The notes under the pieces were generated by a model, which had not been told where the DNA came from, did not search any database, and saw only the letters and a list, made by a program, of their open reading frames with translations. DNA of 60,520 bases from a virus. Lineage: Duplodnaviria > Caudoviricetes. Below, one piece after another: positions 1 through 60,520 of the stretch. Made by a program: the position numbers and the translations under genes. Positions within the stretch are counted from its first letter, which is position 1; the number at the start of each line of letters is the position of its first letter. The stretch covers positions 1 to 60,520 of the IMG/VR virus record IMGVR_UViG_3300001683_000034. One strand, 5' to 3'.

Positions 1-19
1 TTTATAATCTGCCATTCAA

Positions 20-508
20 CTAGACTTCCCCAATGATGCCTATTGTAGTAGACGCGCCAACCTCTGAAGGAAGGTTAGCTGGAATAGATTGTTTAATCCA
101 AAGACTAAATGAATTAGTGTCTGCCAGGGGATCTGGGATTGTAAGTGCAGTCGCATTTGCAAGTCCAATAGGTTCGACAAAGACTATAATACCAGGGTTA
201 GATGATGGGTCATCGGCTGTATCATTCCCAACACCAGCAGATATTTGAATCTGTCCAGGATGTTTAACATTATTTAAAAACACTTTTACGTTATTGATTG
301 GACTACCCGACGTGTTCCTTACCCAGATCTTTTGATATCTTACTCGAGCATCTTGTCCTATATAATCACTAACTCCTTCTGGAAAAACATCACTAAGTGT
401 AGCTCCTACTTCGTTGCCTAGGTCTATTGCGCCACCAACAGTATTCGTATCTGGAGGACTAGATATATTCCAATTTGCAGACTGGTAAAAAGTTACATCA
501 AGTGCCAT
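20..508 (-). CDS. Hypothetical virion structural protein (baseplate/tail-distal module)
   Basis: 162-aa ORF with beta-rich-looking sequence (YQKIWVRN, FSLWIKQSIP), directly downstream of the baseplate J-like gene. Its ATG overlaps the TAA of the 508..672 reading frame (TAATG). Confidence 0.55.
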   Translation of the reverse strand: MALDVTFYQSANWNISSPPDTNTVGGAIDLGNEVGATLSDVFPEGVSDYIGQDARVRYQKIWVRNTSGSPINNVKVFLNNVKHPGQIQISAGVGNDTADDPSSNPGIIVFVEPIGLANATALTIPDPLADTNSFSLWIKQSIPANLPSEVGASTTIGIIGEV

Positions 509-1618
509 TATTGCCTCACCATTATCGGGTTAATCTCATCTTCGTCAGGAACGAAGAGCTCATCCTCTTCTAATCTTAGGTCTCTTATCGCCTGAACTCT
601 CTTATTTATACAGAGAAATATAACTTCTGCATTTGAAATACTATTATCGGTATTAATAACTTCAGCGATAACTGAGGGAACCGATTAATGATTGAACCCT
701 AGACTCTGCAACATTGATAGTAGATTCTTTAAGAGAATCATTCGCTGAGTTAATAAACTTGACCTGTATCTCAATCTTGATAGGTATATAATCGAATTCT
801 CGTATATTAAATGTTATGCCAAACCCAGAAGTATTAGACAAAATTCTGCTAAGGGCTATGATGGTTGATTGAGAAATTCTGTTACCCGTGGGTATGAGAT
901 AGACATCATAGCTACCTGACCCAGACACACCTGGTCTTATATCGATATTAGCTATGTCCTGAAACTGCTGAATAGCAGTTGCTATTCTCGATTCATTGGC
1001 ACCCTCGGAAGCTACAGACGCAGAAGATATTCTGTTCCTAAATGAATCATCGCTTTCTATTGCCATAGAATGTACTATCCCAGATGTGTTTGTTACAAAG
1101 AGGTTACTTATAGCTAGACTATGCGTTGTCATGGTATTTGGGCCAATATTTACAGAAGTTTCACTAGATAGAGTAGCGCCTACAAATACAAAAGTATCTG
1201 TATCATTGAAATCCACCTGACTAGATACCGTTAAGGATGCGCTACCATCTGTATTAGTGAGTATTACTCCAGCAGAAATAGTATTACTCCCTATTACTCT
1301 TTTTAATGTGTTAACTCCCGTAACGTAGAATTTAATGTTTTTATCACCAGCAGTCGTGGTATATGTATCAGAACGCCCTCTAGACAAACCAAAGAGAGAT
1401 CCTATCAGATCTAGATAATACCCAGATGCTGTATCTAGGTATACCATAGAAGAAGTTCTTGATATTTGAGAAGATAGCTCAGCCATTTGAGTATTCATAA
1501 TATCCGCTATGCTTCTTATAGCGCTTCCTGCAACAACGTTGTTAAATGGGGTATTAGCTAGCAGAAAGTTCATGCTTTCTGCTTGGAACGAACCAAATGT
1601 CTTTCTCTTCTTAGGCAT
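508..1618 (-). CDS. Baseplate wedge J-like protein, apparently frameshifted near position 673
   Basis: ORF 662..1618 has J/gp6-like motifs: YLDTASGYYLDLIGSLFGLSR, ESDDSFRNRI, GSGSYDVYLIP. A second frame (672..508, VIAEVINTDNSI...PIMVRQ*) fills the gap exactly to the next start codon. Confidence 0.75.
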
Positions 1619-2046
1619 TATGCTACCGCCTCTAACGTCCCATTATTGAAATCGTATTTATATGCCATTATGTATTCTTTAGCCGCAGCATTATTAGAGT
1701 CTTCTATTATCATCTCATTTATCTTGATTATAATTGCAACATCATGATTATCGACTGGTACTACATTCAACGTATGTGTAGATCCCATGAGTATCCCTTG
1801 GTTCTTGAAAAAATAATCAATATGTAATCTAATACTAGACCTAGTATTAAAACTGTTTGGGTATCCTATAAACCTTTCAGGGCTTGCTCCAAAATGCCTC
1901 TCGGGCTTATAGTCACCATACTCAGTTAATAGACAAAAGTTGATAGTTCTTAGGAGCGATTCAGACGCAGTAGATATGGCTAAATCGCCATTATCCACTA
2001 TCAGGTCACCATTCTCGGTAGTATTTATATCTCTATCAGCGTACAT
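1618..2046 (-). CDS. Baseplate wedge/sheath-initiator protein (gp25/DUF2634-like)
   Basis: N-terminal GDLIVDNGDL, then LLTEYGDYKPERHFGA. 142 aa, immediately upstream of the J-like gene. Confidence 0.65.
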   Translation of the reverse strand: MYADRDINTTENGDLIVDNGDLAISTASESLLRTINFCLLTEYGDYKPERHFGASPERFIGYPNSFNTRSSIRLHIDYFFKNQGILMGSTHTLNVVPVDNHDVAIIIKINEMIIEDSNNAAAKEYIMAYKYDFNNGTLEAVA

Positions 2047-2050
2047 CTAT

Positions 2051-2491
2051 CTACTCCGGTTGAAATGAATCATAGTCAAACACTTGATATATGTATTTAA
2101 CATTCACGCTATATTCGTCTCTATCTATTTCGTTAAGACCATTCATTATCTCAGATCCTAAAGCAAATAGAAACAAGTATTTACTATTGTCTGGGCTTAA
2201 TATAGAGAATGGCGTTAGACTGGTTGGCGGGACTTCAGTGGTCAATTTGTTAATCGAGTTCCCGCCAAAACTAATGGATTCTGGTGCTGCATCGATTTGA
2301 ACGCCATCTGATCCTATCCTGGTCATATCCTGATCTATGGTCATTCCCCATTTATCACTACCTATGTCCATACCTGGGGAAAGACTCAGTTTTCCCTTGG
2401 TGAGATTCCAGGTCAATGGCCCTATATTCTCATCGCCATCAGACAGGAAATTTACTGGTATTTGGTGAGAAGAAGGCTCAATACCCATCAT
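2051..2491 (-). CDS. Hypothetical baseplate-region protein (possible spike component)
   Basis: 146-aa ORF in the operon between the hub-like and gp25-like genes. Function inferred from position only. Confidence 0.4.
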   Translation of the reverse strand: MMGIEPSSHQIPVNFLSDGDENIGPLTWNLTKGKLSLSPGMDIGSDKWGMTIDQDMTRIGSDGVQIDAAPESISFGGNSINKLTTEVPPTSLTPFSILSPDNSKYLFLFALGSEIMNGLNEIDRDEYSVNVKYIYQVFDYDSFQPE

Positions 2492-2515
2492 TCAAATCCT
2501 TTCTATCGTAGTAAT

Positions 2516-3307
2516 TCACCGTAGGGACCTCCTACTGGCTTCTGCATCAACCTTGCGCAATTCTATTGTTCTTTTATTGCAATCGTCATTTAATACAGCA
2601 CCTATACCATTTTGTAAATTTTTAGCTACGGAGTTAGCATCATTGACATCAGCATCTTTTATATAGGCAGATACTCCTGAAGGAACAATATCTGTACCTC
2701 TGATATCATTGAGATCTGTATATACTATAGATACTATAGATATATTAGACATCGATTTGGGGCCACTACTTCTAGCTGTAGATATATCAAAGATCACAGT
2801 AGGACCAGGAGACTTTATGAAATCTATCTTATGGGGACCTAGAATAGATTTAGGCATCCTATAGGTATTCTTGAACGCCCAAAATCCTTGATATGCTGCG
2901 AGCCTATTGATAGCGGTAGAAGACAAATCTTCAGGTGGTGATTTATCTGTCGAAGGGGTGTTCTTGAGCGCGTTCATTTCTTTCTCGGTTAAACTTGACT
3001 TATAGAATTCAATTCTTCTTTTTATTTCTTTTTCAGAAGGTGAAGCATCTGGGTCCTTGTCTCTGCCTTTAATGAAACCTTGGAATGTCTGAGACAGGCT
3101 CCTATCCATTAATATGATATATGTATCCAACCCAGATGAGATTTCTCCAGTACAAATAGGAATCCCATCGGAAAAGTTTTCGCTGGAATCCAAGTATGGA
3201 CCCTTATAGACAACTGCAGTAACCCTCTTTTTATAAGAATTTAAACCGATAAACTCGTCTTGTCTGACATAGTCAACTGCTTTTTTAAGAAATGTTTGTC
3301 TAACCAT
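2516..3307 (-). CDS. Hypothetical baseplate-region protein
   Basis: 263-aa ORF whose start overlaps the stop of the 2508-aa gene. Confidence 0.45.
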   Translation of the reverse strand: MVRQTFLKKAVDYVRQDEFIGLNSYKKRVTAVVYKGPYLDSSENFSDGIPICTGEISSGLDTYIILMDRSLSQTFQGFIKGRDKDPDASPSEKEIKRRIEFYKSSLTEKEMNALKNTPSTDKSPPEDLSSTAINRLAAYQGFWAFKNTYRMPKSILGPHKIDFIKSPGPTVIFDISTARSSGPKSMSNISIVSIVYTDLNDIRGTDIVPSGVSAYIKDADVNDANSVAKNLQNGIGAVLNDDCNKRTIELRKVDAEASRRSLR

Positions 3308-6300
3308 TAGATTTCACCGACTCTTTTAAGTAGAAGAAGTGGGTCACCTTGCTCAGTTGGGGCAGCCATCCATTCTCTGAACCAGTAGCCTAGCTCAGTC
3401 GAAAGGTCGGACCAGGCGTCGTTGTGCTCTAGGGCATCATACATATTTTCTAGCCCTGATGCGAATGGAGCTCCATTGTATCTTAGTAGATTTATCTTCG
3501 CCGGCAGATAGGCTGTACCAGCATTGAATGTATCATCAGCTCCCTTAGATAAAACACTTGTTTGAGACAACATAGGAGACATGAACTGGTCTACAATATC
3601 CCCTCCTCCTCTCCCGCCTATTCGCAAAACCATTGTTTGCCAGAATACTGCTCTTGCACCTGCAGAAAAACGCTGACCTAGTATCACGCTAGTTGCGGTT
3701 CCCGAACCACGTGCTACTGTTGTCCAGCTGTGCAGTGCTGTTACTCTACTGGCAGCGGTAGCCTTGGCTCCAGCTGCTAATACTGCAGGAGTTGATCGTA
3801 CCGCTTCCAGTACTCCAGGAAGAAATTTATTACCTGTGCCCTTACCTATGGCTATTCCGGCTGCTTTTATCGCAGAAAATGCATTACGTCCTCCTCCTGC
3901 AAATGGTATCAACGCACGCGTAGCCTGGAATGCACCAACCATTGTTCGAATTACTACATTTGCTGCAACTCCTGCAGTCATAACAATTCCACCTAGCATA
4001 GGTACAATCACGGATACTACAGTAAGGATATTCATGGCTTGCCCAAAAGCACGACCATTACCCACTGTATACCAGAATTTCTTCATCAAAGATCTTTCGT
4101 AGGTACCCAACGAACTATTCTCGGTAGATAATGCACAAGGAACTACCGTAGTTGTCCAGCCATTAACCGCGCTGAAATTCTGTATAACTCTTTCCGCCAT
4201 GACTACGCCATACATGTTATTCACATCATCGGCTAGATGTATGGCATCATACGGCTTCATATTCCTACCTATCATAATGAGACTACCGCGATACATTTTA
4301 GATAGCCCTTGAGCTATTCTAAATGTCATTGCACGCTTTGCTAAGTTCGGAGTTGTAGCGTTTATCTCTGTAAAAGTTTCAAGGATATCTTTTGGTGCGG
4401 GGTACATACCTCTATAATTCATCCCAGCTGAATCTGCGTGAGGCCACGAACCAAAGCCTTGATTCGAGGCAATACGGAATACACCCGCACTCCTATCTAT
4501 CCCGTTCTCTTCAATACCATAATTACTAAAACCCCAATTTCCAAAACCGGCTGTTTCATCGACTGTATCGATAGGAACTAGCAATCTAACAGCACTCCAC
4601 ATATCAGATTCTGTTGCAACTATATTATTTGCTATCAGGTCGTGAGTAGTACTTACTACGTGATGATCTCTAAATATTTTATAGTTATATGGTAGCGTAG
4701 TTCTTATGTCCTCATCCCCTGTCATCAATTCTCGGATTGTACTCTCAACTTCATCCGGATCTTCGCTGTCTAAAATTTCAGAAGCTAGCAGTAAAACTTG
4801 TTTGTACGGAATAATAAAATTTCTAACTAGTTCATAATAGTTATTATTATTGTAAGCTCTATATCGAGGAGAAAATACTGCATCTAGATCTACACCATGC
4901 TTTAGAGACCGTGGAGACGGAGAGAAGGGAGAACTAGCGCCGCCCGTAAATTTTTCGGTCCAAGTTTGCTGAGGATTGCTCCGAATATTATATATAAATG
5001 GCTCAAACCTGATTGTGGAGTTATGCCTCTCTCTCCCTCCCCCTAGGCCTCTCAAAAAGCGAAAGTTAACTGTATGATTATGATCCTGTACACCTGTAAC
5101 ACGGGTAGCAAGTTTAAATTTGGCGATATCACCCTTATTAGACATGATAAGATTGGGGGCCAATTCGAGCATATTTACGTCTAGGCCATTTATCTTTAAC
5201 TGAAAATAGCCCATGCCACGCTGACTCCACAAATTGTGGTAGCGTGTCTTATCATAATATGTATCGCCTCCACCTCTTTTATAAATTTCTCCCCCCGGAT
5301 CCTCATAGAACGTGTACATATCTTCCGGAGAACTTCCTGCTGAAGGATGACTCTCGCTATTAAGATAGAATTCACCAACCTGTTGTGAGAGTTTGGCAAG
5401 ATTATAATAATTATCCTGGATATCTTTCTCAGATAGATTTAAGAAAATACCCAGGAGATTGGCATGGACCTCATCTATATGATTCTTCTTATTTCCTGAA
5501 TCGCCTTTTACCCAAGGATTAAAATAAACATTATAAACTAAACGTTCTAAATCTTCATCTTCCCAATGTGTAAGGGATTTAGATTGCTCGGAGGCTATTG
5601 CTTCTCCGCCGGGAGTTCTAGCAGCGATTATTCGTTTATATCCTGTAGTCTCAACAAGCTCGTCTATATGTAGTAATTCTATTGTTTTTATTCTATTGTA
5701 TTGCCCTACTCTTCTTTTTATCGCGTTGCTTAAATTATTTATCTGTTGAAAAAGCATATTATATTTTGCATGCTTACCAAATTCTCGTTCTTGTTGCTTA
5801 TACTTTGATCCAAAATTATATTTAACTTGATATTGACTCTCTTCTTCCGTAGGAGGCCTAAACTGATATACGCCAGCTGGATCACCAATAAATAGAGTCG
5901 CATCCTGTTTATATGGAACTACCGTAACAATAAAATTAGGCATATACCTAGTGACTTCTCTGAGTCCGTCTATGACGGGACCATTAGTGACTAACCATTC
6001 ATTGGCGACATTGACGCTAGCATGGTTAGATGATGTATTATAAATATTCGTAGATAAATCAAATCCGCTAAAGCCAAAATAGTTTCTCTCTAAGCTTTCT
6101 GAAAGCCAACTGTATGTATCACCCCTCATCGTTTCCTGGAATCCTACCACTGTATCAAACTCACCACCAAGTGTTCTGCTTATATCATTATCGGTAGTTC
6201 CATAATCCCATGATTGAGTCCTTTCACTAAAAGGACCACCCTTTTTACGGGGGCTGAATTGAATAGGTTCACCAAGGTGAGACATGCCTTTTCTAAGTAG

Positions 6301-9300
6301 TTTTTTAGATGACGCTATATCTCCTAATAGTATATAATTTATAACATTTAAAAAAGAGCGTGTATGTGGATGCGATACGAATGGTATTAAATGCCGAAGA
6401 TTGCTAATCCAATCCTCTTCCAGAAAACCACCAAAATCATTTTGTAATTCACTTTGAAATCCTTGTGCTACAATTTCAACGATACTGCCGGCCTTAACTT
6501 CTGATATCTCTCCGGTAAATACAGTTTTTAAATGTTCTATATTATTTCCGTAGCCCATTTTTACCATGATATGTATGCCAGGCCTGAGCATAATCTTTCT
6601 AAGGAATTTTTCTCCTTCCTCATCTACGACTCTGTTGGTCTCAACTAAATTAGTACTAGACTCAGTTTTATCTTCTGATTCGGTAGTCTTATCTTCTGAA
6701 CTAGGGCTCTTCTTTATTTTTCTAGTGCTGACATGATCGGAGAAAGCCATGGTAGATAGTACGCCACCAAAGTTAGCTAGTTTCATAGTACATATATCAT
6801 TATCGTAGATATGTGAAGATATCGAGCATTCTACTACCTCACCGAAGCCATAGAAATCATCTTGGTGGTATGCCCTGTCTCGATCTTCTTCTATAAAATA
6901 AAGTCTTATCGTGGGGAAGCTTCTAAGAACAGACTCAGTGTGATCTGGGATATGGGCTATTTGCTGCCTATGTATAGCTTCTATCGCTTCTGGGTCATCC
7001 ATCGCTATGGACAAATCGGATACAGAGCTGTAGTACATTGGTTCTACTGCTTTACCATAATTGACTACTTTATATCCCCAAACAGATTCCTCATCATTTG
7101 CTGTTTTGACATCTGTTCTCTGGACGCCTCCTATAACAGTGCCCTTCTCAGTTAGGAATTCTATATGCAATGCATTGCCGTCTTTATACGCGTTATATAT
7201 ATTTTCTAAAGTCTTATCGTCCAGCTCTGATCCAAGCCCCTTTTGAAACGCGTCTCTCATGTTTTCTACCATAGCTTCAAAAGTAGTATTCCGTGCGGAA
7301 TACATCCCCGCATTTATCCCGGTCATTGCTTCATTCAAAGCTGCGCGCACTCTATCTCCGTTGAGCTGTAGAATTTCATTGTCATCTTTCTTACCAGCAG
7401 CTTCCAGTTTCGCTATAATAAAATCGTATAAACGTGTACTAGTCAATGGCAAAGTGATTGTTCTACCGCTGAGATATTCAGCTGCACCACTAGGTACATT
7501 GGCTTCTTCCGCCATACCTTGCTTATCTCTATGTCGAAAATAAAAGATATCCGGATCTATAAAATGTTCGGGACTTGCAGCAATTGCATCAGAGATATCA
7601 GCTATTGACATAGTTAGTAAATCTGCCATTTTTATATCTGTACCGTCGGGATTTCTATTAGGCAGCACACCTCTATCTCCACATTTTGGAGCAAATATTT
7701 TCATCAAACGATCTATGTTTGTTGACACAGGTGAATTATTAGGCACGATACCAACAGAAGTAGTAAAACTATCATTTATTTGTTTGATTGCTTTTGGATC
7801 ATTAAACAACTCACCATATGTCGGTAGATATAAATCAGGATATAGATTGATTATACTATTATTGAATGAGTTAACTTCTTTAGCTATTTCTTGTATCCGA
7901 GTTATATCTAGTCTTGCAGAAAGTGCTGAAGCTGAAGACTGGGTATCATCTCTTGCTCCATGCATAGACATATTACCAATATTTCTTGGAGAAGAAGAGT
8001 CGTAGTGTCTAGTAAGCTTAGATACTTCGCTTCCACTAGGCTCTGTAGTAATATCAAATATAAGCAAGTGGCGGTATTTTCCCGAGGCCAGGCTGCTTAA
8101 TATCTCAAACGATCTACTCATTTGTCCTTGGCCGACAAAGTCGTCTCCTTCAATCGCTCTAGTATGTATCCGCTCAAAGATACATTTTCCGATACTATCC
8201 CATAGATCCTTAGGCATTATCTTCCCTTGTTTATGGAATATATCTACAAGATTTTTAGCTTGGTATATGTCGAGATCATGCCCTTTAGATCGTATTCCAT
8301 ATACTGTGTTATCTATGCTGGGAGCAGCCGGGGCATAGGCGCTAAGAGGTATATCGATATGTACATCTGTATAGCCCGATTTAAGGGCATAGTACCTATT
8401 CTCAGTTGGATCTACTCCCCAACCAAGAATATTGTCTTGATTATAGCTTCCATCCTTTTCCTTGTATACTTCGGTAAATGGATTCTCGCTAGCCAGCCCA
8501 AAAAATATCCGGTGTAATTCAGGCGAATGAAATATTTTCTGAGTACTGTGCTTATTTTCTGTTTCAAAAATTGATCCAAAGTGAGAATGTAACTGCTGGC
8601 TACCGACGGGAGTAGCCAATAGAGTAGCAGCACTCCTAAAGAAACCTGCCCAAGTAGCCTCAAATTGACGATCCGATCTTATTGCACCCTTGGCAATTTG
8701 AAGTAAATCATTTTGAACTGCATCTCTGTTTACTGGATAGTCGACGAAAGCGGGAAAATCATGTGAAAGAACCCCTGTTGGTTTACTTAGTCTGTGATTC
8801 TCTCTTATCTGCACTATCTGATCGACTATCCCCATAAACACTGGACCATAGAGCACACCATGGACACCCCTACCAGGATTTAATATCGTTGGCAACGTAT
8901 CATCATCCGTGGCTAGTCCAACTACCCGCATAAGCTGTTCAAGTTTATGCACATGGTTTTGATCTATTGGACCATATTGAGTTCTTGAGTTAGACCATGG
9001 CTGGGCTGCTGCCCATATCTTATACAGATCATATAGGTAATCCCATATCATCTCTATGGACTTAAGGCTAATCACACCTTTCTCTAGCTGCAATTTTTCA
9101 TTTCCCATATCTTGATAATTCTCAATGAAATTAATTATTAACCTATATAAATCCGGAGAGTCCGGGTCGGACTCGATCGTTACAGATTGCGGAGTGACCC
9201 TAGATATGCCAAAAGAATTCACTAGTGGATTTTCTATGATACCAAAAGAATTAAACAAAAATTGTGATTTTTCAGCATCTACTATTCTTGCCTTCATAGC

Positions 9301-10833
9301 CATGAAGTCGCTTATTATCTTTTTATCTGTAACAAGAAATATCATCTGAAAGGAACTAGAATTTAATCCCATATACTGACAATTTGGAAACTTACTTCCC
9401 ATGAGCGGCATATCTATCGTCTTAGAATTAAATGCCCCAGATATCTTTTCTAAGATTATTGGCGCCTGAGTATCTGTTCTATCATATCTATCAGATGTAG
9501 TATCAAACAAGATTGGCCCACTAGCGATATCAAAGTAATACAATCTTATATCATTATTACTAACTTTAGAGAACTCTTTTGAATCATGCCCTCCAGGGTT
9601 TACCCCTCTGACTGCTACCTTGTCTAGCTCAAGCTGGCCTATTACTTTCTTTGATGCCAGTGATACATACCTCTTGCCCCAATAGCATTCCCATGGATTT
9701 AGTGTAGGATGCCCTCCAATGTCTTTATATGTTACAGAGCCAAAAGGAAATGCTGGCGAACTAACTATACCAAAAGTGAACCGTCCTAATATGGCTCCCG
9801 GCATATCATGCATAGTCTGCAGGCTAGCGCTTTTAAAGCAAACTGGAACTGGAAATTTAGCTATGCCGTTATCTTGCCCACCAGAATGAAACTCTTTAAG
9901 ACTAAAATCATCACCCAGTAAAGCATCTAAAGTTTGTCCACGTCCAATAATATGATCTAACGCTGCTTCTAATCCTAAATCTAATTCAGCAGATCCTCTA
10001 TTTAGGATACCTTCGAGAACTGCGGTATCACCTATCCCCATCGATTTGACGAAGCCTTGAATCCGTTCTTCTGGTGTACCATTTATCTTACCAAACTCTT
10101 CGGCTGCAAAGCTTTTTGAAATTGTTTTTACGAGCTCTGGGTAAGTATACGCAGACACAAATGCAGTACATAGGGCAGAAGAGTATATAGAATTTATTGG
10201 CATAAACTTAAACATATTATATAGATTTATAAAGCTGGGATAATCTTCTTCTGTAGATGAGAACACCTCGAAATTGGGAAATATAATATCTATTGAGATG
10301 GTATGTTTTGAACTATGATTTGGGATAACCCCGACAGATTTTGACCTTACTGTTGGTACCGGTTGATTGAGCAAATGCTCTTGTATATTAATAGAGCTAG
10401 GAATTATTCTAGGAAAACCTGTACCATTATCTGTCTCTGGAATCTTATAGAATCCAATTTGAGAGACATCGTCGCTAGATGAAGTAATGTCATCAAGGAA
10501 TCCTTGGGTTTGCTGTCTAATCCCTTTTAATACCTTTTGTCCCTGCTCAGGCAAAGTGCTATCGCCGTCAGATGTGAGGTTTGATACATAATTTAATAGA
10601 ATTTCCGTATAAGCTCTCCTGCCATCGGCTACTACGGCATAGCCAGCAGCGGGATACTTATCGTCGAATTCTCCCTTATCAATTCTACGGTGAAGTCCAC
10701 CTATATAATCGCCCATACTCATCAGTCCAACAGCTCCTGCTTGCTGAAGTTTACCGGCATAGACGTGCTCCATGAATACCGACCTATCGATGTCCATATC
10801 GCTTAAGACTTGAGTTATTCCTACTACTGCCAT
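3307..10833 (-). CDS. Giant baseplate hub-like/tail-associated protein
   Basis: 2508 aa. Hub (gp27/VgrG-like) segments LRPGIHIMVKMGYGNN..VFTGEISEV..IVEIVAQG and MYRGSLIMIG..MKPYDAIHL..NGWTTTVVP. Hydrophobic Gly/Ala-rich C-terminus. Lies between the tape-measure region and baseplate genes. Confidence 0.6.
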   Translation of the reverse strand: MAVVGITQVLSDMDIDRSVFMEHVYAGKLQQAGAVGLMSMGDYIGGLHRRIDKGEFDDKYPAAGYAVVADGRRAYTEILLNYVSNLTSDGDSTLPEQGQKVLKGIRQQTQGFLDDITSSSDDVSQIGFYKIPETDNGTGFPRIIPSSINIQEHLLNQPVPTVRSKSVGVIPNHSSKHTISIDIIFPNFEVFSSTEEDYPSFINLYNMFKFMPINSIYSSALCTAFVSAYTYPELVKTISKSFAAEEFGKINGTPEERIQGFVKSMGIGDTAVLEGILNRGSAELDLGLEAALDHIIGRGQTLDALLGDDFSLKEFHSGGQDNGIAKFPVPVCFKSASLQTMHDMPGAILGRFTFGIVSSPAFPFGSVTYKDIGGHPTLNPWECYWGKRYVSLASKKVIGQLELDKVAVRGVNPGGHDSKEFSKVSNNDIRLYYFDIASGPILFDTTSDRYDRTDTQAPIILEKISGAFNSKTIDMPLMGSKFPNCQYMGLNSSSFQMIFLVTDKKIISDFMAMKARIVDAEKSQFLFNSFGIIENPLVNSFGISRVTPQSVTIESDPDSPDLYRLIINFIENYQDMGNEKLQLEKGVISLKSIEMIWDYLYDLYKIWAAAQPWSNSRTQYGPIDQNHVHKLEQLMRVVGLATDDDTLPTILNPGRGVHGVLYGPVFMGIVDQIVQIRENHRLSKPTGVLSHDFPAFVDYPVNRDAVQNDLLQIAKGAIRSDRQFEATWAGFFRSAATLLATPVGSQQLHSHFGSIFETENKHSTQKIFHSPELHRIFFGLASENPFTEVYKEKDGSYNQDNILGWGVDPTENRYYALKSGYTDVHIDIPLSAYAPAAPSIDNTVYGIRSKGHDLDIYQAKNLVDIFHKQGKIMPKDLWDSIGKCIFERIHTRAIEGDDFVGQGQMSRSFEILSSLASGKYRHLLIFDITTEPSGSEVSKLTRHYDSSSPRNIGNMSMHGARDDTQSSASALSARLDITRIQEIAKEVNSFNNSIINLYPDLYLPTYGELFNDPKAIKQINDSFTTSVGIVPNNSPVSTNIDRLMKIFAPKCGDRGVLPNRNPDGTDIKMADLLTMSIADISDAIAASPEHFIDPDIFYFRHRDKQGMAEEANVPSGAAEYLSGRTITLPLTSTRLYDFIIAKLEAAGKKDDNEILQLNGDRVRAALNEAMTGINAGMYSARNTTFEAMVENMRDAFQKGLGSELDDKTLENIYNAYKDGNALHIEFLTEKGTVIGGVQRTDVKTANDEESVWGYKVVNYGKAVEPMYYSSVSDLSIAMDDPEAIEAIHRQQIAHIPDHTESVLRSFPTIRLYFIEEDRDRAYHQDDFYGFGEVVECSISSHIYDNDICTMKLANFGGVLSTMAFSDHVSTRKIKKSPSSEDKTTESEDKTESSTNLVETNRVVDEEGEKFLRKIMLRPGIHIMVKMGYGNNIEHLKTVFTGEISEVKAGSIVEIVAQGFQSELQNDFGGFLEEDWISNLRHLIPFVSHPHTRSFLNVINYILLGDIASSKKLLRKGMSHLGEPIQFSPRKKGGPFSERTQSWDYGTTDNDISRTLGGEFDTVVGFQETMRGDTYSWLSESLERNYFGFSGFDLSTNIYNTSSNHASVNVANEWLVTNGPVIDGLREVTRYMPNFIVTVVPYKQDATLFIGDPAGVYQFRPPTEEESQYQVKYNFGSKYKQQEREFGKHAKYNMLFQQINNLSNAIKRRVGQYNRIKTIELLHIDELVETTGYKRIIAARTPGGEAIASEQSKSLTHWEDEDLERLVYNVYFNPWVKGDSGNKKNHIDEVHANLLGIFLNLSEKDIQDNYYNLAKLSQQVGEFYLNSESHPSAGSSPEDMYTFYEDPGGEIYKRGGGDTYYDKTRYHNLWSQRGMGYFQLKINGLDVNMLELAPNLIMSNKGDIAKFKLATRVTGVQDHNHTVNFRFLRGLGGGRERHNSTIRFEPFIYNIRSNPQQTWTEKFTGGASSPFSPSPRSLKHGVDLDAVFSPRYRAYNNNNYYELVRNFIIPYKQVLLLASEILDSEDPDEVESTIRELMTGDEDIRTTLPYNYKIFRDHHVVSTTHDLIANNIVATESDMWSAVRLLVPIDTVDETAGFGNWGFSNYGIEENGIDRSAGVFRIASNQGFGSWPHADSAGMNYRGMYPAPKDILETFTEINATTPNLAKRAMTFRIAQGLSKMYRGSLIMIGRNMKPYDAIHLADDVNNMYGVVMAERVIQNFSAVNGWTTTVVPCALSTENSSLGTYERSLMKKFWYTVGNGRAFGQAMNILTVVSVIVPMLGGIVMTAGVAANVVIRTMVGAFQATRALIPFAGGGRNAFSAIKAAGIAIGKGTGNKFLPGVLEAVRSTPAVLAAGAKATAASRVTALHSWTTVARGSGTATSVILGQRFSAGARAVFWQTMVLRIGGRGGGDIVDQFMSPMLSQTSVLSKGADDTFNAGTAYLPAKINLLRYNGAPFASGLENMYDALEHNDAWSDLSTELGYWFREWMAAPTEQGDPLLLLKRVGEI

Positions 10834-10834
10834 T

Positions 10835-13800
10835 TTAAAATACCGAATTCATTCTACTATCGAGATGTTGAGAAATTTCTGTACGAGACATTGTATCATT
10901 CAAGTCAGATCTAAATGAACCTTGAATATTAGGTATATAGCCGTTATGTAGAGCATGCTGATTAGTCATACCCCTGAAATCTGGAGGGCTGCCCATCTTG
11001 CCTGATACATTCAATGAGCTTCTCGCTCCCTGAGACCTAGCTACACGGGCTATACTGGTATTAGGCATAGCATCTGCATGAAAAGTAGGATCATGTGGGG
11101 TAGACATCATTGGAGGTGGAGGCATCGCGTTAGCCGCACTATAGCCAGTAGCAGGCACATTACCTGGAGAGAACCTGTTCATAGCAGATCTGATCGCTTC
11201 GACTCCCGCCAATCCTCCAACTATGGCTGCAGCAGGCTTAAAGTATTTAGTTTGACTGATTTTGGCAAAGAACTCGCCGCTGATTAAAGCATTCCTATAG
11301 CTGCTATTAGGGACATGGGGGCTACTAACTCCACGAGTGTTGGCCATTGATCCAGCACGTTGGTCCTGTACATCAAGTAGCTTTCTACGTTGATTATCTT
11401 CTTGGAGCGAAAGCATGACATCCTGTATGCTACTACGTATAATCTGGTCTGAATCTCCCCCGCCAATAGCTTGGATGTCGGCCATAGCTACAGCACCAGG
11501 AGCTTCTGCGCCCATTATCCTATCCGTCATAAAACCCTGTCGTACTATACCCATATCTCTGAGTACTGACTCAAAGGGCATTCCAAGCGCCGTACTTTTA
11601 CCTTGACCAAAACCTACTTTTAGCTCTTCACTCATCATCTCTACGAATATCATTCTTTTTGCTAAAAGTTTTGCTTGCTGCTCAGCGTGATCTTTCGTGC
11701 CACCGGCTAGCTGATGTAGGATGCTTAAAGTTTGGGGCTCAGTTTCGCTAAGAGCCCTGAGTGTATTCTTGTCATCATTAATCATTTGTGCTGCTCTTAG
11801 TAGATTACTTGCAACATCATCTACTAGTTGACGAGATTTAGCTGTACCATCGCCAACTATTCCAAATAGCTGATCTGAAAACAGAGAACTTTCTGCAGCC
11901 ATACTCGCTCTTGCTTCCACCCCGGCTGCCTTTAAGCTATCTAGAATAACATCAGCTGGAGTCGCAATGCCGCCGTGTGCGACCTTCTTGAGATGCATAT
12001 ATTTTATTAGGTTCCTTGCATCTGTATAATGATATGTGGCAGAACGTCCGCCCCTAGATCCCGGAGACCCGCCCATGATTCCTGCAGCTTTGTCCAAGAA
12101 TCCTGATACTCTCTCAGCATTCGTATCGCCTAGTCTTGATATCAGGTTTTCTCTGAGTATACTCTTGCCCTCGCCACTAGCCTGTACGTCTAAGATCTGT
12201 CCAATCATATGATCTACATAAGACCTGCCTCTGAAATGGGCTTCTATAATAGGAGTAGAGTGTTTAGGCCCGACTATATCTATGAGGGATCTAAACGTTT
12301 CTCCCTTAACAGTACGGTCACGAAATTGATTTGTATCCTCCAGGTCTGATATTAATGAAGTAACGTCACCTATATCGTTGAATGTACCCTTTATCCTCTT
12401 TGCTACTTCTTCTGGCGAAGATTTTAATTTATTGAGAATACCTTCCATCATCTCTACTTGACCAGAGTGTATCCCCTCCATGGTCGAATCAGTCATGCTC
12501 TTTAATCTGAAGATAGATACACTGTCTTTGTCGAGGTCCCCTTCCATGCCATACTGAATCATTGCAGTATTCAAGAAAGCGACTCCGCTAAAGTTAAATC
12601 CTTCAGTTATAGACTTACTAGCAAGCTGAGTATCTTTTAGCAGCTTTACCTTGAGCGCAAGCATCTGGCGACCACCAGCAGCCGGCTCTCTCACAGCCGT
12701 TACATACAGCTTATTGTTTCTTGCCTGAGCAATCATTTTGTCTATATTGGAATATTTATCACCAAAAGCCATAGACCTTAAGGCTTCTTCGGTCACACCA
12801 ACTTCAAATTTGCCTACTTGCGCATGAGTTTGAAGTCTTAGCCTACCTCCTAATTTTAATCCTTTAGGATCTACAGTAGATGAGTAGAAGAGGCCTTGTT
12901 TAGATAGGGTGTTCCCGGCCATCACGCCATATAACTTGTCTAACCTCCCCTCTATCTTAGCAGTATCTGTAACAAGACGTTCGCCTTCTGCACTCTTTAG
13001 TCTTTCAACATCTTGCAATATATCTAGATACATTGACTGTGCTTCTTTGCCGGCGACCCTTCCTTCCTTCATGTTAGCAATAGCATCTATATGCAGCTTA
13101 TCGAAGTTACGATTCCCACCGGGAACTCTTAAGAAACCTGCTTCTTTTGTAAAGCCCATAGCCTTCGCAGAAGGAATAATCATTGGACCATGCTTACCCT
13201 TTACGAGTATGGCTTGATCGGATATTTTAACTACCCCTGTCTTGGGATCTCTTCTCCCAAGAATTGTGTCACCTATTGCTTCGAGAGATGCCTTACCATC
13301 TACGCTATGTTGTTTCTGTGAGAGTAGCTGTTCAATTGAGGTTTTCGCTTCTTTGAATTTTCCTACAGATAAAGTAGAATCTCGGCCAACTTCAATTCCT
13401 TTTGCTGCTCTTTTTAATACAGCTAATTTGCCTATTTTCTCATCGACAAGGGCCTTCTCTATTTTTGAGAACCCTGCAGCATCTTTTTTGAAATAATCAC
13501 GTTGCTGATACATAAGGCTAAGATCATGGTTCTTCTTGAATATACCAGGATGACTGTCGATAAGACTGTCAGCTAGATCTCTCTTCATGTCTAATATTCT
13601 GCGAACACCAAATTCTTTACCGCTGACATCTTTTCTTCCTCTGGCGAAATCTATTGATTCGCCCAACATAGAAATATCTCTTAGTTTTATATTAACCGCA
13701 TCACGACCAAGTTTGACGAGAGGTTCTTCTCCTCTGATGGCTAACTCAGCTGCTATGCTTTTGATCATCCATTGTTGATCACCAACAAGTGCTGGGAGCC

Positions 13801-16800
13801 CTGCAGCTGTTCTTCTTCCTACACCAAGGCGCCTCATAATCTCAGATGTTGATCCTCCTGAGTCTCTGGCGGCCGCTTCTATCGCTACCTGCTCTTGCTT
13901 AGTGGCAGCCTGGTATCCTGGAAGTTCAGCAAGTACTTTAGATAAACTGACTTTAGTAAAAGACTCATCGAGAAGTGCTTGTAGGCCTACTGTCTCTTTT
14001 GCTACAGATTTAAGGCGTGCCATAAAGTCTACATCTGACACGCGTTCAAATGCATCACCAAGACCAGCAAATTGAACAATAGACCTATCACCCACTTTTG
14101 CTATTGTAGCTTCACCACCCATCGCAGACGTAAGTTTTTGTACATTAGATCTGGACAGATCTCCGCCGGCTTCTTCACTAATTAACTGGCCGAGATTCCT
14201 AAGAAGAGTAACATTGAAACCGAATGACTGGCGTCCTTCCTTACCTGCCTCTAACACTCCTCTCGATCGTTCAAGACCGAGATCACCTAATACAAGTTCT
14301 AAGCCGCTACGGCTAGGATCGATCTTGGCTAAACCAAATATACGTTCCTTTGCACCTTTGCTTATTACTTGTCCGACACTTACTCTTTGGGAATCTAGTA
14401 TATACCCTCGATCAACCATGACACGAGCAGGATCTTTTCCGGCGATTCTTTCCGCCATCGTCAGTTCTAATTCCCCAGATCTTGCTATAAGTCTTACGCC
14501 TGTGATAAACGTTTTGCTAGGATCTAATCCACGCTTCTTGGCAATGTTAAGCATGTCATGTGTATGTCGTAAATCTTGCTTAAGGACTTCATCTGCATGT
14601 TTCGCAGATTCACCTAATATTACATGCCCTGTTACCGGTTCTACGTTAAATGCGGCTTCGGCATATGCAGCAGTCCTGCGTCTCTTTAGTCCCTCTTGAG
14701 CATAATGCTCTTTAAAGACTTCTAGCTGAATTTCCTGTCCTGGCTTAAATGTGATTCGTCTACTGCCGCGTTCCAGCATATCTTGGTGCGCTAGAATTGC
14801 ATTATGCAGATCGCTTCTAAGGAAGCCTTGAAAGTTTAATTGCCCAGCAGTAGTGCCGGTTCTAGCAGCGTCTAAGGACCTCAGATTTATTTTATGAGTA
14901 AGTGTGTGTCTAGATAATCCAGACAATGGATCAACATCCATTTGTCTGACAAGATCGCCAGACATGACTACGCCAGAATCTCCAAAGATAAGCCTATTTA
15001 GCTCTTTGTCAAGAAATTGTAGTCCTACAGTTTTTCTACCAAATGCGACATTAGTGTCTTTAAATGCCTTTCTTCCTGGGTCTAGACTAGAGACCTCCTG
15101 TCTTAATGCAGTATTCGCTGCTCCGCTATAACCCATAATCCTTGCTACGGTGGTAGGTAGGTCATCTACTGACCTTATCTGTACGGCGTCTCTGGATAGC
15201 TGAAATTGTTGACCTTTTATAAAGGGTGTTTGCCCCGGCAAAATTGATAAGTCTTTAACGCTCCCTATAGTCGCTTTCAGGTATACTCTCTGTTTTGCTC
15301 TATCCTTGTCTAAAATATTTGGTCGGAAAACTGATTCCCCACTTTGGGGACCCCAGGCAAAGTGGAGATTCTTAAACTTTTTAGCGAATATACTGTTAGG
15401 CTCTTCCAACTCCAGTCTCTCAAGATGCTTCATGACAGCATTTTGGCTCTCTACCATCTCTTTACGAAGCCGGTCTGCACCGAATACTTGGCCGCGGTTC
15501 CTTTCATCAAAACCCGTGTGCCATGCTTTTCTCGCATTATATTCATCTAATAACTTATTATATAATGTGCTATTCGCATCTACTTCCATCAATAGTTGCT
15601 GAGAAGATCCTAGAAGATGCCTACCTAATTTAGGCCTGCCGGCATAATTAACTGGATCAGCTAAACCAGAAGTATTTTTAACTCTTTCTTCCCACATTAA
15701 CGATTCATCGAATAACGAATCTTGAGCACCCAATACATTATTAATAGTCTCCCTAAGCTTGCCTTGACTAATATCGTGATGGTTCTCTAATGATTTGAGT
15801 ACCTCTCTGTATATAACTCGAGAAGCCGTCTCTGGCTCTGATAGTTTGCCTGTATCTCTTCCTATCTTACCTATAAGAGATGGGACACTGTATGCACTGC
15901 CGCCCTTAAACATATATTCAGCAGCATATTCTCCTCCTGTTGCTGCGGCAGATGGATTTATAGCAGTTGAGAATAGGGGAATAGAGACATTCTCTCTGCC
16001 TATCGATCCACCTGTAGCGATTAATTCATTACCTCTGAAAAATAGATTGGCCTTAGACTCTTCTATCCTTTTAAGGAGTGGCTCTAACCCGCCTGTAGCA
16101 AACCCCCTATTCTTTAAGAAATCTGTTGCAGATGCAGCTGTTGGGAGTTGCTCTGATCTAACCCTCAGTGTAGCACCTGTGTACATCCCTATGTGTGTAG
16201 GCCTAGACTCTATCTTCTCGACTAGCTTAAGTTCACGAGCAGTCAATTCTGTGGGCCTAAGAGAATTCTTCCATCCCTCTATCACTCCAAGATCAGATTT
16301 AGTACTTATCGCACGGCCGCCGCCTTTGCTACCGCCGAATACAATGTCCTCAAATGTTTCAGCCCCTGATGCAAATACTCTTGTCCTTGCAGATAGCTTC
16401 TCCTCATATTCACGTAAGGCAGGATTGAATGAGCTGCCCTTGAATACGGTCCTCTCAAATTTTTTCGCTCGAGATATCCAAGCTTCCTCAGTCACGTTGT
16501 TGCCTAGCAGATCTTTATGTTTATGGTATATATTCGCTTCGATTAATTGCCGTAACGCCAGTCTTGTATCTACTGGCCTAGCTTGTCCTTTTCTGCTGCC
16601 ACTTGTGTACTCACCTGGGTGTAACGTTTTACTTAGTCGCTTTTTCCAATAGTCACCCAAGTTTTCCGGCATTAGCTCTTCTAGATGAACTGTTCTACCG
16701 ACCTGTCCGGAAATTGGGCGCAATGGGGATGCGCCTTTGAATGGTTCCGCTAGTTGTAGCTTAAAATCGCTGCGACTTCCACTCTCAAGAGCGAGCTCCA

Positions 16801-17101
16801 CCCCTAGCACACTTCGCGCCTGCTTGGCCAGTTCACCACCGTATCTGTCCCTTCGCTTCGGTACGATCCGCTCACGGTGGAATTTTCTGGTGAGGAGGGC
16901 GTCCCTCTCAAGGGCTCGTATAGGTCGATACATCTTCTCTTGAACAAGACTTTTTCGCGCTGTCCTGTCAGCCTTACTTTTCTCCACTGCTTGGTCAAGT
17001 CGACTTTTGTGGCCTAAAAAGTCAGCTAGTTTAGATCTTCCACCCGTCTCCTTAAGTAACCTACGTAACTGATCAGAAACATTTTCATCTGGTCTTGCCA
17101 T
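10835..17101 (-). CDS. Large virion-associated protein with diverged beta-like and beta'-like two-barrel RNA polymerase motifs (candidate single-chain virion RNAP)
   Basis: Ordered motifs: GRKTVGLQFL..IFGDSGVVMS (cf. beta GQNMRVAFM..FEDSILVS); LELVLGDLGL (cf. VDIVLNPLGV); SKQGLF..KGLKLGGR..VGKFEVGVT (cf. beta' GKQGRF..KRVDYSGR..LHQCGLP); VTAVREP (cf. VLLNRQP); MEGDLDKD at 12524-12538 (cf. NADFDGD). Confidence 0.6.
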   Translation of the reverse strand: MARPDENVSDQLRRLLKETGGRSKLADFLGHKSRLDQAVEKSKADRTARKSLVQEKMYRPIRALERDALLTRKFHRERIVPKRRDRYGGELAKQARSVLGVELALESGSRSDFKLQLAEPFKGASPLRPISGQVGRTVHLEELMPENLGDYWKKRLSKTLHPGEYTSGSRKGQARPVDTRLALRQLIEANIYHKHKDLLGNNVTEEAWISRAKKFERTVFKGSSFNPALREYEEKLSARTRVFASGAETFEDIVFGGSKGGGRAISTKSDLGVIEGWKNSLRPTELTARELKLVEKIESRPTHIGMYTGATLRVRSEQLPTAASATDFLKNRGFATGGLEPLLKRIEESKANLFFRGNELIATGGSIGRENVSIPLFSTAINPSAAATGGEYAAEYMFKGGSAYSVPSLIGKIGRDTGKLSEPETASRVIYREVLKSLENHHDISQGKLRETINNVLGAQDSLFDESLMWEERVKNTSGLADPVNYAGRPKLGRHLLGSSQQLLMEVDANSTLYNKLLDEYNARKAWHTGFDERNRGQVFGADRLRKEMVESQNAVMKHLERLELEEPNSIFAKKFKNLHFAWGPQSGESVFRPNILDKDRAKQRVYLKATIGSVKDLSILPGQTPFIKGQQFQLSRDAVQIRSVDDLPTTVARIMGYSGAANTALRQEVSSLDPGRKAFKDTNVAFGRKTVGLQFLDKELNRLIFGDSGVVMSGDLVRQMDVDPLSGLSRHTLTHKINLRSLDAARTGTTAGQLNFQGFLRSDLHNAILAHQDMLERGSRRITFKPGQEIQLEVFKEHYAQEGLKRRRTAAYAEAAFNVEPVTGHVILGESAKHADEVLKQDLRHTHDMLNIAKKRGLDPSKTFITGVRLIARSGELELTMAERIAGKDPARVMVDRGYILDSQRVSVGQVISKGAKERIFGLAKIDPSRSGLELVLGDLGLERSRGVLEAGKEGRQSFGFNVTLLRNLGQLISEEAGGDLSRSNVQKLTSAMGGEATIAKVGDRSIVQFAGLGDAFERVSDVDFMARLKSVAKETVGLQALLDESFTKVSLSKVLAELPGYQAATKQEQVAIEAAARDSGGSTSEIMRRLGVGRRTAAGLPALVGDQQWMIKSIAAELAIRGEEPLVKLGRDAVNIKLRDISMLGESIDFARGRKDVSGKEFGVRRILDMKRDLADSLIDSHPGIFKKNHDLSLMYQQRDYFKKDAAGFSKIEKALVDEKIGKLAVLKRAAKGIEVGRDSTLSVGKFKEAKTSIEQLLSQKQHSVDGKASLEAIGDTILGRRDPKTGVVKISDQAILVKGKHGPMIIPSAKAMGFTKEAGFLRVPGGNRNFDKLHIDAIANMKEGRVAGKEAQSMYLDILQDVERLKSAEGERLVTDTAKIEGRLDKLYGVMAGNTLSKQGLFYSSTVDPKGLKLGGRLRLQTHAQVGKFEVGVTEEALRSMAFGDKYSNIDKMIAQARNNKLYVTAVREPAAGGRQMLALKVKLLKDTQLASKSITEGFNFSGVAFLNTAMIQYGMEGDLDKDSVSIFRLKSMTDSTMEGIHSGQVEMMEGILNKLKSSPEEVAKRIKGTFNDIGDVTSLISDLEDTNQFRDRTVKGETFRSLIDIVGPKHSTPIIEAHFRGRSYVDHMIGQILDVQASGEGKSILRENLISRLGDTNAERVSGFLDKAAGIMGGSPGSRGGRSATYHYTDARNLIKYMHLKKVAHGGIATPADVILDSLKAAGVEARASMAAESSLFSDQLFGIVGDGTAKSRQLVDDVASNLLRAAQMINDDKNTLRALSETEPQTLSILHQLAGGTKDHAEQQAKLLAKRMIFVEMMSEELKVGFGQGKSTALGMPFESVLRDMGIVRQGFMTDRIMGAEAPGAVAMADIQAIGGGDSDQIIRSSIQDVMLSLQEDNQRRKLLDVQDQRAGSMANTRGVSSPHVPNSSYRNALISGEFFAKISQTKYFKPAAAIVGGLAGVEAIRSAMNRFSPGNVPATGYSAANAMPPPPMMSTPHDPTFHADAMPNTSIARVARSQGARSSLNVSGKMGSPPDFRGMTNQHALHNGYIPNIQGSFRSDLNDTMSRTEISQHLDSRMNSVF

Positions 17102-17102
17102 T

Positions 17103-20100
17103 TTATTGACTCCTCAAAATATCTGTAGCTACTGCAAAGAAATTCTCTAGACTGCTTCTAGAAGACATATCATAGTTAACAATATTCTCTAATCCTTGAC
17201 CAAGACTTTCATCAATATCATAATCCGTAATACCGGACAGCATCAGCTCAGCTTCTAGTTGCTGTCTGGCTGCCCCATTTAGCCCTGATCTATTGTAAAA
17301 ATTAAACACACTTAAATCTGGTGAAGGAAATTCTGTCCTTAATTTGGCTGCAACATTCCCAAAAACACCAGATCTATGTAAATCACTACCTACAGATCCC
17401 CAAACAGAATCCATAGTTTTGACCCGAACAGCGTCCATCGCTACATCTGGATGGAACCCTGCCCATGTGGGATCTGGCATGCCGTGGCTTGCAAAATACT
17501 CTGCAGCTCTGGCATCAGGAGATTTTCTTATATTACTGTAATCAAATGCATTGTCTCCTTGCTTGGCCCAAGCAGCCTGATACACAGGCTTTACATATTC
17601 AGGCACGTACTCTAGTATTTGTCTTCGCTTACCAGAAGAAGCGTCCATCGAGCTCATGAAAAGCTGCTTCTCTCTGGTAGGTAAAGCGATTAACGCACTT
17701 CTCATAAACTGCTTTGCGCCTAATGAATAATCTAATGAGGCTACAGTCCTTCCCTTTAAGTCCATAAAGTGACTAGCCAGATCTTGCAGTCCTTCGCCTT
17801 GGGCCTTTTTCTCCAGCCGTCGCATTTTTATATATTCTAAGCTATCAAAATACTCATCCATTCTTCTTCTCTCGGTGACATATCCAGGGACGTAGCCACC
17901 AGTAAGCTTACCGGTACTTATCCCTCTCATAGCTGAGGAAGCCCCGAAATACATCGCTCCAGCAGTAGACATAACTACTTTCGCGATGGGATTTGCACCG
18001 ATAAGAGTACCAGTTATAAAGCCGCCCATAGTTGCTGTAAATGGGTCCGTGGCTTTTAGCTGCTCTGATATTGGTCTAATCATAGTGGTATATGGTTTGG
18101 CCCAATCGTACTCGTCCGTATCATATACTTCTCTTTTTAAATATCCCTCAAGCTCATCTCTTACCGGGAGCATCTTATTCGCAAGCATAGGACCTAAGAT
18201 TGGAACAGTTATACCAATTCTGGACACTATATCGTGACTAAATACCTCCCATGCAGAACCAATAGCCTGCTCGGGTAAGGTATAATAGGTTCTTATGCCT
18301 TCTTGATTCTTTTCATTCTCCGCTTGCTCGACTAGGCTAGTCAGCTGTGGATCAATGGAATTAAACTTTCTAGAAAAGGTTTGGTATCTCTCCAGCCTTT
18401 GCTTAACTCCTTCATGAGTTTTTGCAATCTTATCTGTCCAATACTCATCTACTGTTCCAGACTTGAGTAGCGAGTCTACAAGTATTTTATAATGCTTATA
18501 GGACTCAGAATGTGGTGCTACGTCTGCCAGTACCATTAATCTGTCGACTGCATCATAGACTCCCGGAGAGCCACTATGGAGCCTAAACGCAATCTCTCTA
18601 GCAGCGCCCGGGAGTCTTAATTCCCCATGGGGCATCTTTGAATATGGGTCACCCGTGCTAAAGTCTATATGATAATTTGTGTCCCCTGGGAAAACCCCCA
18701 TAGCCGTATTACCGGTAAAGCTAGATCTAGATCCTGGCAACCATGATGGCATAGTATTGGGAATAGTGTTAGTCGCTTGTCTCTGAGCTTTGAGATAGTC
18801 TACCATCACAAATCTACGAAGAAGCTCGGTATGGCCCATCATGCCACCGACACTCTCATCATAGAATGATCTAGTAATAGAATTCATAAACCCAGGATCA
18901 GCTAACTGAGGGCTAGTCGGCGTAGTAGCTTTAAATGGCATATCCCATAAAGCAAACTTATAGATACCAGTCATTTCGCTCATATGGGCTAGCCCAGTAG
19001 ATAGCATGGGCTTCTTTACTGCTGACCCAAGTTCTGATCTTGCTGGATATGGGTTCATGCCCATCTCTAGAACAGATTCGCCCGGCGTTTGATATGATCT
19101 TAATCCAGGAGAGTTACCCCCAGGTACGCCCATAGTTCCTATAGTCCTATTCGCTAACTCTTCTATACCGAACGCAGTAGGATATGGTCTATCGAATCTA
19201 TGTTTTTGTGCTAAAAACTCAGCTCCTTGAGGATCAAACATCGATCCTATTATAGGAGTATGTTCTATAAGAGAACCTACAAATGGCAGGTTTGTAATTG
19301 GACTAAGAACATTACCAACTAACTCAGGTATTCTGAACAAGTTACTTGGAGTTGGTAGAAAACTTACGTTTCTAAAATATTCTGCTTGTGACCCATATAG
19401 TGTGTCAGTGTACTTATACTCGGATCGCATTCTCGCGAACATGCCAGGAGCGAAGTAGTTTATCCTGCCTCCACCGAATGGCTGCTTACCTAGCATCCAG
19501 TATCTACCTGATCTAATAGGAACTTGTTGCTCACCAGATAGTATATCTATGGTCTCTTTTGGAGTTTCTGTTAGCCCGGGGAATGGCATTTCTCCAACGA
19601 AAGCTGAAACACCTGCAGCTATAAGTAAATTTCCTTTTGTTGGAGCTGTCTTTAGGGCAATAATGAATGGAGCTATTGTTCTAACAAAATCTGAAGCCGA
19701 GCTTTCTACAGAGCCCGGCATCAAATCTTCCATATATCTCGCGGCAGGAGATGCTCCCGTAAATTCCCTTAGGAATTGTGCTGATATCTTAGCTGTGCCG
19801 TACGCATCCATTAGCAGATTGGATGCCTTATACCCACCAGTAGGAACTCCTGTTAGATAATCAGCATACTTGACACCCTCTAGGGCGAGCGCACCTCCTG
19901 CTGCCATCCCAAATATTTTTGCTGTGTTGCCTGCAAAACCGTATCTTCCGGGAGTAGGTCTGAACCCTATTCCCATAGTTGCTCCGATAAGATCGTTAAG
20001 TCTAGTTGTCATAAAGTTAGCAGTGTCTAAAAGCCTGCCACCTAAATCTGACTTATATGCAAATGACTCCATCGGGAGCCATGTCTTATCTCCAACTTCG

Positions 20101-21770
20101 CCGGTTTTAACATCTACTATATTGCTTTTTACTTTTTCCTGAGGTGTTGCTTTGCGTAAACCAAAGTCTGATTCTTTTACTCCTTCTACGCCCTTTATGA
20201 CACGCTCCGTTTGACCTGTCTTAGGATCTGTTAGCAGATGACCTGTCGTAGGATCTGTTCGCAGATATTGAACCTTTGACTCATCGCCTACCGCAGCAAG
20301 GATATCTCTTCTAATCTTAGCAAAGAAGTTACCTGCATCTCTGGTATCTGGTCCGGATTCCTTTTGTATTCTTTGTGCAGATCTACCCACTATGTCTAAT
20401 TCTGATGAATCGACCTTAGAAGTTCCGGTCCTTTTCGCTATCTCTTCTATTACTTCGTCTAATTCAGTAGTTTGTTTTAGGGTAGGAGTTCCTTGAGTTC
20501 TTCTCTTGATGAGATCAACTGTCGAGCTTTTAAGAATAGATTCTTGTGTAGCGAATCTTCTGCCGATGCCTATATCCTCCATGATGGCATCAACAAGCTG
20601 CATCATGGGATTATTAGATTTAGCTCTTATCTGTGCTGGAGTCAGCTTAGATTGACTAGCAAGTTGACCTCTACTAGCTATAACAGCTTCGCCTATTTTA
20701 TCCCTACCTCTAGTACGCCATCCAGAAGCCATGTGCTCTAAACGAAGGGCTTCATCTGGTCTTTCTTTAGGGACAACTCTAAATAAATCTTCTCCTATAA
20801 CTAGTCTTCTGGTTCTAACATTAGCTTTATCGGGTGCTCTAACAAGACCAGAGGCTTCACCTTTACCGAATAAATGCTTAACTGGTGAAGCAAAGATATC
20901 CGTAAATTTTAGATTAACAAATGGCAGCTGTATCTCACCTATAGTCCGTTCTAGTAAACCGCCTAGATGCTTCCCGCTTAATATCCTAGTGTCTATTATT
21001 TCTCCGGTTTTCTTATTAAGAAATATCCTTTCATCTAATCGCTGTTTAGTATCTAATAGACCTAGGTCTCTCGACCTCTTTAGACCTTCTATCTGCTTCT
21101 CACCGAATAAATCGACTATCTGTTTATTCTGAATACTATCTGTGGACATCGATATAATTTTGTCTACAGTTAAATCTTCGATGCCCTCAGCAGAATTGAA
21201 TTGTCTGGAATATCTATCTCTGAGGCTTTCTCGCATCTGATTCGCAATATGTTTTGCACTATCACTTAGAGTCTTCTCGGGTCCCGTGCCTATCCATAGG
21301 CTTCCATCTGTATCCAGCTTATGTAAAGTGTCTAGATTAGTATCTAGATCTTCGAATATTTTAAGGTGAGATATAAGCGGCGTATCATTAGCTGTGGCTT
21401 TGAGAGCTTCGGCTTGCTTACTGGTATATTTACCACTCACCTCTCCTACTGCAGCAGCATATTGTGAGTAGCCTTTTGTTATAGCTCTTTCGGTCTTATT
21501 GAGCATATTGGTAAGCTTGCCAGCCACCTCCATGCCTAGATTCCCTAAGGGTCGTCTAGCGAATAGGCTCGCTGCAGCTGCTATTAATGTGAACTTTGCT
21601 ACCTTGTCGCTAAAGGCATAGTTCTCTCTTAATATTCTTTCTTCATCGAATAGAGGTTCATCATCTCTCGACGCGGCAATTCTGTCTCTAAGTTTGTTTG
21701 GATCCTGAATAAGCTTCCTGTGAAAGCTATAATCTCTTGGGAGATCAGATCTATTTCTTTCTGATGGCAT
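17103..21770 (-). CDS. Tape-measure-like/large ejected virion protein
   Basis: 1555 aa with several Gly/Ala-rich hydrophobic segments. Directly follows two tail-chaperone-like genes, the canonical tape-measure position. Confidence 0.55.
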   Translation of the reverse strand: MPSERNRSDLPRDYSFHRKLIQDPNKLRDRIAASRDDEPLFDEERILRENYAFSDKVAKFTLIAAAASLFARRPLGNLGMEVAGKLTNMLNKTERAITKGYSQYAAAVGEVSGKYTSKQAEALKATANDTPLISHLKIFEDLDTNLDTLHKLDTDGSLWIGTGPEKTLSDSAKHIANQMRESLRDRYSRQFNSAEGIEDLTVDKIISMSTDSIQNKQIVDLFGEKQIEGLKRSRDLGLLDTKQRLDERIFLNKKTGEIIDTRILSGKHLGGLLERTIGEIQLPFVNLKFTDIFASPVKHLFGKGEASGLVRAPDKANVRTRRLVIGEDLFRVVPKERPDEALRLEHMASGWRTRGRDKIGEAVIASRGQLASQSKLTPAQIRAKSNNPMMQLVDAIMEDIGIGRRFATQESILKSSTVDLIKRRTQGTPTLKQTTELDEVIEEIAKRTGTSKVDSSELDIVGRSAQRIQKESGPDTRDAGNFFAKIRRDILAAVGDESKVQYLRTDPTTGHLLTDPKTGQTERVIKGVEGVKESDFGLRKATPQEKVKSNIVDVKTGEVGDKTWLPMESFAYKSDLGGRLLDTANFMTTRLNDLIGATMGIGFRPTPGRYGFAGNTAKIFGMAAGGALALEGVKYADYLTGVPTGGYKASNLLMDAYGTAKISAQFLREFTGASPAARYMEDLMPGSVESSASDFVRTIAPFIIALKTAPTKGNLLIAAGVSAFVGEMPFPGLTETPKETIDILSGEQQVPIRSGRYWMLGKQPFGGGRINYFAPGMFARMRSEYKYTDTLYGSQAEYFRNVSFLPTPSNLFRIPELVGNVLSPITNLPFVGSLIEHTPIIGSMFDPQGAEFLAQKHRFDRPYPTAFGIEELANRTIGTMGVPGGNSPGLRSYQTPGESVLEMGMNPYPARSELGSAVKKPMLSTGLAHMSEMTGIYKFALWDMPFKATTPTSPQLADPGFMNSITRSFYDESVGGMMGHTELLRRFVMVDYLKAQRQATNTIPNTMPSWLPGSRSSFTGNTAMGVFPGDTNYHIDFSTGDPYSKMPHGELRLPGAAREIAFRLHSGSPGVYDAVDRLMVLADVAPHSESYKHYKILVDSLLKSGTVDEYWTDKIAKTHEGVKQRLERYQTFSRKFNSIDPQLTSLVEQAENEKNQEGIRTYYTLPEQAIGSAWEVFSHDIVSRIGITVPILGPMLANKMLPVRDELEGYLKREVYDTDEYDWAKPYTTMIRPISEQLKATDPFTATMGGFITGTLIGANPIAKVVMSTAGAMYFGASSAMRGISTGKLTGGYVPGYVTERRRMDEYFDSLEYIKMRRLEKKAQGEGLQDLASHFMDLKGRTVASLDYSLGAKQFMRSALIALPTREKQLFMSSMDASSGKRRQILEYVPEYVKPVYQAAWAKQGDNAFDYSNIRKSPDARAAEYFASHGMPDPTWAGFHPDVAMDAVRVKTMDSVWGSVGSDLHRSGVFGNVAAKLRTEFPSPDLSVFNFYNRSGLNGAARQQLEAELMLSGITDYDIDESLGQGLENIVNYDMSSRSSLENFFAVATDILRSQ

Positions 21771-21773
21771 TGC

Positions 21774-22448
21774 CTACTCCGTAGATTCTGCTGAGTTCCA
21801 ACCTTCAGGTGGCTGTGGTACACGATAGGAGCCCGGCATCATCTTTCCTGGAATTCCCCTGTTCATCTGTTTCTTCTGCTTTCTTACTTCTTTCGCGACT
21901 TCCTTTTGAGCATACTCTTCATCTAGAAACATTCTTAGATCTATTGGTTGCTCTAACGAAGTCTCTGCAATAGCAAAGAGTCTAGTCAATTCGGACAGTG
22001 TCATATCCTCTAACTCACATGGTTTAACGGCATGAAAATGCCTGGTTATTACAGTCATCATCACTGAGTCCAAGGAGTTAATTGCTATTCTGGCATCGTT
22101 GAAATACTCTGCTATCTCTTCATTAGAGCTAAATCCCGATATATCTATTATACATTTACTAAGCATCTCAAAACACATACATGGTAGATTATAAAGTGGG
22201 TTTTTATCTATATCAATCCAGTTAAACTCTGGCCAGATTATGCAGGATTGGAGTATCTGCTCTGTAGGGTCGCATTCTAAATTGATGTCTTGCTGTAGGA
22301 ATAAAAACTCCTGGCGAGTCATAGGTCTAATCAATATGTTAGACACCTTAGACTCACCAGGCTGACCAGAGAGATCAATTAGGAAGATTTCTTTATAGGT
22401 TCTCCTTAACCCGGGTATTTCTTTTTTAAGTCGTGGATCAAGAAACAC
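21774..22448 (-). CDS. Putative tail assembly chaperone 2
   Basis: LIRPMTRQEF..CIIWP..IIDISGF pattern is paralogous to the upstream gene. Sits before the tape-measure-like gene. Confidence 0.55.
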   Translation of the reverse strand: MFLDPRLKKEIPGLRRTYKEIFLIDLSGQPGESKVSNILIRPMTRQEFLFLQQDINLECDPTEQILQSCIIWPEFNWIDIDKNPLYNLPCMCFEMLSKCIIDISGFSSNEEIAEYFNDARIAINSLDSVMMTVITRHFHAVKPCELEDMTLSELTRLFAIAETSLEQPIDLRMFLDEEYAQKEVAKEVRKQKKQMNRGIPGKMMPGSYRVPQPPEGWNSAESTE

Positions 22449-22451
22449 ATC

Positions 22452-22931
22452 TTAAACCTTAATTGGAGTAGGCGCACTTTGATATCCCGAGATTGCGAGA
22501 ATAGAATCATGTAGTGTAGTAGCTACACCTGAAGCTCTATTCCTTATATCATCTAATTCTAGTGCAGGATGAATAGTACCCTGGGAAGCAATAGCTTCTT
22601 CACTCATCATGTTGAGCGTAGCTCTTACTCCTTCAGGATTAGCCGAGTCTGCTGAAGCATCTACTTCCTTAGCCATAGCTTCGGCCTGCGTCTGAACTAG
22701 ATTACGGTACTCTCGACGATTCAAGCTCCTAATGATAAACCACTCATCGGCGCAATTGACAACATTGACATTGCTAAACTGCTTTTTAGAAGCCTGTATA
22801 ATCGAGATAAATTTTTCATCCCACTCAAGCTCCTTGGCTTGTTGCCAAGTAATATCTAAGCCTGGAATCTTCTCGTCCATATTTTTGAGCTTGGGTTCAG
22901 CCTTACTCTTTTTCTCTGCTACAGTTTCCAA
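22452..22931 (-). CDS. Putative tail assembly chaperone 1
   Basis: FIIRSLNRREYR..TIHP..GVATTLHDSILAISGY. GGAG RBS upstream of a TTG start. Lies after the tube genes. Confidence 0.6.
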   Translation of the reverse strand: METVAEKKSKAEPKLKNMDEKIPGLDITWQQAKELEWDEKFISIIQASKKQFSNVNVVNCADEWFIIRSLNRREYRNLVQTQAEAMAKEVDASADSANPEGVRATLNMMSEEAIASQGTIHPALELDDIRNRASGVATTLHDSILAISGYQSAPTPIKV

Positions 22932-22945
22932 CGTTTCTCCTTAAT

Positions 22946-23707
22946 CTAAGAGGTTACCTTACTACTAACTGCTTCATCCGCCAAAGGACTATTAGACATT
23001 CTACGTGCTGAAACCTGCTTTTCAAGTACTTCTTTGGCAAAAAAGCTATAGATTTCATAAATAGGAGATCCAGAAGAAGATACGTCTCCACCACCAGTGG
23101 CAGAAGCAGATATCACTTGAGATTGGCCGACTATATATGCATCTTTAATAGTAGTTTCTATATGCTCTTCCATCATTATATCGCCATATGCTACAAGTAT
23201 ATCAAATGTACGTTTTTGCTTATAGGCTTCTGTCGCTTCATTAGATGGGTATGAGCCATAATGTCCTTTGTGCCACTCCTTAAGTACATCGTTGTGGCCA
23301 TATTTGGCTAACCACGATCTGTGCGTAGTAGTTGTTCCTAAGCTATTATCCCCATAATCTTTGGCAGCTACTTGAGCTAGCCATTTTACTCTTCCTATTC
23401 CATCTAAGGACAAGAACTCTTGCATCTCATTAACTTCTTCTCTGTCGTCTATCGGATTTTGATTACGAGTAAACTCAGATATAGCTGTAGCTAAATATCC
23501 AGGATATTTATAATTTATAACTAACCTTCCTGTAACTATCTTTCTACCATTGCTAACTGCAGAGAAAGTATCATCAGCCCAACCGTATAGAGGAGTCTTA
23601 GAATCCCTTGCATCCCAATCGACTCTGAACGCATCAGATAGCCTATATCCACCGATGTATATACCAACGTTACAGGGAGTATAATACCGTTTACCTACAT
23701 CCGCCAT
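22946..23707 (-). CDS. Tail tube-like protein (tube initiator/paralogue 3)
   Basis: KTPLYGW..FSAVSNGRKIVTGRLVIN and a C-terminal YSFFAK match the tube pattern of 24655..25326. Confidence 0.6.
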   Translation of the reverse strand: MADVGKRYYTPCNVGIYIGGYRLSDAFRVDWDARDSKTPLYGWADDTFSAVSNGRKIVTGRLVINYKYPGYLATAISEFTRNQNPIDDREEVNEMQEFLSLDGIGRVKWLAQVAAKDYGDNSLGTTTTHRSWLAKYGHNDVLKEWHKGHYGSYPSNEATEAYKQKRTFDILVAYGDIMMEEHIETTIKDAYIVGQSQVISASATGGGDVSSSGSPIYEIYSFFAKEVLEKQVSARRMSNSPLADEAVSSKVTS

Positions 23708-23726
23708 CTCTCGCCTCTCTCGTCAT

Positions 23727-24590
23727 CTAATGCTGTATGCCAAAAGAATAGTTATCCGTCCACCAGTCAGATCGAATACCTCCGGGCTGCCAGTTCTTAG
23801 CATAATTGGATCGATGTCCACGATTGGACAGAATATTGTCAGTAACGAGCTCACCTAGATCAGCACCAGCCTCACTGGCTAGTGCATGCATCTTCATTAC
23901 ATGGTTTCTGAGTATCTTCTTATCGCTTTCCCAGCTTGAGGCCGATAGCGGAAAATATTGCTCAGCTACGTATGTATAAGTAGACTCTGTATATATATCA
24001 TCTATAGAGAACGTGGTGCCGAAATTAGTCAGTGTGATGTTTGTAAGCAATGCGCTCGACATACCTCCAAGCTCGTTAGAGGCCTGAAGGACCATGCTGA
24101 ACTTTGGCATTTGGTCAACGAATAGCGTTGGTTCTTTCATTGGCTCTCCATCTGTATAAGATTTAGATAGCATATTAATAAATGCGTCTCTGAGGCCAGA
24201 CGTGAATACCATTGATCCAGCTATAGTCCTAGACCCACGAGCATAAGCGACCGGATTCGTTTCTCCTAATCGCCTCACTGGCATGACGCTTCTTGCAGAA
24301 GAAACCGTCAGGGTCTGTATTTTTTCCTCAATTTCTGAATACCCTGGATCAATTGTAGTTTCATTATAAACAGTTGGAATAGTTATTAAACATAATATAT
24401 CAGATCCAGCATAAGATATTGCTTGTCTCTGAACAACTGGATTTGTTCCCTTTGCGGCTATGTTAGATGCAGTTGCAGCTAATCGCTTTACGCGTAAAGC
24501 CTCATCCGCTTTAATCTTTATATCTTGAGAAATTGCATATCTTTTTATAAGAGCTTCAATGCCGTCTGGAAGGGGTGTACTTAAAGACAT
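23727..24590 (-). CDS. Tail tube-like protein (paralogue 2)
   Basis: SYAGSDI..LGETNPVAYARGSRTIAGSMVF..DQMPKF..ASNELG..FSIDDIYTESTYTYVA is clearly paralogous to 24655..25326. Confidence 0.7.
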   Translation of the reverse strand: MSLSTPLPDGIEALIKRYAISQDIKIKADEALRVKRLAATASNIAAKGTNPVVQRQAISYAGSDILCLITIPTVYNETTIDPGYSEIEEKIQTLTVSSARSVMPVRRLGETNPVAYARGSRTIAGSMVFTSGLRDAFINMLSKSYTDGEPMKEPTLFVDQMPKFSMVLQASNELGGMSSALLTNITLTNFGTTFSIDDIYTESTYTYVAEQYFPLSASSWESDKKILRNHVMKMHALASEAGADLGELVTDNILSNRGHRSNYAKNWQPGGIRSDWWTDNYSFGIQH

Positions 24591-24601
24591 AGTTAAAATT
24601 A

Positions 24602-24630
24602 GGGAGAGGTCGGATTAACCAACCTCTCCC
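24602..24630 (-). terminator. Stem-loop (terminator/attenuator) after the major tube gene
   Basis: Minus strand GGGAGAGGTTGG-TTAAT-CCGACCTCTCCC followed by TAATTTT, intergenic. Confidence 0.65.
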
Positions 24631-24654
24631 CCACCTCTCAGTTCTAAAGCTTAG

Positions 24655-25326
24655 TTAACCAGTAGGAGTCTTTGAATTATCGACTGCTTTATCGAACCTG
24701 AGATTTGCTTGTGCGAACCAAGGCTCGACCTCTGTTGCGACGAACGTGCAGCTTTCATCTGTAGTGATATCGTCGATAGACATTCCGCTACCTGCATTCA
24801 TTATCTCAACATTCTTAATCTGCATTCTGCACACATGTCCGTACTCGTTAGCAGCAGATATAGTAATGTTAAATGGTGGCAATTGGTCATGATATGTCGC
24901 GCCAACAGACTCTAAATCTAGGAAGTTTCTTAGGGCAACCACGTCATTGGGGTTATCTGCTGATTTGGTTCCTAATTCTGCATCCATTAAATTAGTTTTA
25001 CCTACACGATCCATAGCACCCATCTGCGACCTGGTTAACTCAGTCTTCTTCATTATGACCCTAGATTCACCAGTTGTATCTTGTCGAGAGATGTCTAGCA
25101 GGGCTGATCTATCAAAGACAAGAAAGATTAGTGATCCTGCGATCCCTCGTTTGCCCCTAGAGAAGGAGCGCGGGTTTGCGGATCCCATCGTATAAAGCGG
25201 CGCTTTCTCCCTTGTAACTGTGTAAGAGACTCCTTGAACCTCTCCTACTGTCACATTTCCGAACGTAACAATCATGTCAACACCGCTAAATGAGTTATAC
25301 GTTTGTGTTACTGCTGATCCTGGCAT
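24655..25326 (-). CDS. Major tail tube protein
   Basis: SFSGVDM..EVQGVSYTVTREKAPLYTMGSANPRSFSRGKRGIAGSLIF..DQLPPFNITI..ANEYG..GMSIDD. Immediately follows the sheath gene. Confidence 0.8.
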   Translation of the reverse strand: MPGSAVTQTYNSFSGVDMIVTFGNVTVGEVQGVSYTVTREKAPLYTMGSANPRSFSRGKRGIAGSLIFLVFDRSALLDISRQDTTGESRVIMKKTELTRSQMGAMDRVGKTNLMDAELGTKSADNPNDVVALRNFLDLESVGATYHDQLPPFNITISAANEYGHVCRMQIKNVEIMNAGSGMSIDDITTDESCTFVATEVEPWFAQANLRFDKAVDNSKTPTG

Positions 25327-26876
25327 TATCCTATCCCCTCTCCCTTAGCTAAAGATATCGTAGTATTAATCGTAACCAATTCAAAGGCAGGTACCATACT
25401 CAAGTCAATTGTCACTTCTCCTAGAACCTGCTGATCTGGAGTAGATGATATCGCGAAGTCGTAAGACTTTATTGCACCTCTCTTTAGTGCTCTCTGAAGA
25501 TTTGTATCTATCGCACCTTCTAGCGCTGCGAGGAACGGTCCACTAATTGGTTTACCGATAAACGCTTCACCGGCATCTCTTACTATTTCGCCCATAGCCT
25601 GAGTCGTTCTCATCGTAGTCACTCTAGTATAATCGGATCTCGAGTTGATTCCAGCATTAAATGCTCCAGTTATCCCAGAAGTAATTACATAGCCAGCTGC
25701 TTTTTGAAGCAGCGCTACTATTCTGTGTTGGAGTAATGTCTTGGCTTGAGCTCCACTAATGGTCCTAGTCTGCCCGAGACCAGCAAGAGGCCTATTCGTT
25801 ACACCTATGTGGGGTTGAACTGCAGTAAGCATTCCAGCGTATGAAGCCGCACCATTGCTGTTTACATAGGAAACCGTACCAGCGCTTTTTCCTACAGCAA
25901 ACTTCTTCGCCTCAGTGCCGAACGCTCTGGCTAGTCCTCCGACTACACTAACGTATGCACCGGCGTCAATAGCGTTACCATCGCCGTCGATAGCAATAGT
26001 AGTATCAGTATTATTCGGCTGCATTTTGCTGATATAGTCTGTGTGAGGGGTAGATGCATCAAGGGGGTTTAGAATTGATCCATGGAGATACTTATTCCAG
26101 GTAGAGGAAGTGAATGGTGCACCAGCATAGCTCTCAGCAACACCACTGTATGTAGCAAGGTCTCCAGTCTCATGTGTAAGATACTTCACATATTCATCGA
26201 CAAGAGTAAGACTAGGTGTCATGAACCAAGCGCCTGTGACTGTATCGAACGCATCAACCTTGACAGCTGCGCCATCTTTCCATCCAAGTTGTTTGGCTAC
26301 CTGTCCTAGGGGAGTAGTACCAATAACTCCAAATGCGCTATTGCTTTCTTTTGTTAACTGATAGCAAAACTCTCCGAGTTGAGCAACAAAGCTCTTATCT
26401 GTGCCAAGTAAATCTCCACCAAGAGTCACTGCATCACCAGTGAAACATCCGTCCGCATATGCTCCTGCGACATACACGATATCTACTTCATGATGCTGGA
26501 GCTTACTGTAAGTAGTTGCGAGCGTAGCATATAGATCTGTGGCGTAAGTGCCACTAACAGACCCACTGAATGGTGTGGCGGTACTGGTATCGGTTACTAC
26601 TACTTCGATATTAGTAGCCCCGGCGCCTATCGCCTCTTCTACCGCAAGAGTGAGTTCAGATGGCGAACCATCATCATTCCTTAAATTACGCATAGCCACA
26701 CCGATATTATCTATCAGTAATGGCTCGTTCAATGGGATTAATCCGCCAGTATCTTTAAAACCACCAATAATAGTTAACTTGGGTCCAGGATTAGGCGGAG
26801 CAATCCTGAGTCCAAAATCATTGATAGTAACATTGACAGTTGGTAGACTGTCACTATTCGTAATTCCACTTACCAT
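25326..26876 (-). CDS. Tail sheath protein
   Basis: 516 aa. C-terminal sheath signature SDYTRVTTMRT..FIGKP..GAIKSYDF..IDLSMVPAFELVTINTTI. GGAGG RBS. Confidence 0.85.
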   Translation of the reverse strand: MVSGITNSDSLPTVNVTINDFGLRIAPPNPGPKLTIIGGFKDTGGLIPLNEPLLIDNIGVAMRNLRNDDGSPSELTLAVEEAIGAGATNIEVVVTDTSTATPFSGSVSGTYATDLYATLATTYSKLQHHEVDIVYVAGAYADGCFTGDAVTLGGDLLGTDKSFVAQLGEFCYQLTKESNSAFGVIGTTPLGQVAKQLGWKDGAAVKVDAFDTVTGAWFMTPSLTLVDEYVKYLTHETGDLATYSGVAESYAGAPFTSSTWNKYLHGSILNPLDASTPHTDYISKMQPNNTDTTIAIDGDGNAIDAGAYVSVVGGLARAFGTEAKKFAVGKSAGTVSYVNSNGAASYAGMLTAVQPHIGVTNRPLAGLGQTRTISGAQAKTLLQHRIVALLQKAAGYVITSGITGAFNAGINSRSDYTRVTTMRTTQAMGEIVRDAGEAFIGKPISGPFLAALEGAIDTNLQRALKRGAIKSYDFAISSTPDQQVLGEVTIDLSMVPAFELVTINTTISLAKGEGIG

Positions 26877-26891
26877 TTTTTCTTACCTCCA

Positions 26892-28079
26892 TTAACCTGT
26901 ATCTGTAAATCTCTGGTCTATTACGCTGTAGTCTCCATGCAAGTAATTTCCACTTGCGTCATGAAATGCATCAAAAATTGTTGCAAACCTATCTCCGAAT
27001 GGCCCCATCACACTACCTGCTGCTTCTGGACTTTGGCCAGTAGGAGGACTAACTGCACTGTCGCTCCAAGCTACTCTGCTCGACAAATTTATAGAAGTTA
27101 CATTATGAATGACTTCTACTGTGTGTTCTTCAGTTCTAAAATACCACTCTACGGTGTATCCTACTATGTCGTCTCGCCACACCTTAACTTTTTGGTCCGC
27201 TCGTCTCTGCCAATACAGTAGCTCTTGGACACCATTCTTTTTCAGAACCCAAGCATACTTATATAAGAAATCGTTAAACCAAGCTATTAGCTTTTCGGCA
27301 CCAAAATGAGTGCTACTGTAACAAGTAAATCTTAATATATTATCGTACCATTGTCCACGTACCTGGATCGAGTAGTTTTGTGGGTCGTCAGGATGCTTAT
27401 AGATTTCTCTAATTCTAGGCTTAATTTCTTTCATCATGTCAAATGGTCTCTTGCCTACAGTCCCAGGCTCTTGCCGCATGAGCTCTACCGATATCGTTGG
27501 AGTAAACGGCTCAGCCTGAGAGACCCCTATGTCTCCCGAGCTATCTGACATGTCTGTGCCAGGCGTGTCTGGGTAAGCATGTAAGAACTTTACAAGTTTA
27601 GCAGTTTCCGCCCCTATCCCATCTGGGTTGATAAACTCTAGCTTATCACTACCCTTTGGCCCAGTAATCCCTGTCTCGAGAAGGACTGCTCCATAGAACC
27701 TATTGTCTGGCGTTTTGGGTACATATTTAACTGTGTATATTTCTGATGTATTTATATTTCGTAGCTTATCCCCAAATTTAGGCTCTACTATCATGAATGG
27801 GAATACAATTAAAAATGGATTTTTCTTAGAAACAGTAAAATACATCTGATATTTAGGCAGCAATTTACCTATCATATCATATATATCTTGCACATTTGCA
27901 GATCTGTCAGCCATAGACCTAGGCGGTCTAAGGAAGTCTTCTTTCTCAGTAATACCAAGTATTATATTTCTTGCTATAGGGGAAGTATTAAAATACTGTA
28001 GTGTTAGTTCGTCAAAATCCTCAAGGATAGGATCGCCGGACTTATCATTTCTAATTGACATTCCACACACTCTCTTCAC
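26892..28079 (-). CDS. Putative neck/tail-completion protein
   Basis: 395 aa, upstream of the sheath. IKPRIRE..GQWYDNILRFTCYS..AEKLIAWFNDFL is a tail-terminator-like segment. Start may be the internal MSIRNDK. Confidence 0.5.
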   Translation of the reverse strand: MKRVCGMSIRNDKSGDPILEDFDELTLQYFNTSPIARNIILGITEKEDFLRPPRSMADRSANVQDIYDMIGKLLPKYQMYFTVSKKNPFLIVFPFMIVEPKFGDKLRNINTSEIYTVKYVPKTPDNRFYGAVLLETGITGPKGSDKLEFINPDGIGAETAKLVKFLHAYPDTPGTDMSDSSGDIGVSQAEPFTPTISVELMRQEPGTVGKRPFDMMKEIKPRIREIYKHPDDPQNYSIQVRGQWYDNILRFTCYSSTHFGAEKLIAWFNDFLYKYAWVLKKNGVQELLYWQRRADQKVKVWRDDIVGYTVEWYFRTEEHTVEVIHNVTSINLSSRVAWSDSAVSPPTGQSPEAAGSVMGPFGDRFATIFDAFHDASGNYLHGDYSVIDQRFTDTG

Positions 28080-28536
28080 ATAAACACCTGTAGTATATTA
28101 TTTTACCATTAATTCCACGCTGCTCACTCACATCCTGTATGTCGTAGTACTTAGTTATCTTGAAGGGCTTTATCGGCTCCAATGTAGCTTCGTCTATAGC
28201 TAACTCTACTATCCAATCTAGTTCCCTTGGGTTCATGCTATACCTGAGATAAAAGATATATTTGGGTACAGTTATTAATCCTATTGGAGTCCCTAGTTCA
28301 TCAGATCCACCTGATATTCCTACAGGGCTCTTCCTGGCCTTAGTAATGTGATCTGTATATGTATGTCCAGACGTGGTCGTATCTGGTGCAGCAGTCAAGC
28401 CTTCACCAGTAGGACTGTCTACATTGGGAGAGTTAGGGCTAAGCAGCACTTTTCTAAGCGCGATCCAGTACCCATTCTCTTTTACAAACTTCTCAAACTC
28501 TAATCTCATTTGAGTCATGATTATCCATCTCCCCAT
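28051..28536 (-). CDS. Putative head-closure/neck protein
   Basis: 161 aa, YIFYLRYSMNPRELDWIVEL..RGINGKIIYYRC, located in the neck region. Confidence 0.5.
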   Translation of the reverse strand: MGRWIIMTQMRLEFEKFVKENGYWIALRKVLLSPNSPNVDSPTGEGLTAAPDTTTSGHTYTDHITKARKSPVGISGGSDELGTPIGLITVPKYIFYLRYSMNPRELDWIVELAIDEATLEPIKPFKITKYYDIQDVSEQRGINGKIIYYRCLCEESVWNVN

Positions 28537-29261
28537 AGATTATCGCTAGCATGCGTACCACCTATTTTATCAGACGCTGGCCTAGATATCTGTGTGTCGG
28601 TCGCCGATATCCTGGGATCTTTGTCGGATATAGCACCTTGGGATACACTGTCTTTTAGTGCAGGAACCAGCCTAACCGTTACGTCCAGACTTGAACTGAT
28701 AACAGAATCCAGGAAGATACGAGCGCTTTCAGCAAAGTCCAGAGAGATTGCTGCGCTGGATAGCGCACTAGACACTACATTGCCAACAATGGGAACTATC
28801 AGTCTGGCAGAAGTAACTCCTTCCGAAGAAACCGATCCAGATAAGAGTATAACTTTCTCTGCCCCAGCTATGATTATAGTTTCCCCAGAAATCTGTCCAG
28901 ATAGATCACTACTGAGCGATAGAGAAGCTGAAGTTACACTAGAGCCTACAGTCTCTGCAGATAGAACCTTGTCTCCTGCTATAGACATGCTTGAAGAAAC
29001 AGTACATTCTCCAACAGCAGTTCCGGAAACACTTGATACAGTAGAAATAGTAGCAGTGCTAATTGCACTTCCCGTTGCAGCTGCAGATACACCGTGGACC
29101 AGGAGTGTATCGGCCTCAGCTATAGCCTGACTTGATACAGCTGATTCTAATCCTACACCTAACTGCTGTTCTGAAGTAGCCACTGACTCACTTGAGATAG
29201 ATCCGGAAACATAAGTCGCTACGCTAGTAGAACTAGTAGAAACAGATACTAACGCTACCAA
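28521..29261 (-). CDS. Ser/Thr/Val-rich repeat protein, probable C-terminal part of 29233..31746
   Basis: Same composition and repeat style as the upstream ORF. 29-nt overlap in another frame and a TTG start with no evident RBS. Confidence 0.5.
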   Translation of the reverse strand: MVALVSVSTSSTSVATYVSGSISSESVATSEQQLGVGLESAVSSQAIAEADTLLVHGVSAAATGSAISTATISTVSSVSGTAVGECTVSSSMSIAGDKVLSAETVGSSVTSASLSLSSDLSGQISGETIIIAGAEKVILLSGSVSSEGVTSARLIVPIVGNVVSSALSSAAISLDFAESARIFLDSVISSSLDVTVRLVPALKDSVSQGAISDKDPRISATDTQISRPASDKIGGTHASDNLWGDG

Positions 29262-31746
29262 CAGATACTGCAGTACCTCTGATAGACCCTACACTTTCAG
29301 AAGTAGGTAATGCTGCTGAAACTACTGCCAAACCTGAAGAAGATGCACTCAAGTCAGCGACGAGGTTGAGCACACCTGTAACAACGCTAGTCGAAGTAAC
29401 AGTCGCAGTGAGAGCCGTATCCACGAGTGTGGCACTTATCGCAGTTCCCTCTGTGACTATGGAGCCCCTCAGATCGGTGACCACGCTAAGAGTACTAGCG
29501 GTAACGCTGGTAGAACTAACAGCTGAGACAAGAGTTGTGTCCACTAGTGTGGCGCTTACTGTGGTTCCCTCTGTAATTATGGAACCTCTAAGGTCGGTGA
29601 CTACACTTACACTACTGCTAGAACTAGCAGAGCCGATAGTGCTGGCAACGACGAAAGCATCTGCTGTTACAGCAGAAGTAGCAACTGTCAGTCCCGTGAT
29701 ATCAGAAACTACAACATAATCTACAACTGTAGCCAGCTGAGTAACTGTAGTTCCTATGGCGGACCCAGAAAACTCTGCTACTCCTGCTTCTGTTAGTGCT
29801 GCTGAAATATCACATATTCCTACAGATTCAGCTATACAGCTGTAATCCATAGTTAGCGTAGATATAGCAACAGTTACGCCTACAGATGCTCCAACAGAAG
29901 AGTAGGAGGCAATAGTGCTACAGGTAGCAGTAGCTTCTCCAGAAGCAGTAGCAGATAGATCGGTAACTACACTAAGAGCGCCGGTAGTAACAGCGGTAGA
30001 GGTTGTAGTTGCAGTAAGAGCTGTGACCACGCTGAGTGCACTAGCGGTAACGCTGGTAGAACTAACAGCTGAGACAAGAGTTGTGTCCACTAGTGTGGCG
30101 CTCGCTGTGGTGCCCTCTGTGATTATGGAGCCTCTGAGGTCGGTAACCACGCTGAGTGCGCTGGTAACAACAGAGGTGGAGGATGTGGTTGCAACGAGGT
30201 CAGTAACCACGCTGAGTGCGCTGGTAACAACAGAGGTGGAGGATGTGGTTGCAACAACATACGTTATAACTTCTATCGCAGAAGATATACTCACAGATCC
30301 GACAGTAGATCCAGTAAGTTGCCTGTCCATAGCTTTAGTGAAGTTAGATGAAATTATTGTCCTACTGATAAGCTCAGCTGCTAGATCAGTAACAACGCTA
30401 ATGCTACTTTCAGTAACAGAGGTAGAGCTAATAGATGCAATAAGATCAGTGACCACCAACGTGGCACTTACCGTGGTTCCCTCAGTTACGATGGAGCCCC
30501 TGAGGTCGGTGACTACGCTGAGCGCACTAGTGACAACAGAGGTAGAAGTTGTGGTTGCGACAAGAGTTGTGTCCACCAGTGTGGCACTTACTGTGGTTCC
30601 CTCTGTGACTATGGAGCCCCTCAGATCGGTGACCACACTGAGTGCACTAGTAGTAACGCTGGTGGAGGATGTGGTTGCAACGAGGTCAGTGACCACGCTG
30701 AGTGCACTGGTGGTGATGCTGGTGGAGGTAGTGGTTGCGATAAGGTCGGTAACCACGCTAAGAGTGCTGGTCGTAACGCTCGTGGAGGTCGTGGTTGCAA
30801 CAAGGTCGGTAACTACACTGAGTGCGCTGGTGGTAACACCTGTAGTAGAGATTGAAGCAGCGAGATCGGTGATAACCGAGATACTACTCTCTGTAACCGC
30901 CGGCAAAGAAATTGAAGATCTTAGATCTGTAACAACAGATATATTGCTTGCAGTAATACCTTCAGCGACTATGGAAGCAGCTAGCTGTCTGGCTACCTGA
31001 ACATCGCTGGAAGCAACCGCATCTGACTGAATCGCCCCTATTACATCTGTAGCTACTCCAGCATTACTAGATACAACACTATCGGAAACTACCGATCCTC
31101 TTACATCTGTAACAACACTAATGACTCCCTGGCTGTCAGCTACACCAATGATAGTACCTGTAGCAAGATGGTCGACACCAGCAGGAGCAGAGACTGCCTT
31201 CTGGAACTGTATAGCTAATGGGCCTACGTTCCAATTGCCATTCTTACCTTCTGCAGTAACTCTGAATTGATAAGTTCTACCCTCTACCGCTTGGTCTATG
31301 CCTATAGACCAAGCGCCCTCGGAATGAGTATTTCTGATCTGTGCAGCTACATCTTGAGTTCCATCTGCATCAGTGTCAAATTGTCTAAGCCCTGCTACAT
31401 AAGCGCCACCACCTCCAGCTGCTGTAGTAGCCCTATTGCCATCACTAACTGTGCCTGCGTCTGTAAGTGCATCTACATTAACTAGATGTATTTCATCGCC
31501 AGCAGTTGCATCGACTGTTACGTAAGTGCCACCATCAGCGTTACGCCATTGAAGCCTATGATTACCATTACCAGGACGTAATCTTTCCCCTTCGTCTTGT
31601 ATATGTGTAAATAGGATAAAATCATCTGAGCCAGTATATATAAAAGTGGCTTGAGTATCTGTAGAACCTGGGCCAACACCTTGCGGAGATATAGAATTAC
31701 TTGCCGTAAAACCAGTAGCTAGTACTGTACCTATCTCGCTGGCCAC
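29233..31746 (-). CDS. Fibre-like virion protein: N-terminal globular domain plus 20-aa S/T/V repeats
   Basis: 837 aa with repeats such as SVVTDLVATTSSTSVVTSAL and SVVTDLRGSIVTEGTTVSAT. GGGGAG RBS. Confidence 0.65.
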   Translation of the reverse strand: MASEIGTVLATGFTASNSISPQGVGPGSTDTQATFIYTGSDDFILFTHIQDEGERLRPGNGNHRLQWRNADGGTYVTVDATAGDEIHLVNVDALTDAGTVSDGNRATTAAGGGGAYVAGLRQFDTDADGTQDVAAQIRNTHSEGAWSIGIDQAVEGRTYQFRVTAEGKNGNWNVGPLAIQFQKAVSAPAGVDHLATGTIIGVADSQGVISVVTDVRGSVVSDSVVSSNAGVATDVIGAIQSDAVASSDVQVARQLAASIVAEGITASNISVVTDLRSSISLPAVTESSISVITDLAASISTTGVTTSALSVVTDLVATTTSTSVTTSTLSVVTDLIATTTSTSITTSALSVVTDLVATTSSTSVTTSALSVVTDLRGSIVTEGTTVSATLVDTTLVATTTSTSVVTSALSVVTDLRGSIVTEGTTVSATLVVTDLIASISSTSVTESSISVVTDLAAELISRTIISSNFTKAMDRQLTGSTVGSVSISSAIEVITYVVATTSSTSVVTSALSVVTDLVATTSSTSVVTSALSVVTDLRGSIITEGTTASATLVDTTLVSAVSSTSVTASALSVVTALTATTTSTAVTTGALSVVTDLSATASGEATATCSTIASYSSVGASVGVTVAISTLTMDYSCIAESVGICDISAALTEAGVAEFSGSAIGTTVTQLATVVDYVVVSDITGLTVATSAVTADAFVVASTIGSASSSSSVSVVTDLRGSIITEGTTVSATLVDTTLVSAVSSTSVTASTLSVVTDLRGSIVTEGTAISATLVDTALTATVTSTSVVTGVLNLVADLSASSSGLAVVSAALPTSESVGSIRGTAVSVGSVSICFY
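29380..31140. repeat. Imperfect 60-bp coding tandem repeats
   Basis: For example, 30136-30195 and 30196-30255 are near-identical (gaggtc[g/a]gtaaccacgctgagtgcgctggtaacaacagaggtggaggatgtggttgcaac). A similar block lies at about 30450-30860. Boundaries are approximate. Confidence 0.85.
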
Positions 31747-31756
31747 TTAACTCCCC

Positions 31757-33298
31757 TTAGTCTAGAGTAACTCCAATAAAAATATTCCCAGTCTCAGATC
31801 CAACATAGTGGCTTGGTCCCTGATTAGTAGATAGGTAGTAACTCACACTAGGTAAATTATTAGCCGGGTCTACCTCATATAACGGATCATTTTCAACTAG
31901 ATAGTAATTCGAGAAAACTACATCTTGACCTGAGTTACATATAAAAGTTCCACTCAATGAGAGATAGAAGTCTGAGCCATCCTCAGTGTCCTCATTTATA
32001 GTTGCTAATCCGGGTAAAAGATAAGTTTTACCGTTATAGTAGTCTGTTACTGCTATTCTTAAACCATCAGCCTGAAGTTGGTTAAGGTCTCCATTCACAT
32101 CTAACTGCGAATTTATACTTCTCTCATTAGTAAATAACTTTTCTCTATACACAGTATTCCCATTACCATCCACACCAAATGGTCTACCGTAGAAATCATA
32201 TATAGTTGATTGGCCGACTATACTCGCACTGACTGTATGATCTATTGGGCCTGAGGGGTCCTGGCTTGTTATATCATATGGGTAGCCTAAATCTCGGCTC
32301 GCTAGACTACAATAGTTACGATGAAATGCTGCACTATATGATCCCGCATCTATATATTCGCTGCCTCTACTTATACCAGTGTTATTAAGCCTAAAACAAT
32401 GAGCAAGAGCTGTTTGAGGTACACCACCAGGAGACCCACCAAATGCCTCGTTTTTGCCAGCCTCTAACTGAGCATAAGTACGAACAGAATCCATGCCTGA
32501 TTTCCAGAATCTATGCTCGCAGTGTCCTCCAGCTATACTTTTTGTGGTCCGGGTAGCAGAGCTAGAGTGTTGTTGAGTACCAAGGAAGATGGAGGTCTTG
32601 CTATCAGCGAGAGGAGTACCATTAAGATCTTGCACATCCCAAAATAATAAGAGTGGTCCAACTTCTGGATCAGTATCACCATGATACATCCTGAAATAGC
32701 GTTCATTTCCTGGAGCGTTATACGTCTCCTGTGGTCCCCAAAATCCATTAGTGATATTATCTGGTGTTACTCCTGCAGCATCAGTTCCATCAGAGTTTTT
32801 ACCTAATCTGCCAAGAAGCCATTCCCACTGCGTATTACCGCTATTCCATCTAAGGATCCAATGATACCACTCATCATCAAAGATCCAATCTGTAGGAAAC
32901 AGTGCAGATTCTAATGTAATCTCTCCTGATGAAGTGTCAGAATCGTTACTGCTACGAACATAATAAAATTTATTTTTTAGGGAAAGCTTATTGCTCTTAA
33001 CTTTAACTCTAACCTGCAGGCTCTTTTTAGCAGTACCACCTGTTCCTTTTATTCTTATATCTGCTAAGAATGAAGCCTGCCCCTGATTAAGATGAGAAAG
33101 ATAGAAAAACATTTCTACACATGTAATACCTTCTTTATCAACCCACATAGCCTCTACTTCAGTGCTATTTAGCGGGAAAAATCCCTGAGCGACATGATCA
33201 TGATTGAATATGCCGACATATGAATTCGCACCTTGGTCAACAGCCGTATGGTCTACATCTCCAAGATGGTATGGGGTGTATACTCCGGTGCCTGGCAT
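31757..33298 (-). CDS. Putative receptor-binding protein with a concanavalin A/LamG-like lectin domain
   Basis: ITCVEMFFYL..DDEWYHWILRWNS..IFLG..GGHCEHRFWKS..RTYAQL resembles the LamG_3 pattern (W-x-H, G-x-I-D-E-x-R-I-W). Confidence 0.55.
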   Translation of the reverse strand: MPGTGVYTPYHLGDVDHTAVDQGANSYVGIFNHDHVAQGFFPLNSTEVEAMWVDKEGITCVEMFFYLSHLNQGQASFLADIRIKGTGGTAKKSLQVRVKVKSNKLSLKNKFYYVRSSNDSDTSSGEITLESALFPTDWIFDDEWYHWILRWNSGNTQWEWLLGRLGKNSDGTDAAGVTPDNITNGFWGPQETYNAPGNERYFRMYHGDTDPEVGPLLLFWDVQDLNGTPLADSKTSIFLGTQQHSSSATRTTKSIAGGHCEHRFWKSGMDSVRTYAQLEAGKNEAFGGSPGGVPQTALAHCFRLNNTGISRGSEYIDAGSYSAAFHRNYCSLASRDLGYPYDITSQDPSGPIDHTVSASIVGQSTIYDFYGRPFGVDGNGNTVYREKLFTNERSINSQLDVNGDLNQLQADGLRIAVTDYYNGKTYLLPGLATINEDTEDGSDFYLSLSGTFICNSGQDVVFSNYYLVENDPLYEVDPANNLPSVSYYLSTNQGPSHYVGSETGNIFIGVTLD

Positions 33299-33954
33299 TA
33301 TGAGAACCTATCCGTATCGATATTAGTTCTTCTGCTATTCTTACGTATATTGATAGTTGTTCCATTCCCATAGGGATTAGATGCTAATGCAGAAGTAGAG
33401 TTAGATGCCGATGCTACACTGTTCGCATTAGCCCAGAATTCGCATACTATCGTTACTGCCCCAGTGATAGTGCATCCGGCGGTAAAATCCAATCTCATTC
33501 TAGTCATAGTCGCCAGAACTCCCTGAATTGTTTGATCTTTAAGCGGGAAAATATTTATTCCCCCATCTAGTCCTATCTTAACCACATCATCTACACCGAG
33601 GAGATAGGTATCATTCCATGTGACGCCGGTCATTATATCTTCATCGTCACCTAGATCCTCTCCAGTAGGACTGAAATCATTTGCATGTTCGACATATCCG
33701 TTAATGTCAAATTTGCCGTCTGCTGTTGGTGTATCTATCGGGTTATATATTCTGTAAAACGCATCCTCATAAAAGTCTACGGGATGGGCAGAAAAATAAC
33801 CTGTATATGGCAAATCAATACCACTGAATAGAGTAAGATTTTCACTACTCACAGGTACTTCAGAAGACATATATGCGCCATTATTCCTGGGCATACCTAT
33901 ATGAGAGTTAGGAGTTCCCATGACAGAAATAGAAGTTAATACTCTTCTGGCCAT
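33298..33954 (-). CDS. Hypothetical virion protein
   Basis: 218-aa ORF with GGAG RBS, stop overlapping the next start. Confidence 0.5.
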   Translation of the reverse strand: MARRVLTSISVMGTPNSHIGMPRNNGAYMSSEVPVSSENLTLFSGIDLPYTGYFSAHPVDFYEDAFYRIYNPIDTPTADGKFDINGYVEHANDFSPTGEDLGDDEDIMTGVTWNDTYLLGVDDVVKIGLDGGINIFPLKDQTIQGVLATMTRMRLDFTAGCTITGAVTIVCEFWANANSVASASNSTSALASNPYGNGTTINIRKNSRRTNIDTDRFS

Positions 33955-33963
33955 AGTACTCTC

Positions 33964-34542
33964 CTATAATATGTAGAATGCTTGCCCACTAAGAGAAGCA
34001 GTATGTATCTGGCTTATTGTTAGCGTATTTGCTGCTCCTGTATCGTAGGCTTCTATGAAAGCAATTCTTCCATCTAGATTTCCGCCATGAAATAGGACTG
34101 TTCTATCGACCCATGTACTATTCGTAGAACCTAGATCACTACATATCACAGTAGTTAAAGAGCCTGCGGCAGTCGTAGTAAAACTCTTTGCAAGAGTTGG
34201 GAAGTCCATATCCATTTGGTGCTGGGCGCTGGCGTGACCATAGGTTTCTATAGCTATATGGCTATCCATAAATACTTTTGTGGCGGTAGCATCTTCTATT
34301 TTTAGATCTATATGAGCACCCGACATTTCAGCAGCGGTCAGACTTAACTTATACACTCCGACAAAACTATTGTGCCATTTAGTAGGCTGATTAGTTGTAT
34401 CAGCTGGAGCTCCACCGTTTATTGCTATTAGTGTATCTCCGGACGGCAAACTAGTTACATGATAGAGTTCATCTCCAGCTGTATTATATACAGGAATGAA
34501 TATATCTGTAGCTACACCATATTTTCTCTGAATAGGATTCAT
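33964..34542 (-). CDS. Hypothetical virion protein (Thr/Ala-rich, fibre-associated)
   Basis: 192 aa, GVYKLSLTAAEM motif, ATGA coupling to the upstream gene. Confidence 0.5.
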   Translation of the reverse strand: MNPIQRKYGVATDIFIPVYNTAGDELYHVTSLPSGDTLIAINGGAPADTTNQPTKWHNSFVGVYKLSLTAAEMSGAHIDLKIEDATATKVFMDSHIAIETYGHASAQHQMDMDFPTLAKSFTTTAAGSLTTVICSDLGSTNSTWVDRTVLFHGGNLDGRIAFIEAYDTGAANTLTISQIHTASLSGQAFYIL

Positions 34543-35192
34543 CCTACTCTCCTAACTCTACATCTTGCGCCTTGCCAATCAAAAAAGGATGCCGTGATAG
34601 AAGACCATTCTTCATCATCTCTATCCACTGATCCTGAACCACTATGCGACCCTTTGCCGGAAGTGATCTTATACCCAGCCCACAGGGAACATGCATTTCC
34701 TACTGTAGTCAACTGAGTATACCCACTTGGAGTAGTCCAGTCAGGGTTATTTGTGTGACAGGCGGCCATTACTATTAGCTTTCCAGAAAGCTCAGGAGAG
34801 ATAGATGAAAAAGTGATCGTCTCACCTGAACCACTTCCGCTATTTGAGTTAGACTTATCCGCCACTAATTTAGACCTAGTTCCAGAAAACTCCGACACAA
34901 ATACATTATATCTTTCTCTGTCGCCAAAACTAACCGTGAATGATGTAGATTCAGTACCATCTGCGACTTTATACCACAGCACAGATCTGGCATCTGACCC
35001 ATTTGAAACAGTTGTAATCTCTGTCCATGATCCATTCGACTTGCTCGATGGATCATTACTAGAACTTAATCTACCCATTAGTCCTAGAACTAACAGATTG
35101 CCTTTAGTAGGAGAAGAGGATAGGCTTACTGTTATAGTTTTTGTTCCGCTGCCTGAAGTGGAACCAGACTGGACATGGGCTATAGTAGCCAT
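34539..35192 (-). CDS. Hypothetical Ser/Gly-rich beta-sandwich virion protein
   Basis: 217 aa with two internally similar halves (GNLLVLGL..GSWTEI; GKLIVMAA..SGYTQL). Confidence 0.5.
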   Translation of the reverse strand: MATIAHVQSGSTSGSGTKTITVSLSSSPTKGNLLVLGLMGRLSSSNDPSSKSNGSWTEITTVSNGSDARSVLWYKVADGTESTSFTVSFGDRERYNVFVSEFSGTRSKLVADKSNSNSGSGSGETITFSSISPELSGKLIVMAACHTNNPDWTTPSGYTQLTTVGNACSLWAGYKITSGKGSHSGSGSVDRDDEEWSSITASFFDWQGARCRVRRVG

Positions 35193-35515
35193 CAGTAGGT
35201 TAATTCTATATCTATTATTCCCGCCTGATCAGAACTACTTATGACTATATCCATAATTCCCCCAGTGGCAAAATCCAGATCAACAGAATGATCTACTACC
35301 GAAGTAGTTATGTCTATCGCGGTGGCGTACATATTCACCTTATTCTTCTGCATCATTATCGTGGAGTCTGTACCCCCAACTCTGGACACTCTGATACTGC
35401 TAATGGATATACCATCAAGTACCGAAGTAACCACCGACGCTGGTAAAGAAAGCGGCGGATCAGTTACTGGATCATTCGACCCAGTAGGATCCGCCACAAA
35501 GGTCATTATTGCCAC
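35192..35515 (-). CDS. Hypothetical protein
   Basis: 107-aa ORF in the operon, coupled to the downstream gene. Confidence 0.45.
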   Translation of the reverse strand: MAIMTFVADPTGSNDPVTDPPLSLPASVVTSVLDGISISSIRVSRVGGTDSTIMMQKNKVNMYATAIDITTSVVDHSVDLDFATGGIMDIVISSSDQAGIIDIELTY

Positions 35516-35534
35516 GATTAACCTAAACTAGTTG

Positions 35535-35984
35535 TTACTGCTCTTCTATTGTCAAGTTACCAGCTGTTATTCTAACTGAATCCCCAACTGCTACGCTCTT
35601 TTCAGTGTCAAAAACACCGTAATAATATATCTCTCCAGTATGAGTAGCATTAGTTTCCATGCCTGTTGCAGTGCTAATAGTAAATCCAGTTACAGTACCC
35701 CAATCACTAGACACAGATGTACCAAAGTTAATTTCAGTTCCAGCCGAACTCATTACACCAGTGACAGCAGCAGCCATATTAGCTGTACTCAAAAGCTGTC
35801 TTGAATACCCCACGCCGGCAGCAACCTCATGGTTCTTCAATGTTACAGCATTGAGATCACTAAAAGTAGGATTACCAGTGATTAAACCTATATATAGCGG
35901 TCTATCTAGGGCACCTCCATTTCTGAATAAATGCTCCAGAATTAGATTTTCAAAATGATCAGTTTTTGCGCCAACAGTTGCCAT
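35535..35984 (-). CDS. Minor virion/tail-fibre-associated protein
   Basis: ENLILEHLFR..LYIGL..EV..GYSRQ..INF..SDWGTVTGF..KSVAVGDSVRITAGNLTI, a pattern common in small phage structural proteins. Confidence 0.6.
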   Translation of the reverse strand: MATVGAKTDHFENLILEHLFRNGGALDRPLYIGLITGNPTFSDLNAVTLKNHEVAAGVGYSRQLLSTANMAAAVTGVMSSAGTEINFGTSVSSDWGTVTGFTISTATGMETNATHTGEIYYYGVFDTEKSVAVGDSVRITAGNLTIEEQ

Positions 35985-36193
35985 TACTTAGACTCCTTTT
36001 TTGCTTCTTTGCCGAAGTCTGCTAAGCCTTGGCCTCCGAGGTAAGCAATTGTAAGATACAATGTATCTTTCATAGCTTCTTCCGATAAACCAAAAAGCTT
36101 GCCTGTTACGATAAGGATCGCGGCCAATACAAAGGCCTGCGATTTCTTAGATTCTGCTCCACTAAACGGAAGCAACGAAGTTAAAAATTTCAT
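35984..36193 (-). CDS. Putative holin
   Basis: 69 aa with two hydrophobic segments (AFVLAAILIVTG; TLYLTIAYLGGQGLAD) and a charged C-terminus (KEAKKESK). Confidence 0.55.
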   Translation of the reverse strand: MKFLTSLLPFSGAESKKSQAFVLAAILIVTGKLFGLSEEAMKDTLYLTIAYLGGQGLADFGKEAKKESK

Positions 36194-36495
36194 AGATTAG
36201 TCCCCTTCAAAGAGATCTCGAGCTCTTCTTTTCTTTTTCTAGTATACCAGCCTGCTAAAATGCCTACCACCCCAACAACTAGAGTACCCCACTGAGCGAG
36301 AAATGGTGCAGCCAGTGGGGCTATTTTTTCAGCACTTGCCAGTTCTCCGGTTTCGACTACTACAGCGTCTGTTCCCTCGCCAACGATATCTAGCGGCCTA
36401 ACAAATGCATCTGCTTCAAGTTCCGATGCTGGCTGGCCAAAAATTGCACAACCGGATATTGCTAAACATAACAAAGAGATACTAACTATTTTCAT
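36190..36495 (-). CDS. Lipoprotein with a C-terminal TM helix (u-spanin-like)
   Basis: Start reassigned to the ATG at 36495 after a GAGGAGG RBS. Signal plus lipobox MKIVSISLLCLAISGC, and C-terminal TM WGTLVVGVVGILAGWY followed by RKRK. Confidence 0.55.
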   Translation of the reverse strand: MKIVSISLLCLAISGCAIFGQPASELEADAFVRPLDIVGEGTDAVVVETGELASAEKIAPLAAPFLAQWGTLVVGVVGILAGWYTRKRKEELEISLKGTNL

Positions 36496-36620
36496 TCTTC
36501 CTCCTCGTAAGGCTCGTACTGTGGATAAATCCAATGTATCCAATGGTTCATTATCACTCTAGGATTATTGCACCCTATTAAGCAGATTATACTTAATCCT
36601 AGTATAGATAGAAACATCAT
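36492..36620 (-). CDS. Small lipoprotein (o-spanin-like), absent from the ORF track
   Basis: MMFLSILGLSIICLIGCNNPRVIMNHWIHWIYPQYEPYEEEE* (42 aa), LIGC lipobox. TAATG overlap upstream and ATGA overlap downstream fill the gap exactly. Confidence 0.6.
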   Translation of the reverse strand: MMFLSILGLSIICLIGCNNPRVIMNHWIHWIYPQYEPYEEEE

Positions 36621-36955
36621 TACTGAGACTTTCTTACTTCCAGAGAAGATAACTTTCTGCCTAATTCATTGAGCGAAACTCTCATGTTGTCTATTTCTTT
36701 CTGTATATTCTTTATATCACCCTTTAGTAACAACTCCAAGGCCTCAGGATGCCCATCATTTACATGATTTTGAAATCTTTCTTCAAGTTTTTGTAAATCA
36801 TTTAACATAATTTCCTGGTTAATCCTTATTGGAGCAATCTGTCTCTGTAGACTTAACTCCTGCTGGTTAAGCAGCCCCCACATACCTCCGATTAAAGCTA
36901 TTACGGCAGCCAGGCTACCGAAAGCTCTGGCCCCTGATTCTCCATTATTAGCCAC
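36620..36955 (-). CDS. Membrane-anchored coiled-coil protein (i-spanin-like)
   Basis: N-terminal TM (FGSLAAVIALIGGMWGLL) followed by a heptad-like helical region. Confidence 0.5.
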   Translation of the reverse strand: MANNGESGARAFGSLAAVIALIGGMWGLLNQQELSLQRQIAPIRINQEIMLNDLQKLEERFQNHVNDGHPEALELLLKGDIKNIQKEIDNMRVSLNELGRKLSSLEVRKSQ

Positions 36956-36959
36956 GCTC

Positions 36960-38333
36960 CTACTCCGTATCTATAATACCGGGTATTAAGCTGTTTCTTT
37001 CTCTGGCGGTATTCGCTGCCGGTATTGGGTCAGATACATAGAGGTTCCTTTGTGGATTAAACAGGAAGGGTCCCCTGACCTGTCTAGATCCACGTTTGAC
37101 TACCGACCCTACATCTCTCGTGGCGGATCTTGGCCTGTTCATATAGCCGACCAGGGCCGCCATAGCGGTGTTCATTCTTGTTTGTAGCGCCTGCTCTTTC
37201 TGAGTAGATATAGCTGCACCAGCAGGGAAGTATGATATTCTAAAATCACCCAGTTCTTTACTGGTTCCGGCGGCTAGATCCTTGGTCCCTCTTATATCAT
37301 GAAGTATATCCATTGCAGTCTTGCATTTTATGTATTCGCGGAATGGTCTATTCTTGGAGAATTTAGTTATATTTATATTTGCGCCTAAGTTCTCATATAC
37401 ATCTATTGTATTAGCCCATGACCTGAGTCCTATATAATCATCCAGGTATGTATTGGGAATCATCGTTCCCAGTTCATTCTTAACTGCTCTGATTCCAACT
37501 AGATTCGGATAGGGCTCAGTATGGAACGTAATCTTTTGCGCAGATCCTAGGGTATTGCCACCCGTATCTGCTACGGCTGCAGCGATATGTACCTCAACGG
37601 TCATATTATTAGGCCAGTCTCTAGCAGCATCTGGCGTAATAGTTATTACCTTACCTGCTGTACCTAGAGTGCCTATCGATAGATCTGAATAGTTGCCACC
37701 GGTATTATTAGCATAGAATACACTACCGGTTGCCAGGAGGTGTTCTTCATCCAGAAAAGCATACTGTACCACCTGTACATTATCATTAGTTACAGTAGTT
37801 GCATCAATCGCAGCTGAAAAAGTCAGCTTTATCGTGTCCGTAGTGATGTCGACGCCAAAGGCATGATTGGTAGGAAGACTAGACGCCAATGTGAGAGAAG
37901 TCGAAGTTAAGTTAACATCTCCTGGAAGATTAAGGTCTCCACCAAGTGTAATCTCCTCTGCGGTTCTAGCAACAGAGGTTGTATCTAACTGGCTTCCTGT
38001 TTGAAAGGAAAGGACGCTAGTCGTGACTAGACTATGGCTAGTGTCGGATTTTATAGCCCCAGTAGAAAGAGCCAGATCGCTTCCTATTAAAGTCAGCCTA
38101 TATATGGAGTTAGATATAAGTAAGGTATATGGAACTATTGTTATTTTAGTGCCGGAAACACTAAGAGTAGCATCAACAACAGTATCCAGAGCCACAGATC
38201 TAAGTACCACTGTAGCCCCGGACACTGAAGTAGCATCTAAGCTAGTGTTAAAAGTTACCTCTAATTTTTGATTGAGGTATACGTTGGTAGCACCATCTGC
38301 AGGGGTAGACGCGGAAAAGACTGGTGCTGCCAC
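36960..38333 (-). CDS. Ig-like (Big_5/SbsA-type) domain protein with a putative head-tail adaptor C-terminus
   Basis: STPADGATNV..VTFNTSLDATSV..YRLTL..SFQT occurs twice in similar form. C-terminal EYIKCKTAMDIL..SKELGDFRISY is adaptor-like. Confidence 0.65.
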   Translation of the reverse strand: MAAPVFSASTPADGATNVYLNQKLEVTFNTSLDATSVSGATVVLRSVALDTVVDATLSVSGTKITIVPYTLLISNSIYRLTLIGSDLALSTGAIKSDTSHSLVTTSVLSFQTGSQLDTTSVARTAEEITLGGDLNLPGDVNLTSTSLTLASSLPTNHAFGVDITTDTIKLTFSAAIDATTVTNDNVQVVQYAFLDEEHLLATGSVFYANNTGGNYSDLSIGTLGTAGKVITITPDAARDWPNNMTVEVHIAAAVADTGGNTLGSAQKITFHTEPYPNLVGIRAVKNELGTMIPNTYLDDYIGLRSWANTIDVYENLGANINITKFSKNRPFREYIKCKTAMDILHDIRGTKDLAAGTSKELGDFRISYFPAGAAISTQKEQALQTRMNTAMAALVGYMNRPRSATRDVGSVVKRGSRQVRGPFLFNPQRNLYVSDPIPAANTARERNSLIPGIIDTE

Positions 38334-38342
38334 AACATACCC

Positions 38343-38927
38343 CTAAATTAGATCTTTATTTTTTGGTGATGTTTCGGCTCCAACACGCATTCCTACATCT
38401 GCTGTCTTATGCCCAACATCTATTGTTCTTTTACCAACGATTGAATCTATTATTTTTCCAGGGCCAGGTATATTATTCAATGCGTATTCTAAGTATTCTA
38501 TGAATCTCGCTCTAGCCTGGCTGTTTTTTTCGTACTCAAGTAGTTCATCTAGTACCACTCTTGCACCATAGTCTTTGGCTATTTTGCCAGAAACGACCGG
38601 AACTATATGAGGATGCAGCTCTTTGATGTTCTTAGAAGATTTTATCTTCTCCTTGAGATCATCAATAAGGCCTACTGGCTTGTCTACAAACGGAATGTGG
38701 ATTTTAGACTGAACCAAGAATCCCATATCTATGGACTTTTGAATTATCTCTCTATCTGCCTTGGAGACCTCTGCAGTAACTTTAGCAGTAGGACTGTCTG
38801 CAGTTAAAACAAAATTGTCAACCGCATAAAACTGCCTGGTCTTCATGTTTAATGAGACATAGGTATTAGTTTTAATTGGCTTCAATCCTATCGGAGACTC
38901 TGCCTCATCTGAGATCTTTATTACCAT
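38343..38927 (-). CDS. Hypothetical head-region protein
   Basis: 194-aa ORF following the major capsid gene. Confidence 0.5.
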   Translation of the reverse strand: MVIKISDEAESPIGLKPIKTNTYVSLNMKTRQFYAVDNFVLTADSPTAKVTAEVSKADREIIQKSIDMGFLVQSKIHIPFVDKPVGLIDDLKEKIKSSKNIKELHPHIVPVVSGKIAKDYGARVVLDELLEYEKNSQARARFIEYLEYALNNIPGPGKIIDSIVGKRTIDVGHKTADVGMRVGAETSPKNKDLI

Positions 38928-38945
38928 TTTACCTACTTAAATCTA

Positions 38946-38973
38946 AGCCCGGGGGCGAGGAAGCCCCCGGGCT
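38946..38973 (-). terminator. Perfect GC-rich stem-loop after the major capsid gene
   Basis: AGCCCGGGGGC-6 nt-GCCCCCGGGCT (11-bp stem). The weak U-tract (TAGATTT) suggests partial termination or mRNA stabilisation. Confidence 0.7.
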
Positions 38974-38998
38974 AATCAGCTCAACTTAACAAACAATC

Positions 38999-40465
38999 CT
39001 AGCTAGGACTGTAAGCACTACCGCCATAAACTGAAGTACTCACTTCACCAGTACCAAATTGAAGCACTGGAGTCGATTCAGGATCTATCGACTTATCAAT
39101 GACTATGCCTTTAGCAGTCCTAATGGCTTGGCCATTATTGATGTTTTCGACAGCATAACGTTCGCGCAATTTGATCTTGCGAATATCACGTGCCGGATCA
39201 TCAAACTCCTCAGTAACAACATCTTCGTCTACTACGAGAACGCCGATCTCATTGGTATCGACCATCCAGAACTCAGTTTTATTGTTAGTAGCGTCGTAGG
39301 GGACAAAAGGACTAACAATGATGTTGAGTGAAGCAGGGAATCCTGCTGGGAGCCTTGACGCAGTAGTAGCAATAGCAGAAGGATCAGTTAACTTAGTTTC
39401 CTGATTTAATCCTCCAACACGGAATTCTCCGCCTGAACCAGGGCTACCAGCATAGTTTTGGAACATTTCGCCGTTGTTGGCAAATCCAAATGCACGCAAT
39501 TGGGGATTAAGTGCGAAGGTGAGCCATCCGAATGGATGCATGATGATTGCATTTGGTACATAACCATCATCGACCATACTGGCATACATACGGAAGATAT
39601 CTTCGATGGTAATCGTACCATTCCTAGCGCCATCAATACCGCGACCAAGACTAGTAACAGTGCCAGCTGCAGGCGCAGTAGCATTATCGATATAACCAAC
39701 ACCAGCAGTAGTAATCATGTTGGCAACTTTTTGCTCCTTATGACGGATCAGAGCACGGCCTGCTGCACGCAGATGCATACTCATTACATCAAACAAGGAG
39801 TACCTAAGCATCTCATCAGTGAACTTGACGGCAACACCCGACTTTCCGATGGTCGCAGTCACTTGACCTGCGAATTCCATCGTCTGTTCTGGGTATTCCC
39901 CACCCTCTGGGATATCAGCAGCAGCGAATGCGCCCATAGCCGGGAAGGTTAAACTAGTTCCAACCTGAAAATTAATCCTCTGAAGCAGGGGAGTAAGAGC
40001 AATTGTTGGTTCAATCGCATCCCTAACAATCTGAGAAACAACTTTTGGTATGAGCATTGGCTGCTCAAACGCAAACTGCGTATCGTAAAACTCATCCCTC
40101 TTGATTTTACCAGCCTCAAAGGAGGACTTACGCTTCTGGTCAGCCTGGATCAAATCATCTAAACTAAACCGATGAGAAGGTGCGCCAGGCAGCACACCAT
40201 TGTTTTGCCAGATGCTATGCATCCGATCAAACTTATCATCGAACTCACGCTTCTTAGGTTGTTCGTCAGTAAAGCGTTTGAGCGCTTTAATAGCCTGACT
40301 ATCCAACCCTTCTTCTTCTAGCTTTTCAGCTAAAGCACCGTCTACGGCGTTGGTGATACCATTCTCAGTATCTTCAACAAGGCGAAGAATCGTATTCTTT
40401 TGCCCCTCATCGAAGTTCTGCTCAATAGCATCTTCGTCAACGCCAATTAACCTATCTTGACTCAT
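38999..40465 (-). CDS. Major capsid protein (HK97 fold)
   Basis: LIPKVVSQIVRDAIEP..AADIPEGGEYPE..IGKSGVAVKFTDEML..AGRALIRHKE..PNAIIMHP..IIVSPFVP..DIRKIKLRERY. AAGGAG RBS. Confidence 0.88.
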   Translation of the reverse strand: MSQDRLIGVDEDAIEQNFDEGQKNTILRLVEDTENGITNAVDGALAEKLEEEGLDSQAIKALKRFTDEQPKKREFDDKFDRMHSIWQNNGVLPGAPSHRFSLDDLIQADQKRKSSFEAGKIKRDEFYDTQFAFEQPMLIPKVVSQIVRDAIEPTIALTPLLQRINFQVGTSLTFPAMGAFAAADIPEGGEYPEQTMEFAGQVTATIGKSGVAVKFTDEMLRYSLFDVMSMHLRAAGRALIRHKEQKVANMITTAGVGYIDNATAPAAGTVTSLGRGIDGARNGTITIEDIFRMYASMVDDGYVPNAIIMHPFGWLTFALNPQLRAFGFANNGEMFQNYAGSPGSGGEFRVGGLNQETKLTDPSAIATTASRLPAGFPASLNIIVSPFVPYDATNNKTEFWMVDTNEIGVLVVDEDVVTEEFDDPARDIRKIKLRERYAVENINNGQAIRTAKGIVIDKSIDPESTPVLQFGTGEVSTSVYGGSAYSPS

Positions 40466-40474
40466 TTTTTCTCC

Positions 40475-41410
40475 TTAAAGATCCACTTTGATTACAAGAG
40501 CAAAGAAATCACCACTACCATCTATAGTAGCATGCTCAAACATTGCAGGAATTCCCTGAGTACCAGAACCACTCAAGCCTAAGCCAGGTACAGTTTGTAC
40601 TCTTTTAAGAGTGTTAAACTGCTGATCGGCATTCTGATTACTAACAGTTCCCGCACCGATCAAGCTTGCTACGGTGTCGTTAGTAGTACCAGCAATTGTT
40701 CCAACGCGGTACTTATCGATGCAACGACCAACAACATAGTTGGCTGAAGCTGCAGCACCATCCCAGGCGACTAATCGACCAGGCGAATTTGCAGCAGTTA
40801 CGTTTGTCACAGGATTCCAAGTAGCTGCAGCACCACCGTCTCCATCTACTCTTACAAGGTCTCCCGGCTCAATAGCACGTTCTCCAATAGTGACTGCAGG
40901 AATCACAACAGAGTAGTTACCCATCAACAGAGAAGGCATCAAGTCACGACTGTAATTCGTGTACTTAGTTTTGAGTAGGTTGGAGTAGACCGGGGCAGTA
41001 ATTACACCAACTGGTCTTACTCCAGTCACAGTAGCAGCACTTGCGCCGAGCGGCGCATCTGCGCGTGCAGTAGTACTATCTAGATCGTCGGTCCCAAAGT
41101 CAACATCGTTCTGAGCATATGTTACTGTGTAAGCACCCCAGCACGCAGGGACAAGACCCCTAGCGGCTTCTTCTGCATTCGGGTATGTGTTATCTACACT
41201 TATCGCTGCTGTCGCTGCTCCAGTATTTAACCTACCAACGAATGTTCCAGGAAGCAGGACGATGGGGTCATCATCATGCAACTTGTCTAACATCGCGACA
41301 GGGAGAAAGTTCGCAGCCCTGAGGCCTTGAATCGAAGGACGTACACCTTCGTAAAGTTCTTGGTATGGGTGATGAATTTTCCCATAGCCTCTTCCAGTTC
41401 GAATAGCCAT
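40475..41410 (-). CDS. Putative capsid decoration/head structural protein
   Basis: 311 aa, Ala/Gly/Thr-rich, between the protease and major capsid genes. GAGG RBS. Confidence 0.55.
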   Translation of the reverse strand: MAIRTGRGYGKIHHPYQELYEGVRPSIQGLRAANFLPVAMLDKLHDDDPIVLLPGTFVGRLNTGAATAAISVDNTYPNAEEAARGLVPACWGAYTVTYAQNDVDFGTDDLDSTTARADAPLGASAATVTGVRPVGVITAPVYSNLLKTKYTNYSRDLMPSLLMGNYSVVIPAVTIGERAIEPGDLVRVDGDGGAAATWNPVTNVTAANSPGRLVAWDGAAASANYVVGRCIDKYRVGTIAGTTNDTVASLIGAGTVSNQNADQQFNTLKRVQTVPGLGLSGSGTQGIPAMFEHATIDGSGDFFALVIKVDL

Positions 41411-41423
41411 TTAATTACCTCTT

Positions 41424-43091
41424 CTAAATTTGATCCATTGGATCAATGTCTGTTTTCTTGATAGTCGATACATTTTCCTCTTTCACAGATTTGGCCACAG
41501 GAGGTTTCTCCTCAACCCTATCTTTTATGAAAGATGGTAATCCATTAGACTTGAAACTACTTGCTAGCTCAGGCACTAGATCCTCAATGCTATCTCTAAG
41601 GCTTTCAACACTTCTCGCTGCAACATGAGTCACTGCCTCTCCGAAGCTTTGGTGATCGGCTACCGATTTCACCTGCGGCTTATGGAGTTGCATTTGCATA
41701 GTGACCAGTTGAGAGGCGAGCTGCTTTTTGAATTCCTCAGTAATGGCAGCATTCTCATCCATTAAGCAATTGTACTCACTTATCTTAGTGTCGTACAACT
41801 GCTTTGCCTTCGCCAGTTCTGCTTCAAGTTCTGCAGTTCTAGACTGACTATCTTCTAAAGCCTTTTCCAAGACAACAACTGTCCTATCTAGAGGCTTATC
41901 CGTATCATCCGTATTTTTCGCAACATCGGTATCTTTAATCTCGTTCTCTTTCTTGGTACTCATAATATTTTGAGCATCCTTCCCACCTTCAGGATCATTT
42001 AATTCTCCTGATTGTTTATCGGTATTGATTTTTGAACTACTTATTAATGAACTGCCGGCCAGCTCCTTAATTACTTCATGTTTTAGCATATTTTTAATGC
42101 TGGCAGCCATCTCCTCTATATTGTAGTTGGCGTTTGTGTCGCCTAGACCAAGAGACTTAGGCCAATCTAATTTTTTGCTGCGTGACCCATCTTTATCCAT
42201 ATCGAATCCTTCAGGAACAGCAACCCTTACAGCACGCTTTGCGTTATCTTGCCCATAAGGAATTTCATCTTTATCGTCTGGAGATCTAATCAATTCTGTC
42301 ACCCTGCCTTCTGAGTCCGCTAGCACTATTGAGCAGACTCCACCAAGAGTATCTGCGGTAACAACTTCTACTGTTTGTTCTTTTGATTCTGGAACTATAG
42401 CGCTATCAAAATCTGCGCTTAATATTCCTGCGAGTTCATTGGCGGGGTGGTTCACAAATGAGCATTCCATATATTTCATCTTACCTGTAACAAGATAAGC
42501 TCTATATTTTACTCCTTCTAGGTCGTAGACTCTTCCTGGCCTGTGATTACAGACTTCTTCTTCGTCAGTATCACTTAGCCAATCATGGCCACATATGGAG
42601 CAATATGCCTTGTTGCTGCTTTGTCCAGTAGAAACAGTTTTATATCGTCCGTCTAGTATCTTTTGTTGTGCATCTTTATCAGAAACAGTTCCGCTTATAA
42701 CGATATATCCAGATCCCGGCTTTGTACCATGATCTGGATTCTTCCAATCGTTCTTAAATCGATCATCTTCCCATAGCTGTACAAATTTTTGCGAATCTAT
42801 TCTACCTATCGGTTCAGATTTAGAATCGTGATGCTTCAGGAATGGTTTGTCATAACCAGCTGTGCCTCCATTGTCTTTGGAGACCCAAGAAGATGCGCCT
42901 GCTTTTACTCCACTACCGGGATAAACACGATTATTAAGTAAGTAGCCGGAGTGAGTTGCTTTAATAGTTACCCTGAAGCTAGGGGCATTAATAGAAGAAT
43001 ATAAATCTTCTAAAAGATTGTTAGCGTCAGTATATATATCAGATCTTTCTGGCATACCAAAGAGATCGGTAAATCGAACTTCTCTGTTCAT
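41424..43091 (-). CDS. Prohead protease with a C-terminal scaffold-like coiled coil
   Basis: ATHSG..NNRVY..KPFLKHHD..PIGRI..KILDGRYKTVSTG..CSICG..CNHRPG..ECSFVNHPA, then an acidic coiled-coil C-terminus. Confidence 0.8.
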   Translation of the reverse strand: MNREVRFTDLFGMPERSDIYTDANNLLEDLYSSINAPSFRVTIKATHSGYLLNNRVYPGSGVKAGASSWVSKDNGGTAGYDKPFLKHHDSKSEPIGRIDSQKFVQLWEDDRFKNDWKNPDHGTKPGSGYIVISGTVSDKDAQQKILDGRYKTVSTGQSSNKAYCSICGHDWLSDTDEEEVCNHRPGRVYDLEGVKYRAYLVTGKMKYMECSFVNHPANELAGILSADFDSAIVPESKEQTVEVVTADTLGGVCSIVLADSEGRVTELIRSPDDKDEIPYGQDNAKRAVRVAVPEGFDMDKDGSRSKKLDWPKSLGLGDTNANYNIEEMAASIKNMLKHEVIKELAGSSLISSSKINTDKQSGELNDPEGGKDAQNIMSTKKENEIKDTDVAKNTDDTDKPLDRTVVVLEKALEDSQSRTAELEAELAKAKQLYDTKISEYNCLMDENAAITEEFKKQLASQLVTMQMQLHKPQVKSVADHQSFGEAVTHVAARSVESLRDSIEDLVPELASSFKSNGLPSFIKDRVEEKPPVAKSVKEENVSTIKKTDIDPMDQI

Positions 43092-45265
43092 TACTCATCT
43101 CCCTTGTCGGTATCTATATCTTCATCTATCACACATGTGGTATTTAACCGTATATGTGGACCAGAAACATCTCTTTTGCTTACCGAAGCAATCGGCATAA
43201 CCACTTCTTTCTCTAGATCAAGTGTTCCATCTTCGTTAATGCTATTATACATAACTCTGATATTCTTCCTACCAGCCTTCTGTAACGTAGTCATGTATCC
43301 GTACTTATAAGCAAAGTCCGCGGTTTGGACTGTCATCATATCTAACTCAACTTTTAATGCGTCAAAGATGCTAGACGCCTTAGCCGGGTCTAAGTCAAGT
43401 TTTACTTCATTATCTAAATCTATCTTCAACATTATCATAGCCTTACGATTGAGCTTTATCAACGGTATACGTATGTGCTTAGACAAAAATAGACTGATAT
43501 CGTCCTTAGATACTAGCTTATTGGTATGTATATCTTTGCGTGCTTTCTTTGCTCCGCTCTCTATTTCAGGCAATAAGTACTTTTTTGCATCAGACATCAT
43601 TGCATCTGTTTTTAATATTAATATTTTCTTTATATCATTAGACTTAGTGACCTTGTTGTACTTACCGTTTCTAGCACTAAGGCCACATATATCCTCACAC
43701 ATTTCTGACCATGAGTAAGAGAACTGATTGAATAGCTCTTTCATCATTAGACTATTCTGAGCAACTGATTTTTTAGTAGTGGCAGTACCATGCTGGTTAG
43801 TCGGGCGAGCTTTATTGGTGACGGTGTTGGCGGATCCTTGTGAACTGCCTGGGCCCTGTTCGTTCATTGCACCAATCTCGGCTAATGGCTTAGTATATAA
43901 CTCGTGGAAAGTATTCTTTCTATCTCCATCAGCATACGGTTCTCGATTGAGATAGTCCGTTCTTAGCTCATCCTCTGTTATAGCATTCTGCATAAATAGC
44001 TGAATACCATGGTTCTGATGAGCTCTAGCCTCTTCTCTATCTATGTCTGGGAATCTCAGAGAGACCCGTACGTCGCTGACTAGGTTAAATCCACCCTCTA
44101 ATAGTATGATATCAACTATCTTGGCGGTGAACATTTCAGAAAATACATTCTGTATTTCTGAACATGCATCGACTAAATTCTTTGTAACCGTCTGCGCAGT
44201 AGCCTTATTCGCAGTATCGCCTCTGCCTAGGTCTATTCCAGATAACCTCAGGCCGCCAAGAACCCTACTCTCAAAGTGAGAGAGATAGGGTTCTAAATCT
44301 AATACCTGGCCTTCTGTGCCAAGCATGTTTATCTCTACTCTTTCAGAGGTGACTAGCCCACCCTCTGGAGGTAATGCATCTACTTGTGCTCCAATAACAT
44401 CTACCTCTGAGAGTGTCTGTCCGTCTGGAGATGTTATATATCCAGCTGGCTTATCTTTTGATCCTACCTTGGCATGGAATAGAGGGAATGTATGCTTGTG
44501 GGTTACTAGCTCGGCTAGTTCCTCTAGCCTTCTCAAAGCTCTGATGTCTTCAAGCACAGGCACTATATATGGTGTACCAAAGGTAAAGCCAGACTTTCTA
44601 TCCAAATGGAAGTGTACAACGTCGGAAGCCCTGAACTTTCTAGTTTTCTCAGAGTCCCATATCTTTTGTTTCCACTCTACTGGCCTGCCAAAATCATTCT
44701 TTTTTACTGCCATACTAGTAGGATCTGCCGGATACAAGCCAGAAATAGGCTGCATCGTTTTACCAAACATCCTAATAGGAGAGCCACTAGACCTAAGGGG
44801 GTCTCTCTTTATCACAAGGATAGCATTGCCGTAGGCAATCAGGTTAGTCAAAAGCTCTCTTACAATAGCAGAGATAGGTTCGCCAGTTATAAGCTCTATT
44901 TCTTCAAATCGTTTTTTTACATACGCTATAGCTTCTTTATCTGTACCGTGCAGATGCCATCCTTCTTTCATGGATAGCTCTCTGTGCCTTCTGACAGAAG
45001 CAGCAAAGAACGATTCTACATCTAGCGTCTTGCCTATTTCCCCAAGGTTGTACATTGGAGTGATATAGTTGCCGTCTCCCCCTAGACTGGGGTAGCCTCT
45101 TGCTGTTAGGCTCGTTTTATAGTAGAGCGTAGATACAGCTTGTCGCGGAGATTCCTTAACAGTAGACTCTACGCTAGAAGGCTTAGTCTTGCGGACAAGC
45201 CTAAGATCCTCTTGCTCTGGTTTAGTAGTAGAGAACACTGACGCTATTCTACCGAGAAGACCCAT
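43091..45265 (-). CDS. Portal protein
   Basis: LIAYGNAILVIKR..LYPADPTSM..DVVHFH..FGTPYIVPVLEDIRALRRLEE..LGRGDTANKATA..NAITEDELR. Lies between terL and the protease. Confidence 0.82.
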   Translation of the reverse strand: MGLLGRIASVFSTTKPEQEDLRLVRKTKPSSVESTVKESPRQAVSTLYYKTSLTARGYPSLGGDGNYITPMYNLGEIGKTLDVESFFAASVRRHRELSMKEGWHLHGTDKEAIAYVKKRFEEIELITGEPISAIVRELLTNLIAYGNAILVIKRDPLRSSGSPIRMFGKTMQPISGLYPADPTSMAVKKNDFGRPVEWKQKIWDSEKTRKFRASDVVHFHLDRKSGFTFGTPYIVPVLEDIRALRRLEELAELVTHKHTFPLFHAKVGSKDKPAGYITSPDGQTLSEVDVIGAQVDALPPEGGLVTSERVEINMLGTEGQVLDLEPYLSHFESRVLGGLRLSGIDLGRGDTANKATAQTVTKNLVDACSEIQNVFSEMFTAKIVDIILLEGGFNLVSDVRVSLRFPDIDREEARAHQNHGIQLFMQNAITEDELRTDYLNREPYADGDRKNTFHELYTKPLAEIGAMNEQGPGSSQGSANTVTNKARPTNQHGTATTKKSVAQNSLMMKELFNQFSYSWSEMCEDICGLSARNGKYNKVTKSNDIKKILILKTDAMMSDAKKYLLPEIESGAKKARKDIHTNKLVSKDDISLFLSKHIRIPLIKLNRKAMIMLKIDLDNEVKLDLDPAKASSIFDALKVELDMMTVQTADFAYKYGYMTTLQKAGRKNIRVMYNSINEDGTLDLEKEVVMPIASVSKRDVSGPHIRLNTTCVIDEDIDTDKGDE

Positions 45266-47183
45266 CTGATTCCTTTAACATCTTTTTAATCTCTTCGTCG
45301 CTAATTTCCATTTTACAAGTCTTAAGTATGTTCCTTATCACTTCTTCTGATGTTTCTGGCTGATTAAACTTATCAATAGCCGGAATAGTCGTAGTATTGC
45401 TCAAACCAAAGAGGCTTGAGCTTTGACTAACTCTTATCGGCTTATTGTCAGAAAAGTACCTTTCTCGTAAATCATCAGGAATATCAATTGTATACTGATT
45501 CGACGGTATACTTAACCCACCTACAACCTCATCTATCATATTATCTACAACATCGTCAGACATATTATAGCATTCATCAAGAGACTGTTCTAATATAGAG
45601 GATAATATCATGTCCATATGGCTTAGTCCTCTTAGCTGCCATTTCGTCTGTACGGTCTCAATATTTCTCCATACTATGATAGACTGCTGTTTTTCGCTAT
45701 CTGTCTCATTAGATCCTATTTCACTAACAATATCTTCGACAAAATCTAACATAGATTTAAACATATCATGGAATAATTTGCATTTTACATAAAGATTTTC
45801 CATTATAGGTGTATTCATTCGAGAAAACCAAGAATTATTTATCCTTCCTATGACGCCCATCACCATATGCTTTATATGTTTTATATACATAAAATCTGCA
45901 TTTGCACCAGATAGCTGTGCAACAGTTTTCTTTGCGTACCTGGCGGATAAATTTACAGAGAGTGTTTTTGACGCGGCTCTTAAAACTACCTTAATTAGCT
46001 TAATAGTTTTTTTATCTGCGATACCGTGCTTAGCCATTATTCTGAATAAGCAGCATATCTGATCTTTAGTAACTCGATAGGCGCTAGTTTGTGCTACATT
46101 GTTTACAAGAACTCTTTGTTCATTCGAATTGAATCTCATGAATTGAGATGTTGTAGCACACATATTTTTAAAATTATTTTTAAAGGCTGCTAGAAACTCA
46201 TCCTTCAAATGGTCTGATACATAATCTTCATTGCCTGATCGAGGTAACTTGTCTCCAAGATTCAGTCTTATATTAGCTTCATGAGAATATGTAGGATAAT
46301 ACCTATACATATCTACCGATGTATTTCTAGATTGCCTAAGACCAACATAGTTTATCCAGAGATCATACTTTGGATCTAAAGATGGATAGATATATCCAAT
46401 CACATAATCTAATATTATTTTATAATCATTTTGAGATATTTTCTCTAAGGCTAACTCATCCATTCTACTAAATGTAAATTCTTCTGGGGCAGATGAAGAA
46501 ACAGAAGATGATGATGAACCACGACCAACATTACGAATTGCCTGAATCAACTCCTTGTTTAGCACATCTATCGCAGAGGCAAAAGCAATAGCAATGACTA
46601 ATTTCATTGCACCATACGCAGCTCCTTCTGGATGTTCTGATGGTGGAGATATTTTAAGTATCTCTGGCACATTAAATATATCTTGAAATTTATGTATTGC
46701 ATAATTCAATAAATAGACTGAATCAAACATTAAAAGATCATTATCGGAAATTCCATGAATAATCCTGTGTTTAAATCTCCTAGTAGTAGTAGAGTCTAAA
46801 CTAGGATTACCTGTCATCGATTCAGAAATAGTTAGAGTGTAATTAAGTTGAACCTGCTCATACTTTTTTACTGCAGTAAGAAATAAATGAAAACTTATTC
46901 TTGCGCCATCCGCTTCCGATGGATCTTTTCTTGCTACGGCGGCCCTTACGTCCTGCACGATAGGATCTACAGGGACATGCGTTGCCCTACACTTCTCATC
47001 TAATAAGTTAAGCAACTCATTAGATAACATTATATTATCTTTTATATCACTAAATATCTCCTGCACTTCCTTTTCTGCTTCGTCCTCTATATTCGTATTA
47101 ATTACTGGCGACCCCTTAGGAGGATCTTCAGTAAGACTCCGCTCTCTTTCAAAGGGTTTTGGTTTTTTAGAGAATATACCCAT
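45249..47183 (-). CDS. Hypothetical protein between the terminase and portal genes
   Basis: 644-aa helical-looking ORF overlapping both neighbours. No motif recognised. Confidence 0.55.
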   Translation of the reverse strand: MGIFSKKPKPFERERSLTEDPPKGSPVINTNIEDEAEKEVQEIFSDIKDNIMLSNELLNLLDEKCRATHVPVDPIVQDVRAAVARKDPSEADGARISFHLFLTAVKKYEQVQLNYTLTISESMTGNPSLDSTTTRRFKHRIIHGISDNDLLMFDSVYLLNYAIHKFQDIFNVPEILKISPPSEHPEGAAYGAMKLVIAIAFASAIDVLNKELIQAIRNVGRGSSSSSVSSSAPEEFTFSRMDELALEKISQNDYKIILDYVIGYIYPSLDPKYDLWINYVGLRQSRNTSVDMYRYYPTYSHEANIRLNLGDKLPRSGNEDYVSDHLKDEFLAAFKNNFKNMCATTSQFMRFNSNEQRVLVNNVAQTSAYRVTKDQICCLFRIMAKHGIADKKTIKLIKVVLRAASKTLSVNLSARYAKKTVAQLSGANADFMYIKHIKHMVMGVIGRINNSWFSRMNTPIMENLYVKCKLFHDMFKSMLDFVEDIVSEIGSNETDSEKQQSIIVWRNIETVQTKWQLRGLSHMDMILSSILEQSLDECYNMSDDVVDNMIDEVVGGLSIPSNQYTIDIPDDLRERYFSDNKPIRVSQSSSLFGLSNTTTIPAIDKFNQPETSEEVIRNILKTCKMEISDEEIKKMLKESDGSSR

Positions 47184-49222
47184 CAGATGTTACCTCGACC
47201 AAACCGGTTGCCCCTAGGAGTGTTACCATGATATCTTGTTCTACCTCGAACTGAATCTCCTCTAGAGCGATTAGTGGCCTGTCTCCTAGCGACATACACT
47301 CCTATGTCGTTTCCTCCTACTAATGTTTCTTTATCTTCATCTGTCCTTTTCTCTGGCTTTAGATCTTTTTGCATTTTCTTACTGAATTTCTTTGCCTCTT
47401 CTAAATCTATTTGACGCTCAGTGATATTACTCAACTCGGGAAATGGTGAGTCGTTATCATGGTCACTGCCTACACCAATAGAATAAGCAATATCCATAAC
47501 GTGTTCTACCTTTTTTATATCACTAAACTCTAAGATATGACCCATGATACATAGCATCCATGCGGTAAGAGTATGCTCGTAGTCTTGAGAATAAGTAGGT
47601 ACACCACTTGGACTATACTTAACTATCTTGAATGCTCGCATTTGCTGAACAATACCTATATTTGCGAAGGGTATCTCACTGGGTACGATCCTTGTAGTTG
47701 TATCTTCACCTGCAGGCATTAATACCTGCTTCATCTCCATTGTTCGGCATGACGCATCTACCATGAACTGTTTTACTGGTTTCTTGATAGGCATACCGCT
47801 GACTGGATCGGTTATCTCTATGTTAGAGTTCATAGTCATGGGCTTGACTCGCTCTTTGTAGTTGGTGTGTTCGTTGGGGTAATCCATATCATATTTCCAC
47901 ATCATCTCAACTTGGACGTGTCCATATCCAGCATCTACATAGATATATGCAGTTTGATTACCCCATACTTTATCAAGCTCCATTATTTTCTTGATAGCTT
48001 CTATCTGCTGAAATTCCTGAGTCCGTATTATATGTTTGTCTACTGTTTTATACATGAGTCTACCATCTACATTCATGGCCTCAGTAACAATTATATGTGT
48101 GCCTGTAGTCTTACCCCAGTCTACTCCTATAACGTACTTAGATTCTGTATGTGGGATACAATCTTCATAAGTATAGTCAGCCAGGCACGCGTTAACGTCC
48201 TCACTTCTAAACACACCTTCAGCTTCGTCACCAAACTCAGCAAGAAACTCTCGTTCGTATCCAGTCTTTGAGTAGTTCTGCTTAAACATATGATCTACTT
48301 TTGGAGTCCAACTAGGAGATTCCGCAGATATAAACCAGAACTCTTTAAAGCCTTGGCTCTTGTCACAACACCAGTTATATAGTTTTTTACGTATTCCGGT
48401 AGGTGTGGATGAGACAATGAGTTCGCAAGTCGGATGAGAAGCCATTATCGCCATGATTACTTCGATATCGCTGTCATTGATATAATCAACTTCGTCCATG
48501 ATAATAAAATCTGCGTCCTGACCACGAACCTTATCGGATTTTGCGCCCGAATGTGCACCAGAAGACCAGCCTCGAATAACTCCACCTGAGCTGAATTCAA
48601 TCATTTGTGGATTAAGGACATTCCTCTTAATCATGCCTGGCATATTTAGTGTGGAGGACCGGCCTATAAAATCACGCATAGTGTCAAAAATCTTTGCGAC
48701 CTGTGGCTGATACGGGGCGAGTACTAATATCTCAAATTGCCTATCAGTTAATCCACCATTAGTAAATAATTTCCAAAGAGCAAGAACACTCATCGATTCA
48801 GTTTTACCCACACGACGTCCTGCACGAATGGCCTTAAACTGAGATGAACATCGCATGACCTCTTTCTGATACCATCTAGCCTCCCAGCCAAATTCAAACT
48901 TAGCCCAAGCAACTGGGTCTTGTAGCATTTTATAGTTCTGGAACTCTTCGTCAGATAAGCCTTGATTTTTCATCTTCTTGGCTAGCAGCCGATAGTCGCC
49001 TTCACAGGTAGGTATGAATGGTTCGGAAGTAAAACCCTTGCTATGCATATCTTGATAGTAATCTACACACTTTCTGCAGAAATGACAATCTCGACCAAGC
49101 ATAGGCTTATAGTCGGATCCTTTATAGTCATCCATTGGCCTATATTTTTCACCAAAATCAATGCCTATTTTAATGGGCTTTTCGCCCTCAATCCTAATCT
49201 CATTCTTCTTTTTATCAGACAT
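47183..49222 (-). CDS. terL: Terminase large subunit
   Basis: ARWYQ, Walker A AGRRVGKT, RGQDADFIIMDE (Walker B), SSTP, EFLAEF, nuclease GVDWG, YVDAGYG. Start placed at MSDKK (49222); the track gives 49240. Confidence 0.92.
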   Translation of the reverse strand: MSDKKKNEIRIEGEKPIKIGIDFGEKYRPMDDYKGSDYKPMLGRDCHFCRKCVDYYQDMHSKGFTSEPFIPTCEGDYRLLAKKMKNQGLSDEEFQNYKMLQDPVAWAKFEFGWEARWYQKEVMRCSSQFKAIRAGRRVGKTESMSVLALWKLFTNGGLTDRQFEILVLAPYQPQVAKIFDTMRDFIGRSSTLNMPGMIKRNVLNPQMIEFSSGGVIRGWSSGAHSGAKSDKVRGQDADFIIMDEVDYINDSDIEVIMAIMASHPTCELIVSSTPTGIRKKLYNWCCDKSQGFKEFWFISAESPSWTPKVDHMFKQNYSKTGYEREFLAEFGDEAEGVFRSEDVNACLADYTYEDCIPHTESKYVIGVDWGKTTGTHIIVTEAMNVDGRLMYKTVDKHIIRTQEFQQIEAIKKIMELDKVWGNQTAYIYVDAGYGHVQVEMMWKYDMDYPNEHTNYKERVKPMTMNSNIEITDPVSGMPIKKPVKQFMVDASCRTMEMKQVLMPAGEDTTTRIVPSEIPFANIGIVQQMRAFKIVKYSPSGVPTYSQDYEHTLTAWMLCIMGHILEFSDIKKVEHVMDIAYSIGVGSDHDNDSPFPELSNITERQIDLEEAKKFSKKMQKDLKPEKRTDEDKETLVGGNDIGVYVARRQATNRSRGDSVRGRTRYHGNTPRGNRFGRGNI

Positions 49223-49973
49223 GCATGAACGTCGCTTCATTGCCCATGGCTGATCTTGTATTCATTTGTGAGTTATGGATAGCCGCCATAGCAGTTTGTC
49301 TTTGAGTGTGACTAGCTCTTGTTTGAGCAAAGCCTTCACCAAGATCTGAATCTGCAGGTGTTTCTCTATTGCGCCTTTCATAAGAAAATGTGGTCATTCC
49401 CTGTATAGCTCCACTTGCAGCAGCAAAACCCATGCTAAATAAATCATTTACTATCCATGCTGAAGACAAGGATCTAAGACCTAGGCCAAAACCCATCCTT
49501 GTTGCATCTCCTATAAAACTTGCTGACTGAGATGCAGTTCCAGCCTTATTTACTTCTTTAAGAAATCGTGATTCACTGGAACCAATAAACCATGTACTGG
49601 GGCTAAGAAACCGCCTAGGCCTAGTCACAGGGCGATTCGCCCAAGGTTTATTTTTCTGATACATCCCTCCTACGTACATGTCAGACGGTCTCGGTGCATG
49701 GACGCGTGGATACGCGTCATGCACCATACTCTCTAAGGCAGATTTCCCAGATCCTTGTACAAAACTGGAGGGCATAACTCCAGGTATCATACCGAGAAGA
49801 GGTCTGCCTCCCGTGCCTATACCCTGTCTACCCATAAGTCCGGCGCCAAGACTTTCCATGCTTATCGCTATGGTAAGATCGGCAACTAAGTTTCCTATGC
49901 CGAAATTCTCATGATCCGATGCAGTTGATATAAACTGAAATCCATGGGAATCTATTGGTCGATTATATTGCAT
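49215..49973 (-). CDS. Hypothetical Gly/Ala-rich protein (possible internal virion protein)
   Basis: 252 aa with hydrophobic Gly-rich segments and C-terminal TQRQTAMAAIHNSQMNTRSAMGNEA. Confidence 0.5.
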   Translation of the reverse strand: MQYNRPIDSHGFQFISTASDHENFGIGNLVADLTIAISMESLGAGLMGRQGIGTGGRPLLGMIPGVMPSSFVQGSGKSALESMVHDAYPRVHAPRPSDMYVGGMYQKNKPWANRPVTRPRRFLSPSTWFIGSSESRFLKEVNKAGTASQSASFIGDATRMGFGLGLRSLSSAWIVNDLFSMGFAAASGAIQGMTTFSYERRNRETPADSDLGEGFAQTRASHTQRQTAMAAIHNSQMNTRSAMGNEATFMHV

Positions 49974-49974
49974 A

Positions 49975-51189
49975 TTACATGTTCATTCTATGTGAATGCA
50001 GTGTTGCATTGTAGCTTATGTTACTGAAACTTCTCCCCTGAGGTCTTGGTCTAGCCGTCTGTGTGTTCCTCAGATTGCCTCTTTTTAACGATGTCATACC
50101 AACAGCTGCACCAGCAGCTAATCCAGATATAGTTCCTCCAGCCATTGCTCCACCCATATAAGTCATCGCTGGATCTATTTTTCCCCAGATAGAACCACGA
50201 CCGACCATAGCTCCGGCCATCATACCAGGTAATTTAAGTACAGGTCCGACTAGACTTTTCATAGTATTAAAATTAGAAGCAGTTTTCATTGCGTATGACT
50301 GTTTTATATGGGATTCATGTTTGACTAATCTGCGCTCAGCGAGATTAGCCGACTTAGTAAGACTTTTTTCTGTCTTTAACGCATGTTTAGCAGATTTACC
50401 AAGAGACATAACGGATGTTGCATCTCTAGCGGCCCCCACAGTTTGCTCATGCCTGGTAAGCGCTGGACGCAGGTTTTCTATTTGTGGAACACCGTGACTA
50501 GGTGGCCTATGAGGTCGAGCACCCCATCCATATTTCATCCTCAGGTTACCGGCCAATTTTTCGCCCCGCCTAAGACGTCCTCTCCATGATTGTCCTCCTT
50601 GACCACGTCCAGTTTTAAGTTGAGTCCTAGCACCCGAGGTGGATCTAAGCATTGCCATATCATCGGCACCAGGAGCTGTAGATTTTATGCGATTCCTTAT
50701 ATTATTTACTGCAGCTGCGCCTGCCCCCTTGCTCCCAAATCTTCCACTCGCCAGTATCGCAGTTCTACCAATAGCAGTTACTCCCGTAATACCTGCTGCA
50801 GCAGTAACACCAAATTTGCCTACGCCCGCCATGAAATTACCAAAGCCGGACATTCTGTCTCCGAATGTATCTTGGTATCCAGATATGCCCGCGTTAAGGG
50901 CAGTCGCCGTAATTCCTATGCCTGCGAGCTTGGTAATTTGATGGCCCATAGTCATACCGGCGGCTGCACCAGCCTGGTAATTCATAACACCAACGACCAT
51001 CTCCTCGGTTGCACCGGTAAGAGTTTGCCTACGTGCACCTTGGCTCTTGTTAAAAGCATCTATTCTTCCACGAGTTGACTTTCGTGCTGCTGCTGAATTT
51101 AAACCAGCACCTCGTATAATCCCACGCTCTTGCTTAAGTGACCCTACTATTTTACGTAGAAGTCTTCCTGCGGCGCCTGCTACTGCCAT
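49975..51189 (-). CDS. Hypothetical basic Gly/Ala/Arg-rich protein (possible internal virion protein)
   Basis: 404 aa with very few acidic residues and several GA-rich hydrophobic stretches. Confidence 0.5.
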   Translation of the reverse strand: MAVAGAAGRLLRKIVGSLKQERGIIRGAGLNSAAARKSTRGRIDAFNKSQGARRQTLTGATEEMVVGVMNYQAGAAAGMTMGHQITKLAGIGITATALNAGISGYQDTFGDRMSGFGNFMAGVGKFGVTAAAGITGVTAIGRTAILASGRFGSKGAGAAAVNNIRNRIKSTAPGADDMAMLRSTSGARTQLKTGRGQGGQSWRGRLRRGEKLAGNLRMKYGWGARPHRPPSHGVPQIENLRPALTRHEQTVGAARDATSVMSLGKSAKHALKTEKSLTKSANLAERRLVKHESHIKQSYAMKTASNFNTMKSLVGPVLKLPGMMAGAMVGRGSIWGKIDPAMTYMGGAMAGGTISGLAAGAAVGMTSLKRGNLRNTQTARPRPQGRSFSNISYNATLHSHRMNM

Positions 51190-51202
51190 TTTTAATACCT
51201 AC

Positions 51203-51766
51203 CTAGAATGGGCCAAAATTATTACCGGATCTTATCGCATTAACTGCGGCTAATCCTCCATAACCTACACCAAACATCGCTCCAGGGCTTGCTAATGTTT
51301 TACCACCAGATCTTAAAGCCGTAGCTGTAATGGCAGCATGTGCACCAAGTGTGGCGCCGGCTTTTACAGTTCTGCTCACAAAGTTATCTTCGCCAAGAAC
51401 CATGGGAGCTAATCCAAATGCCGCTATTGCTCCAGCACCTATTGTTCTAGTAGATGCTCTAACTGCGTCATTGTCGTCTTTTATAAATTCCCCAAAAGAT
51501 GTCCGTTTCTTCGGGTCTTCTGATAGTCTAGCTCCTATCTTCTTTCCCTTAAAGAATTCCGATAGACTCATGGCTGGATCGGTACTTGAACCTCGTTTGC
51601 TTCCAACCAAATCCTTCATTGCTTTTGCGTTTCCAAATAAATTTGGATTCTTTTGAGCCGTATTAGCTTTGCTTAACTGGACAGGATTAATATCGTCGAC
51701 CAGATTTAGCAAAAAGTTTCCAAGCTTCACACCACCATACTCATGTATCATTGCAGGTAGTCCCAT
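51203..51766 (-). CDS. Hypothetical Gly/Ala-rich membrane-like protein
   Basis: 187 aa, GGAGG RBS, hydrophobic C-terminal segments. Confidence 0.5.
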   Translation of the reverse strand: MGLPAMIHEYGGVKLGNFLLNLVDDINPVQLSKANTAQKNPNLFGNAKAMKDLVGSKRGSSTDPAMSLSEFFKGKKIGARLSEDPKKRTSFGEFIKDDNDAVRASTRTIGAGAIAAFGLAPMVLGEDNFVSRTVKAGATLGAHAAITATALRSGGKTLASPGAMFGVGYGGLAAVNAIRSGNNFGPF

Positions 51767-51775
51767 TTTATCCTC

Positions 51776-54700
51776 CTATGTCGTTTGTCTCTGTCTGGAT
51801 CCGTTAGGATGACTGACGCGTGTTCTATATTTTAAAGCATCATTACCATGTAGCGCTGCGTGTTTTCCTTGAGATCTTATTTTAGACTTGCCCTTGAATT
51901 GCTGTGTATTAGTAAGGCTCGTGTGGTTTTCTTGCCTATACACACGTGGCTTTATATGTTTTCCATAATCACCTAGCCCCTTTACGGCAGAATAATCTGG
52001 TGGAGCCATCATTCCGGATGGTAACCCCATGCCCATCCCTACGGCGTTCTGCTGATATTTATCCTGAGTAGCCCTAGATCGGATGTCTTTCACTGACTGA
52101 TATACAGAGTAATTCTGTGTAACATGTCCCTGCCGTCGCAGATCAGACATCATGCCTCTTACGGCACTAACATCTTTTGTCAGTCTTTGTATATCTGTAT
52201 TAATCTTAAAATACTTTATTTTATTTGGATCATTTCTCGCGGCATATCCGATTAACGCGTATGGCTGCTTTAATGCATATGCATAAAAGTTGGCCTGAGA
52301 CACGTGTGCTTCTTTGGGGGATTTTAGGCGTTGCAGCGCCTCAATGTCTTCAACTGATTTTATTTCTAATGGAACACCAGATTTAAGCACCAAGTCTATG
52401 TGCCCCATGACATCCAACTCAGGACTATGTACAACATGCTCATGGGCTTGAGCTATGTCTTTCTTTAGATACTCTGATTCTATTATATTATGTATATTAG
52501 TACCCTTCTCAGATGAATTTGTATAGTCATCAAAAGAAGATCTACCTAGCAGTATATCTCTGAGCCGATCTCCTCTATATCCGAGCATAGAGGATCTAAT
52601 AGTGTTACTACCATATTGCGTACCATATTGTAAGCTAGTCATGGCCTGCGATGAGAAATGATCAACACCAGAACCGAAGGAGTGCAAGAGTGGATCGCCT
52701 GAAGGAGAAACACCACTTATCATATTATGTTTAGAGCCTGGATGTTTTATGGCGCCATTTCTATTGCCTATCAGTGTGAGTCCGGCAAGAGTTAACGCAG
52801 CAGTGGCAAAGACTCCACCTCTTCCTTTTAGCCCCCTAGGTCTTCCCTCTAGTGCTGGTCGACTACTCGTTGCTGCCTCGACTGCAGTATCTCCTGCATT
52901 GCTTATCGTTTGTGGTTCAGGTATAAATTCCCCTATTCTCTCTGAACCTATATTTTGTATCTCTTCAGCAATTATGTACCTATCTATTGCGTTATGTGCG
53001 CTTCTTGTCTTGGAGTGCTCAAGAAATTTCCCCATAAGTCGACCGGAGTGCCCCTCTTCTCCACGAGGATTTTTTAGATGCTCATTAAATACTCTTGTAT
53101 CCACATCCATCATTCTTTTAACGTCGACAGAAGCATCGTGGGCAGACCCCCTAGAGTCGAGCTGCTCTATCTCGAACCCCAGTGCATTTGTCTGATGATT
53201 ATGTGTTTCAGTATAGTTATCTTTTGCAAAGATAAGGCTCTCTGCTACTCCTCCTTGCGCACCAAGCGAATTCCCCATAACGGTGTCAAACCCAGTTGCC
53301 TCGCGAACTCCCATTTCTAGTGTCTCTCTGAGAAGCGAACCCTCTCGTGCAAAACTAAGTTTTCTGGATTGGTCAAATCCCATTATCCCGCCGGTGCCCT
53401 CAGTGTGTCTCCATAGTCTATCGAGCATATTTTCTAAGCCATGGAGATGTCTTAGAGGGTTAAGATGCCTTCTAAAAACTTCCATACTGCTAGCACCGGT
53501 AGCATGCTCAATCTCACCAACTTCTTTGATCATTTTTGCTGCGGTATTAACTATTAGTCCCTCATCCGACTGCCAATACTTAGCTACTCGCTCAGGTGAC
53601 ATATCTCCGCGACCACGGTTCATTCTTTGGAAGAATATCTCTGCTAGATTTCGATGCGTTGGCTTATTGCCCCCTGCTCCTCGATAACTAGCAACATCGT
53701 CAGCAATGGCTCTTATCTGAGTATTGCTTTTTACATAATGGCTTTTAGCTTCAGTTCTATTTTCGCTAAGCTCTTTTAGAACACGATCTGTAATCTGCTC
53801 TCTATTGAGTCCACCATGAGTCAATGATTCTTCTACATGCCTGTGGCTTATATTTTGAACATTATATTTCTCATCATTTACTAAGTTCCAAAACTGAATA
53901 TCTTTTACTTTATCTGCCGCATCAACAGTTCTTATAAGCATATCAGAATGAGTACCATTCGTTCCTACAAATAAAGTCTTAAATATTTCTTTCGCAGATA
54001 ATAATTTATCTTCTCCTCCAGAAAGATTACCGGGGAACAGAAGCTTTACGTTTTTACCATATGTGTCAACTTGGTCTGCCCACTTTGGTAAGTCATAATT
54101 AGTATTCCAGGTTACGATCTCAGCTGTTTTTCCCTGAGCTTTTGCCTCTGAAGCGAAACGCATCATCTTTGTCAGCGACTCTGAAACAAATTTCTCAGAT
54201 GTGATTAGATTCTCTCTACCATACTTAGCTTCAAATACACTTCTACCGAGTACAGTATTCAGAGTTGATCCTACAAGATTAACTCCGATACCAAAACTGC
54301 CTCCTGTAGGATTGGCTAATCTATTCGCTGTAATATTCTTTAATACAGATGGATTTCTTACTACGAACTTTCCTTGAGGTCCGTCTACTCCGCTCATCGC
54401 CTTTTTGGCTATTTCATCCTCAGGACTAAGATTATCGCTAGTCATAATTCGATCTATATCGATATGTTCTATACTCCCTTTCTTGTCTTTATACTCAAAG
54501 AGTAGCTCTGCTTCTTTTGGCGTTATTCCCTTAGGAATATCAAGCTCCATATGTTTATGAAACGCTTGACCGGTTCTTATCTCTTCTTCAGTTCCACCAT
54601 AAAACTGTGTAATCTGAACAGGCGCAGTCATTTTATGCGTAGGCATACCCCCATATCTAGATATGCCACCGCCCCTAGAAAGTTCAGTAACCTTCTTGCC

Positions 54701-56326
54701 TTTTACAATTTTATCTTTATGCTCAAGGCCTATATCAGTCGCTTCAACATCAAGATAAAATCTATGATTACCTGCCGATGAATTCCGTGGTACTGATCTT
54801 GTTGAGTCTGGTGGTAGCGGTAATTCCGGAAATGCAGGTGTAGATCGGTGGCCCCCGATTATGTCTATTCCTGCCCCACCTATTCTCTGCTCACTTAATC
54901 CCAGCTGCCTTTTCCCTGAACTATTTACTGTAGTATGAGGTCTTCCTTCTGTATAATCCCCTACTACTTGATTAGCTGCCTGAGATTTTTGTCGACTACC
55001 AACAGTCACTGTATTTCTATTTTTAAGTTCTTTCATTTGCTCTTGAGTAGCCCGTGTTCCTCCAAGCTCTCTCTCGATTAGACGAGAGTCCCAAGAGGAA
55101 TTTGATTCGGATTTTTTTATACGAGCAACTGTTCCAAGCTTTTCCTTTCCAGTAAGATTTATATCTACTGATCCCTTTGAACGAATCGGCTTGAAATTTT
55201 TATACGCGTCGTCAATGATTCCTACGACATTGCCAGGCACCGCATCTAGTTTCCTCCCACCTGTGGCGCCACCCATTATCAGTTCTGAGAATAAATCGCC
55301 CTGTCCTTTGCCTACTGTAAGTCGATGCTCTTTAAGATTATCTGTAGTTACTTTCTCAAGAGCAATGTCTCTATCAGTCCATAATTTTAGATCATATCCT
55401 GCATCACGCAATACTTGTAACTTTTTAGTCAGCGGCTCATTTACTTTAAGCTTACTGTATTTAGGGTCAGATTGCATTTTCTCTAGATATTTTTCTGGAT
55501 CCTTTCGATAAAGCTTATCTCCAGTATCATCGAAAAGAGTGCTATCTATATCTACCAATATAGTGCCACGACTGCGGGGAGGTGGATTTATCGTGTCTGC
55601 TACTGTGCCACGCTGAGTCGAGGTTGATGCAGGTGTCTTGGGTCTCGCTTTCCCCTGCTTCACTCGTTCCAGCGTTTCCTTTTCGGTCTTGATACTCTCT
55701 ATGTATTTTTTAGACTCTTGTGCAGTTTCAGCCCGCTCGAACATTAGTTCTTCTGGAGCTATATTAGCTTCATGTCTCATCTGGGCATGAAACCGTTTCT
55801 TTTGGACTTTCTTATCTTTTGCGGAGGTAGTCTTATCGTAATGCTCGCCGGGCTCGAAGAGAGTCAATTTTGGTTTGCTTTTTCCCTCAAGTTCAAGCCG
55901 CACCTGCTTCTGCCACTTCTCCGTCTTTTTTCTCTCGGCTAGATGTTCTAGGGCTGCATCCGAATGTGGTAGCAGCCGTTCTCGTGCTGCTTCTTCTGGG
56001 GATAAAGATAGTCGTCTTCGGTACTCTGCTTCTCGCCTTGCAGTTGCAGCTTGTCGTGCTTCCAGCTGCTGCTGCTGCAGCTCGGGCCCCCTCAGCTCTT
56101 TCGCTGCAGCCTGTCTCGCTGGCTCCTGTTTTACTGCAGCTCGCTCGGCTATAACTTTCTCCACTGCTGCCTTAGGTTTTATTCCCGCCGCTTCATCTGC
56201 AAGGCGCAGCATCTCTGCTTTAGTTATCTCGCCGGCATCTTTTCTTGCACGAAGTTCGTGAGATATAGACCTTGTTCCAGGTATTATATCTCCCGGTTTC
56301 CATGGTGGTAATTCCGGAATTGGCAT
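51776..56326 (-). CDS. Multidomain protein: HAD-like phosphatase + DEDDh 3'-5' exonuclease + PD-(D/E)xK (Cas4/RecB-like) nuclease
   Basis: HAD: ILVDIDSTLFD / LWTDR / IIDD. ExoI-III: FYLDVEAT / TWNTNYDLP / AHDASVD. RecB-like: GTNIHNIIE / GHIDLV / LEIKS / QANFY. Confidence 0.7.
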   Translation of the reverse strand: MPIPELPPWKPGDIIPGTRSISHELRARKDAGEITKAEMLRLADEAAGIKPKAAVEKVIAERAAVKQEPARQAAAKELRGPELQQQQLEARQAATARREAEYRRRLSLSPEEAARERLLPHSDAALEHLAERKKTEKWQKQVRLELEGKSKPKLTLFEPGEHYDKTTSAKDKKVQKKRFHAQMRHEANIAPEELMFERAETAQESKKYIESIKTEKETLERVKQGKARPKTPASTSTQRGTVADTINPPPRSRGTILVDIDSTLFDDTGDKLYRKDPEKYLEKMQSDPKYSKLKVNEPLTKKLQVLRDAGYDLKLWTDRDIALEKVTTDNLKEHRLTVGKGQGDLFSELIMGGATGGRKLDAVPGNVVGIIDDAYKNFKPIRSKGSVDINLTGKEKLGTVARIKKSESNSSWDSRLIERELGGTRATQEQMKELKNRNTVTVGSRQKSQAANQVVGDYTEGRPHTTVNSSGKRQLGLSEQRIGGAGIDIIGGHRSTPAFPELPLPPDSTRSVPRNSSAGNHRFYLDVEATDIGLEHKDKIVKGKKVTELSRGGGISRYGGMPTHKMTAPVQITQFYGGTEEEIRTGQAFHKHMELDIPKGITPKEAELLFEYKDKKGSIEHIDIDRIMTSDNLSPEDEIAKKAMSGVDGPQGKFVVRNPSVLKNITANRLANPTGGSFGIGVNLVGSTLNTVLGRSVFEAKYGRENLITSEKFVSESLTKMMRFASEAKAQGKTAEIVTWNTNYDLPKWADQVDTYGKNVKLLFPGNLSGGEDKLLSAKEIFKTLFVGTNGTHSDMLIRTVDAADKVKDIQFWNLVNDEKYNVQNISHRHVEESLTHGGLNREQITDRVLKELSENRTEAKSHYVKSNTQIRAIADDVASYRGAGGNKPTHRNLAEIFFQRMNRGRGDMSPERVAKYWQSDEGLIVNTAAKMIKEVGEIEHATGASSMEVFRRHLNPLRHLHGLENMLDRLWRHTEGTGGIMGFDQSRKLSFAREGSLLRETLEMGVREATGFDTVMGNSLGAQGGVAESLIFAKDNYTETHNHQTNALGFEIEQLDSRGSAHDASVDVKRMMDVDTRVFNEHLKNPRGEEGHSGRLMGKFLEHSKTRSAHNAIDRYIIAEEIQNIGSERIGEFIPEPQTISNAGDTAVEAATSSRPALEGRPRGLKGRGGVFATAALTLAGLTLIGNRNGAIKHPGSKHNMISGVSPSGDPLLHSFGSGVDHFSSQAMTSLQYGTQYGSNTIRSSMLGYRGDRLRDILLGRSSFDDYTNSSEKGTNIHNIIESEYLKKDIAQAHEHVVHSPELDVMGHIDLVLKSGVPLEIKSVEDIEALQRLKSPKEAHVSQANFYAYALKQPYALIGYAARNDPNKIKYFKINTDIQRLTKDVSAVRGMMSDLRRQGHVTQNYSVYQSVKDIRSRATQDKYQQNAVGMGMGLPSGMMAPPDYSAVKGLGDYGKHIKPRVYRQENHTSLTNTQQFKGKSKIRSQGKHAALHGNDALKYRTRVSHPNGSRQRQTT

Positions 56327-57090
56327 TATTCACCAAACACTTCTGGCGCAATGGTCTTAGAATCGTTATGCATCTCAATCTCTGTAGCTGTAATATTGCC
56401 GTCAGAATCTTGAGAAGCCATCCGTATCTTCTTGGCCTTTTCCATGAGGTTAGCTGCGACTTTTGAAGGATCAGCATATCCTTTGGAAGCTGCATCTGCT
56501 TTGGACTTCCTTGTAGTGAGGAGCTCACGCATAAGCCTTAGTTTTGTTTTAACCAGTTTTTCGTAGAATTCGGCGGCCTTGGAACTCTCATTACTATAGA
56601 AAGGCTGGCCTGCTGGGCTATACCCGCTTATAACTCTTCGTTCTATCTTTGGATCCATGGCAAGTTGCATGGCGGCTCTCGCCTCTAACGTCATCTGGAA
56701 TACTATCTGGTCTACTAGCATTCTGTCATATGCAGAAGAAGGATCTTCTGGATTTATGCCTGCCGCCTCGCTGAACTGATCTGTCCACTGTCTTATCTGG
56801 TAGGACTCTACAGGACAATCACCTCCAAATGGACGATCTATCTTATTGCGTACCAAAGGGCATTTCTCAAAGTAGGGGCACTGCTCATCTCTACATACCA
56901 TGGGGCCTGCCATGGGAGCAAAGCCAAACTTAACAGATTCTGTATATCTGGCAAGATTTCCTCTTTGGACTTCTGTGAGAGCAGTTTCTTCCTTGCCAGT
57001 CAGGCTATTGTCATTTATTACTACTTCAGGTAAGTTCTCGGCGTTTTCAGGAACAGTAACCCCAGGACCGAAGAGCTCGTTTGAATTCAT
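56326..57090 (-). CDS. Putative terminase small subunit-like protein with a Cys cluster
   Basis: MVCRDEQCPYFEKCPL..GDCPVE plus a helical C-terminus (KLRLMRELLTTRKSK). Near the head of the packaging cluster. Confidence 0.45.
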   Translation of the reverse strand: MNSNELFGPGVTVPENAENLPEVVINDNSLTGKEETALTEVQRGNLARYTESVKFGFAPMAGPMVCRDEQCPYFEKCPLVRNKIDRPFGGDCPVESYQIRQWTDQFSEAAGINPEDPSSAYDRMLVDQIVFQMTLEARAAMQLAMDPKIERRVISGYSPAGQPFYSNESSKAAEFYEKLVKTKLRLMRELLTTRKSKADAASKGYADPSKVAANLMEKAKKIRMASQDSDGNITATEIEMHNDSKTIAPEVFGE

Positions 57091-57292
57091 CTTTGTTCAC
57101 TCTCATCTCGTTGCCAAAAATCAACCTGAGGCAGGTTCTAGCGTGCATGCAATTCTTACCCCTAGCTGCGGCTACACTTAGATATGTTTTGGTTAACTCC
57201 GGTTGATTACTATAGATGTATTGCATTGCTTCATCTTTGCCGTCCACCAACTTTGCAAATCTTTTAGGTATATATTCTACACTATTAGACAC
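57047..57292 (-). CDS. Hypothetical protein
   Basis: 81 aa, GTG start with GGAG upstream, 44-nt overlap with the next gene. Confidence 0.4.
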   Translation of the reverse strand: MSNSVEYIPKRFAKLVDGKDEAMQYIYSNQPELTKTYLSVAAARGKNCMHARTCLRLIFGNEMRVNKDEFKRALRSWGYCS

Positions 57293-57306
57293 TAATCTAC
57301 TCCGTT

Positions 57307-57344
57307 AAAAAATAGAGCCCCACTGCTATTACACAATGGGGCTC
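57307..57344 (-). terminator. Rho-independent terminator after nrdJ
   Basis: Minus strand GAGCCCCA..TGGGGCTC stem followed by TATTTTTT. Confidence 0.8.
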
Positions 57345-57367
57345 CAAAAGTGAGGATATGTGACATG

Positions 57368-59341
57368 CTATGTTAGCTCGCACCGGTCTCCGGTGCATGC
57401 CCATGTCTTGGCGCCCTCGGTAGTATCTTCAGTTTCGTACATACTGAGATAACGATAATCTATCTCTGGTAAGTTTGCAAGCATTTTATTATATTCTTCT
57501 TCAGTGCACTCTTCGTATGGCGCTTGCTCATACTTACCACCATCATATGGTAAGAATGATACACCATTTATTATGTCCCAGTTTTTATATACCCAATTGC
57601 CTACTTCGAACCACTCATTATCTTTTACATAAACAGTGCAAGACGCATTATGCTCACACCAGTTCTCTTGTATCTTCTTGTATTGCTCCAGCTGCTCCAT
57701 GGCAGTCATGTCTCCTCGTAGGACAGAACCATCAGGAGATTTTACAGGGAAGGATACAACCCAGGTGATAACATCGTCTGCAGACCAGCTTTTTCCTTCC
57801 TTATATATAGCGCATGCTTCTGCGTCACCACCCTCAGCTCTCGCCCAGTCTTCTTTCCTTTGACCAGTTTCAGGAGACATGGGGACCTTTTGATCCTGTA
57901 GCATCCTGAATAATGGGTCAGTAGCAGATATACGATATCTGCGTCTATAGTAGCTTGCATACCTCGTGTGAATACCAGAAGAAGAGTCGACTAATTGGGA
58001 TACGGTTCCGGAAGGTTTTACACAAGTTATAGCAGCAGGCATACTCACGCCCAGTAGTTCAGACGCATGTTTGGCTATTTTAATTGCTTTCCTTTTCATT
58101 GCGCGCAGCGCGTCGGCGCTTAATAGTGTTTTGTTATCCATGATGCCTGTCAACGAGACTCCAAGAAGTCGTTCCTCCTCACAGTTCTCTTTCCACTTAT
58201 CGTTTAAATACGGGAAATCGGTGAAGCAGGACTGTATCACACCTATCCATACGGCGGTCTCTACCTTTTTAAACAGGGTATCCAGGTCATCCTCGGCTCG
58301 TACCACGACCTCGGACAGATTACAGAACTCCTGGTGGCGTAAGCTTATCTCTGCACACGGGTTAGTCCCTGAAATCAAGTAGCCTTGTCTGCGTTTTGGA
58401 GATCTTGTCCTAACAGATTGAACATTAAATATACCCCGTTCCCCCGTCCCAGAGGATGCCAATGTACTCCACTCCTTGAGGAAGTCAGTAGCACTGGGCT
58501 TCTCTAGATACACAGCACTGTTATTAGCCATTGCACGTCTCAGTGGAAAGGGCCACACCTTAGCACTAGCCATTTCTTTGTCAGATAAGTCAGATAAACT
58601 AATTTGACTCGATCTCCGTACACCTCCCACAACAACAATCTCTGCTATCTGGTTCAGTATGTCATGACACTCCAGAGAGGTCAGTTTACGCCCCTGCGCA
58701 TTTTGGAATACCTCACGCATGAATGCATGAAGCTGTACGAGGGGTTCGGGTCCAGAGGACCTACCACCCATTGTATAGAGACGAGATCCTTTAGGTCTTA
58801 TGTTTGTATAGTCCATGTCGACGTCGTGTCCTTCATAGAGGGAGTCGACGAGAAGTTTAACGGATTTAGTCCATCCGCCGCGAGAGTCCTTAATTGTATG
58901 TTGTTTTGTATATGCACCGTCGCGGAAGGTGCCTACCACTGGGAGCTTTTCTATATGTTTAGATTCAACAGAGAAGCCATACCCTGTACCACACATTAGT
59001 ATGTATAGTGCTTCTGAGAAGGCTATTGGGTCATCAATGACCTGGAAGGAGCAGTTATACATGCAGGTATTGTCTTTTTCCGCCGCGGGGCCTGCAGCCC
59101 AGAGCGATCTCATCGATGGCATCACCTCGAACCCCAGTATAGATGAATGAATCTTTTCGTAAGTCTTAAGCGGAACCCTGTCCCCCATGTGTTTACGTAT
59201 GAAATTTACGTACCTGTCTGTGGTCTCACTCCATGTTTCCCTACGGTTTTCCTCGTCTCTCCACCTCGAGTATGTACGCATATATACGAATTCCGCCGCG
59301 TCGTTCGAGAAGCCTGTGTCTAGTCCATCCTGAGTAAGCAT
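57368..59341 (-). CDS. nrdJ: Class II (adenosylcobalamin-dependent) ribonucleotide reductase
   Basis: RTYSRW..RRETW, MPSMRSLW..YNCSF, LMCGTGYGFSV, VVVGGVRRSSQISLS, GTNPCAEI, RLLGVSLTG, TCVKPSGTVSQL, C-terminal CTGDRC. Confidence 0.93.
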   Translation of the reverse strand: MLTQDGLDTGFSNDAAEFVYMRTYSRWRDEENRRETWSETTDRYVNFIRKHMGDRVPLKTYEKIHSSILGFEVMPSMRSLWAAGPAAEKDNTCMYNCSFQVIDDPIAFSEALYILMCGTGYGFSVESKHIEKLPVVGTFRDGAYTKQHTIKDSRGGWTKSVKLLVDSLYEGHDVDMDYTNIRPKGSRLYTMGGRSSGPEPLVQLHAFMREVFQNAQGRKLTSLECHDILNQIAEIVVVGGVRRSSQISLSDLSDKEMASAKVWPFPLRRAMANNSAVYLEKPSATDFLKEWSTLASSGTGERGIFNVQSVRTRSPKRRQGYLISGTNPCAEISLRHQEFCNLSEVVVRAEDDLDTLFKKVETAVWIGVIQSCFTDFPYLNDKWKENCEEERLLGVSLTGIMDNKTLLSADALRAMKRKAIKIAKHASELLGVSMPAAITCVKPSGTVSQLVDSSSGIHTRYASYYRRRYRISATDPLFRMLQDQKVPMSPETGQRKEDWARAEGGDAEACAIYKEGKSWSADDVITWVVSFPVKSPDGSVLRGDMTAMEQLEQYKKIQENWCEHNASCTVYVKDNEWFEVGNWVYKNWDIINGVSFLPYDGGKYEQAPYEECTEEEYNKMLANLPEIDYRYLSMYETEDTTEGAKTWACTGDRCELT

Positions 59342-59393
59342 ACTTCATGCCCTTGTCTATCTGGGGTATCCAGAAAATTAGTGTGAACGATCC

Positions 59394-59422
59394 ATCGTAG
59401 TACATCTCTGAGGGTATTGCAA
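59394..59422 (-). promoter_or_regulatory. Sigma70-like promoter upstream of nrdJ
   Basis: Minus strand TTGCAA - 17 nt - TACGAT, about 50 nt upstream of the nrdJ start. Confidence 0.5.
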
Positions 59423-59686
59423 ATGGGTAAAACGCTATTCAGGAGATGTTTTTTCTGTGAAAAATTTTAAGGAGTTTACCCCCCAGGGTTTATGTCTGAA
59501 AAATATTATTTAGGCATTCATATTGGGCCTTAAAAATATGAATTCGGCTCGCTGTATAGTTTTATTATATGAGCTTTAGGGTGTCTTGGCGATTCATGCC
59601 CACCCCCCCCGCTCATTCCTCGAAGCAATCCGCAGCATTGCATTGAGGATTTTTCTAATTCGCTGCATTGATTGAAAGGAGTTGCC

Positions 59687-60121
59687 ATGAACGTGTATCT
59701 GGCAACGATACTTGCATGTGTTGGGATGTTGAACTTAATAACCTCATACTTCTTTGGACAATCTGGCCTCACGTATGGTCTGGTGGACCAAGGGGTGCTT
59801 ATGCTTGGCGCGTACTTGGGGTGGGAGATCGACCCCTGGATTGCTAAGCACTTCAAGGCTGCTAGGCCTGGGTTGGGTGTCCTCGTGGGGGCGTTAGTAG
59901 GTAACACTGTGAGCGACTGCTTGGGTGCATTGTCTGACCCAAATGTACGATTGATGGTGCTGGGTATCACCAACGGATGCCTTATCCCATTGTTCTTCGT
60001 GCCTCTCATCGAAAAGATGAAGGCACGGAAGGAGGCGAGAGCGGAGAGAGTGAGGGGTACCTCGTCCATCACAGATGGAGAATCACTAGCGGCGGGCACC
60101 GATGACGAAGGCTACTGGTAG
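59687..60121 (+). CDS. Membrane protein, TMEM65/DUF2453-like
   Basis: ATG at 59687 after TTGAAAGGAG. About four hydrophobic segments. YGLVDQGVLMLG and ALVGNTVSDCLG resemble the TMEM65 motifs GFLDNAIMI and LGNLVSDLAG. Confidence 0.55.
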   Translation: MNVYLATILACVGMLNLITSYFFGQSGLTYGLVDQGVLMLGAYLGWEIDPWIAKHFKAARPGLGVLVGALVGNTVSDCLGALSDPNVRLMVLGITNGCLIPLFFVPLIEKMKARKEARAERVRGTSSITDGESLAAGTDDEGYW

Positions 60122-60130
60122 TCTCAATCA

Positions 60131-60167
60131 AGCCTAATGGGGCGGCATTACGCCATCCCCTTAGGCT
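60131..60167 (+). other. Intergenic stem-loop
   Basis: AGCCTAA-t-GGGG..GGC-attac-GCC..CCCC-TTAGGCT imperfect hairpin right after the stop codon. Confidence 0.55.
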
Positions 60168-60202
60168 CATAGCCTCTTAACCCTCCTTACCTGTACCCAT
60201 AG

Positions 60203-60256
60203 CCCGCCGTTTGCCATAGGGGCGTAAAAACCCTATATGAACAAGCGGCGGGTTTT
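60203..60256 (+). terminator. Long stem-loop with a T-tract
   Basis: CCCGCCGTTTG..ATAGGG-loop-CCCTAT..CAAGCGGCGGG followed by TTTT. Confidence 0.55.
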
Positions 60257-60340
60257 CGATTAGCAACTTGGGTCAAGCACTACGCCCATGTTGTTTACTA
60301 ATAGTAGTGTAATCTTTGATGCTCTTGAAAGGAGCCCATC

Positions 60341-60418
60341 ATGTTGATCTATTACGTACTGCAAGACGGAAGCGTCGTCTCCCAGCAGGAAATGGATGAG
60401 AACAACAAGAGGAGCTAA
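60341..60418 (+). CDS. Putative 25-aa micro-protein, absent from the ORF track
   Basis: MLIYYVLQDGSVVSQQEMDENNKRS*, preceded by TTGAAAGGAG, the same 10-mer at the same spacing as for the 59687 gene. Confidence 0.45.
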   Translation: MLIYYVLQDGSVVSQQEMDENNKRS

Positions 60419-60440
60419 GCCTCTTGTTACTGGTGACGTT

Positions 60441-60520
60441 CGTCGACTGGTTCGTTGACTTGCGGGTGCGTTGACTGGTGCGTTGACTTGTGGGTGCGTT
60501 GACTTCGACGTTCGTTGACT
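60441..60520. repeat. Non-coding array of CGT(T/C)GACT octamers, truncated at the window end
   Basis: Copies start at 60441, 60453, 60469, 60481, 60497 and 60513, with spacings 12,16,12,16,16. Confidence 0.85.

What the first reader, a model, noticed from the sequence alone, without database searches (positions are those of the whole stretch)
10835..17101. Candidate single-chain beta-beta' RNA polymerase with a DLDKD active-site loop, encoded in the tail module
Seen: five or six motifs in the order expected for a beta-then-beta' fusion. Beta-like: GRKTVGLQFL..FGDSGVVMS (about aa 708) and LELVLGDLGL. Beta'-like: SKQGLF..KGLKLGGRLRL..VGKFEVGVT, VTAVREP and FLNTAMIQYGMEGDLDKDSVSIF (aa 1522-1526, nt 12524-12538). 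Known: cellular RNAPs use NADFDGD, crAss-like virion RNAPs use a DFDID variant, and some Thermus phages carry an RNAP-like domain in a very large virion protein. Inference: this is a highly diverged two-barrel polymerase sitting between the tape-measure-like and hub genes, so it may be packaged and injected to transcribe early genes. All three Asp are kept, with G replaced by K. I cannot place the two beta-barrel lysines (GDK..NKG), so it could be a variant enzyme or an inactive exapted fold.
Basis: partly seen in the sequence, partly recalled or inferred. Interest (0 to 1): 0.92.

Follow-up and report, generated by a model that had tools for sequence, protein, structure and literature searches.

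The report
Tail-module giant protein hiding RNA polymerase
A 2088-residue gene among the contractile-tail genes of an uncultured phage is predicted to contain the catalytic barrel of a cell-type RNA polymerase with an unusual Asp-x-Asp-Lys-Asp metal loop, so the phage probably carries its own transcription enzyme, though neither activity nor packaging has been shown.

Summary

The protein belongs to a small, unnamed metagenomic family of about 20 members (32-61% identity). G-D-x-D-K-D, R-[ED]-P and F-[GA]-D are kept in 17 of 17 aligned members.

No sequence method links it to any polymerase: Pfam, PHROGs, PDB sequences and hhalign or HMMER against E. coli, jumbo-phage, crAss and P23-45 RNAPs all failed.

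The fold evidence is positive for the beta'-like half:
- An AlphaFold2 model of aa 1200-1720 gives the strand and helix order of the beta' catalytic double-psi barrel, with the Asp loop in the canonical place.
- In Foldseek, all 49 listed PDB rows are RNA polymerase entries (best: phage AR9 non-virion RNAP, E 5e-5).
- Most top viral hits are DNA-directed RNAPs, plus one tail-protein-fused hit.

The beta-like barrel is not shown. A complex prediction packs aa 680-1160 against the Asp-loop barrel (0.72 against 0.00 for the best control), but no fold or profile test identifies that region as beta.

The gene sits between sheath/tube and baseplate genes, tightly coupled to two other giant genes. 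This synteny is conserved in two relatives.

Verdict: a new family of tail-module two-barrel RNAP, probably virion-delivered. It is a new variant of a kind known from P23-45 and crAss-like phages. This scan has noted similar candidates before on other, unrelated DNA.

The parts
10835..17101 (-). Whole gene, 2088 aa plus stop; giant tail-module protein of a small unnamed metagenomic family
16202..17101 (-). aa 1-300: variable, gap-rich, basic N-terminal region (identity 0.13-0.21 per 50-aa window)
   Evidence: weak phrog_12107 match at aa 9-61 (E 0.0039)
Its fold identity is not established. aa 680-1160 are predicted to pack against the Asp-loop barrel.
   Evidence: (no RNAP hit)
14975..14986 (-). 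F-G-D-S loop (aa 706-709; D708 invariant), inside the predicted interface with the beta'-like module
11942..13504 (-). aa 1200-1720: beta'-like module, the modelled stretch whose Foldseek hits are RNA polymerases
12497..12904 (-). aa 1400-1535: predicted double-psi beta-barrel A (strands 1415-1425, 1433-1437, 1466-1472, 1481-1488, 1507-1510, 1527-1533)
   Evidence: (fragment residue + 1199)
12683..12691 (-). R-E-P (aa 1471-1473), R-[ED]-P in 17 of 17 homologues
12524..12541 (-). G-D-L-D-K-D (aa 1521-1526), putative metal-binding loop; G-D-x-D-K-D in 17 of 17
10838..11314 (-). aa 1930-2088: the most conserved part (about 0.7 identity), Pro-rich with a short Gly/Ala hydrophobic patch; function unknown, possibly virion incorporation. 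It is found only in this family.
17103..21770 (-). Upstream giant gene (1555 aa), translationally coupled, no family match; it stands in the usual tape-measure position after two small ORFs
   Evidence: synteny
3307..10833 (-). Downstream giant gene (2508 aa), coupled; phrog_20474 segment at aa 1297-1466 and a hydrophobic segment at aa 2262-2301

Best explanation
The gene encodes a giant virion-module protein whose conserved core (about aa 680-1720) is a very diverged single-chain two-barrel RNA polymerase. Shown by prediction: aa 1400-1535 fold as the beta'-type double-psi barrel. The invariant loop G-D-x-D-K-D sits where cellular enzymes have NADFDGD, and R-E-P sits where they have NRAPTLH. 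Helices precede the barrel, as in beta' N-terminal pieces of jumbo-phage enzymes. Inferred: the three Asp bind the catalytic Mg2+. A second, beta-like domain upstream (aa ~680-1160, with the invariant F-G-D-S loop) closes the active site against this barrel. The enzyme is built into the particle with the two neighbouring giant proteins and leaves through the contractile tail with the DNA. It then transcribes the first phage genes independently of the host polymerase, as P23-45 gp96, crAss-like gp66 and jumbo-phage virion RNAPs do. The invariant Lys at the fourth loop position replaces a Gly that one paper calls universal in previously studied RNAPs, with Ile in gp66. It implies a changed loop geometry or an extra contact to phosphate. 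The highly conserved C-terminal 160 aa would serve incorporation or ejection.
For: 1. Family conservation. There are 15 proteins at E<=0.001 in 5.8 billion clusters and 10 in 1.84 billion representatives, all the same family. G-D-x-D-K-D, R-[ED]-P and F-[GA]-D are each kept in 17 of 17. The core aa 1301-1700 is among the best conserved stretches.
2. AlphaFold2 model of aa 1200-1720 (19 rows, mean pLDDT 63, blocks over the barrel 58-85). Its order of strands and helices is b, b, a, a, b, b, (a, a), b, a, Asp loop, b. That this is the double-psi barrel A order is my knowledge of RNAP structures.
3. Foldseek against PDB. There are 5 matches at E<=0.001, and all 49 listed rows are RNA polymerase entries. 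The best are AR9 non-virion RNAP 7s00_d (E 5.4e-5, prob 1.00), plastid, Thermus and archaeal enzymes. That the chain letters are those of beta'/Rpb1/A' is my knowledge; the output does not state it.
4. Foldseek against BFVD. There are 15 matches at E<=0.001. The named ones are DNA-directed RNAPs of phages and large DNA viruses, plus 'Minor tail protein [Siphoviridae sp. ctnpt50]' (E 1.5e-4). One hit aligns 127 columns at rmsd 4.2 A.
5. Language-model look-alikes of aa 1280-1720. The two best named clusters are phage PF05183 RdRP (score 0.85, a lead only).
6. Complex prediction of aa 680-1160 with aa 1215-1700. The score is 0.72 (runs 0.72, 0.75, 0.71) and the best of 3 controls is 0.00. This mark was reached by 58 of 80 solved complexes and 2 of 110 mismatched pairs. 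The runs agree in at least 64% of contacts, and the partner pLDDT is at least 69. The interface holds 703-710 (F-G-D-S) on one side and 1407-1428, 1468-1482 and 1523-1527 (Asp loop) on the other. My own alignment was used, so the counts hold only roughly.
7. Context. The gene lies between sheath/tube and baseplate genes, with TAAAATG coupling to both giant neighbours. The same gene order is found in L003 and L006.
8. Precedent. P23-45 gp96 is a tail-gene-encoded virion two-barrel RNAP found through its DxDxD motif alone (PMC10770324, sections 6, 11 and 12 read).
Against: No sequence method sees a polymerase.
- Pfam: 0 relevant families for P0001, and none for the 15 members even at E<=10.
- PF05183 and PF00623 on the six frames of the window: 0 matches at E<=10.
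- PDB sequences: none.
- hhalign against gp66, E. coli RpoB and RpoC, gammaproteobacterial profiles and gp96: probabilities at or below about 1%.
- A global barrel alignment scored 7.3 against 7.5 for the reversed template.
- Real RNAPs did not separate from reversed decoys.

The beta-like barrel therefore has no fold support, and the two basic residues expected from it are not located. TM-scores of the positive hits are low (about 0.2), and pLDDT after aa 1540 is below 50, so a bridge helix and trigger loop are not shown. The two chains of the complex job are parts of one polypeptide, so packing is expected whatever the function, and a pass can reflect the model's memory of solved RNAPs. Lys in place of the loop Gly might be incompatible with catalysis. 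Packaging is inferred from gene order only. The record is about 31% of a genome.
Confidence: 0.6

Rival explanations
1. An exapted, catalytically dead polymerase fold. The protein is a structural or ejection component of the tail (lumen filler, tape-measure partner or membrane conduit). It descends from an RNAP but no longer makes RNA.
For: The universal loop Gly is replaced by Lys. The beta lysines are not found. The most conserved part is the non-polymerase C-terminus. The gene lies among tail genes next to two other giants without enzymatic signatures.
Against: Three Asp, the Lys, R-x-P and F-x-D are invariant across 17 members down to 32% identity. The barrel region is as conserved as the C-terminus is in most windows. 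Dead enzymes usually lose such residues.
Confidence: 0.15
2. An active two-barrel enzyme with another job: a primase-like or DNA-synthesising polymerase (as archaeal PolD is a two-barrel DNA polymerase), an RNA-dependent enzyme, or a non-packaged late or middle RNAP.
For: The two-barrel superfamily includes DNA polymerases and RNA-dependent enzymes (PMC10770324 section 11; PMC7824862 passages). The language-model look-alikes carry the RdRP family PF05183. Nothing here tests template or product.
Against: The listed Foldseek rows are all DNA-dependent RNAP entries and none is PolD. The gene is co-oriented and coupled with late structural genes. This suits a packaged protein better than an early replication enzyme.
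Confidence: 0.12
3. Not a polymerase fold at all. The model and its Foldseek hits are artefacts of a shallow alignment, and the acidic loop binds Ca2+ or Mg2+ for a structural reason.
For: There are only 19 alignment rows, mean pLDDT is 63, pTM is 0.39 and TM-scores are about 0.2. All sequence tests are negative.
Against: All 49 listed PDB rows are RNAP entries, at probabilities mostly 0.8-1.0. An independent viral library gives the same family. An unrelated language-model search also points to a two-barrel family. The secondary-structure order puts the invariant Asp loop exactly at the canonical site.
Confidence: 0.08

Closest known systems
Thermus phage P23-45 gp96 (virion two-barrel RNAP fused to the tape measure protein; Chaban et al. 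2024, PMC10770324)
   Same: A giant protein encoded in the tail gene block that hides a two-barrel RNAP undetectable by sequence apart from the DxDxD loop. It is proposed to leave through the tail and transcribe the first genes. A BFVD 'minor tail protein' of an uncultured siphovirus is among the fold hits (E 1.5e-4); that it is a gp96 relative is my guess and was not tested.
   Different: gp96 is the tape measure itself (5002 aa, with metallopeptidase and membrane domains) of a non-contractile-tailed phage, and it has the canonical DFDGD. Here the protein is a separate 2088-aa gene in a contractile-tailed phage with DxDKD. hhalign finds no similarity (probability 0.2%). The best fold hits here are multisubunit-type enzymes, not gp96.
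crAss-like phage phi14:2 gp66 (virion RNAP, PDB 6VR4; bioRxiv 10.1101/2020.03.07.982082)
   Same: A virion protein of similar size (2180 aa) in a block of giant structural genes, with a non-Gly residue at loop position 4 (DFDID). Pfam is blank for it too.
   Different: It belongs to a podovirus and is most similar to QDE-1. There is no profile similarity (probability 0.1%). crAss proteins appear only as weak fold hits (probability 0.11-0.14).
Jumbo-phage multisubunit RNAPs (AR9 non-virion RNAP beta' N-terminal piece, PDB 7S00; PhiKZ non-virion RNAP, 7OGP)
   Same: They give the best structural match (7s00_d, E 5.4e-5; 7ogp_A, E 2.9e-3). Helices precede the catalytic barrel. The enzymes are phage-encoded and independent of the host.
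   Different: Those enzymes are split into four or five polypeptides and are recognised by Pfam or tblastn. This one would be a single fused chain, invisible to the same tests.
Salmonella phage Arash gp206 (1525 aa)
   Same: A natural phage fusion of a beta-type barrel (PF00562, 3.5e-59) with the beta' catalytic barrel in one frame.
   Different: It is readily recognised by Pfam and has 34% identity to E. coli beta'. Its loop is DYDGD. It is not in a tail module.
Cellular RNAP beta' (Pfam PF00623 RNA_pol_Rpb1_2)
   Same: The predicted fold and the order of K-Q-G, G-R, R-x-P and DxDxD are shared, with a similar overall span: 334 to 458 in E. coli against 1401 to 1521 here.
   Different: The HMM finds nothing at E<=10. 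The loop Gly is replaced by Lys, and the insert before the loop is short.

Membership tests
Two-barrel (double-psi beta-barrel) RNA polymerase superfamily | Barrel A carrying a DxDxD metal-binding triad | tested here: met
   The predicted fold has the triad loop between the last helix and the last strand. Foldseek gives RNAP entries in PDB and BFVD. The triad is kept in 17 of 17 members. This is a prediction, not a solved structure.
Two-barrel (double-psi beta-barrel) RNA polymerase superfamily | Barrel B supplying two basic residues to the active site | tested here: inconclusive
   There is no RNAP hit for the model of aa 600-1750, profile tests are at noise level, and the basic pair is not located. 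aa 680-1160 are predicted to pack on the Asp-loop barrel (0.72 against 0.00).
Two-barrel (double-psi beta-barrel) RNA polymerase superfamily | Bridge helix and trigger loop after barrel A | tested here: inconclusive
   Helices are predicted at aa 1538-1720 but with pLDDT mostly below 50. The conserved blocks at 1614-1640 and 1686-1706 are unassigned.
Two-barrel (double-psi beta-barrel) RNA polymerase superfamily | Template-dependent RNA synthesis | not testable with these tools
   Needs biochemistry.
Cellular/jumbo-phage beta' (PF00623) and beta (PF00562) | Match to the curated HMMs | tested here: not met
   PF00623 on the six frames of the window gives 0 matches at E<=10, while 14 of 14 control genomes match. 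Pfam scans of 15 members give no RNAP family. PF00562 was not run on the window itself.
YonO / QDE-1-type RdRP family (PF05183) | Match to the HMM | tested here: not met
   0 matches at E<=10. There is only a language-model resemblance at 0.85.
crAss-like virion RNAP (gp66 family) | Detectable homology to gp66 and its relatives | tested here: not met
   hhalign probability is 0.1%. tblastn of P0001 against 50,697 phage records gives no match.
P23-45-type tape-measure-fused virion RNAP | RNAP fused to a tape measure with peptidase and membrane domains; homology to gp96 | tested here: not met
   hhalign probability is 0.2%. No peptidase family is found, and no hydrophobic segment passes the 1.6 threshold in P0001.
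Virion-delivered RNAP (functional class) | Presence in particles and early, rifampicin-resistant transcription | not testable with these tools
   Only gene position among the tail genes is available.

The most novel reading that the evidence does not exclude
This is a previously undescribed lineage of single-chain beta-beta' RNA polymerase. It is closer in fold to the multisubunit cellular and jumbo-phage enzymes than to the QDE-1/YonO/crAss clade. It works with an Asp-x-Asp-Lys-Asp loop, with Lys where previously studied RNAPs have Gly, and lacks the canonical pair of beta lysines. A contractile-tailed phage of about 200 kb delivers it through the tail together with two other giant proteins.
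Probability: 0.35. Interest if true: 0.8.

Novelty: new variant of a known kind. Interest (0 to 1): 0.62.

Why it matters
Virion-delivered two-barrel RNA polymerases have been shown by experiment in only a few phage groups: jumbo PhiKZ/AR9-type phages, crAss-like phages and Thermus P23-45. This family would add a contractile-tailed lineage in which the enzyme is a separate giant gene in the tape-measure slot. That would support the idea that injecting a private polymerase is a widespread strategy hidden by extreme sequence divergence.

The invariant Lys at the fourth position of the metal loop is a natural test of how much the most conserved motif of transcription can change. If the core is indeed a fused beta-beta' of the multisubunit type, it bears on the history of fusion and splitting of RNAP subunits.

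In practice, it shows that 'hypothetical' giants in tail modules need fold-level annotation.

Tried and rejected
Family libraries gave nothing relevant.
- Pfam and PHROGs on P0001 gave only weak HTH and 'repressor' matches.
- Pfam on all 15 members at E<=10 gave no family shared by more than 2 members.
- PDB sequence searches with the protein and with the profile gave only chance ORM hits.

tblastn of P0001 against INPHARED phages gave no match.

hhalign of the family against gp66, E. coli RpoC and RpoB, profiles of 72 RpoC and 81 RpoB gammaproteobacterial sequences, gp96 residues 1-1200 and single jumbo-phage beta sequences all stayed at noise level. The by-eye pairing K-Q-G...G-R...G-L-P did come up as third hit, but at P = 0.36.

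A global barrel alignment scored 7.3. Forty column-shuffled templates gave a mean of 2.9 (sd 2.2, max 8.5), and the reversed template gave 7.5, so the score is not significant. hmmsearch of the family HMM against 10 RNAP sequences and their 10 reversed decoys showed no separation.

The first structure job (aa 600-1750) was too long and of too low confidence, and its Foldseek search gave ribosomal-protein noise. The Atlas search of aa 640-1180 gave no usable hit.

I considered that the beta-rich stretch aa 1226-1330 could be barrel B with a short connector, as in gp96. The complex job favours a contribution from aa 703-710 and 892-914.

I looked for a DEDD exonuclease segment, as reported in other notes of this scan. 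No Asp is invariant in aa 333-652, so none is claimed.

The three giants share no similarity with each other. The C-terminal domain occurs only in fragments of this same family. The family has no relative in 185,579 species genomes, one in IMG/VR and three in JGI metagenome contigs.

No paper with DFDKD, DLDKD, DxDKD or DTDKD concerns a polymerase (36 papers hold a term, 15 were listed and their titles and abstract starts seen). Supplementary Data 3 of PMC10770324, which holds alignments of 23 RNAP families, could not be opened, so I cannot exclude that this family is among them.

Full report
WHAT IS THERE. The window is a linear virus record of 60,520 bases, rated about 31% complete. Nearly all its long ORFs lie on the minus strand. 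ORF 10835-17101 (-) encodes 2088 aa (P0001). Two other giant ORFs flank it: 17103-21770 (1555 aa) and 3307-10833 (2508 aa). Both junctions read TAAAATG, and a GAGGAG site precedes the start.

CONTEXT. In the direction of transcription, the upstream genes are:
- a large terminase (47183-49240);
- a weak portal match (43091-45265);
- a major capsid protein (38999-40465);
- a tail sheath (25326-26876; phrog_16991, 7e-42);
- two paralogous small proteins in the tube position.
Downstream lie baseplate proteins: 662-1618 matches phrog_6 (9e-13) and 1618-2046 gives weak baseplate matches. The three giants therefore fill the slot where contractile-tailed phages keep the tape measure and hub genes. No family match tells which giant, if any, is the tape measure. 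The 2508-aa protein has a phrog_20474 segment and one strong hydrophobic segment. P0001 and the 1555-aa protein have none above the threshold used. The order sheath, tube, four small ORFs, about 1555 aa, about 1930-1950 aa, giant is repeated in L003 and L006, whose central protein is only 32% identical.

THE FAMILY. A word-indexed search of 5.8 billion clusters gave 15 proteins at E<=0.001. One is the window's own; the others are 32-53% identical and 1865-2105 aa long, and none carries a meaningful name. A full HMMER scan of 1.84 billion representatives with aa 600-1750 gave 10 proteins, all of this family, three of them fragments. There is no match in 50,697 phage records and none in genomes of 185,579 prokaryote species. 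IMG/VR holds one locus and the JGI metagenome contigs hold three.

Conservation varies along the chain. It is low in aa 1-300, about 0.5-0.63 in aa 1301-1700 (lower in 1551-1600), and highest (about 0.7) in the last 140 aa. In a 17-sequence alignment, G-D-[FLTH]-D-K-D, R-[ED]-P and F-[GA]-D are each present in 17 of 17. The commonest loop is GDFDKD (8 of 17), that is, the canonical DFDGD with Gly changed to Lys. In the 19-row alignment, D1522, D1524, K1525, D1526, R1471 and P1473 remain invariant.

SEQUENCE-LEVEL TESTS ARE ALL NEGATIVE. Pfam, PHROGs and PDB sequences give nothing relevant. The Pfam models PF05183 and PF00623, run on all six frames of the window, find nothing at E<=10, whereas PF00623 rings in 14 of 14 control genomes.

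I built references from:
- phi14:2 gp66;
- E. coli rpoB and rpoC;
- 81 RpoB and 72 RpoC gammaproteobacterial sequences;
- phage enzymes of RHph_TM39, EP_H11, Arash, YerA41 and AR9;
- P23-45 gp96.
hhalign and HMMER never rose above reversed or shuffled controls.

This failure carries limited weight. The crAss RNAP family is equally blank in Pfam. The P23-45 paper states that many two-barrel families share no significant similarity beyond the DxDxD region (PMC10770324, section 12, read).

FOLD-LEVEL TESTS. A first AlphaFold2 job on aa 600-1750 (18 rows) had mean pLDDT 54 and below 50 around the Asp loop. Its Foldseek search of the PDB gave 0 hits at E<=0.001 and no polymerase among the listed rows.

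A second job on aa 1200-1720 (19 rows) reached mean pLDDT 63, with blocks of 58-85 over aa 1410-1540. It predicts:
- strands at 1415-1425 and 1433-1437;
- helices at 1438-1444 and 1453-1461;
- strands at 1466-1472 (ending in R-E-P) and 1481-1488;
- a short insert;
- a strand at 1507-1510 and a helix at 1512-1518;
- the G-D-L-D-K-D loop, then a strand at 1527-1533.
By my knowledge of RNAP structures, this is the order of elements of the beta' catalytic double-psi barrel, with the acidic loop in the canonical place.

Foldseek of this model against the PDB gave 5 hits at E<=0.001. All 49 listed rows are RNA polymerase entries: AR9 and PhiKZ non-virion RNAPs, and bacterial, plastid, archaeal and eukaryotic Pol I, II and III enzymes. 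Against BFVD there were 15 hits at E<=0.001. The named ones are DNA-directed RNAPs of uncultured myoviruses, nudiviruses and giant viruses, plus a 'minor tail protein' of an uncultured siphovirus. crAss proteins appear only weakly. An independent language-model search of aa 1280-1720 put two phage clusters of the two-barrel family PF05183 first, at a score (0.85) that counts only as a lead.

I conclude that the beta'-like half is real at the level that prediction can give. Its nearest structural neighbours are the multisubunit-type enzymes.

THE SECOND BARREL.

| Step in E. coli beta | Spacing | Step in P0001 | Spacing |
|---|---|---|---|
| F-E-D-S (812) to G-D-K (1063) | 251 | F-G-D-S (706) to G-D-L (939) | 233 |
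| On to S-R-M-N-I-G-Q (1105) | 42 | On to L-R-N-L-G-Q (967) | 28 |
| On to Q-Q-P-L (1256) | 151 | On to E-E-P-L (1125) | 158 |

This is a comparison by eye.

With no fold jobs left, I used the one complex job on aa 680-1160 against aa 1215-1700. The score was 0.72 (runs 0.72, 0.75, 0.71) and the best of 3 controls was 0.00. That mark was reached by 58 of 80 solved complexes and 2 of 110 mismatched pairs. The runs agree in at least 64% of contacts, and the partner pLDDT is at least 69. My own alignment was used, so the counts hold only roughly.

Both pieces belong to one chain, so packing as such proves little, and a pass may reflect the model's memory of solved polymerases. The informative part is which residues meet. 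On one side these are 703-710 (the invariant F-G-D-S loop), 892-914 and 1128-1153. On the other they are 1407-1428, 1468-1482 (R-E-P) and 1523-1527 (the Asp loop). Conserved residues of two domains converging on the acidic loop is what a two-barrel active site looks like, but the fold of the upstream domain remains unshown. An alternative placement of barrel B at aa 1226-1330, with a short helical connector as in gp96, cannot be excluded.

MECHANISM. Shown: the ORF, its family, its invariant motifs, its position and its synteny. Predicted: a beta'-type barrel with a DxDKD loop, packed against an upstream conserved domain. Inferred: Mg2+-dependent RNA synthesis; assembly into the particle with the neighbouring giants; exit through the contracted tail; transcription of the first genes.

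The inference rests on analogy with two cases. P23-45 gp96 is a tape-measure-fused virion RNAP found through its DxDxD alone (PMC10770324, sections 6, 11 and 12 read). crAss-like gp66 is a 2180-aa virion protein with a DFDID loop (bioRxiv 10.1101/2020.03.07.982082, passages read). The gp66 paper states that all previously studied RNAPs have Gly at the fourth loop position. An invariant Lys there is therefore the most unusual chemical feature of this family. A full-text search for the motif found no polymerase paper.

RIVALS. The rivals considered are a dead, exapted fold used as a structural or ejection protein; an active two-barrel enzyme with another product or a non-packaged role; and a modelling artefact. 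The strict conservation of the acidic loop and its partners argues against the first. The uniform RNAP hits from two libraries, plus an unrelated language-model method, argue against the third. Nothing here tests the second beyond the nature of the hits.

COMPARISON AND NOVELTY. The protein works like the known virion two-barrel RNAPs but fails every sequence-based membership test for their families (gp66, gp96, PF00623, PF05183). A natural beta-beta' fusion does exist in phages: Salmonella phage Arash gp206 carries PF00562 and the beta' barrel in one 1525-aa frame. Pfam sees it plainly, and it is not a tail-module gene. I file the finding as a new variant of a known kind.

Notes of this scan describe at least eight other tail-module two-barrel candidates in uncultured contractile-tailed phages of about 160-220 kb. 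None shares sequence words with this protein. Those notes are unchecked and are not used as evidence, but they suggest the theme is recurrent.

Prior description of this family, and the content of the rest of the genome, therefore remain open.

Noticed in passing
window 3307-21770: Three consecutive giant genes (1555, 2088 and 2508 aa) are joined by TAAAATG junctions. They share no similarity with each other. The same trio is found in L003 and L006.
   Followed up: partly
window 3307-10833: The 2508-aa protein has a phrog_20474 ('endolysin') segment at aa 1297-1466 (1.7e-23) and a strong hydrophobic segment at aa 2262-2301. It may be the real tape measure or a tail lysin.
   Followed up: partly
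window 23727-25326: Two adjacent paralogous proteins (223 and 287 aa) right after the sheath gene both match phrog_9206. That family is labelled 'major head protein', but by position these look like tail tube proteins.
   Followed up: no
window 21774-22931; L003 3861-5000; L006 4146-5285: The two small ORFs before the 1555-aa gene (the chaperone position) are in the same frame, separated by a single TAA in a conserved context, in all three loci. This is probably just a GTG restart, but no slippery frameshift site of the usual G/GT kind was looked for.
   Followed up: partly
window 51776-56326: A 1516-aa ORF near the packaging genes has no Pfam family at E<=0.001. Another note on this window reads it as a nuclease fusion.
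   Followed up: no
window 57368-59341: A ribonucleotide reductase, with barrel, alpha and class II insertion domains by Pfam.
   Followed up: no
window 36960-38333: A 457-aa protein with two Big_5 Ig-like domains (6e-25), between the capsid and lysis-like genes.
   Followed up: no
window 16919-17077 and 13805-13897: P0001 has two weak DNA-binding-type matches: phrog_12107 'transcriptional repressor' at aa 9-61 (E 0.0039) and HTH_23/HTH_8 at aa 1069-1099 (E 0.095 and 0.4).
   Followed up: no
L090 125-4702 (Salmonella phage Arash gp206): It is annotated 'RNA polymerase subunit beta', but one 1525-aa frame holds both the beta barrel (PF00562) and the beta' catalytic barrel with a DYDGD loop. It is a natural beta-beta' N-terminal fusion.
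   Followed up: partly
whole window: The record is rated 31% complete, which would put the full genome near 195 kb. No terminal repeat is present.
   Followed up: partly

Follow-up and report, generated by a model that had tools for sequence, protein, structure and literature searches.

Introduction

T4 endonuclease VII and T7 gp6 act in packaging and in the processing of concatemers, and the T4 internal-protein locus is highly polymorphic. To our knowledge, there is no nuclease among the characterised encapsidated internal or ejection proteins. Giant phages bear many ejection proteins (PMC5694885), and passages of that paper do not contain the word "nuclease". Polyvalent proteins were described by Iyer, Burroughs, Anand, de Souza and Aravind (2017, PMC5512222); in searched passages of that paper "RecB" does not occur and "exonuclease" occurs once. 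In SNIPE, a nuclease of host defence, a single-pass anchor can, according to passages of PMC13190303, hold the enzyme away from the cell's own DNA and direct it at entering DNA.

P0001 is a large protein encoded in the window, which is the whole stretch of 60,520 nt analysed here. The phage record of 60.5 kb has an estimated completeness of 31%, so the genome is estimated at near 190 kb. The Moorella phage MTATph1 and the Bacillus phage 0305phi8-36 are its nearest cultured relatives by TerL and o254. P0001 is best explained as a genuine modular enzyme that processes nucleic-acid ends, encoded by an uncultured phage with a contractile tail.

Domain organisation and homologues

The first-pass annotation had described a 1516-aa protein with HAD, DEDDh exonuclease and Cas4/RecB-like motifs, and rechecking confirmed the open frame and the position of every quoted motif (Table 1). 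A total of 17 homologues were found, giving 18 sequences. D526, E528, N741, D745, H1063 and D1068 of the exonuclease and D1311, E1321, K1323, Q1344 and Y1348 of the nuclease were identical in 18/18. The motifs go beyond chance, because these homologues exist and the residues picked beforehand were the invariant ones. Searches with P0001 gave nothing above threshold in Pfam and no Foldseek match at E ≤ 0.001 in PDB and BFVD. The PDB sequence search with P0001 alone or a long-form profile gave nothing relevant.

Table 1. Positions of P0001, its domains and motifs, and neighbouring features in the window.
Feature	Residues	Position	Strand	Remarks
Intrinsic-terminator-like hairpin		57313..57346	-	14 pairs, T run; ends ribonucleotide reductase (RNR) unit
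o254		56326..57090	-	operon gene 1; homologue of 0305phi8-36 gp112
P0001, whole ORF		51776..56326	-	single open frame, 1516 aa, ATG start, no cysteine
N-terminal leader	1-75	56102..56326	-	inside conserved backbone block
Charged helical segment	76-245	55592..56101	-	
HAD-type phosphatase domain	246-445	54992..55591	-	motifs, phrog_415, Acid_phosphat_B, Atlas
HAD motif I, DIDST	259-263	55538-55552		
DEDDh 3'-5' exonuclease fold	515-1110	52997..54784	-	large insertions; motifs and AlphaFold model
ExoI, DVEATD	526-531	54734-54751		
ExoII, WNTNYD	740-745	54092-54109		
ExoIII, HDASVD	1063-1068	53123-53140		
Hydrophobic helix	1166-1192	52751..52831	-	small-residue-rich, basic residues on flanks
VFATAALTLAGLTLIG	1172-1187	52766-52813		
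Conserved linker	1193-1245	52592..52750	-	contains SPSGDPLLHSFGSG
Cas4-like (RecB-family) PD-(D/E)xK nuclease	1246-1400	52127..52591	-	no Fe-S cysteines
GHID / LEIK / SQANFYAYA	1308-1351	52274-52405		
Basic C-terminal tail	1401-1516	51779..52126	-	SKIRxQ and HPNxSR motifs
o187		51203..51766	-	Gly/Ala-rich, cysteine-free, ends GNNFGPF; gp114 weak match
o404		49975..51189	-	Gly/Ala-rich, cysteine-free
o252		49215..49973	-	Gly/Ala-rich, cysteine-free, overlaps TerL start; gp115 weak match
Large terminase subunit TerL		47183..49240	-	downstream cassette end
Divergent island, ~6.6 kb		49496..56103	.	nucleotide comparison to L001/L002

All relatives share a core consisting of the DEDDh 3'-5' exonuclease, the small-residue hydrophobic helix, a (S/T)DFGSG linker, the Cas4-like PD-(D/E)xK nuclease, which lacks an Fe-S cluster, and the basic tail. 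This core is retained even in compact orthologues of 601-609 aa. The additions in this phage are about 400 residues of exonuclease insertions, the HAD phosphatase and the charged helical segment. The HAD domain is carried by 8/18 homologues and is accessory. A stretch homologous to the charged segment lies after the HAD domain in P0002 and P0003 (L001/L002) and is also found in P0010, which has no HAD domain. The polyvalent-like domain swapping that had been predicted was therefore seen in the HAD domain, the moved segment of close relatives and the compact orthologues. The leader falls in a backbone block with 96.7% nucleotide identity to L001, and it is 90% identical to P0002 in amino acids.

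Exonuclease and HAD domains

The DEDDh fold is interrupted by insertions at about residues 594-734 and 819-1059. In a more divergent set of family members, ExoI and ExoII were present in 16/16 and ExoIII in 14/16, the other two sequences having been trimmed short in the analysis. The AlphaFold model of residues 510-1110 had a pLDDT of 73.5 and a pTM of 0.77. VIA alignment of this model with DnaQ-like exonucleases matched about 170-190 core residues covering model positions 8-580, so that ExoI, ExoII and ExoIII are part of one fold. The first-pass annotation had named this convergence as the point on which its exonuclease call could fail, and the predicted model bears the call out. All 50 VIA matches listed were DnaQ-like exonuclease folds, judged by their titles. 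They included 9ii8_A (Z 10.5), 1j53_A (Z 10.3, rmsd 3.2, 167/174 aligned, model 12-573), 9mrc_A (Z 10.2) and 1fxx_A (Z 10.1). Pol III epsilon, TREX1 and ExoI were among the structural matches at Z about 10, and RNase T, REXO2, 3'hExo and Cap18 were other neighbours. The compact relative P0044, which has the same C-terminal module, matched Pfam RNase_T at 24.4 bits against a threshold of 24.

The HAD domain has motif I (D259-x-D261-x-T263), motif II (T317, in WTDR, residues 316-319), a candidate motif III (K359) and motif IV (D372-D373, in IIDD, residues 370-373). D259, D261 and T263 are invariant in 8/8 long forms. The domain matched phrog_415 ("polynucleotide kinase") at E 9e-6, with 4/18 members matching, and Pfam Acid_phosphat_B in 4/18 members; all HAD matches fall below curated thresholds. 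Its Atlas neighbours were viral HAD clusters at 0.91-0.93, HAD_PNKP clusters among them. By sequence the domain appears to be of the PNKP-phosphatase, T5 dNMPase or class IIIB kind, and the HAD call holds less strongly than that of the PD-(D/E)xK nuclease.

These resemblances suggest another role, in which the substrates of P0001 would be RNA or nucleotide signals. P0001 would heal or remove cleaved tRNA ends, with a HAD domain acting like T4 Pnkp phosphatase, or its DEDDh domain would degrade defence second messengers, in either case as counter-defence. The phrog_415 and HAD_PNKP matches fit such a role, as do the many DEDDh structural neighbours that are RNases or nucleotide-signalling enzymes. 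The exonuclease, however, is constantly paired with a nuclease of RecB/Cas4 type, a family of enzymes that act on DNA. The HAD domain cannot define the core function because so few homologues carry it, and searches of P0001 revealed neither a kinase nor a ligase domain. We regard this role as very improbable.

Cas4-like nuclease and hydrophobic helix

The nuclease carries the motifs G-H-I-D1311, E1321-I-K1323 and S-Q1344-A-N-F-Y1348. phrog_1706 ("CRISPR/Cas system associated") matched it at E 4e-13, and 16/18 members matched. TIGR00372 (Cas4) matched 5/5 members tested at E 1e-5 to 8e-4, with scores of 19-25 bits where the cut-off is 65. When 19 nuclease modules were combined in a profile, it found only two PDB chains at E ≤ 10, namely 4r5q_A (E 0.002) and 4ic1_A (E 0.19), and the D, ExK and QxxxY motifs align in both. 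4ic1_A is deposited as "uncharacterized protein" and we take it to be S. solfataricus Cas4; both matches are Cas4 in our reading. These profile matches support the earlier call of a PD-(D/E)xK domain lacking Fe-S cysteines. Structure prediction gave no usable model of the C-terminal domain (pLDDT 36.6). None of the neighbouring genes was recognised as a cas gene. In distant relatives the linker core is (S/T)DFGSG(R), and both tail motifs are also retained in stand-alone relatives of 260-320 aa.

The conserved helix, with small residues and basic flanks, precedes the nuclease in 18 diverse relatives. The hydrophobic segment noticed earlier is thus present where it was placed, but its hydrophobicity is only moderate. 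Averaged over 19 residues, its Kyte-Doolittle value is 1.41, near the maxima found in TerL and portal, and divergent relatives peak at about 0.8-1.0 over their whole length. A membrane span is not secure at such hydropathy, and the helix has too little hydrophobicity to support membrane insertion at ejection.

The helix could instead tether an unpackaged P0001 at the inner membrane, where it would degrade the DNA of competing phages (superinfection exclusion) or of the host as a phage-side analogue of SNIPE. Conservation of the helix before the nuclease and the fast divergence of P0001, which suits phage-phage conflict, agree with this, and SNIPE as seen in passages of PMC13190303 is a precedent for an anchored nuclease. 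The hydropathy, not above that of TerL or portal segments, argues against it. A span at this place would also split the exonuclease and the Cas4-like domain across membrane sides, and late-operon expression is odd for exclusion. SNIPE itself combines a GIY-YIG nuclease with DUF4041, which are unrelated folds. A tethered P0001 is improbable.

Predicted late operon and divergent island

The P0001 gene is second in a predicted late operon, whose start follows the strong terminator-like hairpin that closes the ribonucleotide reductase unit. The genes are tightly spaced from o254, which has four cysteines in a zinc-ribbon-like pattern, down to TerL, and the o254 stop overlaps the P0001 start (TAATG). 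The earlier placement inside the packaging cluster was loose: P0001 stands near the upstream end of the unit, with TerL four genes further downstream. P0001 heads a four-gene cassette between the o254-like gene and TerL that is kept in 12 related phage contigs. Its homologue is upstream of TerL at 12/12 loci; at the 10/12 that extend far enough, it follows an o254 homologue. The C-terminal end of o252 is kept across all lineages.

The four cassette proteins have no cysteine in 2359 residues, against 13 in TerL and 15 in RNR and a window mean of 0.53%. Cysteines are also absent from all 18 P0001 homologues and from all 23 Gly/Ala-rich cassette ORFs listed at 8 loci. As evidence of packaging this is circumstantial.

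The island is 65-80% identical to L001/L002 or unalignable, whereas its flanks are 96-97% identical. One 419-nt stretch of the island (55703-56121) has been relocated and keeps 88-90% identity. At the amino-acid level the P0001 core is 51% identical and the small cassette proteins are 66%, 53% and 59% identical, whereas TerL, portal, RNR and o254 reach 98-99%. Such rapid divergence of a whole cassette between phages that are otherwise nearly identical points to a role in conflict rather than in housekeeping, although module exchange without conflict-driven selection could also produce it.

Possible virion packaging or DNA maturation

In 0305phi8-36, gp113-116 sit between gp112 and TerL gp117, and gp113, gp114 and gp116 are annotated "identified as virion protein by mass spectrometry". 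All four are cysteine-free; 3/4 are 25-30% Gly+Ala and gp116 is 19%. gp114 matches o187 (E 8e-4) and gp115 matches o252 (E 7e-4), both weakly. This phage has homologues of o254, TerL and portal but lacks the nuclease gene, which was not found in 50,697 cultured phage records.

We favour the view that P0001 is a late-made, probably capsid-carried end-processing nuclease, with a probability of about 0.45. Packaging is inferred from synteny with a distant nuclease-less phage and from weak pairwise matches, and P0001, encoded in a fast-changing cysteine-free cassette adjoining a packaging gene, is probably present in the virus particle. The first-pass idea of an injected or packaging-linked enzyme is in this way favoured indirectly by the late operon, the cassette and the virion proteins that 0305phi8-36 encodes at this place. 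In P0001 we identified neither a propeptide nor a capsid-targeting sequence. It counts against packaging that a nuclease stored alongside the phage genome would have to be kept inactive.

P0001 may instead be a late cytoplasmic enzyme that is not packaged and works with terminase, trimming or debranching concatemers or making and resecting the long terminal repeats typical of the lineage. Its gene is tightly coupled, and presumably co-transcribed, with the TerL and portal genes, and its nuclease domain is the best conserved part of the protein (68-87% identity). End resection is plausible because 0305phi8-36 carries a terminal repeat of 6479 bp, and two exonuclease polarities with a possible 3'-phosphatase fit end processing. 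Absence of the gene from 0305phi8-36 and the other cultured phages searched, which share TerL, portal and o254, however, marks it as accessory and makes a core packaging role unlikely. The divergence of the island would be unusual for a housekeeping terminase partner, and the lack of cysteines is unlike the cytoplasmic enzymes of the same window. This maturation role is possible but rather unlikely.

As a capsid-carried enzyme, P0001 would be made late from gene two of the operon for head and packaging proteins, alongside three Gly/Ala-rich cysteine-free proteins. It would enter the capsid and accompany the DNA into the next cell infected. The two nucleases would attack free DNA ends with both polarities, the DEDDh domain 3'-5' and the Cas4-like domain 5'-3' or endonucleolytically. 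The HAD domain may either strip blocking 3'-phosphates or dephosphorylate released dNMPs. The likely substrate would be host or competitor DNA, or ends left by host defence nucleases.

Comparison with known systems

P0001 shares DxE, NxxxD, Hx4D and the fold (Z 10.1-10.5) with the DEDDh exonucleases Pol III epsilon, TREX1, ExoI and RNase T (PF00929). Unlike them, it has a core of about 180 residues stretched over about 570 by two large insertions, and it is fused to a second nuclease. GxhD, ExK and QxxxY are common to its nuclease and to Cas4 (TIGR00372, 4r5q, 4ic1) and the RecB family. Unlike Cas4, P0001 has a hydrophobic helix and FGSG linker before the nuclease and a basic tail after it, and it is without an Fe-S cluster because it has no cysteines. 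The HAD domain resembles T4 Pnkp phosphatase, T5 5'-deoxynucleotidase and class IIIB acid phosphatase in DxDxT, the motif II T and the motif IV DD, but it comes without a kinase domain and is an optional N-terminal add-on. Both nuclease families trim DNA ends in the Cas2-DEDDh and Cas4 prespacer trimmers, as given in passages of PMC10284694; each of them serves there as an alternative in its own CRISPR system alongside Cas1-Cas2, whereas P0001 has both in one phage polypeptide without an integrase.

Pfam found no polyvalent hallmark domains in P0001. Like polyvalent proteins as presented in passages of PMC5512222, P0001 is a long multi-enzyme polypeptide whose gene lies among those for virion proteins in a terminase-portal phage. 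Its domain set likewise differs from relative to relative, and it is predicted to be delivered together with the DNA. Like the T4 IPs and Alt and the phiKZ/SPN3US ejection proteins, it is encoded with head genes and predicted to be made late.

Reading frame and domain organization

P0001 is a single ATG-started reading frame of 1516 codons. The first-pass annotation had proposed that it fuses HAD, DEDDh exonuclease, and Cas4/RecB-like nuclease domains in an injected or packaging-linked protein. The motifs quoted there were found where they had been placed, and in an alignment with 17 homologues the catalytic residues it had picked were exactly the invariant ones. The 17 homologues (967–1934 aa) were retrieved from 5.8 billion clusters by word-seeded searching. 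P0001 contains no cysteine, and likewise none was found across 18 homologues. The observation of P0001 is real and far beyond chance. The features described here are located in the table.

Locations of the features of P0001, its gene neighborhood, and related contigs (window positions unless residues of P0001 or a contig are named)
Feature	Position	Strand	Remark
P0001	51776-56326	-	1516-aa ORF
Predicted HAD domain	residues 246-445		DIDST 259-263; WTDR 316-319; IIDD 370-373
Predicted DEDDh domain	residues 515-1110		DVEATD 526-531; WNTNYD 740-745; HDASVD 1063-1068
Hydrophobic helix	residues 1166-1192		hydrophobic stretch 1172-1187
Predicted Cas4-like PD-(D/E)xK domain	residues 1246-1400		GHID / LEIK / SQANFYAYA 1308-1351
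Charged segment	55592-56101	-	residues 76-245; with LLPHSDAALEHLAERKKTEKWQKQVRLELEGKSKPKLTLF
o254	56326-57090	-	254 aa
o254 in L013	2239-2967
o187, o404, o252	49215-51766	-	Gly/Ala-rich, basic, cysteine-free
Variable island	49496-56103
Flanks of the island	41806-49496; 56103-59013
o644	45249-47183	-	between TerL and portal
o644 counterpart in L003	7362-9272
Cysteine-rich ORF in L010	12122-12655
Cysteine-rich ORFs in L011	3969-4424; 4988-5692
Split TerL match in L008	14840-17935
Split TerL match in L009	12982-15837
Three giant ORFs	3307-21770	-	2508, 2088, 1555 aa

DEDDh exonuclease domain

The ExoI motif (D-x-E, first strand) comprises D526 and E528, and the ExoII motif (N-x(2-3)-[FY]-D) comprises N741 and D745 of WNTNYD. 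These four residues were invariant in 18/18 family members and in 16/16 divergent members. H1063 and D1068 of the ExoIII motif HDASVD (H-x4-D, the 'h' subtype) were invariant in 18/18, and ExoIII was present in 14/16 divergent members, the remaining two sequences being trimmed short of the motif. D805 was rejected as a catalytic residue: it is invariant in the close family, but absent from divergent members.

The AlphaFold2 model of residues 510–1110, built from 17 sequences, had a pLDDT of 73.5 and a pTM of 0.77. When it was aligned to structure representatives with VIA-align, all 50 matches listed were DnaQ-like exonuclease folds, judged by their titles. They included the S. aureus DinG exonuclease domain (Z 10.5), Pol III epsilon 1j53_A (Z 10.3, rmsd 3.2 Å, 167/174 residues aligned, model range 12–573), a TREX1 homologue (Z 10.2), ExoI (Z 10.1), Cap18 (Z 9.8), and Cas2-DEDDh (Z 8.6). 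These alignments run across model residues 8–590 and include all three motifs. Approximately 170–190 residues make up the aligned core, and three stretches break it up: a low-confidence loop (model 20–62), an insertion at approximately residues 594–734, and a mostly helical insertion at approximately residues 819–1059. Since the aligned core covers model residues 8 to approximately 580, ExoI, ExoII, and ExoIII are predicted to form one fold. Their convergence had been set beforehand as the refutation test of the exonuclease assignment, and in the model all three fall within one RNase H-like fold (VIA-align Z 10.1–10.5).

P0001 had no Pfam match: it fell below the gathering score of RNase_T (PF00929), and its scan returned nothing useful, the only row being SHOCT at E 0.16. 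The compact 609-aa relative P0044 reached 24.4 bits for RNase_T, for which the cut-off is 24. PDB sequence searches (phmmer with P0001, hmmsearch with the long-form profile) gave nothing relevant. Foldseek searches of the exonuclease model in PDB and BFVD gave 0 matches at E ≤ 0.001, and TREX1-like and polymerase exonuclease domains were among the weak rows.

Cas4-like nuclease domain

The C-terminal domain carries the RecB-type motifs GxhD, ExK, and QxxxY, in which D1311, E1321, K1323, Q1344, and Y1348 were invariant among 18 sequences. Residues 1271–1374 matched phrog_1706 ('CRISPR/Cas system associated') at E 4e-13, and this profile matched 16/18 family members. All five members tested matched the NCBIfam Cas4 model TIGR00372 (E 1e-5 to 8e-4), with scores of 19.3–25 bits, far below its curated cut-off of 65 bits. 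With a profile built from 19 short proteins of the nuclease-module type, just two PDB chains were found at E ≤ 10, namely the Cas4 4r5q_A (E 0.002) and 4ic1_A (E 0.19). The latter was deposited as 'uncharacterized protein' and is presumably S. solfataricus Cas4. The D, ExK, and QxxxY motifs line up with those of 4r5q.

P0001 has RecB/Cas4-type motifs, yet three features of Cas4 are missing: the cysteines, a score above the cut-off, and the association with cas genes. The four Fe-S-binding cysteines of Cas4 are absent from P0001 and from all 18 homologues, and with 0 cysteines the predicted nuclease would lack an Fe-S cluster. No cas gene was found among the neighbors of P0001 (RNR, o254, three Gly/Ala-rich ORFs, TerL, portal). 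The sequence methods are consistent with a RecB/Cas4-type nuclease, and the PD-(D/E)xK domain without Fe-S cysteines proposed at first pass is borne out by the phrog_1706, TIGR00372, and Cas4 PDB matches. An AlphaFold model of the C-terminal 359 residues from a 17-row alignment had a pLDDT of 36.6 and a pTM of 0.22, and it was left out of the fold searches.

Predicted HAD domain

The N-terminal HAD assignment is likewise backed, at the level of motifs and sub-threshold family matches. D259, D261, and T263 of motif I (DxDx(T/V)) were invariant in 8/8 HAD-bearing forms, as was T317 of the putative motif II in the same eight forms. IIDD would represent motif IV, and K359 is a by-eye candidate for motif III. 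The domain matched phrog_415 'polynucleotide kinase' at E 9e-6, with 4/18 members matching. Pfam Acid_phosphat_B was found below threshold in 4/18 members (best 7e-4), and Pfam Hydrolase, also sub-threshold, in 1/18. The language-model (Atlas) neighbors of the domain were viral HAD clusters at 0.91–0.93, labeled Acid_phosphat_B, HAD_PNKP, and T5 dNMPase. Judged by its invariant residues, P0001 is a modular enzyme with two intact predicted nuclease active sites and an optional predicted phosphatase.

Modular variation among relatives

Searching 1.84 billion representatives with a profile gave 207 matches at E ≤ 1e-3, of which 87 reached ≤ 1e-10 and 19 reached ≤ 1e-30. Few relatives are full-length in the form of P0001. 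A further set of 830–1330 aa retains the C-terminal module together with the exonuclease, many relatives of 260–320 aa have the C-terminal module only, and dozens of 2000–4900 aa (among P0055–P0162) carry the nuclease core in mid-protein. Four of these giants with the nuclease core (1955–2902 aa) were dark in Pfam scans except for an intein/LAGLIDADG in P0074. Nine distant full-length and ten short or middle-sized relatives gave only DUF4406 (P0030) and RNase_T (P0044).

The constant unit of the family has five pieces: a small-residue hydrophobic helix, a linker (SPSGD...(S/T)DFGSG(R)), the nuclease (GxID, (E/D)xK, SQxNxYA, AR(D/E)DP), a basic tail (SKIRxQ), and an HPNxSR motif close to the C-terminus. 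We know of no counterparts of the FGSG linker and the basic tail. Identity within the family is highest in the nuclease (68–87%) and is 22–57% in the exonuclease parts.

The hydrophobic helix of P0001 has a Kyte-Doolittle value of 1.41, and in divergent members the highest value at any position is approximately 0.8–1.0. These values are too low for a transmembrane helix to be claimed firmly. By analogy with SNIPE (PMC13190303), P0001 might be a membrane-tethered exclusion nuclease; we regard this as improbable.

The N-terminal modules vary. HAD is present in 8/18 members, the exonuclease stands at the very start in 9/18, and P0010 has a 700-aa N-terminal extension without HAD. The charged segment of P0001 lies beyond the HAD domain in the closest relatives. 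At the DNA level it is 88–90% identical to L002/L001, the two closest contigs, where it is on the other side of HAD, and it is also present in the HAD-less P0010. The first-pass annotation had suggested a survey of homologues for swapped domains, and the optional HAD together with this relocated segment is such variation.

With tblastn, cultured phages gave no match to P0001 as a whole (E 1e-5), to its HAD part (E 1) or nuclease part (E 0.1), or to the cassette proteins o404 and o252 (E 0.01). P0037 and P0063 as single-protein queries found 0 viral contigs. No relative turned up in 185,579 cellular species genomes scanned with pattern seeds, and therefore the scan gave no prophage or host clue.

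Gene order and the variable island

The record is a 60.5-kb virus fragment with an estimated completeness of 31%, so the genome is estimated to be near 190 kb. Its genes include tail sheath, baseplate wedge, major head protein, portal, and TerL. Among cultured phages, Moorella phage MTATph1 (33.5%) and the Bacillus 0305phi8-36 group (25–31%) have the nearest TerL sequences. The window also has three giant ORFs; the 2088- and 1555-aa ones have no cysteine and no PHROG match, and the 2508-aa one has an endolysin-like segment (phrog_20474, residues 1297–1466).

A 14-pair terminator hairpin follows the RNR gene, and the next unit opens with o254; the stop codon of o254 and the ATG of P0001 overlap (TAATG). 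From o254/P0001 to TerL and portal, the gene gaps are ≤ 13 bases or overlaps. From the terminator and this tight spacing, we infer that P0001 is expressed together with the head and packaging genes.

The order of an o254-like gene, exonuclease-nuclease, three Gly/Ala-rich ORFs, and TerL is kept in 12 related viral contigs. TerL is downstream in 12/12, and the o254-like gene is upstream in 10/12, the ones reaching that far. The order holds even where TerL identity falls to 44%, and contigs with the compact orthologues of 601 and 609 aa share it. The C-terminal ends of o187, o404, and o252 are extremely conserved (...R(S/P)GDN(F/W/Y)GP(F/M), ...SFSNIxYNATLHxHRM.., ...AIHNSQ...GNEAxF(M/I)H) and are kept between phages with TerL just approximately 45% identical. 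In L008 and L009 the TerL match is split by approximately 1.1 kb, a gap suggestive of either an intein or the insertion of an intron/homing endonuclease. PMC2147016 mentions that TerL of the BtI1 relative contains an intein.

The four cassette proteins of the window (P0001, o187, o404, and o252) have 0 cysteines in 2359 residues, compared with 13 in TerL, 15 in RNR, and a window mean of 0.53%. All 23 Gly/Ala-rich cassette ORFs listed from 8 loci also have 0 cysteines; the nuclease orthologues in those loci have 0 in five and 2–6 in three. In the distant relatives L010 and L011, small ORFs with 10–22 Cys, HNH-like by eye, are inserted between cysteine-free cassette genes.

The flanks of the island are 96–97% identical in DNA to L001/L002, and the island itself is 65–80% identical or unalignable. 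One edge of the island falls within o252 and the other within the P0001 ORF. Inside it, amino acid identity is 51% for the nuclease core and 66%, 53%, and 59% for the small cassette proteins; outside it, TerL, o644, portal, RNR, and o254 are 98–99% identical. The cassette lies in a late operon and is conserved, cysteine-free, and fast-diverging. Relative to L003, o644 is a second variable backbone gene (50% identical, with TerL and portal at 92–93%).

P0001 could alternatively be a maturation nuclease that is not packaged and serves as a partner of the terminase. Such a core packaging role seems unlikely to us: the gene is absent from cultured relatives with the same packaging machinery, and the divergence of the island weighs against it.

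Counterparts in phage 0305phi8-36

o254 is 32% identical to gp112 of the cultured Bacillus phage 0305phi8-36 (E 9e-24). It is conserved, has a four-cysteine zinc-ribbon-like motif, and is always first in the operon running to TerL; it could be the small terminase subunit of the lineage. In 0305phi8-36, the slot between gp112 and the TerL gp117 holds gp113–gp116, and the GenBank notes, on which virion status is based here, carry the entry 'identified as virion protein by mass spectrometry' for gp113, gp114, and gp116. All four are cysteine-free, with Gly+Ala of 25–30% in gp113–gp115 and 19% in gp116. Weak matches link gp114 to o187 (E 8e-4) and the conserved C-terminal end of o252 to gp115 (E 7e-4). 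Comparison of the C-terminal profile with gp113 by hhalign indicated no relation (probability 0.3). The 0305phi8-36 relative vB_BceM_WH1 has four small genes in the same slot.

Proposed role of the cassette and P0001

We propose, with a probability of approximately 0.45, that the cassette encodes capsid-internal proteins, that the P0001 nuclease is carried along with them in the capsid, and that it acts on DNA ends during the next infection. A counter-defense enzyme aimed at RNA or signals is a very unlikely alternative in our judgment.

More tentatively, we speculate that the capsid-internal proposal may extend to a whole lineage with exchanging capsid cargo, whose largest member would be a dual nuclease co-injected with the DNA and striking DNA. 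This would be a deep lineage of large 0305phi8-36-like myoviruses with a cysteine-free, rapidly exchanging cassette for capsid-internal proteins between the o254-like gene and TerL. The DEDDh and Fe-S-less Cas4-like domains, joined by the conserved helix-FGSG linker, would form a previously undescribed class. The basic tail may be capsid-targeting, and extra modules such as the HAD phosphatase may be added lineage by lineage. Once injected, the end-destroying machine would hit host, prophage, or competitor DNA, or defense-generated ends, before any phage gene is expressed.

If packaged, P0001 would be, as far as we know, the first described case of a phage injecting a fusion of an exonuclease and an endonuclease. 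The list of phage proteins delivered with DNA is short, and P0001 would extend it by a new class. It would also provide a handle on large-phage survival, or first strike, during the opening minutes of an infection. In addition, the cassette offers a natural experiment on how near-identical genomes exchange modules.

Relation to known proteins

All three catalytic folds predicted in P0001 are textbook folds. We found no published description of their union in one polypeptide, of the conserved helix-FGSG-nuclease-tail module common to approximately 200 representative clusters, or of the location in a fast-diverging cassette that lacks cysteines and corresponds to virion proteins in a cultured relative. 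Nor did we find one of the swelling of a DEDDh domain to three times the usual length. In the literature on phage nuclease fusions and on polyvalent and ejection proteins, we found no description of the architecture, the module, or the cassette. The sections of PMC5512222 consulted cover the polyvalent-protein concept and not domains of the P0001 type. Pfam scans of 18 members at E ≤ 0.1 detected none of the polyvalent hallmark domains (MuF, ArdC-N, MPTase, SNF2, and others). Like the polyvalent proteins (Iyer et al. 2017), P0001 combines several effector domains, lies in a virion-gene context, and has a domain complement that varies between relatives, as indicated by its three predicted enzymatic domains, optional HAD (8/18), relocated segment, and late-operon context.
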